The notes beneath the pieces were generated by a model, which saw only the letters and a program-made list of their open reading frames with translations, had not been told where the DNA came from and did not search any database. Source: a virus (lineage: Duplodnaviria > Caudoviricetes). Taken from it: a stretch of 33,333 nucleotides of DNA. Position numbers and translations under genes: made by a program. This document shows positions 1 through 33,333 of this stretch, one piece after another (the stretch's first letter is position 1; every line of letters begins with the position of its first letter). The stretch covers positions 1 to 33,333 of the IMG/VR virus record IMGVR_UViG_3300010011_000003; one strand, 5' to 3'.

Positions 1-333
1 ACCGATGATCGGCAATCCGTTCGTATCGCCAGGAGCCGCCGCAGGCAACCGCTCGAACGTCAGCGTGATGGGCATCAGGACAACGCCGCTCGTCGATGAT
101 TTCCCGCAAAGCGTCCCCACCCAGCATTGTGTTTCTGTTGCAGTGAGGGTGAGCTTATACAGCCCTGGTGCGTTTGCTGCGTCTACTTCACTGGGTGCGT
201 TTGTGGGAGCGGCGGCCACGCCGTCCTTCACCCAGCGCAGCGTGTGATTGGCCACGTCGCCCGTCTTCGGTGCGTTGTTCGTCGTGTCCCACGCGACATA
301 TTGGATCGTGAGTGATTCGCCGTAGATTGCCAT
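1..333 (-). CDS. N-terminal part of a tail-associated protein (continues at 33333 if circular)
   Basis: ATG at 333, just after the stop of the LamG gene. I translated 111 open codons MAIYGESLTIQYVAWDTTNNAPKTGD...TNGLPIIG running off the edge. Not in the ORF track. Confidence 0.8.
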   Translation of the reverse strand, partial: MAIYGESLTIQYVAWDTTNNAPKTGDVANHTLRWVKDGVAAAPTNAPSEVDAANAPGLYKLTLTATETQCWVGTLCGKSSTSGVVLMPITLTFERLPAAAPGDTNGLPIIG

Positions 334-334
334 G

Positions 335-1207
335 TCACGCACTCACTTGCTGGAATAAATGCCACGGGACCATCTTCGGGATTGCCTGCTCGGAAACCAC
401 CGGCCAGAAGCGGCGGCGAGGAGGCAGGATTAACGGCACACCGCCGACACGCAAATCGACGTTGGAGGGGTCGGCAAGGGCGGAAATTTCAGCATCAGAT
501 AATCCGCGAGAATAGGTCATAAAATCTGCAATTGTGCCATTCATTTGCCCTGCACCGTCGCCGTACCAAGCCCCAATACTTAGTGGGACGGTAGGATCGC
601 TCGATGGAACCAAGTTCGTGTAGCCGTTCCCATCCACTACGCCGTCCAAGAAAATCTGCACCGCCGGTTTCATGACAGTAATAGCGACATGCCGCCAACG
701 ATTGTTGCCCACCGGCGTACTTCCATTCACTCTATCGTCTGAATAGCTGAACGGAGCTATATAGATACAACCAACCGATGGGTCCGCGCTACGGATCCCC
801 ACAACATTGTTAGAAAAACGCTTATCCTTTTGTCTCGCACACAAGTGACCATAGTCCTCATAACCTGCATCTTGCGTACCGATCCACCTAGCAAATGACA
901 CTATCGTGTACACCGAGCGTCCGTCAAGACCACCGCCCATAGGAATCGCGGCATATTGAAGTGACGCCGCAATCTCAGTCTGTAATGCGCATCTGCGAAG
1001 TTCTGTATCCCACACCCAATCCGTCGCCGCATCCATGTTCACTAGTCTCCCGTGATTCGCATATAGCGACGAATCCGGATACACCATCGACCCGATGCAG
1101 CCGTGGCCGCCGAGGCCCGCGAAGACCAATCCTTCAGCGAGCGGCGCATCATAATTGATGCGAAACTCCATCGGGCGTTCCCGCATTTTAGGGTATAACG
1201 GCGGCAT
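335..1207 (-). CDS. LamG/concanavalin A-like jelly-roll domain protein (putative receptor-binding/tail protein)
   Basis: WRHVAITV..IFLDG..LSIGAW..MNGTIADFMTYSRGLSDAEI matches the Laminin_G_3-type pattern; lies in the tail module. Confidence 0.8.
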   Translation of the reverse strand: MPPLYPKMRERPMEFRINYDAPLAEGLVFAGLGGHGCIGSMVYPDSSLYANHGRLVNMDAATDWVWDTELRRCALQTEIAASLQYAAIPMGGGLDGRSVYTIVSFARWIGTQDAGYEDYGHLCARQKDKRFSNNVVGIRSADPSVGCIYIAPFSYSDDRVNGSTPVGNNRWRHVAITVMKPAVQIFLDGVVDGNGYTNLVPSSDPTVPLSIGAWYGDGAGQMNGTIADFMTYSRGLSDAEISALADPSNVDLRVGGVPLILPPRRRFWPVVSEQAIPKMVPWHLFQQVSA

Positions 1208-1210
1208 ACA

Positions 1211-1633
1211 CTAATCCTCCACCCGTTCATTGAAGGCATAGGCGTTTACAGTCGCCGTCAGCGCTTGACCGGTATCCACGTTTTCTACTGCCAATTTGAA
1301 TTTGTACGCCAAAAGCGGCACGCTTTCCCGCAACACTCGCCTATGACTCGCGGTATCTGCGGGCGGAGAGAACGCGGCAATCAACGTCTGATTCCCTTGT
1401 TCCTCGTAATTCGTCCCGTCTAGGCATCGCAGCAAGTGCACTTTGACCGTCTTGTTTGCTGTCGGCGCCGTAGCGTAGCTCCAGACTACTTCGACGCTCA
1501 TCGCGCCGTAGCGATTGCTCGTATTGTCAATCTCGCTGCCGGTGTATGTGGACCCATTCGCCACGCTAGCAGAGCTAATGCCTGTGGTAAGAGACGTATA
1601 TGGACTGGGCTTCAGTGTATCTGGCAATGCCAT
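1211..1633 (-). CDS. Hypothetical virion protein (beta-rich, 140 aa)
   Basis: AAGGAG RBS, tight operon packing, S/T-rich structural composition. Confidence 0.7.
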   Translation of the reverse strand: MALPDTLKPSPYTSLTTGISSASVANGSTYTGSEIDNTSNRYGAMSVEVVWSYATAPTANKTVKVHLLRCLDGTNYEEQGNQTLIAAFSPPADTASHRRVLRESVPLLAYKFKLAVENVDTGQALTATVNAYAFNERVED

Positions 1634-1646
1634 TGTATTCTCCTTC

Positions 1647-2108
1647 TCAGATCATGCTTCGTGCGGATTCGATGTGGCCTGGATAGACTTCCGGCAAGCC
1701 CAGAATCTCCGCTCTACTTGCGGGCCGCTCGCCGAGGGCTAGAAGCTTCTGCTTCGTTGCCTCGCCAATGCCGGGCAAGGCTTGAATCATTGCTCGCACG
1801 CCCGCATTGCCGAAGTCGATCCCGCCGCCAGTGCCGTCGTCGCCAGTCGCCTGCGACAAGAATGGGATCATGTCAGCGACTTTGGGCGACACTTGAGCAA
1901 GCTGGTTTAATGCGGCCTTCACTGCGGCATACTCGTCATCGTCGAGCACAGCCGCGATTGCCCGCCAGGTGATAAAGCGCTGCGTGGGCACGCTGTATCT
2001 CGGCTCATTCAAACTCGCTGCCACCTCGTCGTCGGTCATGTTGGCGTAGCCGACGCCAAGCGGATCGTCGCGAAGCTCGGCAACCAGAAGTTCGTAAAAG
2101 TCAGCCAT
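1647..2108 (-). CDS. Hypothetical phage protein (153 aa)
   Basis: AAGGA RBS, co-oriented, fills the gap exactly. Confidence 0.7.
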   Translation of the reverse strand: MADFYELLVAELRDDPLGVGYANMTDDEVAASLNEPRYSVPTQRFITWRAIAAVLDDDEYAAVKAALNQLAQVSPKVADMIPFLSQATGDDGTGGGIDFGNAGVRAMIQALPGIGEATKQKLLALGERPASRAEILGLPEVYPGHIESARSMI

Positions 2109-2121
2109 TGATTCGTTCCTT

Positions 2122-3090
2122 TCACGAAAACACCTTCGCGTCGCGGTACGCGATCACCGTTATTCCGAGCCGGTCGTGAATCACTCTCGCCAGGTCTGTT
2201 TCGCTTTCGATCATGAGGTTGACCTCGTTGCTGCGCACGAACCTTTGCAGTGTCTCGGCCTTCCACTCTGCAGCCTCGTTGCCGTCGAGAAAGCATGGCG
2301 ATAGGAGCAGTTCGCGGTATGTGATTCCGCGTTCGCAAAGCCAGCGTTCGGTCTCTTCTCTCGCGGCTTCTCCTCGCGCCGAAATCACCAATCGTACGGC
2401 GCGATAACGCGGCCTCTGCAGCAATGCGCCGCGCTCGCAAAGGACGCCGTCAACGTCTATCGCCGCATGGCTCATGATTGGCGAATTGAGTACATGCCAT
2501 TCGAGCCAGTGAGGCAGCGGATAGTGGCGCGCGATGAAATCGACGACCGGCGCGTGGCTGTAAACTGCTGCAGTCACGATCTTTGCTGACGGCCATGTTC
2601 TCCGCGCGCGAATCGCGGTCTTGAGTATGCTCCTCGCGCTGACAGACGTATCGTCAACGATTGCCACCCTACTTGGCGGCCTGTCGCCAAGACGAGAACT
2701 GCGAGTCCCGGTTCCGGCCCAGACGACCTGAGCGCCGCAGCCAACATACAGCGGAACGTGGAGCATGCAAGCGATCACTGACGCCGGGATTATACCGCTT
2801 CTCGCCACACCGACGATCGCGTCGCAATCGCTCAGCGAGTCGAGAAGCAGCGTGGCGTCTCTGACCAGGTCCGTGATTCTGACGAAGCTGTTGCTCGCTA
2901 CAGGTTGACCGATAACTGCTGGACCTCCTCCACCCAGATTGGCTGATAGGTGGCGACAGCGTCCTTTTGCGATCACATGCTGTTGGCGTCGCCGTCCGCG
3001 CTCTGAATCACCGTAGAGTGCGCACTCGCCGTCTCGTCGCCGGTGAGCGCAGAGATCGCAAATCACTTCTGGTTGATCTCGATCACTCAC
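2122..3090 (-). CDS. Phosphoribosyltransferase / HAD-like phosphatase fusion with Cys-containing N-terminus
   Basis: PRTase motifs AIVGVARSGIIPA and VAIVDDTSVS; HAD motif I AIDVDGVLC. Start reassigned to GTG 3090, overlapping the radical SAM stop (GTGA). Confidence 0.75.
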   Translation of the reverse strand: MSDRDQPEVICDLCAHRRRDGECALYGDSERGRRRQQHVIAKGRCRHLSANLGGGGPAVIGQPVASNSFVRITDLVRDATLLLDSLSDCDAIVGVARSGIIPASVIACMLHVPLYVGCGAQVVWAGTGTRSSRLGDRPPSRVAIVDDTSVSARSILKTAIRARRTWPSAKIVTAAVYSHAPVVDFIARHYPLPHWLEWHVLNSPIMSHAAIDVDGVLCERGALLQRPRYRAVRLVISARGEAAREETERWLCERGITYRELLLSPCFLDGNEAAEWKAETLQRFVRSNEVNLMIESETDLARVIHDRLGITVIAYRDAKVFS

Positions 3091-4337
3091 TGTCGCGACG
3101 CTTCGTTCTTTTGGCCGCCTGTTGAGCGCGAGCCGCACCGCTCGTCGCACTGCGATTGCGGTTGACAGCCGATGCGCTCGACGCTGGCTTGCGCGTTGTT
3201 GGGTCTCTTGCATTGGCATTTCTGATTCGTTTTTGGCTGAACCTGTCGCCACCAGTTTGGATTCTGTTTGCCGATTTGTTCGTCGATCCACTTCACGACT
3301 GGCAGCAAGCCACGCCTGAGCTTGCACCACGTCTGATCTGGTTTCGCTGGATTGCCGTTGACGGCGCGGTTGACGTGGTAGCAACCGCCGGCGCAGCCAG
3401 CCTTGGCTTCACATGAGTGACATTGCGTGAAGACTTCTGCTGTTGCGAAGTTCTTCTTGCATGTCTCAATCGCCTTCTGCGCACTTGGACCAGGCCGCAA
3501 TGGCTTGCCTTCGAGAACGTCCCAGACATGGCCGAAACACCAGTCAGACAGAACGTCGTCGGTGACGAAGCGGTGACACGCGAAGAACGCGCCGTCCTGT
3601 CTGAGCGCGAGAAGTGACTGGCCGGCGCCACAGCCTTTGGCTTGCTCTTTATCTGGAGTCCTGATCGCCGGGCCAAGTCGCGCGAACCAGTAGTTATAGA
3701 ATGGCGGTTTGCCGGCGCGGACGTCCTCGACTAGATCGCGCGCGATCAGCTTCATTTGTTCGACGAAGGCAGCAATCGACTCGTCTGACCAAGGCTTGTA
3801 ATTGTCCGGGATCGGCGTCCAGCCGCTGCCAAAGCCATTTTTCTTCAACCACAGCCAGCTGCGATAGAGCAGCGGTGCGGCATTCTCCGCGATCGTTGAG
3901 CGACGGGCGCGGCCCTTGTCCGCAAAAATTGGAGTTAGCTCGACATATTTCTCGCTGACGTCTGGTCGGTTGAGCGCACACGCCTGAGGACAGCCGTCGA
4001 TCGACCGTTGGACGCCAATCTTGTGCGCTCGCAGAAAGTCGCGGAGCGATTCGTCGCCGACGACTCCATTCGTGACGATCGAGTATCGCACGGAATCGCC
4101 AACCGTCGCGACGACCTTTTCGATTCCGTCTCGCGCCAGAAGAGGTTCGCCGCCGAAGAAGTTGAGCGTCTTGACGCCAAGTTTCTTCACGACCTCTGGA
4201 AGACAGGCGATCATTTCGTCCGAGATATCAGGCCGCCTGATCGCTGTCGGCTGATGCAGGTAGCAATAGCGACAGTTCAGGTTGCACCTATCAGTAACGT
4301 GGAGATCGAGAGTTGAAATCTGTTTGAGTTCAGTCAT
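3087..4337 (-). CDS. Radical SAM/SPASM domain protein (peptide/protein-modifying type)
   Basis: CNLNCRYC (CX3CX2C), FFGGEPLL, TNG, SIDG; SPASM GCGAG..ACHRF..CHSC-X5-CAGGC..WC. Start ATG 4337 overlaps the upstream stop (ATGA). Confidence 0.93.
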   Translation of the reverse strand: MTELKQISTLDLHVTDRCNLNCRYCYLHQPTAIRRPDISDEMIACLPEVVKKLGVKTLNFFGGEPLLARDGIEKVVATVGDSVRYSIVTNGVVGDESLRDFLRAHKIGVQRSIDGCPQACALNRPDVSEKYVELTPIFADKGRARRSTIAENAAPLLYRSWLWLKKNGFGSGWTPIPDNYKPWSDESIAAFVEQMKLIARDLVEDVRAGKPPFYNYWFARLGPAIRTPDKEQAKGCGAGQSLLALRQDGAFFACHRFVTDDVLSDWCFGHVWDVLEGKPLRPGPSAQKAIETCKKNFATAEVFTQCHSCEAKAGCAGGCYHVNRAVNGNPAKPDQTWCKLRRGLLPVVKWIDEQIGKQNPNWWRQVQPKTNQKCQCKRPNNAQASVERIGCQPQSQCDERCGSRSTGGQKNEASRQ

Positions 4338-6040
4338 GAGTTCGTTTCGCGATCGCAGTTTTCGCAACAACCGCCTTCGTAGTCACATGTTTGGCAGCAG
4401 TCCTGTGGATAGCATGGAACGTCGCTCTCGCAGGCATAGCAGCTCGGACAATCGACGTCACACTGATAGCACGCCGCACACGTTTCGTGATCGCAGTTTT
4501 CGCAGCAGCCTCCTTCGTAATCGCATGTCTGGCAGCAATCCTGTTGGCATGGACCAGCGATGTCGCCGTTGCACGGCTCCTGATCGCAGACCTGGCAACA
4601 GGTATCAGCGTCGCAGACCTCGCACGGCATGCAACCAGAATCGCATTCGCACGGATCGCATGGATCACAGCTATAGCAGGTTTGGCATTCCGTATCGCAC
4701 GTGTAGCAGCTCTGACAATCAGGCTCACAGCTATAGCACGTCGTGCATTGGTCGAGGTCACAGGTCTGACAGCAAGTGTCGGTTTCGCAGGAGTAGCACT
4801 GTGAGCATTCGGTGTCGCAATTGTAGCAGGTCTGACATTCGGTGTCGCACGTGCATTCAACGTCACAGAAGTAGCATGATTCGCAGAATAGGCACGTCGC
4901 GCAGTCTACGAAGCAACCACCTTCGTCGCAATAAGAACAGTGATCACCGTCGCAGAAGTAGCAGACGTCGATATCACACCATTCGCATTCAAGATCGCCG
5001 TCGCAATTCTGGCACGAGTCGCCGTCGCACGTACATGCGTCGGCGCTGCATGTATCTCCAGGTGAGTCGCAGCCACATTCGCTTGAACACTCGCCTGAAT
5101 CGCAGTTGCATTCTCTGAGACAGCTTCCGCAGTCGATCCGACAGCCGCCTTCTTCGCAGTTCTGGCACACGTCAACGTCGCAATAGAAGCAGACGTCTAC
5201 GTAGCACGTATTGCAATTAGTGTCGGTGTTGCAGCTGACGCAGGTGTCGCCGTCGCAATTGCATTGATCACCTTCGCAGTTGCACTCAACGTCACAGCTA
5301 CAATCACCAGTGCCGCATGTATCGCCGTCGCAATCGCAATCACCGGTGCAGCTATCAGTCGTGCATTCCTGATCGCAAGAGCCACTACATGAATCGTTGA
5401 ACGGTTCGCATGCTGAGCAATCGGCGCAATCGGCTGAGTTGCAAGGATCGCATGGATCGCACGACGTACACTGCTCGTCACACCTCACAATGAACCAGAG
5501 GATCCAGCCGCGGTGGCGAACGAATCGAGCGACCACCTTCGTTCCAGCTGGCACTGGTCCTCCAGGAAGCTGCACCCAGTCGGCAACGCGGCCGTACTCG
5601 TCTTTGATCGTGATCGTTCCATATTCTTTCGTCGAAATCGACGCTGAGCCGCAACAGCTCAAGCTCGATTGGAGTGTTCCTTCGACGATCCAGGCCTCAG
5701 GCGGAACCCAAATCTGAAAGCCGGATTCACCAAGAGGAATGCCGAACACGACGCCGCCCTTGCGGCAAATAGCAGCAAAGCCAATGGCGTCGTGAAGCGT
5801 GACCTCTGTATCGGAATCGACGACCCATTCGCCACTACGCAAGACGAGAGGGTTCGCCTTGGCTGATTTTATCTCTTCGCCTTCATTCTGTGGAAAATCC
5901 TCTTTGAGTTTGAATGGAATCAGCTCGAATCCATGGCCTGGAGTCCCGGCGCCAGACGACAACGATCCAACGAGTCGTCCTTCAACTTGTCTGACGACTC
6001 GCGAGATTCGTTGGATCGACCGCGACGATAACTTGGCCAT
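4334..6040 (-). CDS. Putative tail protein with a ~380-aa Cys/Asp/Glu-rich C-terminal region; probable radical SAM substrate
   Basis: Ordinary ~185-aa N-domain, then about 100 Cys (hand count) in CxxC-D/E units. Second gene after the tape measure and coupled to both neighbours. Confidence 0.8.
   Translation of the reverse strand: MAKLSSRSIQRISRVVRQVEGRLVGSLSSGAGTPGHGFELIPFKLKEDFPQNEGEEIKSAKANPLVLRSGEWVVDSDTEVTLHDAIGFAAICRKGGVVFGIPLGESGFQIWVPPEAWIVEGTLQSSLSCCGSASISTKEYGTITIKDEYGRVADWVQLPGGPVPAGTKVVARFVRHRGWILWFIVRCDEQCTSCDPCDPCNSADCADCSACEPFNDSCSGSCDQECTTDSCTGDCDCDGDTCGTGDCSCDVECNCEGDQCNCDGDTCVSCNTDTNCNTCYVDVCFYCDVDVCQNCEEGGCRIDCGSCLRECNCDSGECSSECGCDSPGDTCSADACTCDGDSCQNCDGDLECEWCDIDVCYFCDGDHCSYCDEGGCFVDCATCLFCESCYFCDVECTCDTECQTCYNCDTECSQCYSCETDTCCQTCDLDQCTTCYSCEPDCQSCYTCDTECQTCYSCDPCDPCECDSGCMPCEVCDADTCCQVCDQEPCNGDIAGPCQQDCCQTCDYEGGCCENCDHETCAACYQCDVDCPSCYACESDVPCYPQDCCQTCDYEGGCCENCDRETNS
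4352..4543 (-). repeat. 54-bp direct repeat encoding QDCCQTCDYEGGCCENCD twice
   Basis: Copies at 4352-4405 and 4490-4543 differ at 7 positions, all synonymous. Confidence 0.9.
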
Positions 6041-6879
6041 TACAGAATCGCTCCGAAAGGCAGCTCACGATACGCCTTGTACTTCGTCAGCCATTTCGCA
6101 TTGTCCGGCGTCGGATCGCTGAGGACTTTTCCGTTGCCGTCGAGCAGCACTGGCTCAGTCACGGGTTCGCCATTGATTCGAATGCGGCGACGTTCGCCGT
6201 CAACGTTTTCGTACAGTCCTTGATCTAGGATCGCTGGTTGCCATGTGCCATTCTGAATCAGGAAGCTGTAGCCGACTTCGTAGAAGCTATAGCCGCCGTC
6301 GATTTGTAGCGGTCCAATATCAATCTTGTCGAGCTTGGCATAGCCTCTCGGAATCGAGATTCCACCCAGGCTGAAAGAGTCAGAATTGATCGCGTCTACG
6401 TAGCTAAGCAGCCACGTTGGAACGCTGGCTCGATTGCGTCGATAGGTCACCTGCCAGCGCGAACGCTGAACCTTCGGCGGAGGATCGAAATAATCTCCAG
6501 CGGAATTGAGGACTGGCTTGCCGAGAATGTCTCTCGTGAAGTCCTCTTCGTAGGATACTGACGACCACGTGATCGACGGTGGCCGCTGAAGCGGGTTCTC
6601 GTTCCAATTCGGATCGACAGAAACATTTTCGTACCCGACAGTCAGTTCCCACGCCGTCAGGTCGCCACGGAGCGGCTTGCATTGCTTACGCACCGCGTAG
6701 AGCCACGCGAATCGCGGATGGACCGAACCCAGCGCCGGCCCAGACGCAAGCACAGAATACTCTGTCAGCGCCGAATTTGACTCAACGACAAAAGACCTCT
6801 CTGCGCTGGCTGATATCTTGCCTTCAGGCAGCTGCAGATTGGCGCTCGCGGTGTGAGTCAGTTTCTCCGTGACCGTCAT
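6040..6879 (-). CDS. Putative distal tail/tail-tip protein
   Basis: Directly after the tape measure with ATGA overlap; beta-rich and aromatic; function from position only. Confidence 0.6.
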   Translation of the reverse strand: MTVTEKLTHTASANLQLPEGKISASAERSFVVESNSALTEYSVLASGPALGSVHPRFAWLYAVRKQCKPLRGDLTAWELTVGYENVSVDPNWNENPLQRPPSITWSSVSYEEDFTRDILGKPVLNSAGDYFDPPPKVQRSRWQVTYRRNRASVPTWLLSYVDAINSDSFSLGGISIPRGYAKLDKIDIGPLQIDGGYSFYEVGYSFLIQNGTWQPAILDQGLYENVDGERRRIRINGEPVTEPVLLDGNGKVLSDPTPDNAKWLTKYKAYRELPFGAIL

Positions 6880-8633
6880 ATCTCAATGGCTTCCTCTTGG
6901 TTCGATCGCTTGACCTCCTCAATCAATTTCTCAAGCTGCGAGACCATGCGCGTCGTGTTTTCTGCGGTCTTCTTCTCCGGTCTCTGTCCTGCCTCCTGAT
7001 AGGTACTGATCGCCGAGAGAATCGCCGAGAATGCGCCGGTTCCGCGCGTCACGGCTTCTGCGTAGCGCTTGCCAGTTGGCTCGACCTCTTCCGGCGGCAT
7101 GAGTGTCTCTTTCTGCTTTTCGAGAAATCGCATGTAATCCTGCGCAGAGAGAAGGCCGCGCTGGAATAAGTCCTGTGCTTTTTCGATTTCCTTTCGCGCT
7201 TTCTCCTCTGGTGTCGCGACGCTTTCCGCGATCCGCGCAGCTTCACGCTGGGCCTCATTAAATTCTTCTTGCGCTTTTTTCATATCCTCCTCGGCTTTTT
7301 TTGCGGCCTCAATCTTTTCAAGCATAGCCCGAGCCGCTGCGATCTCTTCTTCCGTCGCACCGAGTTTCTGCAGTTCGCGGAGCTTCTTTTCGATTTCGGA
7401 CATGCCGATGGTTTCGAGTTGATCTTGAATCCCGTCAAGAATTTTACTGATGGTGCCCTCATTTTCACGAAAGCCGTCGCCGAGATTTTTCCCGACGTTT
7501 GCCGCTGGCGGTTGAAGATTGCGCATCTTTTGTTGAACTTTTTCAAATTCTGCCAAAAAATCCTCGCCCCACAAATTCGATTTGGTTGCGAAGCCCCATG
7601 CTCCACGTCGATATGCTGCATATTGCTCCTGCATTTGTTCAAGGATTGGACGTGCGCCAGGTATGAGTCCGAGCACTCCAACGCCCGGCGCGATCGGAGC
7701 CATCGTTTGGGCCTTTAAAGATAATTCGATGATGCCATATAGGGCAGCCATCAATCCAGCAATTGCTCTGGCCAAGATATCCGCTGCATCGGCCACGAGT
7801 GCGAGCGCATTGATGAATGTGTCAGCATAGGCAGGTGTATTGGCCATTGTGTTGTTGACTTCTTGCAGTTGTGGCACAAGCATATTGGCGATCGCCATGG
7901 CTACTTGCGCAAGCGGATCGCCGAGAAGCTCTAAGAGATCGCCCCAGGCATTTTGTGCTTGAATGGTTGGGTCCACCATTGCTTCCGCTGTGCCGCCGAT
8001 CTTCTGCTGGACCACGTCGAGGATCAGGGCCTGGGCTCCAGCAGTGTTGCCCGTCTGAATCATGGCGTCCAGCATCTTTTTTTGTTCTGCCGTGAAGATG
8101 ATCCCGGCGTCCGCCAATTTGCCGAGCGCTTTCTGCGGCGAACCTAAAGATTTTCCGAGCAGCTCCGCGGCGCCTCGCAAATCTCGTCCTGTGGCTGCCG
8201 CCAAGTCCAATGCTAATTGCGTGGCTCGCTTGAGGTTATCACCCACTAGGCCGAATCGCATCAGCTGGGCCATCATCGGCATGATGGCTTCGTCGCCATA
8301 GTTCGACGCCTTCTGTAGTTCACCGGCGAACGCTGCCAATTCACGACTCAATGTTCCAATGGCGTGGCCGCTTCGAACGCATTCGACTTCCAATTGGCGC
8401 ATGGCCGCCGCCTGCACTCTGGCCTTCTCGATCGCGTCGCGAATATAGCCAGAAAGGCGTCCGACGGCGCTGCTGACGATGCCGTAGGCTGTCTTGGCGA
8501 GCGTCAAACCCGTAAGCACCGCGGTGTAACGACGAGTCTGATCGACGATATCCTTTGTCTCACGCTGAATCTTCGTGAGGCCGTCGATCGCGTCTTTGAC
8601 GTTCGCGATTACGTTTATGGCTACATCCGCCAT
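6876..8633 (-). CDS. Tail tape measure protein (585 aa)
   Basis: Ala/Leu/Gln-rich helical protein; ATQLALDLAAATGRDL..AAELLGKSL is TMP-like; follows the tail chaperones. Confidence 0.9.
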   Translation of the reverse strand: MADVAINVIANVKDAIDGLTKIQRETKDIVDQTRRYTAVLTGLTLAKTAYGIVSSAVGRLSGYIRDAIEKARVQAAAMRQLEVECVRSGHAIGTLSRELAAFAGELQKASNYGDEAIMPMMAQLMRFGLVGDNLKRATQLALDLAAATGRDLRGAAELLGKSLGSPQKALGKLADAGIIFTAEQKKMLDAMIQTGNTAGAQALILDVVQQKIGGTAEAMVDPTIQAQNAWGDLLELLGDPLAQVAMAIANMLVPQLQEVNNTMANTPAYADTFINALALVADAADILARAIAGLMAALYGIIELSLKAQTMAPIAPGVGVLGLIPGARPILEQMQEQYAAYRRGAWGFATKSNLWGEDFLAEFEKVQQKMRNLQPPAANVGKNLGDGFRENEGTISKILDGIQDQLETIGMSEIEKKLRELQKLGATEEEIAAARAMLEKIEAAKKAEEDMKKAQEEFNEAQREAARIAESVATPEEKARKEIEKAQDLFQRGLLSAQDYMRFLEKQKETLMPPEEVEPTGKRYAEAVTRGTGAFSAILSAISTYQEAGQRPEKKTAENTTRMVSQLEKLIEEVKRSNQEEAIEI

Positions 8634-8779
8634 GCGATTTCCTCAGCATGCTCTTTCATGAATCGCGCCCACGCTTCGAGCTGATCAGGTTCCATAGTCT
8701 CAAGCATTAAGTTCGGATTGGCATATCCAAGGTAAAAGGCCAAGCGGTAAACGAATCGCTCGACCTCTGGGTCTAGCCT
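8621..8779 (-). CDS. gpT-like -1 frameshift extension of the tail assembly chaperone
   Basis: The -1 frame after GAA AAA AAA GGC TAG reads RLDPEVERFVYRLAFYLG..MLETM..QLEAW..F to TAG at 8621. Confidence 0.75.
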   Translation of the reverse strand, partial: RLDPEVERFVYRLAFYLGYANPNLMLETMEPDQLEAWARFMKEHAEEIAWRM

Positions 8780-9108
8780 TTTTTTTCGACACTCATTCCG
8801 TTCATATCCTGCACGACGCCAAAGAGTTTCTGAATCACCGTAGCGTCGAGCTGCGAGACCAAGACGACGCCCTCTTCGTTCGCCATGCTTGGTTCGTTGT
8901 TCTCATCAACGAGACTGTAGGCAACAAAGCGCGCCATGAAATCTGGCTGCATTTGGCCATCGATCGTGCTTGCCGCAGCGCACTCGTACCATTCGCGAGC
9001 ATTGAGACTGCGAAGGCGAAACCTGTAGGTCTCGCCGTCTCGCTCAATCTCAACGTCGCGATATCGTCTTGACCGCAATCGTTCGATTGCCTCGCGTAAC
9101 TGAGTCAT
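8773..9108 (-). CDS. Tail assembly chaperone (gpG-like)
   Basis: Lies between tail tube and TMP; ends EKKG at an A8 slippery run (8779-8786). Confidence 0.8.
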   Translation of the reverse strand: MTQLREAIERLRSRRYRDVEIERDGETYRFRLRSLNAREWYECAAASTIDGQMQPDFMARFVAYSLVDENNEPSMANEEGVVLVSQLDATVIQKLFGVVQDMNGMSVEKKG

Positions 9109-9289
9109 ACCAATCTTCCAGTTTCTTTCTCGCTCTTGCTGCTTTCACCGGGTCAACCTGCCATTCGAAGTTCAGCGGCACCGCATATCCGAGATCGACA
9201 AGCCACCACGCGGTGAGAGATTCGATCTCGTCGCCGACGCGAAGGCTTTGGCCCGGCACTTCGCGAATAATGCGAACGCGGTACTTCAT
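9050..9289 (-). CDS. Hypothetical protein (79 aa)
   Basis: ATGA-coupled to the tail tube gene. Confidence 0.55.
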   Translation of the reverse strand: MKYRVRIIREVPGQSLRVGDEIESLTAWWLVDLGYAVPLNFEWQVDPVKAARARKKLEDWYDSVTRGNRTIAVKTISRR

Positions 9290-9672
9290 GATCCTGACGG
9301 CCCCTGGACCTCAAAGGTGTACTCGCGCTTGAGAATGCCAGTCTTCTCGACGGTGATCTCGCCGGCTGTGCACGCCACGCATTCGTAGCTTTGCGATCCG
9401 ATCGTCACGGTGAACGTCTCGCCTGGGTCGAGCAGCTCCTCTGCGAGCGCGTCGAGAGCAGAATGCAACGTCGGATCATAGGCCACCCGCAGTTTGATCT
9501 GGCCATACGTGATTCGCGTTGGAATTTTCTGCGCGTAATCGGCCGAGTCATCGACGAGTTGCAGCTCCTCGACGTCTTGGCCGATCTGCGGATAGGTGAC
9601 AGATTCAACGTCCGATACCGTCGTCGTGTCAACCTGAACTGTCGTTCCTTTGCCTTTTACCGCCATGGTCAT
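9286..9672 (-). CDS. Major tail (tube) protein
   Basis: Position; KGTTV start, YGQIKLRVAYDP, C-terminal TFEVQGP. Confidence 0.7.
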   Translation of the reverse strand: MTMAVKGKGTTVQVDTTTVSDVESVTYPQIGQDVEELQLVDDSADYAQKIPTRITYGQIKLRVAYDPTLHSALDALAEELLDPGETFTVTIGSQSYECVACTAGEITVEKTGILKREYTFEVQGPSGS

Positions 9673-10175
9673 GCCCCTTTCTTTGCTTCGATCTTGGCTA
9701 CAGCCTCACGAATGACTCGCGCGATTTCAGCTGTGGCTTCTTCCGTAATTCGAGGACTGAATTGATCCATGAATCCTTTGAAATAAGGTTGTACTCGCCC
9801 GCGATTTTTGCCAGCCTTTGTCTGACGGTCAGTCGTACCCAAGACAAACCAGTGGACGTTGGCCTTGCCGATTCCAACGCCTGGTCGCGTCCTCTTCTTC
9901 GTTGCGCCGCGGCGTGTGGCTTTGCCGACTCCAAAGCCGATTTTTGCATGCTGCAATGTGCCGCGCTTGACCTTCAGCGAGTAGCCGATTCCAGTGGCTA
10001 CGCGGCTCCTCACACGCGGTGGCGCTGACCACGACTTAGCGCCGGCTTTAAGCTCGTTCCGAAACTTGCGCAGCACCGGCCGCAGCGCTGCGGCGAGCTT
10101 GCGGCCGCTGAGAAGCTGACTCAACTCGCCTAACTTCTGTCGCAATTGATTGGCGTCAACCTCGATTTCTAGCAT
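9669..10175 (-). CDS. HK97 gp10-like neck/tail-completion protein
   Basis: Basic protein with HWFVLGT..R..G...P..F motif. Confidence 0.7.
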   Translation of the reverse strand: MLEIEVDANQLRQKLGELSQLLSGRKLAAALRPVLRKFRNELKAGAKSWSAPPRVRSRVATGIGYSLKVKRGTLQHAKIGFGVGKATRRGATKKRTRPGVGIGKANVHWFVLGTTDRQTKAGKNRGRVQPYFKGFMDQFSPRITEEATAEIARVIREAVAKIEAKKGA

Positions 10176-10555
10176 TTCAAGACCGTGAAAGTGATCGTCA
10201 CGAAGTATGTCGGCTCAGACGATTCGCTATCGACCAGCAGCGCGCCTCGAGTCTCCGACTCGACGAAGAAACTCCACGTCGCGTTGCCTCCGTCGTCAAG
10301 GTCTTGCATGTCAAGTTCACGCAATTGGTCCGCAAGCTCGTCGGCTTCAGCGCGCGTTTCCGAGTAAACTGTCACGCTGACCGTGTACCTATCTGCGAAT
10401 GTTCCGTCTAATCCAGCGTCTGGAACGTTGGCTCCAACCGACACGACGACTGCTGGCAAATCATCACCGGGCGCAAGCTGATCAGGCCTGACTCGGTCGT
10501 TGACCGAGCTGCAGACCTTCATAACTGCAGTTCTGACTGCCTCATAGATCGTCAC
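10169..10555 (-). CDS. Tail terminator protein (DUF3168-like)
   Basis: RVRPDQLAP..LPAVVV..VSVTVYSETRAEADELADQLR; position. Confidence 0.75.
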   Translation of the reverse strand: MTIYEAVRTAVMKVCSSVNDRVRPDQLAPGDDLPAVVVSVGANVPDAGLDGTFADRYTVSVTVYSETRAEADELADQLRELDMQDLDDGGNATWSFFVESETRGALLVDSESSEPTYFVTITFTVLKC

Positions 10556-10880
10556 GTGCCGCTCCTTCGATCTCGATCACCAGCTGCCCGGGTACGATCG
10601 TGTCGATCTCGATCCGCGTTCCGTCGCGTAATCGCGCAACGCAATCTGTCGTGATCTGCGACGTCACTGCCGTGCGCCAGACTCGCAAAGTGTAGCGAGT
10701 TCCTGAGGTGACAACGTCGCCAATGACGGTCTCACGCGCCGGGCTTGCCTCGACTGAAGCGAGACAGTCACACATCAGCTCGTCGCGAGACGTCGGCTGA
10801 CCGTCACTCGCTGTTTCCTTCACTTTGCGATAAAAGGCGACGCGATTTGTCAGCGCGTCACCAAGCTTCACCGTAGACAT
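10542..10880 (-). CDS. Head closure / head-tail adaptor (SPP1 gp16-like)
   Basis: GDALTNRVAFYR..DG..ASVE..RE..YTLRVW; start reassigned to MSTVKLG. Confidence 0.75.
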   Translation of the reverse strand: MSTVKLGDALTNRVAFYRKVKETASDGQPTSRDELMCDCLASVEASPARETVIGDVVTSGTRYTLRVWRTAVTSQITTDCVARLRDGTRIEIDTIVPGQLVIEIEGAARDDL

Positions 10881-11404
10881 CGCAGATAGGCCTCGTCCGT
10901 AATGCCACACACCTCTGGCTGAATGTCGGTCGATCGCGCCTGCCAACGCGCGGCCGATGTTCTCAACACAAGCTGTTTCACGTCCTCTGGCAGCGCGGCG
11001 TAGCCGCCATAATAGGTCACGCGGAGCGCCGAACCGCTCGCCACAACTGGCTGGAGGAACAAGAGTTCTGCAGGTACACGTTGCCGAAGCAGGTAACTCG
11101 TCGATTCGAGAATCGTCTCATTGCCAGTGATCTCGTCAATCACGCTGACTTCGAACGAATGTTCGTCATCAACGACAACAGGCGAATATGGCAATAGCAG
11201 CCGCGACGGAATCGGCCAATAGACGGTCACGCGCACTTGCGAGACGCCGACGCCAATCCCAAGCGCGCGCTCCACGTCGAACATTGCGCCGGCTAGGATC
11301 ACGTCAACGAGTGGTTCTGGCTCGCCGCTTGGCAGGCCGAGAAACATCGCCACTTCGCCGCTCGTGATCGGCCGCGTCTCTGGTCCCTGCAGAATCTCGA
11401 TCAT
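10868..11404 (-). CDS. Head-tail connector (HK97 gp6-like, long form)
   Basis: PETRPIT..EV..FL at the N-terminus; VTYYGGY..LPEDVKQLVL..W..R at the C-terminus. Confidence 0.75.
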   Translation of the reverse strand: MIEILQGPETRPITSGEVAMFLGLPSGEPEPLVDVILAGAMFDVERALGIGVGVSQVRVTVYWPIPSRLLLPYSPVVVDDEHSFEVSVIDEITGNETILESTSYLLRQRVPAELLFLQPVVASGSALRVTYYGGYAALPEDVKQLVLRTSAARWQARSTDIQPEVCGITDEAYLRCLR

Positions 11405-11537
11405 TGACGATCTCGCAAATACCTTGCGCGGCAAGGCGCTGCGCGAGGCGATCACTCACCGTGAGCGTTCGGCCTCGCGTCAGCGCCGCACCGCAATCAA
11501 GCACGCATGATTTGACGACTTTGATCTTCACGATCAT
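11304..11537 (-). CDS. Small hypothetical protein after the capsid gene
   Basis: ATGA-coupled to the capsid stop; V..LAQRL..QGI.E pattern; 3' end overlaps the connector gene. Confidence 0.55.
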   Translation of the reverse strand: MIVKIKVVKSCVLDCGAALTRGRTLTVSDRLAQRLAAQGICEIVNDRDSAGTRDAADHERRSGDVSRPAKRRARTTR

Positions 11538-12688
11538 GTGCTCGTACCCATGGTCAAGCAGCCAATGGCCTTCGTTGTACTGGCTGCCACAAGCTTGGCG
11601 TCAAAGTAGTAGAACGCCAAGAATCCGACGGCGTCGAATTCAGCAAAACGCTCCTGCAGCGCCAGCAGTCGCAGCTGATTGACTTCGCGAATGACGTATC
11701 GCTTGAAGTCGCCGAAGATCGCCACTTTGGCGCTTGCCGAGAAACTCGACGGCATGGAGGCATTCTCGACGACAGGATAGCCAAGCAATCGACCAGGCGA
11801 TTGACCCGTCAGGTCAGGATAGAACAGCGGCCGTCCATAGTCGTCTTCGATCTTCTGGATCGCGGCGAGAATCGACGGATGCATCATCCAGACGGCATTG
11901 GCGCGATACGCCTGGTCAATGGCATAGACGACATCCAGGAGTTCGTCCCATGCGAGCACGTTGGATTTGGCCGCCGTCTTGGCTGTCGGCACGCCACCAC
12001 TGGAAGCCAGCAAGCCAGTCGGCTGGCCGGAACCGGTTCCAGTCGTCTCATAGCCGTTGGCAGCGCGGCCAATTCTCTGAGCAATCAAATCGGCCAAAAT
12101 CTGCTCAAGATCGACGGCGCTATCACGCAACAACGTCGTGCCGATCACGATCGGCTTCGACTGCAGCGTGTAGCAATCAAGCGTCACAGACGAAATCGTC
12201 GGATCAACCGACGCCGTCATATCGACAGAGCTGCTCAGCAAGGCCGCCGTATTCGACGTGTCATCCACAATCGGCATTGTGAGTTTGTCCATGGTGTCGG
12301 TCGTCAGCACGGTGGCCACCCGCCGCACCGCGTCATAGTTCGACAGCATTTCGACGGTGGCTTGGCCGATCCGCGTTTGAATGACGTCGCCACTCTCGTC
12401 GGCGCGGAAGAGACCGCCGGTCAAGTTGAGCGGCACAGTAATGTCGTTTTTGCCACGCCAACCGAGATCGTCGAGCAATCGCTTTTCGTCGGCTGTGGCG
12501 TAGCCATAGACGTCACGGGCCCAGGCCCGCACAGGAGACGTCAGAGGTTTCGCCTCTTCGTCGAGAGGCCTGACAGCCGTCGGCTTCGCGGCTAACTGAT
12601 ACGACCGCTTCTCCAGCTCGGCGTAGGCCTTTTCGACAAGGCTGTCAACGATTTCGTCTGTGATTGAATTGAGGGTTTCTGTTGTCAT
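11534..12688 (-). CDS. Major capsid protein, HK97 fold
   Basis: LLRDSAVDLE, GTGSGQPTG, AVWMMHP, D.YGRPL, LLGYPV, IFGDF..Y.I, ERFAE.D.VGF. Confidence 0.95.
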   Translation of the reverse strand: MTTETLNSITDEIVDSLVEKAYAELEKRSYQLAAKPTAVRPLDEEAKPLTSPVRAWARDVYGYATADEKRLLDDLGWRGKNDITVPLNLTGGLFRADESGDVIQTRIGQATVEMLSNYDAVRRVATVLTTDTMDKLTMPIVDDTSNTAALLSSSVDMTASVDPTISSVTLDCYTLQSKPIVIGTTLLRDSAVDLEQILADLIAQRIGRAANGYETTGTGSGQPTGLLASSGGVPTAKTAAKSNVLAWDELLDVVYAIDQAYRANAVWMMHPSILAAIQKIEDDYGRPLFYPDLTGQSPGRLLGYPVVENASMPSSFSASAKVAIFGDFKRYVIREVNQLRLLALQERFAEFDAVGFLAFYYFDAKLVAASTTKAIGCLTMGTST

Positions 12689-13766
12689 TCTTCTGCCCCT
12701 TTCTGACAAGCTTTTCATGTAGCGATCGCAGAATCTGCTCGCGCATGGCCTCTCTGCCCCGTGCAGAGTCTTCTGCTTCTTCCGGCATATGCGCTCGCAA
12801 ATGAGCTTCTACTCTCGCTGCATCTTCTTCGCTGATTCCTTCTGTCTGGCTGAGACGCGCCAATGCATTGCGCACGGCTGCCAAGCTGGCCTTCGGCGTC
12901 CTGGTGTCTGAAGGCGGAAAGTGGTGTGGCAGCTTCAAATCGCCGAAGCTGTCGAGGCTCACGGCGAAGCCAAAGTAGCTGGCTATCTCACGTCTCTCGT
13001 CCTCTTCGAGTTCGTCCCAGCCTTTCTCGGTGAAATCTTCCAGCGTTGGCTTCTGCCATTCGCCTTCGACGCCTTCGCCTTCGCCACCTGGAGGATCGCT
13101 TGGAATGAAGGCGAGAGGCTTGAATCGCGTCTTGTTAGTCGGCGCTACTGCGGGTTGTTCTTCTTTTTCGTCGTGGCCTTCTGGTTCCAGAATCACGTCG
13201 GCCAGACGGAATTGCTGCGCGTCGTCGGCGCTCAGCCAGCTCCCGTCAACTTCGCCAACAAGAAGCTGCATGGCTTCGTCTGGAGTCATGCGGCCCTTGC
13301 TCGCGACGATCTGCGCAATGTCGCGGTCCATTTTCGCCAGCGACTCGGCGACGTCCCGAAGCGTGCGCGAGTTGCCAATGACGGCTGCATAAGGCAGGTG
13401 GAGGAAGAGCGTACTTCCGCGAAGCATCTGCATGGGCTTCCCAGCCAAGGCGATAATTCCAGCGGCGCTGGCTGCTATGCCGTCGATTCGCGTCACGACG
13501 TTGCCGTGTTCGCGAAGCGCGTTGTAGATCGCTAGACCATCGTAGGCTAAGCCGCCATAGCTGTTGATCCTGACCCACAAACGCGAGTTCTTTGGCCTAC
13601 CAGCGATCCATTTGACGATCGCCTCTGTCGTCTCAGGCTCGCCAACGTCGTGATAGAGCCACAGCGTATCGTCTTCAATCTGCGCCTGGAGTTTCGGCGG
13701 TGACTGCTTGATTGCCTGTAAAACCTGTTCCCGATCGTATCCAATTGGCTGGAGTATAGTACGCAT
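12645..13766 (-). CDS. ClpP-like prohead protease with an extra C-terminal domain
   Basis: RINSYGG, GIAASAAG, FLH.P, WLSADDA; AAGGAG/GGAG RBS before ATG 13766. Confidence 0.9.
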   Translation of the reverse strand: MRTILQPIGYDREQVLQAIKQSPPKLQAQIEDDTLWLYHDVGEPETTEAIVKWIAGRPKNSRLWVRINSYGGLAYDGLAIYNALREHGNVVTRIDGIAASAAGIIALAGKPMQMLRGSTLFLHLPYAAVIGNSRTLRDVAESLAKMDRDIAQIVASKGRMTPDEAMQLLVGEVDGSWLSADDAQQFRLADVILEPEGHDEKEEQPAVAPTNKTRFKPLAFIPSDPPGGEGEGVEGEWQKPTLEDFTEKGWDELEEDERREIASYFGFAVSLDSFGDLKLPHHFPPSDTRTPKASLAAVRNALARLSQTEGISEEDAARVEAHLRAHMPEEAEDSARGREAMREQILRSLHEKLVRKGQKNDNRNPQFNHRRNR

Positions 13767-14910
13767 CTCCACCACTCCTTCTGTTGAGGTTCTCTCGCTC
13801 GCGGACTTCATTCGGCGAGAGAACACCGATTTCGACCAGCTTTGCGTAGGCCGCGACGCGCTCTGATATCTGCGTTCGCACGATCGCGTTGCGGTTATGC
13901 TCGAAGTAATACCTTTTCTTCTTCAGCGCCTTGCTGAGGAGCTTCGCAGTCGCCTCCGTCTCCCACGCCACCAGCCACGGATCAAGCGTCGTCTGCAGAT
14001 AATCAGCATTCTCAGCTTCAATGCTTGCGTAGCTGGTTCTCGTTGGATCGCCGAGCTTATGCGGCGGCAAGCCGAAGACGTTGGCAATGGCGCGAAGGCC
14101 AGCGTCTCGCGATTCAACCAACTGCGATTTCTGTGGTTCAGCCACTGACGGCTGGAACTCAAGGCCTCCAGATAGGATTGCAATATCATGAGCATTGCTT
14201 GCTGAGCTGTGACGGCGACGGAACTCGTCGCGAAGCCTTGCGACTTCGTCGGCGCTGAGCGCTCGCGGCGACTTTATGAAGCCACTCAGCGCATAGCCTT
14301 TTTGGAAGAAGGCAGCTGCGAATCGCTGAACGCCAAGTTCAAGGCGAATGGCTTCTGCGAGCAGTCTGAGCGGAGAATCGCCAAAGACGCCGTCCCACGT
14401 CAGACCTGCGATATGCAAAATGTCGTCGTCTGAGATTGTCGTATCCTGACCAGTTGGCAATCGCGTCTTCCAGGCAAGACGGCCTTCGTCCACCGGTTGC
14501 GTGCGCAGCGGATCGAGAACTGTCAACGCCACAGGATCGCCAATCCCATTGCGTTGTATCCAGGCAAAGCCATTGCCAGTCAGGAGCGCGTGCGCCGTCA
14601 GCGTTCGCCTCAGCGTGTAGCCGGTCATTCCGGGCGCCGCCTGTTCGCGAAGAACGATCGCAGAAGGCCAGTCGTTCTCCGCCGTTCGGCCACCGTCTTC
14701 GTCACGCCGGTAGAGGCTGATCGGAACTTTCGCCACGTCGGCGCTGATCACGTTGACCGCTCGCCACACGGCCGGGTGGCTCAATGCCTCCTGGATCGTG
14801 ACCTGTCCACCAGTGAGGACCCATTCGGCAATCGAGGCCCCGGCCCGCTCCCACGTGGAACTCGGCGCCCACATGTTCTTGATCCATGTGACGAATTCTT
14901 TCAGAGCCAT
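13675..14910 (-). CDS. Portal protein, HK97 family
   Basis: AVWRAVNVISADVAKVP, LLTGNGFA, DILHI, IANVFGLPPHKLG, SPNEVRERENL. Confidence 0.95.
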   Translation of the reverse strand: MALKEFVTWIKNMWAPSSTWERAGASIAEWVLTGGQVTIQEALSHPAVWRAVNVISADVAKVPISLYRRDEDGGRTAENDWPSAIVLREQAAPGMTGYTLRRTLTAHALLTGNGFAWIQRNGIGDPVALTVLDPLRTQPVDEGRLAWKTRLPTGQDTTISDDDILHIAGLTWDGVFGDSPLRLLAEAIRLELGVQRFAAAFFQKGYALSGFIKSPRALSADEVARLRDEFRRRHSSASNAHDIAILSGGLEFQPSVAEPQKSQLVESRDAGLRAIANVFGLPPHKLGDPTRTSYASIEAENADYLQTTLDPWLVAWETEATAKLLSKALKKKRYYFEHNRNAIVRTQISERVAAYAKLVEIGVLSPNEVRERENLNRRSGGDAYYTPANWIRSGTGFTGNQAVTAETPGAD

Positions 14911-16571
14911 TGGATACCGATTGCCTCTGCCGTTTGCTGAAGCTGCGCGTTACCCGCAGCGAGAACCAAAGCCACAACCAGGTCGATTGGTCCTTCGCTT
15001 TTGCGTTTACTCAGGCGACGCAATCCGTATTGATTCGTCTCGACCACAGTGTTGGCCAAGCAATACTCCATGACTTCGCTGCGAGCATGCTTGATCTTGC
15101 GGTCGTAAATTAGCTTCTCTGTTTCGCGAAGCGGCGCGTCCATTGCCTTGGCGATCATTGGGTGAGCCACGAGAAGTGACTCCGGAACGCCGTCACTGAC
15201 GAGCCTTTGAACCAAGCCGGTAGCCAACGCGCGGTCGTAATAAATCGCCGTGACCTTGTACTGCTTGACCATGTCGGCAAGTTGCTTGCGAATCATGGCT
15301 TCGTCAATGCTGTCGCCGGGTGTGACGATCAGCTCATTAGCAGCCACGAACTTCGAGTAAAGTCTCGCGCGTGGACCACGGTTGGCGGCGTAATCGCTGG
15401 TGAAAGCCCAATGCTTGCACCAGTAGTTGTCGCCGTCAGGAAAGATCGCGACGATTGCCGACAGGTCGCGCGTCGAACCGAGGTCAACGCCGACAAGGCA
15501 AGGCTTGCCAGTGAAGTCTGGCTCGCCTTCGGATTCGGAGTCGCGCCAAATCTCGATTGGAATCCACTGGCCAGACCCGAGAATTTGCTGATTCAGGTGA
15601 TACCGCCTGAACGCTGCTTCCCCGCTCGGCGTTCTCGCCTGAGCCAAAGCGGTGGCCAGATCGTCTGGCATGATCGTCACGCCAAGCGAAGGATTGGCCG
15701 CTGGCCAGACGGCCGGATCGTGAAAGTCCGCGTCGTCCGGAACATAACAATCGAAGCCGAAGAATGCGTCGAGGTCTTCGCTGCCTTCAGCGACAAGCTG
15801 CGCTGTCGTTCGCATTTCGTCGAACAGACGGGATTCGTCTTCGCCTGCTGTGGAAATCGCGACGAGAAGCGGGTTATCGCGAGCCACCATTGACGTCGCG
15901 ACCGCGTCCCAAAGTCTCCGATCTTTGTGCGCGTGTAGCTCGTCAACGATCGCGCAACTTAGTGAATAACCCCAGAGTCTTGCCGAGTCGGCGCCGGCGG
16001 CCCAGAATCGACCGCGATTGCCTGGACAGCGAAGCTCACTTCGATAGACGTAGCCAAGACCACGAAGTTTGGCGCTCTGCTCCGTCATCATCGCCGCTTC
16101 GGTGAAGACGATTCTGGCCTGATCGCGCGACGTGGCGACGCAAATGACCTGCGGTCCTGCTTCGCCGTCTGCGAATAAGGCTTTGAGCGCCAGACCTGAC
16201 GTGAGCGTCGATTTGCCGTTTTTGCGCGCGACGCTGATAAACGCCCGGCGCGTGACGCGACGCTTCTCCTGCCACCAGCCAAAGAGATTAGCCACGACGA
16301 AAAGCTGCCACGGAGCAAGCTCGAACGTATGGCCAGCATGTCGCCCGCGCACGTGTTGCAGGTAGCGAAAGAACGTCAGCGCGCGCTCGACCTCAGATCG
16401 GCGAAACTCATAACGATCTGTTTCAAGCCACCGAATGAATCGCCTAGCGGCGCCGGCGACTTGAGGACTGACCACGAGATCGCCGCTCGCTGCTCGATCT
16501 GCCCACCTTGCGAGCTCCGATTGCCACTTCGGGGTCGATCGCTTCTGGTATGTCCTCCGTGTCTGCCCCAT
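14901..16571 (-). CDS. terL: Terminase large subunit
   Basis: Walker A ARKNGKS, Walker B AIVDELH, ISTAG, ANPSLG, nuclease GVDLG and IDLVVA. Start 16571 or 16583. Confidence 0.95.
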   Translation of the reverse strand: MGQTRRTYQKRSTPKWQSELARWADRAASGDLVVSPQVAGAARRFIRWLETDRYEFRRSEVERALTFFRYLQHVRGRHAGHTFELAPWQLFVVANLFGWWQEKRRVTRRAFISVARKNGKSTLTSGLALKALFADGEAGPQVICVATSRDQARIVFTEAAMMTEQSAKLRGLGYVYRSELRCPGNRGRFWAAGADSARLWGYSLSCAIVDELHAHKDRRLWDAVATSMVARDNPLLVAISTAGEDESRLFDEMRTTAQLVAEGSEDLDAFFGFDCYVPDDADFHDPAVWPAANPSLGVTIMPDDLATALAQARTPSGEAAFRRYHLNQQILGSGQWIPIEIWRDSESEGEPDFTGKPCLVGVDLGSTRDLSAIVAIFPDGDNYWCKHWAFTSDYAANRGPRARLYSKFVAANELIVTPGDSIDEAMIRKQLADMVKQYKVTAIYYDRALATGLVQRLVSDGVPESLLVAHPMIAKAMDAPLRETEKLIYDRKIKHARSEVMEYCLANTVVETNQYGLRRLSKRKSEGPIDLVVALVLAAGNAQLQQTAEAIGIQWL

Positions 16572-16755
16572 ATCTCTCTTCAAACTCTCTCAGCATCCGT
16601 TCCGCGTCCTGCAGCGCCTTCAATGCCGGGTTTGCCCTCAGAACTGTTCCACCGGCTCGCTGGATCTCAACGACGACCCCCTTTTCGTCCAGCAGCTGCT
16701 TGGCTCTTCGCCACAGGTCCTGCCAGTATTCCCTTCTTTCTGTGTGTTCGAGCAT
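16444..16755 (-). CDS. terS: Terminase small subunit (P27-like, unusually short)
   Basis: W..AKQLLDEKGVVV..RANPALK; lies between HNH and terL. Confidence 0.65.
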   Translation of the reverse strand: MLEHTERREYWQDLWRRAKQLLDEKGVVVEIQRAGGTVLRANPALKALQDAERMLREFEERYGADTEDIPEAIDPEVAIGARKVGRSSSERRSRGQSSSRRRR

Positions 16756-17050
16756 GACACTTGCTACACAATGTTCGAAGGTTGTCTCTCCGCAATCGAC
16801 CTTCAGGCCACTCTCTCACCGGCACAATGTGGTGAACGACGTCGCCTTTGGCGCCACACATTGCACACCACGGGTGATCCTTCATCCATCGCTGCTGGAG
16901 CGCGACCCAGTCCCAATCGTAGCCGCGTTCCATGGCGCTCGGCCTTGAACCGCGTCGGCGTTTCGGCTTCTTCGCCTTCGGCTTGCTCATTGGACAGCAG
17001 CCGACTCGGTGGATCGTACCGCAGCGTGTACACTTAACCTGCTCCTGCAT
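16667..17050 (-). CDS. Packaging-associated HNH endonuclease
   Basis: RGYDWDW, HPWCAMC, VHHIVP, DNLRTLCSKCH. Start uncertain (17050 or 16990). Confidence 0.9.
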   Translation of the reverse strand: MQEQVKCTRCGTIHRVGCCPMSKPKAKKPKRRRGSRPSAMERGYDWDWVALQQRWMKDHPWCAMCGAKGDVVHHIVPVREWPEGRLRRDNLRTLCSKCHARTHRKKGILAGPVAKSQAAAGRKGGRR

Positions 17051-17291
17051 CGTATTTCTCAGCCAAGCATGGCCGTCGCAAGAGTTCGTCTCGCAGCTTT
17101 CCGATCGCAGACTCGACGCGCGCCGTCGAGGTATGCATTTTCTCAATGGTGGCCGTATTTTTTTCGATCACTTGGTTCGTTTCGCGTAGGACGCCAAGGA
17201 CCTGCTTCGTTAGCCACACGATCACGCCGACGAGGACGAAGCAGAGTCCCGCGAAACCGGCTTGTATGTATGGCGTAAATAACTCCGTCAT
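17034..17291 (-). CDS. Putative holin (one TM helix plus coiled coil)
   Basis: GFAGLCFVLVGVIVWL then heptads; next to a peptidase. Confidence 0.6.
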   Translation of the reverse strand: MTELFTPYIQAGFAGLCFVLVGVIVWLTKQVLGVLRETNQVIEKNTATIEKMHTSTARVESAIGKLRDELLRRPCLAEKYDAGAG

Positions 17292-18085
17292 TCTGCCCCT
17301 TCCGGATCAACGACGACGCGCACGGCCCAAGCGTCGGTGAATGGCGAATGTTTGAAGTAGCTTTCTGGGACGATTGCCATGCCGTTCACGCCCCAGTCCT
17401 TGCCCCAGGAGTTGACTACGGCCACGCCCCATGTCTTTCGCGATTCGTGGCAGGCCAAGCCGATGCCACACATGGCATGGCCACCGCCACCGCCGGTGTA
17501 GTCAGCCAGCCAGCCGTCGCTTTGAACGCGAAAATTACGCCCCACAAATACGCCAAGACAGACTGGAAACCCGCAGAGAATCGCACTCGCAACATGATCG
17601 AAACTCGGACAATCCCAAGCCTCAAGCACGCGAAACCGTGGCGCGTCTTTCTTCCAATCAGCTGGCCAACGCGATTGACGCCACGTGTACATGTCGATGA
17701 TCGACGCGCGACAGACGCCAATGACCTCCAAGGCCTTGATCGCGTCGCCAAGGACCGCGCCGGTATCGCTACCACCGTTGATGCGACCATAGAGATTGCC
17801 AGCAGAAAGACGAACGTACGGCGCGCCGGCAATCGCTCGCGCCACGTGGACCGCCTGAACGCTCGCGAATGCGCAGCATGCGTTCTGACCGTCCTGATCG
17901 AGAACCTCAGGGACGCAATGACCGAAGTCGATCGGCTTCCATTCGTCGCGCGGCCAGAGACGAGTCTTGCCGCGTTCGCCGAAGACGGGATAGACCTCGC
18001 CTCGGCCAGACTTTCTCGGAAGCCGCCCGAGGCGATAGGTCTTTCCGTCCTGCCCCGCCAGAACGAACTCAGAATCGTAGGTCAT
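17288..18085 (-). CDS. Papain-like (C1) cysteine peptidase
   Basis: VLDQDGQNACCAF (Gln/Cys), GGHAM (His), NSWG..WG..G (Asn). Start reassigned to MTYDSEF. Confidence 0.9.
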   Translation of the reverse strand: MTYDSEFVLAGQDGKTYRLGRLPRKSGRGEVYPVFGERGKTRLWPRDEWKPIDFGHCVPEVLDQDGQNACCAFASVQAVHVARAIAGAPYVRLSAGNLYGRINGGSDTGAVLGDAIKALEVIGVCRASIIDMYTWRQSRWPADWKKDAPRFRVLEAWDCPSFDHVASAILCGFPVCLGVFVGRNFRVQSDGWLADYTGGGGGHAMCGIGLACHESRKTWGVAVVNSWGKDWGVNGMAIVPESYFKHSPFTDAWAVRVVVDPEGAE

Positions 18086-18093
18086 TGCCCCGC

Positions 18094-18795
18094 CTACCTT
18101 CTGCGAATAAGCCACCGCCCGGTAGTCGGACAGGAGCCTGACGCGCATGATCCGCTCGACTGCGGTTGCGCCGGTTTCGACTGCGATTGCGGTGGCGAAG
18201 AACCCGCTGGTTCTTTTCTCTGCTCAACGACAGCCACGCCTAATCGGCGCAGCAGCGATTCAAAGTCTTCGCGTGTGTTCACTCTCGCTTCGATTATGGT
18301 CTTTCCGTTGGCGTCAAGACCAAACACCACGGGCAAACCTTTTGACTTCGCGGCGTCAATCAGCGGCGCGAGATCGCTCGGCTTCTCGCCTTTCTCGTCT
18401 TTTACGTCAACGTCAACAACTCTGAATGAAATCCGTCTCTGGCTGATCGCCTCGCGAATGGATTTGTCAATAAGCGCCGCAGCCTGCGATGGCTGCCGTG
18501 CCTCGCTCTCCTCGATCCAGATAAGCGATGAGAGCGTCGCAGGCTGTGGCGTCGGTCCAGGAGGAGGCTGAGGACCTGGAGGTTGCGGCGGCGAATTCCG
18601 CACCAGAGTCACGAACGAGAGGTCAGGCTGATTGTTGACAACTTCAATCAGCAGGAGGGTCGAATCGTCAACGAGAACAGCGCGACCAGTTGAACCTGTT
18701 CGCGCTGGATAATCGAACGGAGTGCGCAGCGCGATGTCAGCCGCGAATGCTGGCTGCACGAACAACAGCAGCCACACGACAGATCGGAGAATCAT
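18094..18795 (-). CDS. Exported protein with signal peptide, Pro-rich linker and thioredoxin-like domain lacking CxxC
   Basis: Signal peptide ending AFA; PPQPPGPQPPPGPTP; VVDVD..GLPVVFGLDANGK; C-terminal CASGSCP. Confidence 0.65.
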   Translation of the reverse strand: MILRSVVWLLLFVQPAFAADIALRTPFDYPARTGSTGRAVLVDDSTLLLIEVVNNQPDLSFVTLVRNSPPQPPGPQPPPGPTPQPATLSSLIWIEESEARQPSQAAALIDKSIREAISQRRISFRVVDVDVKDEKGEKPSDLAPLIDAAKSKGLPVVFGLDANGKTIIEARVNTREDFESLLRRLGVAVVEQRKEPAGSSPPQSQSKPAQPQSSGSCASGSCPTTGRWLIRRR

Positions 18796-18968
18796 TTTTC
18801 AGACTCCGCTTTCTCGCAGACGACGCGCGTAAGCAACGGCAAGAGGATCGCGAGCACGTCAATAATCTCGCGAGCGATTTTGAAGGCGTCAATCGGTCCG
18901 ATCTTGCCGTCTTCAAGCGAGTCCTCGATTGCCTTGCGAACGTCCGTAATTTCCTTGATGAGATCCAT
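18792..18968 (-). CDS. 58-aa first gene of the late operon (not in ORF track)
   Basis: MDLIKEITDVRKAIEDSLEDGKIGPIDAFKIAREIIDVLAILLPLL..; GAAGGGG RBS; ATGA overlap with the next gene. Confidence 0.7.
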   Translation of the reverse strand: MDLIKEITDVRKAIEDSLEDGKIGPIDAFKIAREIIDVLAILLPLLTRVVCEKAESEK

Positions 18969-19007
18969 TGCCCTGCCCCTTCGATTAATTGCCCAGCTTC
19001 CACCGTT

Positions 19008-19073
19008 ATTGTAGCCTCGCGCGCAACTGTGTCAATAGGTTGTAGGACAAGTGACGCTGACCACAACCTATTG
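19008..19073 (-). promoter_or_regulatory. Putative late promoter with overlapping 11-bp inverted repeat
   Basis: TTGACA (19030-35), 16 bp, TACAAT (19008-13). CAATAGGTTGT (19033-43) and ACAACCTATTG (19063-73) form the inverted repeat. Confidence 0.6.
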
Positions 19074-19161
19074 TATCCGAGTCCGCAATGGGTCCCCCGG
19101 ACGGCACCATTCGCGCGAAATCGAGCATGGTTGGGGACGCGGTTAATAGAGGAGATTTTCT

Positions 19162-19230
19162 ACCCCCCTCGGGGGGGGGTGTAGCATTTTGCTACAGTCG
19201 GCGTAGAAACTGATCAATTTTGCTACACCC
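19162..19230. repeat. Palindrome and repeat cluster (possible cos/packaging or protein-binding site)
   Basis: ACCCCCCTCGGGGGGGGGT; TGTAGCATTTTGCTACA; ATTTTGCTACA twice (19186, 19217); GGGTGTAGCA/TGCTACACCC inverted pair. Confidence 0.7.
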
Positions 19231-19240
19231 GATCGCAGGG

Positions 19241-19915
19241 TTAGGCATTCCGCCAACGCCAATAGACAAAATTATCCAGCGAACCCAGGTGCGCGAACTG
19301 CGGATCAAAGAGCGTGCACAAGCGCACGCTACGATACGATCCTTGGAGTTCTGCTACTTTGTCGTAATGACTTAGATAAGGAAGTTCGTTGGCGACGACG
19401 TAGGCCCAAACGTCCATCCAGGACCATGTCGCCAATGGCCACGATTCGTCCATAACAATGGTCTCATGTCTCTTGATCCGCCGCTTGCGGTTGCAACTCT
19501 CTTCGGCACGTAAGCCAACGAATGCGCGCCGATAACCACGACCCTTCAGTCGCGGAACGACGCGGCCAATAAATTCCGGCGCGAACACCGCCCAATCCGG
19601 ACGACCAGCTTCGTATTGTTCCGACGTGTAGATTTCCAAATTGACCGCACCCATTGCGATTGCATTTTGGACAATTTCATTCTCGATCTCACGCGGCATG
19701 AAGCCCGGACCATAATCCCAGTGGACGACCAGAATCTTCGGCGCTTGCTGCAAGACAAGGTGGAGCAGCACCATCGAGTCCTTGCCGCCGGAATAGGAGA
19801 CGTAACACCGCGCCTTCAACGCTTTGGCTATCTCGACACGCGACTGCTCCACCTTGGCGACATGCTCAGGCAGCCGCGCGTAAGCCATGAATGTCTCGCG
19901 CCATTCGTCCTTCAT
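19241..19915 (-). CDS. cysH: CysH-like (PAPS reductase family) protein of the type IV-B locus
   Basis: PP-loop SYSGGKDS, GLRAEES..R, PLATWSWMDVWAY. ATG 19915 overlaps the csf3 stop. Confidence 0.88.
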   Translation of the reverse strand: MKDEWRETFMAYARLPEHVAKVEQSRVEIAKALKARCYVSYSGGKDSMVLLHLVLQQAPKILVVHWDYGPGFMPREIENEIVQNAIAMGAVNLEIYTSEQYEAGRPDWAVFAPEFIGRVVPRLKGRGYRRAFVGLRAEESCNRKRRIKRHETIVMDESWPLATWSWMDVWAYVVANELPYLSHYDKVAELQGSYRSVRLCTLFDPQFAHLGSLDNFVYWRWRNA

Positions 19916-20559
19916 TTCAGCTTGACCTTCGCTCCTGGAGGAACGCACATGGCTACGTTCTGCGCCGCCCAAAATGGCGGCTTCCAAGCCAGCGGATAGG
20001 CGCACTCGTATTCGCGCGCAGCCTCCACAGGAATCGGCCGCATAGCCACGCCGTCGCGCGTGATCGACCAGTCGTGATCGATCTGCTCGATCCGCATTTG
20101 TTTGATTAGCCCCCAGCCCATGCGAATGTTGTCGCCAAGGTGGGTCAAATCAGCGAAGAGTTCTTCGAGGAGGTCTTTTCGACCATGCGCGTAGAACGTG
20201 ACTCGCAGTGACGGATTGTACACCCCGGCCAGTCGCCAGGCGCGAAAGTAGCCCGACGCGATGTCGAGCTTGCCGCGAGACATGAGATCAGGTTCTGGCC
20301 GCTTGACGTAATTCACCGCGCGATAATCTTCCTCCTCGAAAACGCCGATACTCGCGCACGGAATTCCGTTCTTGAGCGTGATCGTTCGCTTAAACTGCTT
20401 CTCGTCAATCGGCGTCGGCGTCTTGCTGTCGAATTGATTTGGATCGTTGGCGCGATGCCAGATCAAATGGCCGACGATTCCGTCCAAGTGAATCCAGCGG
20501 TGATTCAGCATGAGCGGAAACGCGAGATCGAATGTGATCTTCAGCGGCTTCGCCTTCAT
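19912..20559 (-). CDS. csf3: Type IV CRISPR-associated Csf3 (Cas5 group)
   Basis: IHLDGIV, SG.FRAW, VTFYAHG, LTHLG..MGWG.I Gly loop, MRPIP, WKPPFW. Confidence 0.85.
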   Translation of the reverse strand: MKAKPLKITFDLAFPLMLNHRWIHLDGIVGHLIWHRANDPNQFDSKTPTPIDEKQFKRTITLKNGIPCASIGVFEEEDYRAVNYVKRPEPDLMSRGKLDIASGYFRAWRLAGVYNPSLRVTFYAHGRKDLLEELFADLTHLGDNIRMGWGLIKQMRIEQIDHDWSITRDGVAMRPIPVEAAREYECAYPLAWKPPFWAAQNVAMCVPPGAKVKLK

Positions 20560-21356
20560 GCGATCTCCTTGATCAGGTCCTTGATTGCCTCCGCGCTCGC
20601 CGTCATATGCTCGACGTATGGCGAATCGTCAGGAACCTCCTGGTATTGCGGGTCGATTTCGCCGAAGCCTGAGGCCGAGCGCGCACCAATGAATGGCTTC
20701 TCACGCCACAGCTTGATCGCACGACCAATCGTCGCCACGGCCATGGCGTCTCGGTCGTTGACCTGGAAGTAGTGCCATAAGGTCGTTCCAGCCAGGAGGA
20801 CCTCAAAGTCCACCTTCATTTGGACGGCCTGATCGTCTTCTTCTCGCTCGCGGACTTCATCGCGGCGCGTGATGAACTCCTGACCGATCAACTCGCGAAT
20901 CGGCAGGAACTCGCCTTGCAACTCCGGCATGAGAACGCCAACCGTCTCCTGCGCGATCGGCACCGCATGACCGACGATCAGTTGGCCAGCAATAATCTGG
21001 TTGCCAATCGAGCAGCCCAGCAGGCGAATCAACGGAATGGTGTCGCGAAGCCGCGTCTTCATGTCGAGATCAATGCGGCCAGTCGATTCACCAAGTTCGA
21101 GGACGCCCCCGCTGGCCAGAATGTGCACCGCCTTCTTTGGCAACTCCTGAATGCCGCAGAGTTCGATCATGTCGCGAACGAGTAGACGGCGAATGACCCC
21201 GCGAATGGCATTGCCAGAAATGTACGGAATGCGAACACGCCGGCTGTCGCGCACGATCGTCACCGCGCGAAGCATGGGTGTCGATCCTGTCTTTTCGTCA
21301 CCGCCGTGGTGGAGTGCGCTCAAGACTCTGATTCGTCCTTCGATTCGCTTTGCCAC
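20556..21356 (-). CDS. csf2: Type IV CRISPR-associated Csf2 (Cas7 group)
   Basis: LSALHHG, IPYISGNAIRGVIRR, SGG.L, PLIRLLG, GQL.VG, IGARSASGFG. Confidence 0.9.
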   Translation of the reverse strand: MAKRIEGRIRVLSALHHGGDEKTGSTPMLRAVTIVRDSRRVRIPYISGNAIRGVIRRLLVRDMIELCGIQELPKKAVHILASGGVLELGESTGRIDLDMKTRLRDTIPLIRLLGCSIGNQIIAGQLIVGHAVPIAQETVGVLMPELQGEFLPIRELIGQEFITRRDEVREREEDDQAVQMKVDFEVLLAGTTLWHYFQVNDRDAMAVATIGRAIKLWREKPFIGARSASGFGEIDPQYQEVPDDSPYVEHMTASAEAIKDLIKEIA

Positions 21357-21685
21357 TGCTTTCTCCTTTCTGAGTATGAGACGGTACCAACGTGAATGTG
21401 ACGCGAGAGAATATAATCCAAGACCTCTTCGCGCTGAGCTTCAAGCTTCTCAATGAGTGGAATGCCCTTTTCCGGAATGCTCTGCAGCCCAAAGTAATTG
21501 CAGAGCTTTGAGACGAATTCCGCCACGTCGCGACATGAGCACGCGGCGCGAATTCTATGGTTCCACACGTCAACTGGATTGCGGAGCCGCAGCTTCTTCC
21601 AGTTGACGCGACCGGCGATGATTGCCAGCAGCTCGATCACGTCGCCAATAAATGGCAACGGCGAGTTTCCAATCGAGTCGGCCAT
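21320..21685 (-). CDS. cas11: Cas11-like small helical subunit
   Basis: Small alpha-helical ORF between csf1 and csf2; AGGAG RBS before ATG 21685; assignment mainly from synteny. Confidence 0.6.
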   Translation of the reverse strand: MADSIGNSPLPFIGDVIELLAIIAGRVNWKKLRLRNPVDVWNHRIRAACSCRDVAEFVSKLCNYFGLQSIPEKGIPLIEKLEAQREEVLDYILSRHIHVGTVSYSERRKQWQSESKDESES

Positions 21686-22262
21686 GGTATTTCTCCTGAA
21701 CTTGATCCAGAAAATCAGGCGACAATTTCTGATAACTTTTTGCTCCAAACGTGGCTTCCTGGACTTCCGACTTTGGAAGCACGAGCAGCTGCTCGATCAT
21801 GCTAGCCATTGTCTTCGTCTCGCGCCGTTCCAGGAAGACTGGCTTATCACAAAGATCGGTGTAGACGTAAATGCCGTTCATGTTTGGAGTTGTGACTGCG
21901 AACGGCCACGCGAGCCACGTGTGCTTTTGACCGCTGAACGTGAGTTGGACGCCTGTTGGCTCGTCACACTGGTCGATCAGCTTGCGGACCTTGTCCATGC
22001 CGTCGGTCTCGGCGTTGATCCAGGTGATTGCGCTGCGCGTCACGATCCAGGAGCGATTTCTGAATGGCTTGTGTTCGAGCGCCGCAAGGCAGCTCACGCA
22101 GAATCCGTCGCCATTGCGGAGTTGATAGGCACTGAGAAATGTCTTCGAGTCGCGCTCCATGCCGACGGTATGTCGGCCACACACGCGGCATGTGACAACT
22201 GTGCCGCAGTTGATCGGCTCGGAGTGATTGAACAGAAGATCACTAATCGTCAATGTATGCAT
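21570..22262 (-). CDS. csf1: Type IV Csf1 (Cas8-like) subunit
   Basis: Zn finger CRVCG..FCVSC, SGQKH.W; first gene of the csf cluster. Confidence 0.75.
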   Translation of the reverse strand: MHTLTISDLLFNHSEPINCGTVVTCRVCGRHTVGMERDSKTFLSAYQLRNGDGFCVSCLAALEHKPFRNRSWIVTRSAITWINAETDGMDKVRKLIDQCDEPTGVQLTFSGQKHTWLAWPFAVTTPNMNGIYVYTDLCDKPVFLERRETKTMASMIEQLLVLPKSEVQEATFGAKSYQKLSPDFLDQVQEKYHGRLDWKLAVAIYWRRDRAAGNHRRSRQLEEAAAPQSS

Positions 22263-22639
22263 TGCAACCTCACTGCGAGTTTTCCTCCTTCTATTGGTGA
22301 TAGCCTGCTGATCGACAGTCTGCTGATCTGCGAGTCGTCGTCGAAGACGCCTGCATGTTGCAGCGCGTCAAGCAGCGGCTTGAGCAGGTTATCTAGATCG
22401 CGCCGGCGTCGATCCGGCGGAAAGGCGGCGATTTCGAGTTCCAGTTCGGCATTGCCAAATGTGACGGCGTGGCCAGACTTGCATGTTAGCTGCCACACTA
22501 AGCCGTCCACGGCTTCGCGATAGCGTCGGCCTTCGCGCGAGAGGACCATGCGTCCGTAGACGTTCCGCCAATACCTGTTGGCCGTCGGTGGCCAGGGCAG
22601 GTCGAGCGTGATTATCTGCTGACGTTGCGGATCAATCAT
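22250..22639 (-). CDS. rusA: RusA Holliday junction resolvase
   Basis: LPWPPTANRYWR, PPDRRRRDLDNLLKPLLDAL, DDSQI. Confidence 0.95.
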   Translation of the reverse strand: MIDPQRQQIITLDLPWPPTANRYWRNVYGRMVLSREGRRYREAVDGLVWQLTCKSGHAVTFGNAELELEIAAFPPDRRRRDLDNLLKPLLDALQHAGVFDDDSQISRLSISRLSPIEGGKLAVRLQCIH

Positions 22640-23282
22640 CGAGAATCCTTTCCACGTCCGTTTTGGCCTCAAGTTCCGCTACCAGCTGCTTAACGTCCCT
22701 GTCTTCACGATCCCAGCCGATCAGTGGCGTCGGTGTCAGCTTTCCGTTGCACCGCACAAGACACGGCCTGTCTTCCTTGCGGTGAAAGCCCATTAGGCGG
22801 TTCTGGCGCTCAAATTCGCCCACCATCGGCATACCGGCTTCCGGCGAAACCCCGGTTCGGCGATAGCTCGCGTACGTTGTTAAAAACTCCTTACGGAGCC
22901 ATTTTTCCTCATCCCCGCAGCAGCGTTCGCAGAACCGTTGCCAGCCGCCCAGACTTCGGATGGTGGCGGTAATGGCCGGGTCCTCAAACTGGACGCTGCC
23001 ATACCAGCCGACGGACGCCACCGCCCGCGTGGCGATCTCCCACGCGATCAAGGCGGCATCCTCCGGCTTGGCGTCCCCGGCCAGTTCCCGAAGTTCCGCC
23101 GGAGCCGGCATGAATTTGCAGGTCCGCAGGGCCGTTTGCGTAGCCTGCTTGACGTCCTCCAGCGCCATCCCGGAAAGCCCGATCAGGTACCCCTGCAACA
23201 TGGCGGGGGTCACCTGCCTCTGGAAGGTGCTTGCCAGCACGCTGACCAGGAAGGTCACTTGCTCTTGCCAATCCTCGTTCAC
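22632..23282 (-). CDS. Replication-associated protein (DUF6475 / helicase-loader-like)
   Basis: CKFMPAPAEL, A..AW, VG.YGSV.F.DP.I..I..LGGW; coupled to the initiator. Confidence 0.65.
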   Translation of the reverse strand: MNEDWQEQVTFLVSVLASTFQRQVTPAMLQGYLIGLSGMALEDVKQATQTALRTCKFMPAPAELRELAGDAKPEDAALIAWEIATRAVASVGWYGSVQFEDPAITATIRSLGGWQRFCERCCGDEEKWLRKEFLTTYASYRRTGVSPEAGMPMVGEFERQNRLMGFHRKEDRPCLVRCNGKLTPTPLIGWDREDRDVKQLVAELEAKTDVERILDD

Positions 23283-24241
23283 AACGTTGGACCTCCTTTC
23301 TGCCGTTTCGCGTCGAGAAAGGCCCTTGCTACGGCCAGATTGCGGTCCTCAAGACCAGGAAGCCTTGTTGACCCGTTTCCGTTGATTCTAGGGCCATTTT
23401 TGTCGACGCAACGGGCCATCCAGTTGAACAGGAACCGCGACATCCCTTTGGCGGTTTTCCGCTTGCCGGGATTGGCCACAAGCCAAGCGTAGGCCTTGCG
23501 AAGCTCCGCATCGATGTCGATGGTTTGGAACGCTTCCTTGAGAGTCCCATAGACCGTGCCGGTGATCTTCCACTCTTTGATCGGCCCATCACATGGGAAT
23601 GTGAGGCGTGCAACGTCCTCTGGCACTCCAGACTGGTCGAGAGACTCCGCCGGAGACGGCGGCGAGTCGGCTTGTCCGATCTCGCCGCATGAAAGCTCCG
23701 AGCACTCTAACTCTTTCAATTTCCCACAACCGAGAGGATCTAGCGAAGGTTTAGATTCTTCACTAGAAGTAGATTCTCCAGTTGTTGAAATTGAAGATGA
23801 AGATGAAATTGAAAATGAAATACCCGACTTTTGCTTGCGTTTTGCTTGGGCCTTTGCTTGCGTTTTGCTTAAATTTTGCTTAAGCAAACGTTGCTCGACG
23901 CCCTTTCGCCCAGCCTCAGAGCGGATCTGGCGGATGTGCTCGTCACGCACCATCCTTCTGGAGTAGATCACGCCGTGCTCAGTGCAGGAAAACACCCCGG
24001 CGTCTTCAAGCTCCTGCAACAGCCGGGAAACCTCGTCGGTTGAGCACCCGGTCATACGAGCGAGTTGCTCAGCGGTCACGGGCTTGCCGGAAACGTGTTG
24101 GAGGTAGCCCCGGCGGGGTGATTCGTGCATCAGGCAGAGCATGTCGATCCAGAGCCCTCGGGCTGCCAAACTCACGGCTCTGATGGCTGGATCCTTCAGC
24201 CAATCGCCGGGATAAAACATCATCGCAGGCAACTTGGGCAT
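23279..24241 (-). CDS. Phage replication initiator protein
   Basis: PAMMFYPGDWL.D..VSLAARGLWIDMLCLM winged-helix N-domain, low-complexity centre with iterons, RFLFNW C-domain. Confidence 0.8.
   Translation of the reverse strand: MPKLPAMMFYPGDWLKDPAIRAVSLAARGLWIDMLCLMHESPRRGYLQHVSGKPVTAEQLARMTGCSTDEVSRLLQELEDAGVFSCTEHGVIYSRRMVRDEHIRQIRSEAGRKGVEQRLLKQNLSKTQAKAQAKRKQKSGISFSISSSSSISTTGESTSSEESKPSLDPLGCGKLKELECSELSCGEIGQADSPPSPAESLDQSGVPEDVARLTFPCDGPIKEWKITGTVYGTLKEAFQTIDIDAELRKAYAWLVANPGKRKTAKGMSRFLFNWMARCVDKNGPRINGNGSTRLPGLEDRNLAVARAFLDAKRQKGGPTL
23781..23888. repeat. Putative replication origin (iterons plus AT-rich tract)
   Basis: Five TTTGCTT copies at 11-12 bp spacing (23829-23881) ending in the palindrome TTTGCTTAAGCAAA; adjacent TGAA(A/G) hexamer run at 23781-23820. 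Confidence 0.7.
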
Positions 24242-24281
24242 CCTTCATCTCCATCTTCTGTCGCGGGACCGTCCCGCGAAG

Positions 24282-24346
24282 TCCAGGCCCGGGAGTCGAA
24301 CCCGGCAGGCCGCCGCGAACAGCGACCCTGCGCCGCCGCGCCTGGA
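24282..24346 (-). ncRNA. tRNA-like element (acceptor-like stem plus T arm, no D arm)
   Basis: TCCAGGC/GCCTGGA 7-bp stem; CCGGG-TTCGACT-CCCGG; inner GGTCGCTG-TTCG-CGGCGGCC hairpin. Confidence 0.55.
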
Positions 24347-24353
24347 AGGCCGA

Positions 24354-24596
24354 TTAAAACTCGCCGCTCCAAAAGAGGTCCCCGTGGTAGATCAGGTCGT
24401 GCAAGAAGGCCTTGTCCCTCTGGTAGTACGGCAACAGGGCCTTCTTCTCTCCAGAGCATTCATGGCAGTAGAGGTGAAACCGTCCGTCCTCGTCATCGAT
24501 CTTCTCCACGGGGAACGGGATGAACTCGCCGCAGATTTCGCAATGACGCCTGCGACCGTGACGTGATCCTACTGGTCCTTGCTCTGTTCCACTCAT
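24354..24596 (-). CDS. Small Zn-finger protein
   Basis: CEICG..YCHEC; GGAG RBS. Confidence 0.6.
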   Translation of the reverse strand: MSGTEQGPVGSRHGRRRHCEICGEFIPFPVEKIDDEDGRFHLYCHECSGEKKALLPYYQRDKAFLHDLIYHGDLFWSGEF

Positions 24597-24724
24597 CGCT
24601 AGTGTCTCCGTTCATCTGGTCTCTATTGCTTCATCCTTATTCGCTCATCCGTTCGCCGGACCGCCCGGCGATTCCCACCTCCGGGGCTTGCACCCGGACG
24701 CCGCTAGCGGTGGTGTCGAGCACT

Positions 24725-24928
24725 TCAAAACAATGTCGGTCTCCGAATTTCCTCCAGGAGCTTGTCCACCTTTTTCTCCGCCCGTTTGGACGCATCCAGG
24801 GCCGTCTGGCTCTTCGTCCGAAAATACTCGATTTGGCAATGCCGCATTTCAGCCACCGCTTCCATCAGTCGATCCAGGTCAGCGCGCAGCCGCTGGACCT
24901 CCGTTAAATCAGCCGTGTTTTGTGCCAT
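24725..24928 (-). CDS. Hypothetical helical protein (67 aa)
   Basis: V.EMR..Q.EYFRTKS..AL..SK..EK.VD; co-oriented with neighbours. Confidence 0.65.
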   Translation of the reverse strand: MAQNTADLTEVQRLRADLDRLMEAVAEMRHCQIEYFRTKSQTALDASKRAEKKVDKLLEEIRRPTLF

Positions 24929-25235
24929 TTCTCTTCACCGCTCTCCATGTCGTCACCACACGCAAGCCATCCTCGAACTCCACCAGGATATTCCGCGGCC
25001 CTGGCCCAGTAGATCGTTTGACGATCCGACACTTGGCCCCATATCGTTCTGGCAATCGCCGCTTGAACCGCCAAACGTACCTGAATTCGGCGAATTCCTC
25101 GCACTCGCTCCCCGGAAGTGCAAACTCTGGGTTCCCACACGCCGGGCAAGGCGAGTCTTCAGTCGGATAACGCCGATAACATCGCGTACAAACACGGTAG
25201 GCTGGTCGTTCTTTATCGTCACTGTTTGCGTTCAT
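24909..25235 (-). CDS. Hypothetical protein with Zn ribbon and small beta domain
   Basis: CTRC..CPACG; ATGA-coupled. Confidence 0.6.
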   Translation of the reverse strand: MNANSDDKERPAYRVCTRCYRRYPTEDSPCPACGNPEFALPGSECEEFAEFRYVWRFKRRLPERYGAKCRIVKRSTGPGPRNILVEFEDGLRVVTTWRAVKRNGTKHG

Positions 25236-25450
25236 TGTTGGGCGAGGGGCAGCTCGGGTGGCATTCGTTGCGTGACAACCGTTCTCGGCTCACTCGGTAA
25301 GAGCCATAGGTAGGTGGCGTCTTCCTGATAGTGATAACCCATGTATGGAGCAATCGCTTTGAGAACGGCCAATGCGTTCATGTCAAGGTGAAATTCGTAC
25401 AGTCCCAAGACGTTGACTTGATCTTTTACTAATTGCACAGGACGTAACAT
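25232..25450 (-). CDS. Hypothetical protein (72 aa)
   Basis: GAGGAGG RBS. Confidence 0.6.
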   Translation of the reverse strand: MLRPVQLVKDQVNVLGLYEFHLDMNALAVLKAIAPYMGYHYQEDATYLWLLPSEPRTVVTQRMPPELPLAQQ

Positions 25451-25507
25451 GCTTAGTCCTCCTCTAAACGCTGGGCGAATGTCGAGAATTGCACCATGGA
25501 AACGGTT

Positions 25508-25765
25508 TTACTCATCTCTTCGCCTCCATTTTCCTGACATGTCTCCAGGATTATCGTCGCAGACACTATCCGCGTCCGATTCGTCGCCGTAGTCGTCCTC
25601 TAAAGGGTCATCCGGGGGATGGCCGGTACGCTCTATTTTCGGCGGCTTCCCGATGCACCGCGCGCAATAATAACCGCGAGTATCTCGGCCGCATGACATG
25701 CAGCAGCGAATCCCATTCGCGTCGGCGTCAGTCGTCTTCTCGAATCTCTTCTCTCCTCGATTCAT
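25508..25765 (-). CDS. Small Zn-finger protein with acidic tail
   Basis: CMSCG..YCARC; GAGGAG RBS. Confidence 0.55.
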   Translation of the reverse strand: MNRGEKRFEKTTDADANGIRCCMSCGRDTRGYYCARCIGKPPKIERTGHPPDDPLEDDYGDESDADSVCDDNPGDMSGKWRRRDE

Positions 25766-25814
25766 CGTTCTCCTCAGTACCTCTTTTGCTATTCCGCATA
25801 ATCTCGTCTCCTCC

Positions 25815-26090
25815 TCACCATAACCTCAGTCTTGGCCGGTATAACGTGGCGTCTTTGACCGGGTAGCTTTGATCCAGGCAGTCGAAGAGCCGATCCACAA
25901 CCTCCAGCAGAAGATCAGACGCTGGAATCGTGAAGATTCCCATGGCCCACGCCCAGATCAGCTCGCGTCCTTCCCACGTGCGTAAGTCGTCATAAGGCAG
26001 AACCAACGCAAATTCGTACTTTGGCGTGACGAGCGTCACTTTGGCTCGCTTCTCTCCGTCTTGGTAGAAGACGCTGATTGAGTAGTGCAT
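25815..26090 (-). CDS. Hypothetical protein (91 aa)
   Basis: AGGAGG RBS inside the 3' end of csrA. Confidence 0.6.
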   Translation of the reverse strand: MHYSISVFYQDGEKRAKVTLVTPKYEFALVLPYDDLRTWEGRELIWAWAMGIFTIPASDLLLEVVDRLFDCLDQSYPVKDATLYRPRLRLW

Positions 26091-26245
26091 AGCCCAGCCT
26101 CCTGCAATTCTTCGCGTAGAATCTTCACGTCCTTCGGAGCCTCGACCCCAAGACGCACAGAACCGGTCTTGGTCTGGCAGACCGTGATCACGATACCGTT
26201 CGAAAACAAAAGCTTTTGACCGTCCTTCCGTGTGAGTACAAGCAT
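26036..26245 (-). CDS. csrA: CsrA/RsmA-family RNA-binding regulator
   Basis: MLVLTRK.G..I.ITV..VRLGVEAPKDVKILREEL. Confidence 0.93.
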   Translation of the reverse strand: MLVLTRKDGQKLLFSNGIVITVCQTKTGSVRLGVEAPKDVKILREELQEAGLCTTQSASSTKTERSEPK

Positions 26246-26260
26246 TCCTAACTCCTTTGT

Positions 26261-26473
26261 CTACCGAATCCTTCGTCCAAAACGCCTCCAGTATTCCTCC
26301 TCAGCGCGATCGTCGTAGCCTTCTTCGTAGGCCTTGTTGAAGGCCTCTTCGACACACGTTTCGCATGGCTCGACCCAAACTGTCTCGTCAGGCAGGATCA
26401 CCGCCTGTAGCTCGTTCTGACACCGCGAACAGATTGCCGGAATCCTTTTCTCCTTCACCATTGGACTTTCCAT
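26261..26473 (-). CDS. Small Zn-ribbon protein
   Basis: CSRC..VEPCETC..AYEEGY. Confidence 0.6.
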   Translation of the reverse strand: MESPMVKEKRIPAICSRCQNELQAVILPDETVWVEPCETCVEEAFNKAYEEGYDDRAEEEYWRRFGRRIR

Positions 26474-27104
26474 TGCCGTTCTCCTCCAAAATCTTGTCGG
26501 CTAGTTCGTCCGCGCGACGGCCAATCGTCACGACAGTCGCCTCGACCGGCGTCGAATCGACCAGGTCCTGTTCCTCTTCGCTGATCCGCAAGCCTTTCAA
26601 GACGTCCGGAAAGGCGTCGCGCAGCGCCCAGGCCCGCGCTCGCATTTGCAGCATGCGAGCCGGATAGGTCTTCCATGTCTCGCGATTCGCCAAGCCGGCG
26701 CGTCGCGCGTCAGCCATGGTGAACGTTCGCTTGATCGGTTTGCAGCCGCGCCGCTGGACGACGCAATGCGCCGCAATCGGATTGCCAGCGTCGTCGTAGT
26801 CCATGGATTCTTCGAAGGCCTCGTGAACCCATTGCGGACAAGCCATACACATGGCTAAGGCCGCGTCGCCCCAGATCGACGGCCTACCGTTGATCACCGC
26901 AATATTCTGGAGCGCCGCCAATGGATTGAGTCCAAGTTCCAGGCCGAATTCAATGGCAACCGCCACCTTCTCTGGCTTGCCGATATAGTCCTTCGGACAG
27001 AGTTCAGACTTTGCGACAATCTGCGAGAACCTCCAAAGGTCCTCGGTACTCCGAATCTGAATGCCACGAGTGCCTATCGTGGCTGGTACGTGATCGTTAC
27101 TCAT
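26388..27104 (-). CDS. recT: RecT-like single-strand annealing recombinase
   Basis: GLELGLNP..ALQNIAVINGRPSIWGD, WKTYPARMLQMRAR..ALRDAFPDVL; AGGAGG RBS before ATG 27104. Confidence 0.85.
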   Translation of the reverse strand: MSNDHVPATIGTRGIQIRSTEDLWRFSQIVAKSELCPKDYIGKPEKVAVAIEFGLELGLNPLAALQNIAVINGRPSIWGDAALAMCMACPQWVHEAFEESMDYDDAGNPIAAHCVVQRRGCKPIKRTFTMADARRAGLANRETWKTYPARMLQMRARAWALRDAFPDVLKGLRISEEEQDLVDSTPVEATVVTIGRRADELADKILEENGNGKSNGEGEKDSGNLFAVSERATGGDPA

Positions 27105-28011
27105 CGCAACCTCCTCCTTTGACTTTGAGAACTCGAAATGTCGAAACTCTTTCCAATGCCGCCGCGATATCTGGATAGCGTTTTCGTAGCTCGGTCGTAT
27201 CAACGCAGCGTCGCGTCTGTTCGCGATAGGTGATCTCGCGCCCGTCGAGCAATCGTCCAACAGTGGCGTCGCCGAGCGCGTCGATCAGCCGTCGTTGGTG
27301 GAGTTCGATCGCCTCCTCGATCTCTTTTCGCCGGCGCAGCAGCTCGGAGTATTCGCTGAGGATTGGCGCCAGATCGTCTGGCAAGGCGATAATCTTGTCT
27401 TCGCGTCTTCGCGATCGAAGAATCTCCAGCGGCGGCGGTTCCGTGGACGGCGGAATTCTCGGCTCGACGTGTTCTTTCCAGAAGTGATTGCAGCGCGCGC
27501 GAATCGCTTCGATCAGCTTCTCGTGGCGCGGAATACGATAGATTCGCCATTCCAGCTTCGTCGTCGCCACCGCAGCGGCAACGATCACCTCCTTCAATTC
27601 GCCGACAAAGGCCTGGTGTTGACACTGAATCAGAACGTGGTCAGGAACCTCGTCGGTGAACGGCTGACCCCAATATTGAGCGCCGGACGCCGAGACATAC
27701 TTGCATTCGATCGCGAAGCCGTCGCCGAGCGCGTCGAATGTGGCAGATAAGAGTGGATCGTCTTTCGCGACTCGAAATTGATTGCGACGGACGCCATTCA
27801 ATCCAAGCTCGTCGCAAGCGAACTCGATGAGTGGCTTTTCGAGACGGTGGCCAGTCATCATGGCGTCGGTCGATTCGTCACTCCGGCGCGGCTCGACCTT
27901 GCGCCAATAGATATCGCTGGCTGTTTGCCACGGCGAGACGCCACAAATTGCAGGCGACTCAGAGGCTCCAATATGCAGCCTTCGTAGCTCCCGCTGCCGT
28001 GCGGTCAGCAT
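27097..28011 (-). CDS. YqaJ-like viral recombination exonuclease
   Basis: IGASE..AICGVSPW, G.RLE, ATFD, IECK, QCQHQ. Confidence 0.9.
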   Translation of the reverse strand: MLTARQRELRRLHIGASESPAICGVSPWQTASDIYWRKVEPRRSDESTDAMMTGHRLEKPLIEFACDELGLNGVRRNQFRVAKDDPLLSATFDALGDGFAIECKYVSASGAQYWGQPFTDEVPDHVLIQCQHQAFVGELKEVIVAAAVATTKLEWRIYRIPRHEKLIEAIRARCNHFWKEHVEPRIPPSTEPPPLEILRSRRREDKIIALPDDLAPILSEYSELLRRRKEIEEAIELHQRRLIDALGDATVGRLLDGREITYREQTRRCVDTTELRKRYPDIAAALERVSTFRVLKVKGGGCDE

Positions 28012-28112
28012 CGTGCACGTCCTACTCGGTCCTTGCGCGAGAGCCAGTCGGGGAGAGAGGCGACGGCTCCCGCGCGTCCGTCATTCCTTCTCCCCGGGCG
28101 ACGCGCCCGCCT

Positions 28113-28979
28113 CTACTCCAGCGAAGGAAGAATCACCGATCCCCCTGACGCAATGCGTGGATCGACATAATGCTCGATCGTCGTCTTTGCCGACGTGTGG
28201 CCGAGCAGCGTCTGCGCTGCTGCGATTCCAGCTTGCGCTGCGGCCAGCGACGCAGCCGTTCGGCGAATCTTGTGAAAGAGTCCAAAATGTTCGCCTGGAA
28301 GCGGTTCGAGATTGGCCGGGCGCGCGATCTTCTTCCGGAATGTCGTGAAGAAATGCCTTCTGCAGTGGGGCCATTCCCAGACCAACTCGCGTTTCGGCCA
28401 CTGCAATTCTTTGATCTTCGCGATCACGTAATCTGGCAGCTTGAAGATTTGCTCGCTCTTGGTCTTGCTGTTCTCGGCGCGCAGGACGATGAAGCCTTTT
28501 TTCAGGTCGATATCCCGCCATTTCACTTTGAGCAGCGCGCCGATACGCGAACCTGTGTGGTAGGCAACGGCGATCAGCGTTGGCCACCAAAGCCTGGCCA
28601 ATTGGACGCCGACGCGCCCTTGAAGGCAGTTGGCGACGCGATACAGCCGTTGAAACTCGTCGAGGCCCCAAGCATGTGGCGTGCGCCGAGCGCACTTGAT
28701 CTTTGGCTTTGGTGGTAGCTTGCGGATATAACCACACTCCTGAGCGAATCTCAGGAGCGAATACAGACGCCGAATGTAGCCAGCCTGAGTATGGCTGCTC
28801 GCAGTGAATCGCCGAAGCCAAAGCAAGTATCGGCCAATGGCTTCGACATCGATCTTGCGAATGTCGACGACTCCAGTTGCAGCTTCGAATCGCGCCGCGG
28901 TGATCAGGATTAGCTTCGCGTAGTCGTGAGAGAGTGGGCGCGAGATAATGTAGAGATTTGCCAACTTCGAAAGTGTCAT
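28113..28979 (-). CDS. int: Tyrosine recombinase/integrase (no arm-binding N-domain evident)
   Basis: Catalytic set TGSR, SKT, HKIRR, LLGH, HY; GAGGAGG RBS. Confidence 0.9.
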   Translation of the reverse strand: MTLSKLANLYIISRPLSHDYAKLILITAARFEAATGVVDIRKIDVEAIGRYLLWLRRFTASSHTQAGYIRRLYSLLRFAQECGYIRKLPPKPKIKCARRTPHAWGLDEFQRLYRVANCLQGRVGVQLARLWWPTLIAVAYHTGSRIGALLKVKWRDIDLKKGFIVLRAENSKTKSEQIFKLPDYVIAKIKELQWPKRELVWEWPHCRRHFFTTFRKKIARPANLEPLPGEHFGLFHKIRRTAASLAAAQAGIAAAQTLLGHTSAKTTIEHYVDPRIASGGSVILPSLE

Positions 28980-29108
28980 GCTGCTGCCTCCTCAGGTGCA
29001 AGGCGGCCCCGTAGGCCGCCGTGCCCCGTGAAGGCCGCGAACCGCAACGTCTGCTCCTGATTCGAGCATAATTCGCGATTCGCAGTTCTAAAAATTCAGA
29101 AAAAATTG

Positions 29109-29294
29109 TCATGGCGCCGCCCCGTCGCGAAGACCAGATAAGGTTCGGCGGACCTCGATTTCGGTGACGATTCGCCGGATCAGATCAGCCTTGCTGCGTG
29201 CGCCGCGGAGCGTTGCGCCCATCTTCGCGAGAATCTCTTTCAACTCGCGCACTGACATGTTCGTCAGCTTGGCCACGTCAATCGCGGTCGTCAC
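29109..29294 (-). CDS. Small Rho-N/SAP/HeH-like nucleic-acid-binding protein
   Basis: LTNMSVRELKEILAKMG..KADLIRRI; AGGAGG RBS before GTG. Confidence 0.65.
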   Translation of the reverse strand: MTTAIDVAKLTNMSVRELKEILAKMGATLRGARSKADLIRRIVTEIEVRRTLSGLRDGAAP

Positions 29295-29513
29295 GGCCAG
29301 ACCTCCTGTATTAGAGGCTGCGACGGCGTGCTCACACCGCGTGAGCAGGACTTGTCCCAGTGGGCTTTAGGACACGCCAAAAATTTGCTGCCTGATCGCC
29401 GTCGCAGATTCCTCTCGTCGATTGCGGGCGAGACGCCCAACCAGTTTTTGGGCACCCGCTCAGTCGCCGCAGCGGCGGCTAAGAAAGGTGCCAATGATTT
29501 GGTAACTGCCTAT

Positions 29514-29542
29514 AGTCTAGGAAAGGTCCTAGGGTTTGTCAA
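29514..29542 (-). promoter_or_regulatory. Early-operon sigma70-type promoter with CTAGG operator-like sites
   Basis: TTGACA (29537-42), 17 bp, TAGACT (29514-19); spacer contains CCTAGG and CTTTCCTAG. Confidence 0.7.
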
Positions 29543-29583
29543 TACCCCAAGACTAGATTTTGCCGAAGCGATATAAGAACAGA

Positions 29584-29790
29584 TTAGGACGAGACTTGCG
29601 ACGGATTGCGTTGCTTGCGCTCGCGTTCCAGACGAGCGACTTCGCGTTCTGGAATGGCTCTCACATAGCCGAATTTTACGGATTCGATGCGCCCTTCACA
29701 AATGAATTGGTGCACGCGCCCGGGCGACACTTTGAGTCGCTCGGCCACTTCACGAACTGTATAGTATTTTTCACCTTGGAGCATGCTCAT
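29584..29790 (-). CDS. HTH_17 (excisionase/MerR-like) DNA-binding protein
   Basis: YYTVREVAERLKVSPGRVHQFICEGRIESVKFG. Confidence 0.85.
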   Translation of the reverse strand: MSMLQGEKYYTVREVAERLKVSPGRVHQFICEGRIESVKFGYVRAIPEREVARLERERKQRNPSQVSS

Positions 29791-29796
29791 GCCTCC

Positions 29797-29815
29797 ATTA
29801 TAGCAACTTTCCTAG
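29797..29815 (-). promoter_or_regulatory. Extended -10 promoter of the HTH gene with CTAGGAAAG site
   Basis: Minus strand CCTAGGAAAGTTGCTATAAT, 6 nt before the first ATG (possibly leaderless). Confidence 0.55.
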
Positions 29816-29827
29816 GTCGTGACCAGA

Positions 29828-29900
29828 AATTAAGGCAGGTGTTACCAGGCTCATTGGCACCGCCGAAGCCCCCTGGTCCTCGCGGATCCAGGCACCTGCC
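29828..29900 (-). ncRNA. Structured RNA unit 1 (three-way junction; putative antisense to early leader)
   Basis: Outer stem GGCAGGTG/CACCTGCC, GCGA-tetraloop hairpin, second hairpin, 3' TTAATT; complementary to the leader at 29487-29510. Confidence 0.55.
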
Positions 29901-29910
29901 AAGGGAACGC

Positions 29911-29984
29911 ATGAAAGCTAGAATTAAGGCAGACGCACAGGTAGGGGCAGCCACCTGATTAGCGCTCGTGGCGCCGCGTCTGCC
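29911..29984 (-). ncRNA. Structured RNA unit 2 (three-way junction; putative antisense to late leader)
   Basis: Outer stem GGCAGACGC/GCGTCTGCC, two inner hairpins, 3' TTAATT tail; complementary to the leader at 18973-19003. Confidence 0.55.
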
Positions 29985-29987
29985 AGA

Positions 29988-30041
29988 GAGCGGGAGACGG
30001 GATTCGAACCCGCGACCCCCAGCTTGGGAAGCTAGCGCTCT
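29988..30041 (-). other. attP core: 3' two-thirds of tRNA-Gly(CCC)
   Basis: AGAGCG-CTAGC-TTCCCAA-GCTGG-GGGTC-GCGGG-TTCGAAT-CCCGT-CTCCCGC-T; the 5' acceptor strand and most of the D arm are absent. Confidence 0.85.
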
Positions 30042-30054
30042 GTGTCAAGGCAAG

Positions 30055-30084
30055 AAAAGAAAAAACCCGGCATGAAGCCGGGCT
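30055..30084 (-). terminator. Rho-independent terminator upstream of attP
   Basis: CCCGGC-TTCAT-GCCGGG followed by TTTTTTCTTTT. Confidence 0.85.
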
Positions 30085-30123
30085 AGACAAGGAGGATCGA
30101 CGGAGAGTCAACAGGTCACATAC

Positions 30124-30795
30124 TCAGGCGACACGCGCGCCGTCGGGCTGCCAGACAGCCTCCCACTCGGCACCCTTGTATTCGCCGTTCACGCCGTGGC
30201 GACGGAAGGCGCGATCTGCCAAGGCGATCTCCTCTTTGGTTGGCAGCGTCGCAAGCTCTTCGACAGACCAAGGCAACTCACGCTCGTTATGTTCGTAGGC
30301 CCGTCCATGATAGAATCGGACAATCTGCGTTTCGCGCTCGTTTTCTGGCGTCCAAGCCAGTTGGACCCAGCTCGCGTGCGGGTGCCGCTCCAGGCCGTGC
30401 GACTCGAAGACGATGGCCCGGAGAACGCCGACAAAATCGGCTGGTATCTCCTCCCAAGACCAAGGACCAGTTGCGCTCGGCGTCGGACGTGGCGCGATTT
30501 CGTCGAGCGACAGAAGCTCACACAGGCATTCGTCGAAGCGATCTTCGCGGAAATAGCGGTCGAAAACTGCCTCGACTTCCTCAATCTCGGCTAGATCAGG
30601 CATGACAGCCAAGTCTTCGCGGTACCACGGGCAGTTGTGATCTTGCCGCGTTCTCGCGAAGCGGACGACGCGCCGCCGACCGTCCAGCATTGCCAATTGG
30701 ACGAAGTAGTTGTCCTTGACGACGCCGCCGCTCAGGAGCCGGACAATGCGAACAACGCCCTCGAAATTGATTGGAATGCCTTGCCAAGTAATCAT
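30124..30795 (-). CDS. Hypothetical protein with two tandem copies of a ~90-aa domain
   Basis: GAGGAGG RBS; W..IP..F.GV.R / VQLA / VRF / HN / PW..E.LA..P occurs twice. Confidence 0.75.
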   Translation of the reverse strand: MITWQGIPINFEGVVRIVRLLSGGVVKDNYFVQLAMLDGRRRVVRFARTRQDHNCPWYREDLAVMPDLAEIEEVEAVFDRYFREDRFDECLCELLSLDEIAPRPTPSATGPWSWEEIPADFVGVLRAIVFESHGLERHPHASWVQLAWTPENERETQIVRFYHGRAYEHNERELPWSVEELATLPTKEEIALADRAFRRHGVNGEYKGAEWEAVWQPDGARVA

Positions 30796-31222
30796 GTTTT
30801 CGTCCTCCTCTGTCTCTGGTACGTTTACCTCTGGCGAAGCCTAACACGCATTCTCTGCTTAGTTACTCCCACTCATCAGGTTCGGTAGCAACCACTCTGT
30901 AGAATTCGTTTCCGTTCTCGTCGGCTACTACCCAGTCCACATCTGGATATTGCCCTCCCAGAAAATCTGCCATCTCGCATGCCTCCACGAAGGATGTAAA
31001 CCAACGATCCTCGTCACTGTAGAGCCAGCAGCCGTCCGTCTCGAAGTGGCCGTCTCTCACAACGAAAATCTGGTATCGTTTGCTCATTGGCGTCGCCATT
31101 GTTACTCCTCTTCTTCCAACGCCCTCGAAATTGATTGGAATGTCGTGCCACCTAATCATGTCTTCATCCTCCTCTGCGTACGGTACGTTTGTGCCTAGTG
31201 AACATTAACACGCCTTTTCCGC
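30753..31222. repeat. Diverged ~105-bp direct repeats (30753-30858 and 31117-31222)
   Basis: Shared CAACGCCCTCGAAATTGATTGGAATG..TAATCATGT..TCCTCCTCTG..GGTACGTTT..TAACACGC at a 364-bp offset. Confidence 0.9.
30863..31099 (-). CDS. Hypothetical acidic protein between the repeats
   Basis: GAGGAG RBS before ATG 31099; an in-frame upstream start at 31159 lies within the repeat copy. Confidence 0.6.
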   Translation of the reverse strand: MATPMSKRYQIFVVRDGHFETDGCWLYSDEDRWFTSFVEACEMADFLGGQYPDVDWVVADENGNEFYRVVATEPDEWE

Positions 31223-31564
31223 CAACTTGGCGATCTTGCTCAGCGCCGTCTGGCTCGGCAGCTGTTGGCCGCGCTCCCAGCGTGAGACGGTGATGGCGCG
31301 AACACGCAGTGTCGCCGCGAACTCCTCCTGACTCAGGCCGGCGCCGACTCGCAACGTCCGAATCCACCGCGCCGCGGCCTCGACGAGCGGCTGAAGAGCC
31401 TCCTTTTGACTCTCTGAGCCGTTCGAGCACGGCTCTCGCGGCACGCCGTCCTTCGCCGACGTGATCGCCCAACGCGGCTTGTCTCCGCAGTGGCGATCGA
31501 CCCAGAGAAACCAACTCTGGGATCCAATCATGAATCGCTTTGCTATTTCCCACGCCATGGTCAC
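31205..31564 (-). CDS. XRE-family HTH protein (C-terminal HTH)
   Basis: IRTLRVGAGLSQEEFAATLRVRAITVSRWERG..P; AAGGAGGAG RBS. Confidence 0.85.
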   Translation of the reverse strand: MTMAWEIAKRFMIGSQSWFLWVDRHCGDKPRWAITSAKDGVPREPCSNGSESQKEALQPLVEAAARWIRTLRVGAGLSQEEFAATLRVRAITVSRWERGQQLPSQTALSKIAKLAEKAC

Positions 31565-31851
31565 TCCTCCTTCACGCTAACCGCGAACTTCAAGGTTTCT
31601 CGCGTCTGGTCGTTCCACGCGCCACGCCATTCTTTCGTCGCCGCATCGAATCGGAACCCAAGCCGCTTGAGCACGTCGCGAAGGCGATAGCCGTTCGCGA
31701 TCACCAACTCGCCATTCTCGACGCGGCCCGAAGCCTTGCTCCAATCGTCCGGTTGCCAGCCGCACTCGCAGACGCGATCTGGATTGTCGTACCGATAAAC
31801 ATTGATCCACGCGCCGCACCGCTCACATCGAATCGAACCACCCTTCGCCAT
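31561..31851 (-). CDS. Hypothetical protein with Zn ribbon
   Basis: CERCG..CECG; GYRLRDVLKRLGFRFD..KEW; AAGGAG RBS. Confidence 0.7.
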   Translation of the reverse strand: MAKGGSIRCERCGAWINVYRYDNPDRVCECGWQPDDWSKASGRVENGELVIANGYRLRDVLKRLGFRFDAATKEWRGAWNDQTRETLKFAVSVKEE

Positions 31852-31901
31852 GACTGTTTCTCCTTTGCTTGGAAACCTCGAACCTCATCATCACTACATA
31901 T

Positions 31902-31930
31902 AATATATCGCCTAGTCGGCGTCTAGTCAA
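31902..31930 (-). promoter_or_regulatory. Sigma70-type promoter with CGACTAGGCG site
   Basis: TTGACT (31925-30), 17 bp, TATATT (31902-07). Confidence 0.7.
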
Positions 31931-31988
31931 GAGGAAAAATCTGTCAAAATGTCGTGGGTGGAGTACCGAAAACCACAATATGTTGTAG

Positions 31989-32228
31989 TCAGGCTCTTGG
32001 GAGCACGTGGCGACATTGCTTGCAGCGCCAAACGCGCTTGCCGCCACAAAACAGAGCGACAACGAAGACTGGAATTCCGATAATGAGTCCAACTGGAAAC
32101 GCGGCGATTGATACCGCAGCCGCAATCAGCAATAGGAGACAGCCAAGCGAAACGCCAAGGCAATCGCCAATGCTCGATCTGACCATTTCGCCGCCACAAA
32201 GAGGACACACGACGCGCTTGACCTTCAT
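31989..32228 (-). CDS. Small membrane protein with CxxC-hydrophobic-CxxC (LITAF-like) architecture
   Basis: CPLCG, ~40 hydrophobic residues, CKQC; GGAGGAGG RBS; own promoter. Confidence 0.7.
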   Translation of the reverse strand: MKVKRVVCPLCGGEMVRSSIGDCLGVSLGCLLLLIAAAVSIAAFPVGLIIGIPVFVVALFCGGKRVWRCKQCRHVLPRA

Positions 32229-32257
32229 TTTCGGCCCCTCCTCCAGGAAAATGCGAA

Positions 32258-32301
32258 CGCCTAGTCGCCGCTATATTAGTCAGACGAGGATCACGAGTCA
32301 A
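32258..32301 (-). promoter_or_regulatory. Sigma70-type promoter with second CGACTAGGCG site
   Basis: TTGACT (32296-301), 17 bp, TAATAT (32273-78); 10-mer at 32258-67. Confidence 0.6.
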
Positions 32302-32313
32302 GGACGCAGAATG

Positions 32314-33333
32314 TCAACTCGCATCTGGCGCGTCCTTCACGGCGCACTGGCCGCTGAGCAGCACGCAATCTGTCGTGAGGTCGCGCAGCACGTAGGAATA
32401 GAGACCTGGCGCTGGAACGAGCGAATCGTCGGCGTTGACTGACACGAGACAGCCAGTCGATTGAGGCGTGATCGCGATATCGTCGCCGTCACATTCGGCG
32501 ACGGCAACGCTCGTGTCAGGCCGATAGATTATCAGAGCCAAATCGTGGCCGCTGACGTCTTCGTCGAGTGACCAGGACGCTTTGAGTCTCGCGTATCGCC
32601 AAAGCGTGATCACACCGCCGTCGCCGTCCGTCCGCTGCACATTCGCCACCAGCGGCTGCACCACCACCTGAACCAAATTCTGATCTTTAATCTGTTCCAC
32701 GACGGCGTCGGCAATCGCCTGCTCATCCACGTCAACGCTAGCGCTGGCCAAGACCAATTCGCTGCCACTTTCGCCGATGAAGTGAAGCTTGTCTGCCTGC
32801 TGCTTGATTGCCGCGATGCTTTCGTTGTCCGGCGCAACGTAGGCGCTTGCTTCCAATCGCGTCGTGATTTTGGCGTCCAGATTGTCGAGCATGTCTGCGC
32901 GATCTTGCGTGTAACCGAGCGCCGCGATCTGCTCAGACGGCGAGAGTCCCTGTTGATATGCGCCGACCGTCACGTTGAATCCGAATGCGCTTAACGTCCG
33001 CGTCTCGTGGTTCCAGACGCCAGCCGCCGTCGATGTCCACTCGTCGGTCTTACCAAACGAACCGGCGGTCGTGTGCTCGGACCTTGGCTCGTTCCAAACA
33101 GCGTCTGCGATAGCCGCGTGCTCGCTGGCAACAAGCGAGTACCCCGTCTTATCGTTATTCGTCCCGACGACGACCGTTTCACCGTCCAGCGTCGCCTTCA
33201 CATCTGTGCCCGAGAAGGTTAGTTGGTCCGTCTTGGCCTTGATGGCCGCGATGCCGGCGTTGTCTGGGGCTGTGTACGCCAGCGTTGCCAACCTGGTGGA
33301 TACATTGACATCCAGCTTGGTGAGCGGGTCGGA
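32314..33333 (-). CDS. C-terminal part of a tail-associated protein (about 450 aa if joined to 1-333)
   Basis: Frame open to the window end. Internal repeat LD..V/I.TRL...AY.APDN..IAAIK...D.L.F twice, IADAV twice, beta-rich C-terminal domain. Confidence 0.8.
   Translation of the reverse strand, partial: SDPLTKLDVNVSTRLATLAYTAPDNAGIAAIKAKTDQLTFSGTDVKATLDGETVVVGTNNDKTGYSLVASEHAAIADAVWNEPRSEHTTAGSFGKTDEWTSTAAGVWNHETRTLSAFGFNVTVGAYQQGLSPSEQIAALGYTQDRADMLDNLDAKITTRLEASAYVAPDNESIAAIKQQADKLHFIGESGSELVLASASVDVDEQAIADAVVEQIKDQNLVQVVVQPLVANVQRTDGDGGVITLWRYARLKASWSLDEDVSGHDLALIIYRPDTSVAVAECDGDDIAITPQSTGCLVSVNADDSLVPAPGLYSYVLRDLTTDCVLLSGQCAVKDAPDAS

Follow-up and report, generated by a model that had tools for sequence, protein, structure and literature searches.

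A radical SAM/SPASM enzyme apparently dedicated to the cysteine tract of a predicted phage tail protein

Introduction

In a 33,333-nucleotide stretch of DNA from an uncultured tailed phage (Caudoviricetes; IMG/VR record IMGVR_UViG_3300010011_000003; the whole stretch is hereafter called the window), a gene for an extremely cysteine-rich protein lies directly behind tail genes and next to a gene for a radical SAM/SPASM enzyme. Does the enzyme act on this protein, and which chemistry would it install? If it forms thioethers there, an enzymatic maturation step would be added to the assembly of phage particles, and radical SAM thioether chemistry would apply to parts of virions besides short peptides and the two cellular proteins QhpC and CrpA. 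A search of the literature (mostly open, at the level of abstracts) found no report of a phage structural protein modified by a radical SAM enzyme. A preliminary description of the locus knew of no described case; this holds for phages in the literature searched, but there is a large-protein precedent in CrpC/CrpA, which has already put in print, for archaea, a large cysteine-rich protein stapled with thioethers by a radical SAM enzyme (Dieter et al. 2026, PMC13692751).

Results

Gene order and tail context

The five genes from the tape measure to a PRTase-HAD fusion (Table 1) had been described as linked by start/stop overlaps, and all four junctions do overlap (tape measure/279-aa/568-aa/radical SAM/PRTase-HAD: ATGA, TAATG, ATGA and GTGA). 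The inclusion of the last gene in the cassette did not survive the comparison with relatives: PRTase-HAD directly follows the enzyme only in L083, L084 and L088 (where the L088 homologue matches PF00156), while other genes stand there in nine relatives, glycosyltransferases among them. Judged by gene order, PRTase-HAD is a variable passenger outside the conserved unit, and we rejected it as a core part.

Table 1. Features of the cassette, and one further gene of the same phage. Positions refer to the whole window; all cassette genes are on the minus strand.
Feature	Position	Strand	Basis
Tail tape measure protein	6876-8633	-	585 aa; PHROG 27166 E 8.8e-30; Pfam TMP_2 E 3.4e-5
Tail gene of 279 aa, predicted to encode a distal-tail/hub protein whose two domains (residues 1-87, 98-212) are tail-tube-like	6040-6879	-	Model with pLDDT 90.5
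568-aa Cys-rich protein	4334-6040	-	107 Cys in total
Carrier domain, residues 1-113 of the 568-aa protein	5702-6040	-	Profile of small proteins following the tail gene
Module of ~70 aa, residues 114-186	5483-5701	-	Identity to L085, L094, L086
Acidic Cys tract, residues 187-568, predicted substrate	4334-5482	-	Composition counts
Radical SAM/SPASM enzyme	3087-4337	-	416 aa from ATG at 4337; Pfam PF04055 E 3.6e-13
CX3CX2C motif of the enzyme, residues 18-25	4263-4286	-	
SPASM Cys 236, 254, 306, 309, 315, 319, 338 of the enzyme	3324-3632	-	Spacing as in CrpC/CteB
PRTase + HAD/kinase-like fusion	2122-3090	-	322 aa from GTG at 3090; NF002620 E 0.001; PHROG 415 E 4.9e-6
Papain-like peptidase of the same phage	17288-18148		Family search

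The model of the 279-aa protein gives matches to the 80alpha baseplate (VIA Z 6.2), the Mu and Pa193 baseplates (5.4), the pyocin hub (5.2) and the T1 tail tip (5.0). Both of its domains match tail or baseplate chains at Z 4.7-6.2, below the guide value of Z 8, and Foldseek gave no match to the model at E<=0.001. The gene family counts 77 viral loci; comparison with the gene that L085, L092 and L094 have in this slot (hhalign probability 4%) did not show homology. In these three phages, too, the tract gene sits after the tape measure, and elsewhere in the enzyme's clade the tracts are carried by a collagen tail fibre (L266, E 2e-24), a baseplate/F5-8 protein (L003) and a LamG protein (L103). 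Since gene order and the carrier domains of relatives point to the virion, the 568-aa product is likely a tail-tip protein.

The best DNA matches come from anaerobic digester and bioreactor sludge runs (2 studies), with no RNA datasets among the matches listed. An Rfam search gave no match, and none of the 40 ORFs scanned in the window encodes a transporter, a dehydrogenase or a sulfatase.

The cysteine-rich protein

The protein has three parts. Residues 1-113 are matched by a profile of 19 small proteins (E 2e-5 against 200 shuffles), which are about 110-150 aa long and come after the 279-aa-family tail gene in many phages that lack the enzyme. By this profile match, the segment is homologous to the small protein. 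On its own, the N-domain has no assigned family or fold, its model reaching pLDDT 37; the Atlas matches of the domain are all below 0.9, a DUF2577 row at 0.77 being a lead only. Residues 114-186 share 53-76% identity with L085, L094 and L086, phages with different tail genes apart from this segment, and form a candidate anchor or enzyme-docking domain.

The third part, the tract, had been put at some 380 residues with about 100 cysteines, no lysine and more than 20 C-x-x-C-D/E units, and the counts agree: its 382 residues include 104 Cys, 60 Asp, 30 Glu and 3 Arg but no Lys (net charge -87), and its 28 C-x-x-C-[DE] units compare with 6.7 in full shuffles and 13.6 (at most 24 in 2000 shuffles) when Cys positions are fixed. 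Gaps between cysteines are mostly 3 (42 cases), 5 (21) or 4 (17). Asp and Glu are placed strictly C-terminal to Cys, not before it: they occur at +3 or +4 for 77 of the 104 cysteines (42 expected, at most 58 in 2000 shuffles) and are avoided two residues after Cys (6 vs 31 expected). If Cys is counted as well, 87/104 are followed by C, D or E at +3. The C-X3-D motif proposed earlier as the target is present in the units, and C-X3-[DE] is weakly enriched (32 vs 24-26 expected), but C-X2-[DE] is strongly so (45 vs 20 expected, z 7.8) and C-X2-[D/E/N] is the stronger signal throughout the clade (see below). We thus rejected C-X3-D as the sole motif. The tract also contains five CxxCxxCxxxC strings, one ferredoxin-like CxxCxxCxxxCP and no CxxCH. 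It had no match in NCBIfam, nor with the TIGR04114 profile, which likewise matched a control sequence nowhere.

The tract has been enlarged by in-frame duplications and its length differs among relatives (complete partner proteins have 441-2078 aa, compared with 568 aa here). It is matched by contigs of two studies, one of them possibly the source sample. Where the alignments to four relatives form blocks of at least 70% identity, most changes fall on third positions (e.g., 13/13/67 against L086) and 95/95 Cys are kept, a count favoured by the selection of blocks. The matching contigs and the third-position bias led us to reject an assembly artefact or a shadow frame; by these sequence criteria the tract is real and coding.

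The radical SAM/SPASM enzyme

The PF04055 score of the enzyme is above the cut-off, and the three cysteines of its CX3CX2C motif (Cys18/22/25) are kept in all complete rows of its clade. An additional conserved cysteine, Cys267, is kept in 24/26 clade rows; it could be an eighth ligand closing the presumed open site of auxiliary cluster I, which would point to another chemistry. The enzyme was said to have no N-terminal RRE/PqqD domain, and its motif indeed starts at residue 18, against residue 96 in the matching part of CteB; median starts are residue 17 in the phage clade and 112 in RRE-bearing QhpD/SCIFF-like sequences. No PqqD/RRE (PF05402) was found in the 33-kb record, which is 46% complete and leaves room for a distant stand-alone RRE. 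The enzyme is basic (pI 8.9), as is its clade (median 8.8, vs 6.2 for 43 QhpD/SCIFF-like matches).

All NCBIfam scores are below their cut-offs (bits/cut-off: PapB 141/340, QhpD 111/453, SCIFF 85/425, TIGR04115 58/350, anSME TIGR03942 42.8/349, TIGR04463 27.8/525; nif11 reaches 102 bits), and membership in PapB, QhpD, SCIFF, TIGR04115, TIGR04463 and anSME was rejected by score. Nevertheless, the four best family models and the nearest structure (CteB 5WGG, matched by the clade profile at E 6.6e-50) belong to thioether formers or close relatives of these. In a phylogenetic tree, the enzyme falls into a distinct phage clade (100/100 support), apart from QhpD and CteB/SCIFF. Searched with the enzyme sequence alone, viral contigs gave no matches, and profile searches were needed. 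GenBank phages gave no close relative (35 records; the best among the matches listed reach 22-27% over most of the length). In GTDB genomes the matches were two short contigs that begin inside the enzyme gene and thus allow no host to be assigned.

Association of the enzyme clade with cysteine tracts

We defined clade loci by an A2 profile score of at least 250 bits (n=21 after de-duplication) and dense tracts as ORFs no more than 3.5 kb from the enzyme that have at least 12 Cys per 50 aa. A dense tract was found in 15/21 loci, always upstream (15/15), and four of the six loci without one have less than 400 nt of upstream DNA. Since these loci are kin (L083 is the window's own phage, and L092/L093, L003/L007 and L005/L103 are pairs), 15/21 overstates the number of independent cases. 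The co-occurrence check suggested earlier turned out well for most loci but with exceptions: the 33.6 kb on record for L006 contain no dense tract, and in L090 the 392 nt that precede the enzyme contain a non-Cys gene.

Tract and enzyme are also absent together. None of the 76 other loci of the 279-aa family matches the enzyme profile, and a dense tract occurs in 1/36 family loci with at least 3 kb of downstream DNA; the whole records of L185 and L186 contain the relatives' tail module with neither a Cys tract nor such an enzyme. Among weakly related phage radical SAMs (<100 bits), 3/47 loci have a tract, and at 150-250 bits a Cys-rich ORF adjoins in 37/52 loci. The unit of module, tract and enzyme recurs behind different tail genes.

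The grammar of the tracts follows the enzyme clade, as read from their sequences. Beside this clade, 533/691 Cys have D, E or N at +3 (278 expected), compared with 22/211 beside a CXXX-type phage clade (43 expected), both clades being supported 100/100 in the tree. In L005/L103 the residue at +3 is mostly Asn, so the acceptor would not always be acidic. The sister subclades L003, L004, L005 and L103 have C-x-C spacing and few or no C-x-x-C pairs, and keep the +3 rule. Because of co-occurrence, joint absence and clade-specific grammar, the earlier proposal that the Cys tract of this predicted tail protein has a dedicated enzyme is strongly supported.

Proposed mechanism and alternatives

As relatives of the enzyme adjoin such tracts in other phages, it probably staples this predicted tail-tip protein with dozens of sulfur-to-carbon links. 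Our leading reading, to which we give a little better than an even chance, is that it joins Cys sulfurs to Asp/Glu at +3/+4, stapling the tract with thioethers. By analogy with CteB, PapB, QhpD and CrpC, SAM would be cleaved at the main cluster, the substrate Cys would bind the open site of the auxiliary cluster, and abstraction of hydrogen at Asp C-beta or Glu C-gamma would lead to the thioether. Recognition without a leader may depend on charge (basic enzyme, acidic tract), on the 70-aa module, or on both. The N-domain would put the protein into the tail tip, where the stapled tract is predicted to be a rigid, polyanionic appendage whose thioethers would replace disulfides in an anoxic habitat. 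The scores under the NCBIfam cut-offs and the 42 C-x-x-C pairs, a classic metal-binding spacing, count against this reading. A wider version, for which the chances seem slightly short of even, is that the leaderless phage clade equips a portable tail-tip/fibre tract with dozens of Cys-to-Asp/Glu/Asn thioethers (here at up to about 77 candidate sites), building a stapled, polyanionic, disulfide-free appendage, and that other phage radical SAM clades do likewise with their own repeat grammar, making this a widespread virion maturation step. Many phage radical SAM genes that lack annotation, such as those of the more distant loci above, would thereby acquire a purpose that can be tested. An enzyme acting on long tracts with neither RRE nor leader would be useful for stapling proteins and for testing how auxiliary Fe-S clusters choose substrates.

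The enzyme might act on the tract by another chemistry: links to Cys or Asn at +3, sactionine links at alpha carbons, Cys oxidation of the sulfatase-maturase type, or epimerisation. Cysteine at +3 is common enough to be an acceptor too, and Asn at that position in L005/L103, the conserved Cys267 and the low family scores all fit; yet the ranking of these scores (PapB, QhpD, nif11 and SCIFF at 141, 111, 102 and 85 bits vs 43 for anSME), the nearest structure and the placement of Asp/Glu strictly after Cys, which agrees with PapB's rule, make it unlikely. It is quite unlikely that the tract carries thioethers but is cut off or remains intracellular, as a RiPP-like product rather than a virion part. 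Virion location is deduced, the N-domain is poorly modelled and the phage has a papain-like peptidase; on the other side stand the lack of a transporter among the ORFs scanned, the translational coupling to the tape measure and tail gene, and the clade tracts fused to collagen fibre, baseplate, F5/8 and LamG carriers within tail modules.

A tract left unmodified could form a solenoid that binds metal (Zn, Fe, Fe-S) or is held by disulfides, the enzyme acting elsewhere nearby or helping to load metal. The C-x-x-C pairs and CxxCxxCxxxC strings would suit such a solenoid, Asp/Asn ladders can be structural, and L006 and L090 break the pairing. We consider this very unlikely, given the subclades that keep the +3 rule with few or no C-x-x-C pairs, the single CxxCxxCxxxCP and missing CxxCH, and the joint absence of tract and enzyme. 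Finally, the variable slot after the enzyme shows that passengers gather there, and the enzyme itself could be an unrelated auxiliary gene in a chance neighbourhood. This is hardly credible in view of the contrast between 15/21 and 1/36 or 3/47, the recurrence of the unit and a grammar that tracks the clade.

Comparison with known systems

The closest precedent for thioether stapling is the CrpC/CrpA pair of Methanococcus voltae (TIGR04463), a radical SAM system with demonstrated ranthionine links, of which one modified site of CrpA is CAVD (PMC13692751). CrpC has a seven-Cys SPASM domain with the spacing of the phage enzyme, and CrpA is a large protein, encoded beside it, with C-terminal Cys repeats containing C-X-X-Q/D, comparable to the C-X2-[DE] of the phage tract. 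In contrast, CrpC has an RRE at residues 1-92 and CrpA is a 28.8-kDa cellular protein, whereas the phage enzyme has no RRE, scores poorly with TIGR04463 and has a predicted substrate with 104 Cys in a tail module. The word 'phage' is absent from the text and supplements of that paper. The link density proposed here would be far above that known: six links in PapA, three in QhpC and at most four on the CrpA fragment analysed, far from dozens (PMC13692751 for CrpA).

PapB, which makes the ranthipeptide freyrasin from PapA (NF047865), is the best-scoring family and shares the C-X3-D/E units and the acceptor C-terminal to Cys; it requires an acid on that side and accepts i+1 to i+7 (PMC12373016). 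It differs by its RRE-bound leader and short peptide substrate (PMC12373016), as against a phage system with no RRE, a predicted 568-aa substrate, clade-wide C-X2-[D/E/N] and less than half of the cut-off score. The SCIFF maturase CteB (TIGR03974) provides the nearest solved structure, and QhpD (TIGR03906) joins Cys to Asp and to Glu within a protein subunit (PMC13692751). Both have an N-terminal RRE, unlike the phage clade, which is separate in the tree, and no dehydrogenase genes are among the ORFs scanned. The CXXX-repeat systems (TIGR04115/TIGR04114) also place a radical SAM/SPASM enzyme beside Cys repeats, but Cys spacing in the phage tract is mostly 3 and 5, not 4, and the TIGR04115 score is low. 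Ranthipeptide RiPP clusters have short leader-plus-core precursors where the phage partner has 568 aa, 382 of them in the tract; what they share is cysteines with an acidic residue at a set spacing downstream.

Organisation of the cassette and residue pattern of the tract

The window record is linear (33.3 kb, 46% complete) and carries a siphophage-type gene set on its minus strand: terminase, portal, Clp protease, capsid, connectors, major tail protein, chaperone and tape measure. After the tape measure come, in order and on the same strand, a 279-aa gene, a 568-aa gene, a 416-aa radical SAM gene (the enzyme) and a 322-aa PRTase-HAD gene, and the ATGA, TAATG, ATGA and GTGA overlaps at the junctions confirm that the five genes are linked by starts and stops. 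Among relatives, PRTase-HAD lies downstream of the enzyme only in L083, L084 and L088; nine other loci of enzyme relatives have other genes in that position. Contigs of two studies match the stretch that holds the Cys tract, one possibly being the source sample, and the best-matching runs are from anaerobic digester and bioreactor sludge. A short piece of a 153-aa gene has 10-20x the depth of its flanks and many loose ends in three digester runs; it is common to other sequences in those samples.

Coordinates of features in the window and in related loci
Feature	Location	Strand	Matches
Tape measure	window 6876-8633	minus
279-aa gene	window 6040-6879	minus
568-aa gene	window 4334-6040	minus
Radical SAM gene	window 3087-4337	minus
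PRTase-HAD gene	window 2122-3090	minus
High-depth piece of 153-aa gene	window 2000-2080
LamG gene	window 335-1207; L083:4306-5181
C1 peptidase gene	window 17288-18148		E 6.6e-8
Type IV CRISPR effector operon	window 19241-22262	minus	Csf1/Cas8 E 5.7e-13; Cas11 E 6.3e-23; Csf2/Cas7 E 1.9e-61; Csf3/Cas5 E 5.3e-44
Direct repeats	window 30753-30858, 31117-31222
Ser-rich tract locus	L185:8516-12002
Split enzyme genes	L092:4742-6003; L093:1297-2647; L094:6459-7794
1657-aa protein	L265:4764-9737
CXXX-type loci (examples)	L012:3557-5719; L019:9163-10686; L026:3284-4393; L032:9133-10065
Multiple Cys-repeat ORFs	L043:139-2043, 9225-10319; L027:15846-16787

The C-terminal 382 residues of the 568-aa protein form a tract that contains 104 Cys, 90 Asp/Glu and 3 Arg but lacks Lys (net charge -87). 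It contains 28 C-x-x-C-[DE] units, where 6.7 are expected from full shuffles and 13.6 with Cys positions fixed, in agreement with the preliminary description (about 100 Cys, no Lys, more than 20 units). The tract, which has grown by in-frame duplications, is coding and under constraint, because third-position changes dominate and 95/95 Cys are kept where the window and four relatives align in blocks with 70% identity or more. With Cys fixed, Asp/Glu follow Cys 43 times at +1 (32 expected), 6 at +2 (31), 45 at +3 (20) and 32 at +4 (26), and an acidic residue stands at +3 or +4 for 77 of the 104 Cys (42 expected). The C-X3-D motif (+4) emphasised at first is thus the weaker part of the pattern in the window tract, the +3 acid being the main signal. 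The typical unit, C-x-x-C-D-x-D/E, gives its first Cys an i+4 option (PapB-type) and its second an i+3 option. Sister subclades use other spacings (C-x-C with Glu, Asp or Asn) and keep the +3 rule.

Counting Cys without another Cys at +3, D/E/N occupies this position for 533 of 691 Cys (278 expected) in 15 tracts of the enzyme clade, L266 being placed there by score and not by tree. In the 14 tracts taken from a second phage radical SAM clade (CXXX-type) the count is 22 of 211, where 43 are expected. Because motifs are shared among kin, this two-clade contrast falls short of proving co-evolution, but substrate rules specific to each enzyme would be expected to produce it.

Pairing of enzyme and tract across loci

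Loci sharing an identical 90-aa stretch were dropped, and L099 and L100, which begin inside the enzyme gene, were removed at that step. An ORF with at least 12 Cys per 50 aa lies within 3.5 kb of the enzyme in 15 of the 21 loci scoring at least 250 bits, always upstream (adjacent in 14, one gene off in L003). These represent about a dozen lineages rather than 15 independent cases, because L083 is the window's phage and three pairs are close kin. The paired share is 37/52, 24/58 and 3/47 at successively lower enzyme similarity. Among unpaired loci, upstream DNA is lacking altogether in L084 and L098 and amounts to 146 nt in L091, where a short Cys/Asp tail is broken over frames; the 392 nt available in L090 are not rich in Cys, and in L096 a moderately Cys-rich, cut ORF lies one gene further upstream. 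The proposed co-occurrence with Cys-rich genes stood for most of these loci and failed in L006, a true exception whose whole 33.6-kb record lacks a dense tract. On that record (as L265), a 1657-aa protein before the enzyme contains some five C-x-x-C units within repeats of roughly 20 residues, reminiscent of the CrpA repeat region as described; it is possibly a sparser substrate.

The 279-aa gene family has 76 further viral loci, many of them near-duplicates and the closest (66%) without downstream DNA. The enzyme profile matches 0/76, and a tract of at least 12 Cys per 50 aa occurs in 1/36 loci with at least 3 kb downstream. In many of these loci the gene that follows encodes a 110-150-aa protein, to which residues 1-113 of the 568-aa protein are homologous (E 2e-5 in a comparison with 200 shuffles). 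In L085, L092 and L094 the genes are arranged as in the window (a ~270-aa gene after the tape measure, then carrier plus tract, then the enzyme), with a carrier that differs from the window's and a ~270-aa gene for which no homology to the 279-aa gene was detected. A 70-aa module directly before the tract is common to the window, L085, L086 and L094 (53-76% identity). The L085-type tail gene has three viral loci, all in incomplete records without the enzyme (0/3): L184 ends at the tract start, a Ser-rich tract replaces the Cys tract in L185, and L186 has no tract. Recurrence behind different tail genes and joint absence of tract and enzyme in L185/L186 argue that module, tract and enzyme behave, judged by sequence, as one portable unit.

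In L185, the same kind of carrier follows the tape measure; its Ser-rich tract is long, and no radical SAM gene accompanies it. Glycosyltransferase genes adjoin the enzyme in L087, L090, L265 and L266, a hint that the tail tips of these phages may also be glycosylated.

Relationships of the enzyme

The enzyme has CX3CX2C at residue 18 and SPASM Cys at 236, 254, 306, 309, 315, 319 and 338, the spacing of the AuxI/AuxII ligands of CrpC (333, 352, 390, 393, 399, 403, 422; PMC13692751). As first described, it has no leader-binding domain: there is no room for an N-terminal RRE (CteB's matching part begins at residue 96), and no PqqD domain was matched in the window record, itself 46% complete. Fourteen database proteins are close (50-93% identity; next ones ~27%), and searching 1.84 billion representatives with a profile gave about two dozen further relatives at 200-334 bits. 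In a tree of 65 hand-chosen rows (41 locus enzymes, 23 database proteins, the window's own), the enzyme clade (33 rows, support 100/100) is distinct from QhpD/SCIFF-like proteins and from the CXXX-type clade (15 rows, 100/100). CteB is the nearest solved structure (E 6.6e-50). NCBIfam scores are all below cut-off (PapB 141/340, QhpD 111/453, nif11 102/519, SCIFF 85/425), as is TIGR04463 for CrpC (27.8/525). Clade enzymes are basic (median pI 8.8 in 32 proteins vs 6.2 in 43 QhpD/SCIFF-like matches) and keep Arg111, 124 and 146 in 26/26 rows. An extra Cys267, kept in 24/26, might be an eighth cluster ligand, which counts against a simple CteB-like reading.

In one subclade (L092, L093, L094) the enzyme gene is split at an identical site just before the CX2CX5CX3C block, the second part having another frame and its own ATG; this is either a SPASM domain that naturally comes in two pieces or a programmed frameshift. 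P0125, an enzyme of the clade, has an intein with a LAGLIDADG domain inside its SPASM domain.

The repeats beside CXXX-type enzymes (loci L008-L078) have the form C-[Q/E]-x-x and are fused to large domains, FN3 and Hoc-like/Ig among them; in L026, Gln/Glu stands at +1 of 53/54 Cys. The large phage contigs L043 and L027 have several Cys-repeat ORFs of differing grammar near one radical SAM gene.

A candidate thioether-stapled tail protein

The 279-aa model (pLDDT 90.5) has two domains that each match, at Z 4.7-6.2 and hence below the guide value of 8, tail-tube-type chains from baseplates, hubs and tail tips; Foldseek gave no match for it at E<=0.001, and structure prediction yielded no fold for the N-domain of the 568-aa protein. 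Among the tract carriers of the clade are the collagen tail fibre of L266, the baseplate-like F5/8 protein of L003 and the LamG protein of L103, all fused to their tracts beside tail genes. We infer that the substrate is a virion part.

Known enzymes provide the analogies. PapB installs six links at CXXXD motifs and needs leader binding to its RRE (PMC12373016); QhpD, which has an RRE, links Cys to Asp/Glu in QhpC, and CrpC forms ranthionine links in a large archaeal Cys-rich protein with C-X-X-Q/D repeats (both PMC13692751). The phage system would work like these, but belongs with none of them by score or RRE. The word 'phage' does not occur in the text and supplements of the CrpC paper, and we found no publication on a radical SAM enzyme with a phage structural substrate in the literature searched, which lay mostly outside subscription journals; the absence of a described case thus stands for phages, next to the archaeal CrpC precedent.

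The Cys tract beside the radical SAM gene is a real feature, and a chance neighbourhood of the two is hardly credible. Pairing, co-absence and grammar agree with the proposed stapling of a tail or fibre protein, of which the chemistry and the place in the virion are the conjectural parts. By analogy to CteB, PapB, QhpD and CrpC, we lean towards an enzyme that makes many S-C links per tract chain of a tail-tip appendage. Late in infection, it would cleave SAM; a tract Cys would be bound at its auxiliary cluster, H would be abstracted from the side chain of a downstream Asp or Glu, and an S-C link would form, many times per chain. Charge and/or the 70-aa module would replace the RRE-leader pair in recognition. 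The product would be rigid, reductant-proof and, because carboxylates would remain, strongly acidic.

We regard another chemistry on the same tract as rather unlikely. A modified product acting outside the virion, to be set against the carriers fused beside tail genes, is quite improbable, and an unmodified, metal-binding tract very improbable.

Other features of the window

The type IV CRISPR effector operon has a layout that we take to be like type IV-B, and a PAPS-reductase/CysH-like gene comes next after Csf3/Cas5; repeat and Rfam scans found no CRISPR array. A papain-family (C1) peptidase gene lies directly upstream of the HNH/terminase genes, and two direct repeats of 106 nt each (79% alike) lie 364 nt apart. 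The LamG genes of the window and of L083, an otherwise near-identical phage, share 32% identity between flanking genes at 75-98%, and on these identities read as a swapped receptor-binding-like gene.

Follow-up and report, generated by a model that had tools for sequence, protein, structure and literature searches.

The C4 RNA of phages P1 and P7 (RF01695) is a processed small RNA of three helices that recognises its target through two short seeds, with a specificity set by a few nucleotides (PMC5320573), and its alignment displays a short capped hairpin, a hairpin with a variable loop and a short junction (PMC2864571). CI of P4, which has been called a structural homolog of C4 (PMC3632133), is cut out of a longer transcript and acts as an antisense RNA, blocking expression of replication genes through premature termination of transcription (PMC4825925); it pairs with the flanking seqA and seqC on its own transcript. 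Integration has been tied to immunity in mycobacteriophage BPs, where attP lies inside a protein repressor gene, integration turns the repressor on by removing a degradation tag, and the integrase is devoid of an arm-binding domain (PMC3694055). In ICEKp1 the integrated element is transcribed from the promoter of a host tRNA; the read-through product is the integrase mRNA, the co-transcript is cleaved by RNase E, and the excised circle relies on a separate promoter (PMC13023037). Here we describe a phage locus that resembles each of these systems in part, with a candidate antisense RNA, unit 1, that abuts attP. In the literature that we searched, in which few subscription journals were covered, there is no account of the unit 1 family, nor of an antisense repressor driven by the promoter of a host tRNA.

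The window, i.e. the whole 33.3-kb stretch of DNA analysed here, is a linear record from a temperate tailed phage of the HK97-like kind, and its annotated genes all lie on the minus strand, as do the features below unless stated otherwise. Both ends fall inside open reading frames and CheckV estimates completeness at 46%. Despite this estimate, we infer that little of the phage genome is missing, since in a relative a LamG-like gene sits directly 5’ of the homolog of the right-end frame, which is the order given by joining the window ends, and the complete relative G551 measures 34.5 kb. Because the relatives of the integrase carry names from Thermogutta assemblies, and the tRNA-Gly(CCC) fragment at attP is 100% identical over 55 nt to the whole tRNA-Gly(CCC) of Thermogutta genome G001, in which the site is empty, the host is likely Thermogutta or a close planctomycete. 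Following the transcription direction past the two RNA units, we find promoter-like P1, a gene for an HTH_17 protein, promoter-like P2, a structured leader, a small SAP-domain gene, the integrase, YqaJ, RecT and replication genes. The tyrosine integrase (28113-28979, 288 aa) is part of the P2 operon, which we take to be the early operon.

Several other elements of this genome deserve mention. A conserved GC-rich element right before the integrase start (28975-29040), common to many relatives, may gate integrase translation. The phage encodes a CsrA homolog (26036-26245) that is also present in G551. In the tail region, a 568-aa Cys-rich repeat frame (4334-6040), possibly a modified virion protein, adjoins a PapB-like radical SAM/SPASM gene (3087-4370; the match, with E 5e-41, lies below the cut-off). 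Upstream of attP, promoter-like sites at 31930-31902 and 32301-32273, the former with paired CTAG motifs as in P2, head a block of small genes that includes a second small HTH protein (HTH_3, 31205-31564) and extends to the attP terminator. In contig L120, otherwise near-identical, the block is different.

The arrangement at attP is as reported in the preliminary description. An intrinsic-terminator-like hairpin at 30052-30084 (hairpin and T tract, 30084-30064) closes the upstream gene block and is predicted to act as an insulator; a match to SorX (E 0.0009, under the gathering score) was discarded as a reflection of this terminator. It is followed by the tRNA-Gly(CCC) 3’ fragment that forms the attP identity block (29989-30041), which ARAGORN does not call as a gene, by a 4-nt spacer (29988-29985), by unit 2 (57 nt, 29928-29984) and by unit 1 (67 nt, 29834-29900), whose start we place 2 nt further out than had been implied before. 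Both units are predicted to fold as three-helix junctions, with z-scores of -3.8 for unit 2 and -2.7 for unit 1 (short flanks), and unit 1 consists of a closing stem, a GNRA-capped hairpin, a seed hairpin and a 5-nt junction. The outer stems of the two units do covary as claimed: five pairs are in common, and the inner pairs differ with pairing kept. The 11 nt at the 3’ end are common to both units and have no third copy in the window. This tail is not a family trait, as relatives of unit 1 carry other T-rich tails (at least 5 T within 8 nt in 16 of 23 units). At an E-value of at most 1, neither unit has a match in Rfam 15. On the plus strand, a promoter-like site (29896-29924) points antisense across unit 2. 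Tandem palindromic repeats with the 11-nt end motif, but with no tRNA link, were seen in the viral contigs L015, L078 and L110, and an unrelated Y-shaped palindromic element immediately follows a tRNA-like 3’ end in L292 (G020:C269, near 14800).

Searches by integrase, DNA, pattern and covariance model yielded a unit 1 family of 23 non-duplicate loci including the window, in Thermogutta-type phages and prophages and behind tRNAs, either whole or as 3’ fragments, for ten amino acids. This count excludes L120, with its 99.5% identity to the window, repeat copies of contigs already included, such as L146, the truncated L172, and the chance model hits L173 and L174. All 13 units that were aligned start with GG at the closing stem, where RNase P would cut the 5’ end of a C4-type RNA. 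In this alignment 99.6% of the cells are paired, with two-sided changes at five pairs, a result reached in 0 of 500 shuffles, controls that are biased in favour of the fold in that the consensus structure was derived from the same 13 sequences. Covariance model R1 matched 9 of 150 family genomes, six of them strongly, and model R2, run on samples of 150 genomes each, matched 3 from the order and 1 from the phylum, every time at a locus already known to us, so that no new members were added. Integrase searches of viral contigs gave no confirmed member; a scan of 25 of 64 parts of the viral contigs for the shared-end pattern gave at least 119 loci, none close to a tRNA T-loop; and in annotated phages the tRNA fragment alone was matched among the 20 matches listed. 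Across these searches the range of the family is narrow. Relic units were found behind host tRNAs at L172:1501-1550, L137:1495-1568 and L171:1501-1576; the one in L172, behind a tRNA-Val, retains just the first hairpin and a T tract and is terminator-like.

Unit 1 shares the short capped hairpin, variable-loop hairpin and short junction of the C4 alignment, and, as expected of a C4-type RNA, it has a three-helix junction and two seeds that change in step with their target in the phage. It therefore likely works like the immunity RNAs C4 of phage P1 and CI of P4, with the same topology, and remote homology is possible. There are also differences. Unit 1 counts 67 nt versus about 77 nt for C4, has no visible promoter of its own, unlike C4, and occurs in Planctomycetota, whereas C4 ranges over Proteobacteria and their phages. 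C4 of phage P1 occludes a ribosome site, while the predicted target of unit 1 is the 5’ end of the transcript from a separate promoter. Where P4 CI pairs with two sequences flanking it, unit 1 has one two-part target past the HTH gene and a second promoter; moreover, P4 is a satellite phage and the carrier of unit 1 a full tailed phage. RF01695 itself gave no match in the window, in 11 related loci or, at an E-value of at most 1, in 5 records; in this last search no control genome passed the cut-off, which leaves its sensitivity undemonstrated.

The preliminary description had missed the target of unit 1. Seed a in the junction (29841-29847) is complementary to 29506-29500, and the 11-nt seed b (29851-29861) to 29497-29487, so that together they would recognise a two-part site (29487-29506) made up of the first ~20 nt after promoter-like P2 (29514-29542), at 330 nt from unit 1. 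When the pairing rule was set on the first 14 loci (see below) and then applied to each whole locus on both strands, the highest-ranking two-part match fell on the P2 5’ end for 20 of 23 (tied in L177), and across the 33-kb window this site is the unique top one. Of the three misses, L137 and L171 are without P2 and relic-like, and L178 has one mismatch. Where the -10 box could be matched, in 19 loci, the site lies 6-9 nt downstream of it, and the AA between the two target halves is invariant in 19 aligned loci. By unconstrained duplex energy of the whole seed hairpin, the P2 site ranked first in only 10 of 20 loci; taking the seed region alone placed it ahead of all other non-self sites in the window.

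Do seeds and targets also change together? In a first test of 10 distinct pairs from 14 loci (L137, having no leader, was left out), the mean duplex energy was -27.1 kcal/mol for cognate and -16.8 for non-cognate partners, the cognate came out on top in 9 of 10 rows, and none of 200,000 permutations reached the cognate score. For 18 distinct pairs, the cognate mean was 15.7 paired nt versus 7.4, with the cognate best or tied in 17 rows. The eight loci found later gave 4 of 100,000 permutations by themselves; two of them were found via the leader, so that only their variable positions are independent. Furthermore, in L170, L179, L234, L246 and L251 even those seed positions that vary least across the family have changed in parallel with the target. 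Related phages have seeds in common and the permutations ignore kinship, so these counts overstate independence. Judged from this covariation, pairing of unit 1 with the P2 leader is highly probable. For unit 1, this gives strong support to the RNA-based regulation proposed in the preliminary description, which had treated both units alike; unit 2, in contrast, is without homolog or target, as discussed below. Three loci (L122:900-1080, L123:1020-1226 and L124:596-778) share a deletion that has left only the last 44 integrase codons, yet they have kept the cognate pairing, which counts against the model preferred below.

The T-rich tails in 16 of 23 units, together with the truncated copy in L172 that consists of a hairpin and a T tract, would also fit elements that act in cis only, as replacement terminators or 3’ stabilisers of the restored tRNA. 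Such a role may hold for unit 2. However, it leaves the covariation of seeds with a target 330 nt away unexplained, is contradicted for unit 1, and as an account of both units we regard it as very unlikely.

So what would binding of unit 1 do to the P2 transcript? Near its start the transcript carries a conserved structured leader (29424-29493) whose first helix contains the target of seed b: in minimum free energy folds, target half b is paired in this helix in 17 of 18 loci. When the first 21 nt are blocked, the released strand finds a new partner further along in about 12 of 18 loci, as read by eye from the folds, and the leader is predicted to refold. For the window sequence, most of the junction seed is left unpaired, and co-folding gains 4.2 kcal/mol over separate folding. 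The refolded leader is without a T tract after the new hairpin, which makes an intrinsic terminator unlikely; Rho, on the other hand, scored above the cut-off in all five host genomes. The target overlaps no ribosome site, and a TTG frame at 29494 is not conserved in relatives. Given that the integrase is encoded in the P2 operon and would be needed before the tRNA promoter is gained, and given the precedent of premature termination by P4 CI, we are reasonably confident that the outcome of binding is repressive. The opposite sign is conceivable, as IsrK of Gifsy-1 activates by opening a ribosome site (PMC4825925), and unit 1, by removing the most stable helix of the leader, might similarly open an inhibitory structure and activate the P2 operon. 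However, the need for integrase ahead of the tRNA promoter implies that the RNA-free state should be the on state, and activation therefore appears quite unlikely to us.

As P1 sits downstream of unit 1, the unit needs a source of transcription upstream. A whole tRNA lies upstream of the unit in 11 loci (Ala, Ser, Glu, Ile, Phe, His, Val) and a tRNA 3’ fragment in 10 (Gly, Ser, Phe, Pro, Cys, Val, Ile), the remaining 2 of 23 being cut by contig ends; the fragment in L251 is called a gene by ARAGORN, though a terminator abuts it. The unit begins at most 37 nt from the tRNA T-loop in 14 of 23 loci and at 317-661 nt in four, and none of the 22 loci with a visible T-loop has a terminator-like site between it and the unit. 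Through many switches of attachment site, the unit has stayed behind a tRNA end. One record of such switching is L123:101-228, where two stacked tRNA 3’ fragments, a decayed Gly and then Ser, precede the unit.

The preliminary description had proposed that a host tRNA gene restored by integration is transcribed straight into the units, and the relatives with a whole tRNA upstream and no terminator in between agree with this, at tRNAs other than tRNA-Gly(CCC). At tRNA-Gly(CCC) itself no integrated relative was found: of the matches inspected, 30 out of 44 in genomes plus 2 viral loci, four were tRNAs, none with the unit. Release of the units by tRNA processing, also suggested earlier, finds no backing as far as RNase Z is concerned, which was above the cut-off in none of five host genomes. 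As to the insulation of the RNAs in the free circle by the terminator, this is plausible for the window, but a terminator precedes the fragment in just five of 10 attP-like loci, the others besides the window being L129, L179, L246 and L251.

Scored in bits with a matrix trained on P2 sites, the host tRNA-Gly promoter reaches 16.4 and the P2 sites 12.7-20.5, whereas the attP-like loci have no conserved promoter-like site before the unit, the best being 8.1 in the window and the others at most 6.4. The site in the window is a lone -35 hexamer with a poor -10, and its 8.1 bits compare with 7.6-8.5 for three host tRNA-Ala promoters. It could thus be argued that the same antisense regulator is made in the circle as well, from a phage promoter or by leaky read-through, with an effect that depends on dose and time instead of on integration. 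Two promoter-like sites, at 31930 and 32301, are oriented toward the terminator, half of the attP-like loci are without a terminator, four units lie far from the T-loop, and the ICEKp1 circle has its own promoter (PMC13023037). Against such an ungated supply stand the scores before the unit, which are well below those of P2, and the retention of the unit behind a tRNA end despite the many attachment-site switches; on this evidence we deem it unlikely. A supply of unit 1 mainly from the host tRNA promoter is fairly probable, and integration gating of the RNA, as read from these sequences, is likely. This would liken the phage to BPs, in that integration would turn on the repressor and the integrase is without an arm-binding domain, and to ICEKp1, in that the integrated element would be transcribed from a host tRNA promoter. 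Unlike BPs, however, the regulator would be an RNA and integration would supply its promoter, with attP being a tRNA fragment outside the annotated repressor frames; and where read-through in ICEKp1 produces the integrase mRNA, here it would produce an antisense RNA opposing the integrase operon.

The RNA is probably not the sole control of this phage. We agree with the preliminary description that no CI-like repressor with a peptidase domain is present, as Peptidase_S24 has no match in the one record searched (linear, CheckV 46%). The absence of any protein regulator, however, can no longer be upheld: a 68-aa DNA-binding protein of the HTH_17/excisionase family (29584-29790) is a likely regulator, and an operator-like motif in its own promoter-like P1 (29797-29825) is shared, inverted, with P2. 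Its gene lies downstream of the unit in 19 of 19 aligned loci. The spacers of P1 and P2 are more alike within a phage (7.7) than between phages (4.5), with the cognate best or tied in 13 of 19 rows and 0 of 100,000 permutations as good, in a comparison in which P1 was misplaced in L170 and L178. The protein thus probably binds both P1 and P2, at operator-like sites that covary phage by phage. Likewise, the reported lack of a divergent switch is not fully certain, given a plus-strand promoter-like site (29488-29516) that overlaps P2. With the gene behind the unit throughout and the spacers matched within each phage, the HTH_17 protein might even be the main immunity repressor, acting at P1 and P2, with the RNA fine-tuning establishment or induction, a view partly compatible with an integration-gated RNA. 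Nevertheless, the protein matches excisionase families and may be a regulator of recombination or of early genes, the likeness of the spacers could stem from promoter duplication, and P1 needs no integration; we consider this role improbable.

In contrast to what had been proposed, equivalence of the two units finds no support, as unit 2 has no homolog outside L120 and no target. A search of 201 family genomes gave only 8 weak short matches, its pattern matched viral contigs 48 times with none tRNA-linked or internally alike, and model R1 scored it at 15.3 bits, from the outer stem alone. In the window, no complementary run of 10 nt or more exists on the coding strand. Pairing of its seeds with a sibling phage was considered and dropped, with 14 matches in 261 genomes versus 18 control matches, and the best-looking seed match sits within a membrane-protein gene. 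Other relatives (L129, L136, L139 and L178) carry unrelated hairpins in this same place, after the tRNA and before unit 1, so that the most likely reading of unit 2 is a lineage-specific accessory insert or a partial terminator; a second antisense RNA aimed at another element is possible.

Two further roles had been raised for the units. The window carries a genuine csf-like cassette of an array-less type IV-B-like kind (19241-22262) with Zn-finger-like, small, Csf2-like, Csf3-like and CysH-like genes, in which the Csf2- and Csf3-like matches lie below the curated cut-offs; a Csf2-like match was also found in Thermogutta genome G001. The preliminary description had named the units as candidate ligands of this complex, and at 57 and 67 nt they come close in size to the RNAs of ~55-60 nt that a type IV-B complex binds (PMC7937560), with unit 2 and csf co-occurring in the window. 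However, the RNA bound by that complex was heterogeneous (PMC7937560), five viral records gave a single weak Csf2 match (E 5.7e-4), and the complete relative G551 has unit 1 and the integrase with no Csf2 match, which bears on unit 1 only. Dedicated Csf ligands are therefore highly improbable. It had also been considered that the repeats are integrase arm-type DNA sites, for which the two exact 11-nt direct repeats near attP would speak. The core-binding domain of the integrase, however, begins at residue 20 and leaves no space for an N-terminal arm-binding domain; moreover, the repeated tail is not conserved and most relatives have a single unit. We consider the chance of such a function negligible.

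Taken together, our modest preference goes to a model in which a C4/CI-like antisense RNA silences the P2 operon and is gated by integration at a host tRNA. In the free circle, the upstream terminator would keep unit 1 RNA low, P2 would be on and integrase would be made. After integration, read-through from the host tRNA, together with processing, would supply unit 1 RNA. Its unpaired junction seed would capture the free 5’ end of the P2 transcript, upon which seed b would invade the first helix of the leader and the leader would refold. The transcript would then be stopped, with Rho-dependent termination as our best guess, or left untranslated, and the integrase-recombination-replication operon would be shut down once unit 1 is under the host tRNA promoter. 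The 68-aa HTH protein would probably act as a parallel regulator at operators in P1 and P2, and differences in the seeds would define immunity types. The claim in its widest form, that recombination at a tRNA gene switches on a promoterless antisense repressor that silences the integrase operon, with a prophage tied to tRNA output, more than a dozen immunity types and perhaps a second antisense RNA in unit 2, is plausible to us yet falls just short of being probable.

What would this mean for these phages? Unit 1 represents a covariation-supported family of candidate antisense RNAs, not in Rfam 15, in phages of a phylum in which phage regulation has barely been studied. Its target is predicted to the nucleotide and natural pairs with swapped seeds exist; since the hosts are likely thermophilic and orthogonal pairs of RNA and leader are numerous, these pairs could also find use as compact riboregulators. 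If the RNA is made only in the integrated state, it would be an RNA counterpart of integration-dependent immunity that links lysogeny to host tRNA output. Swaps of the two seeds would then give more than a dozen immunity types within one phage family, and with the silence of the prophage tied to transcription of a host tRNA, a drop in tRNA synthesis could trigger induction.
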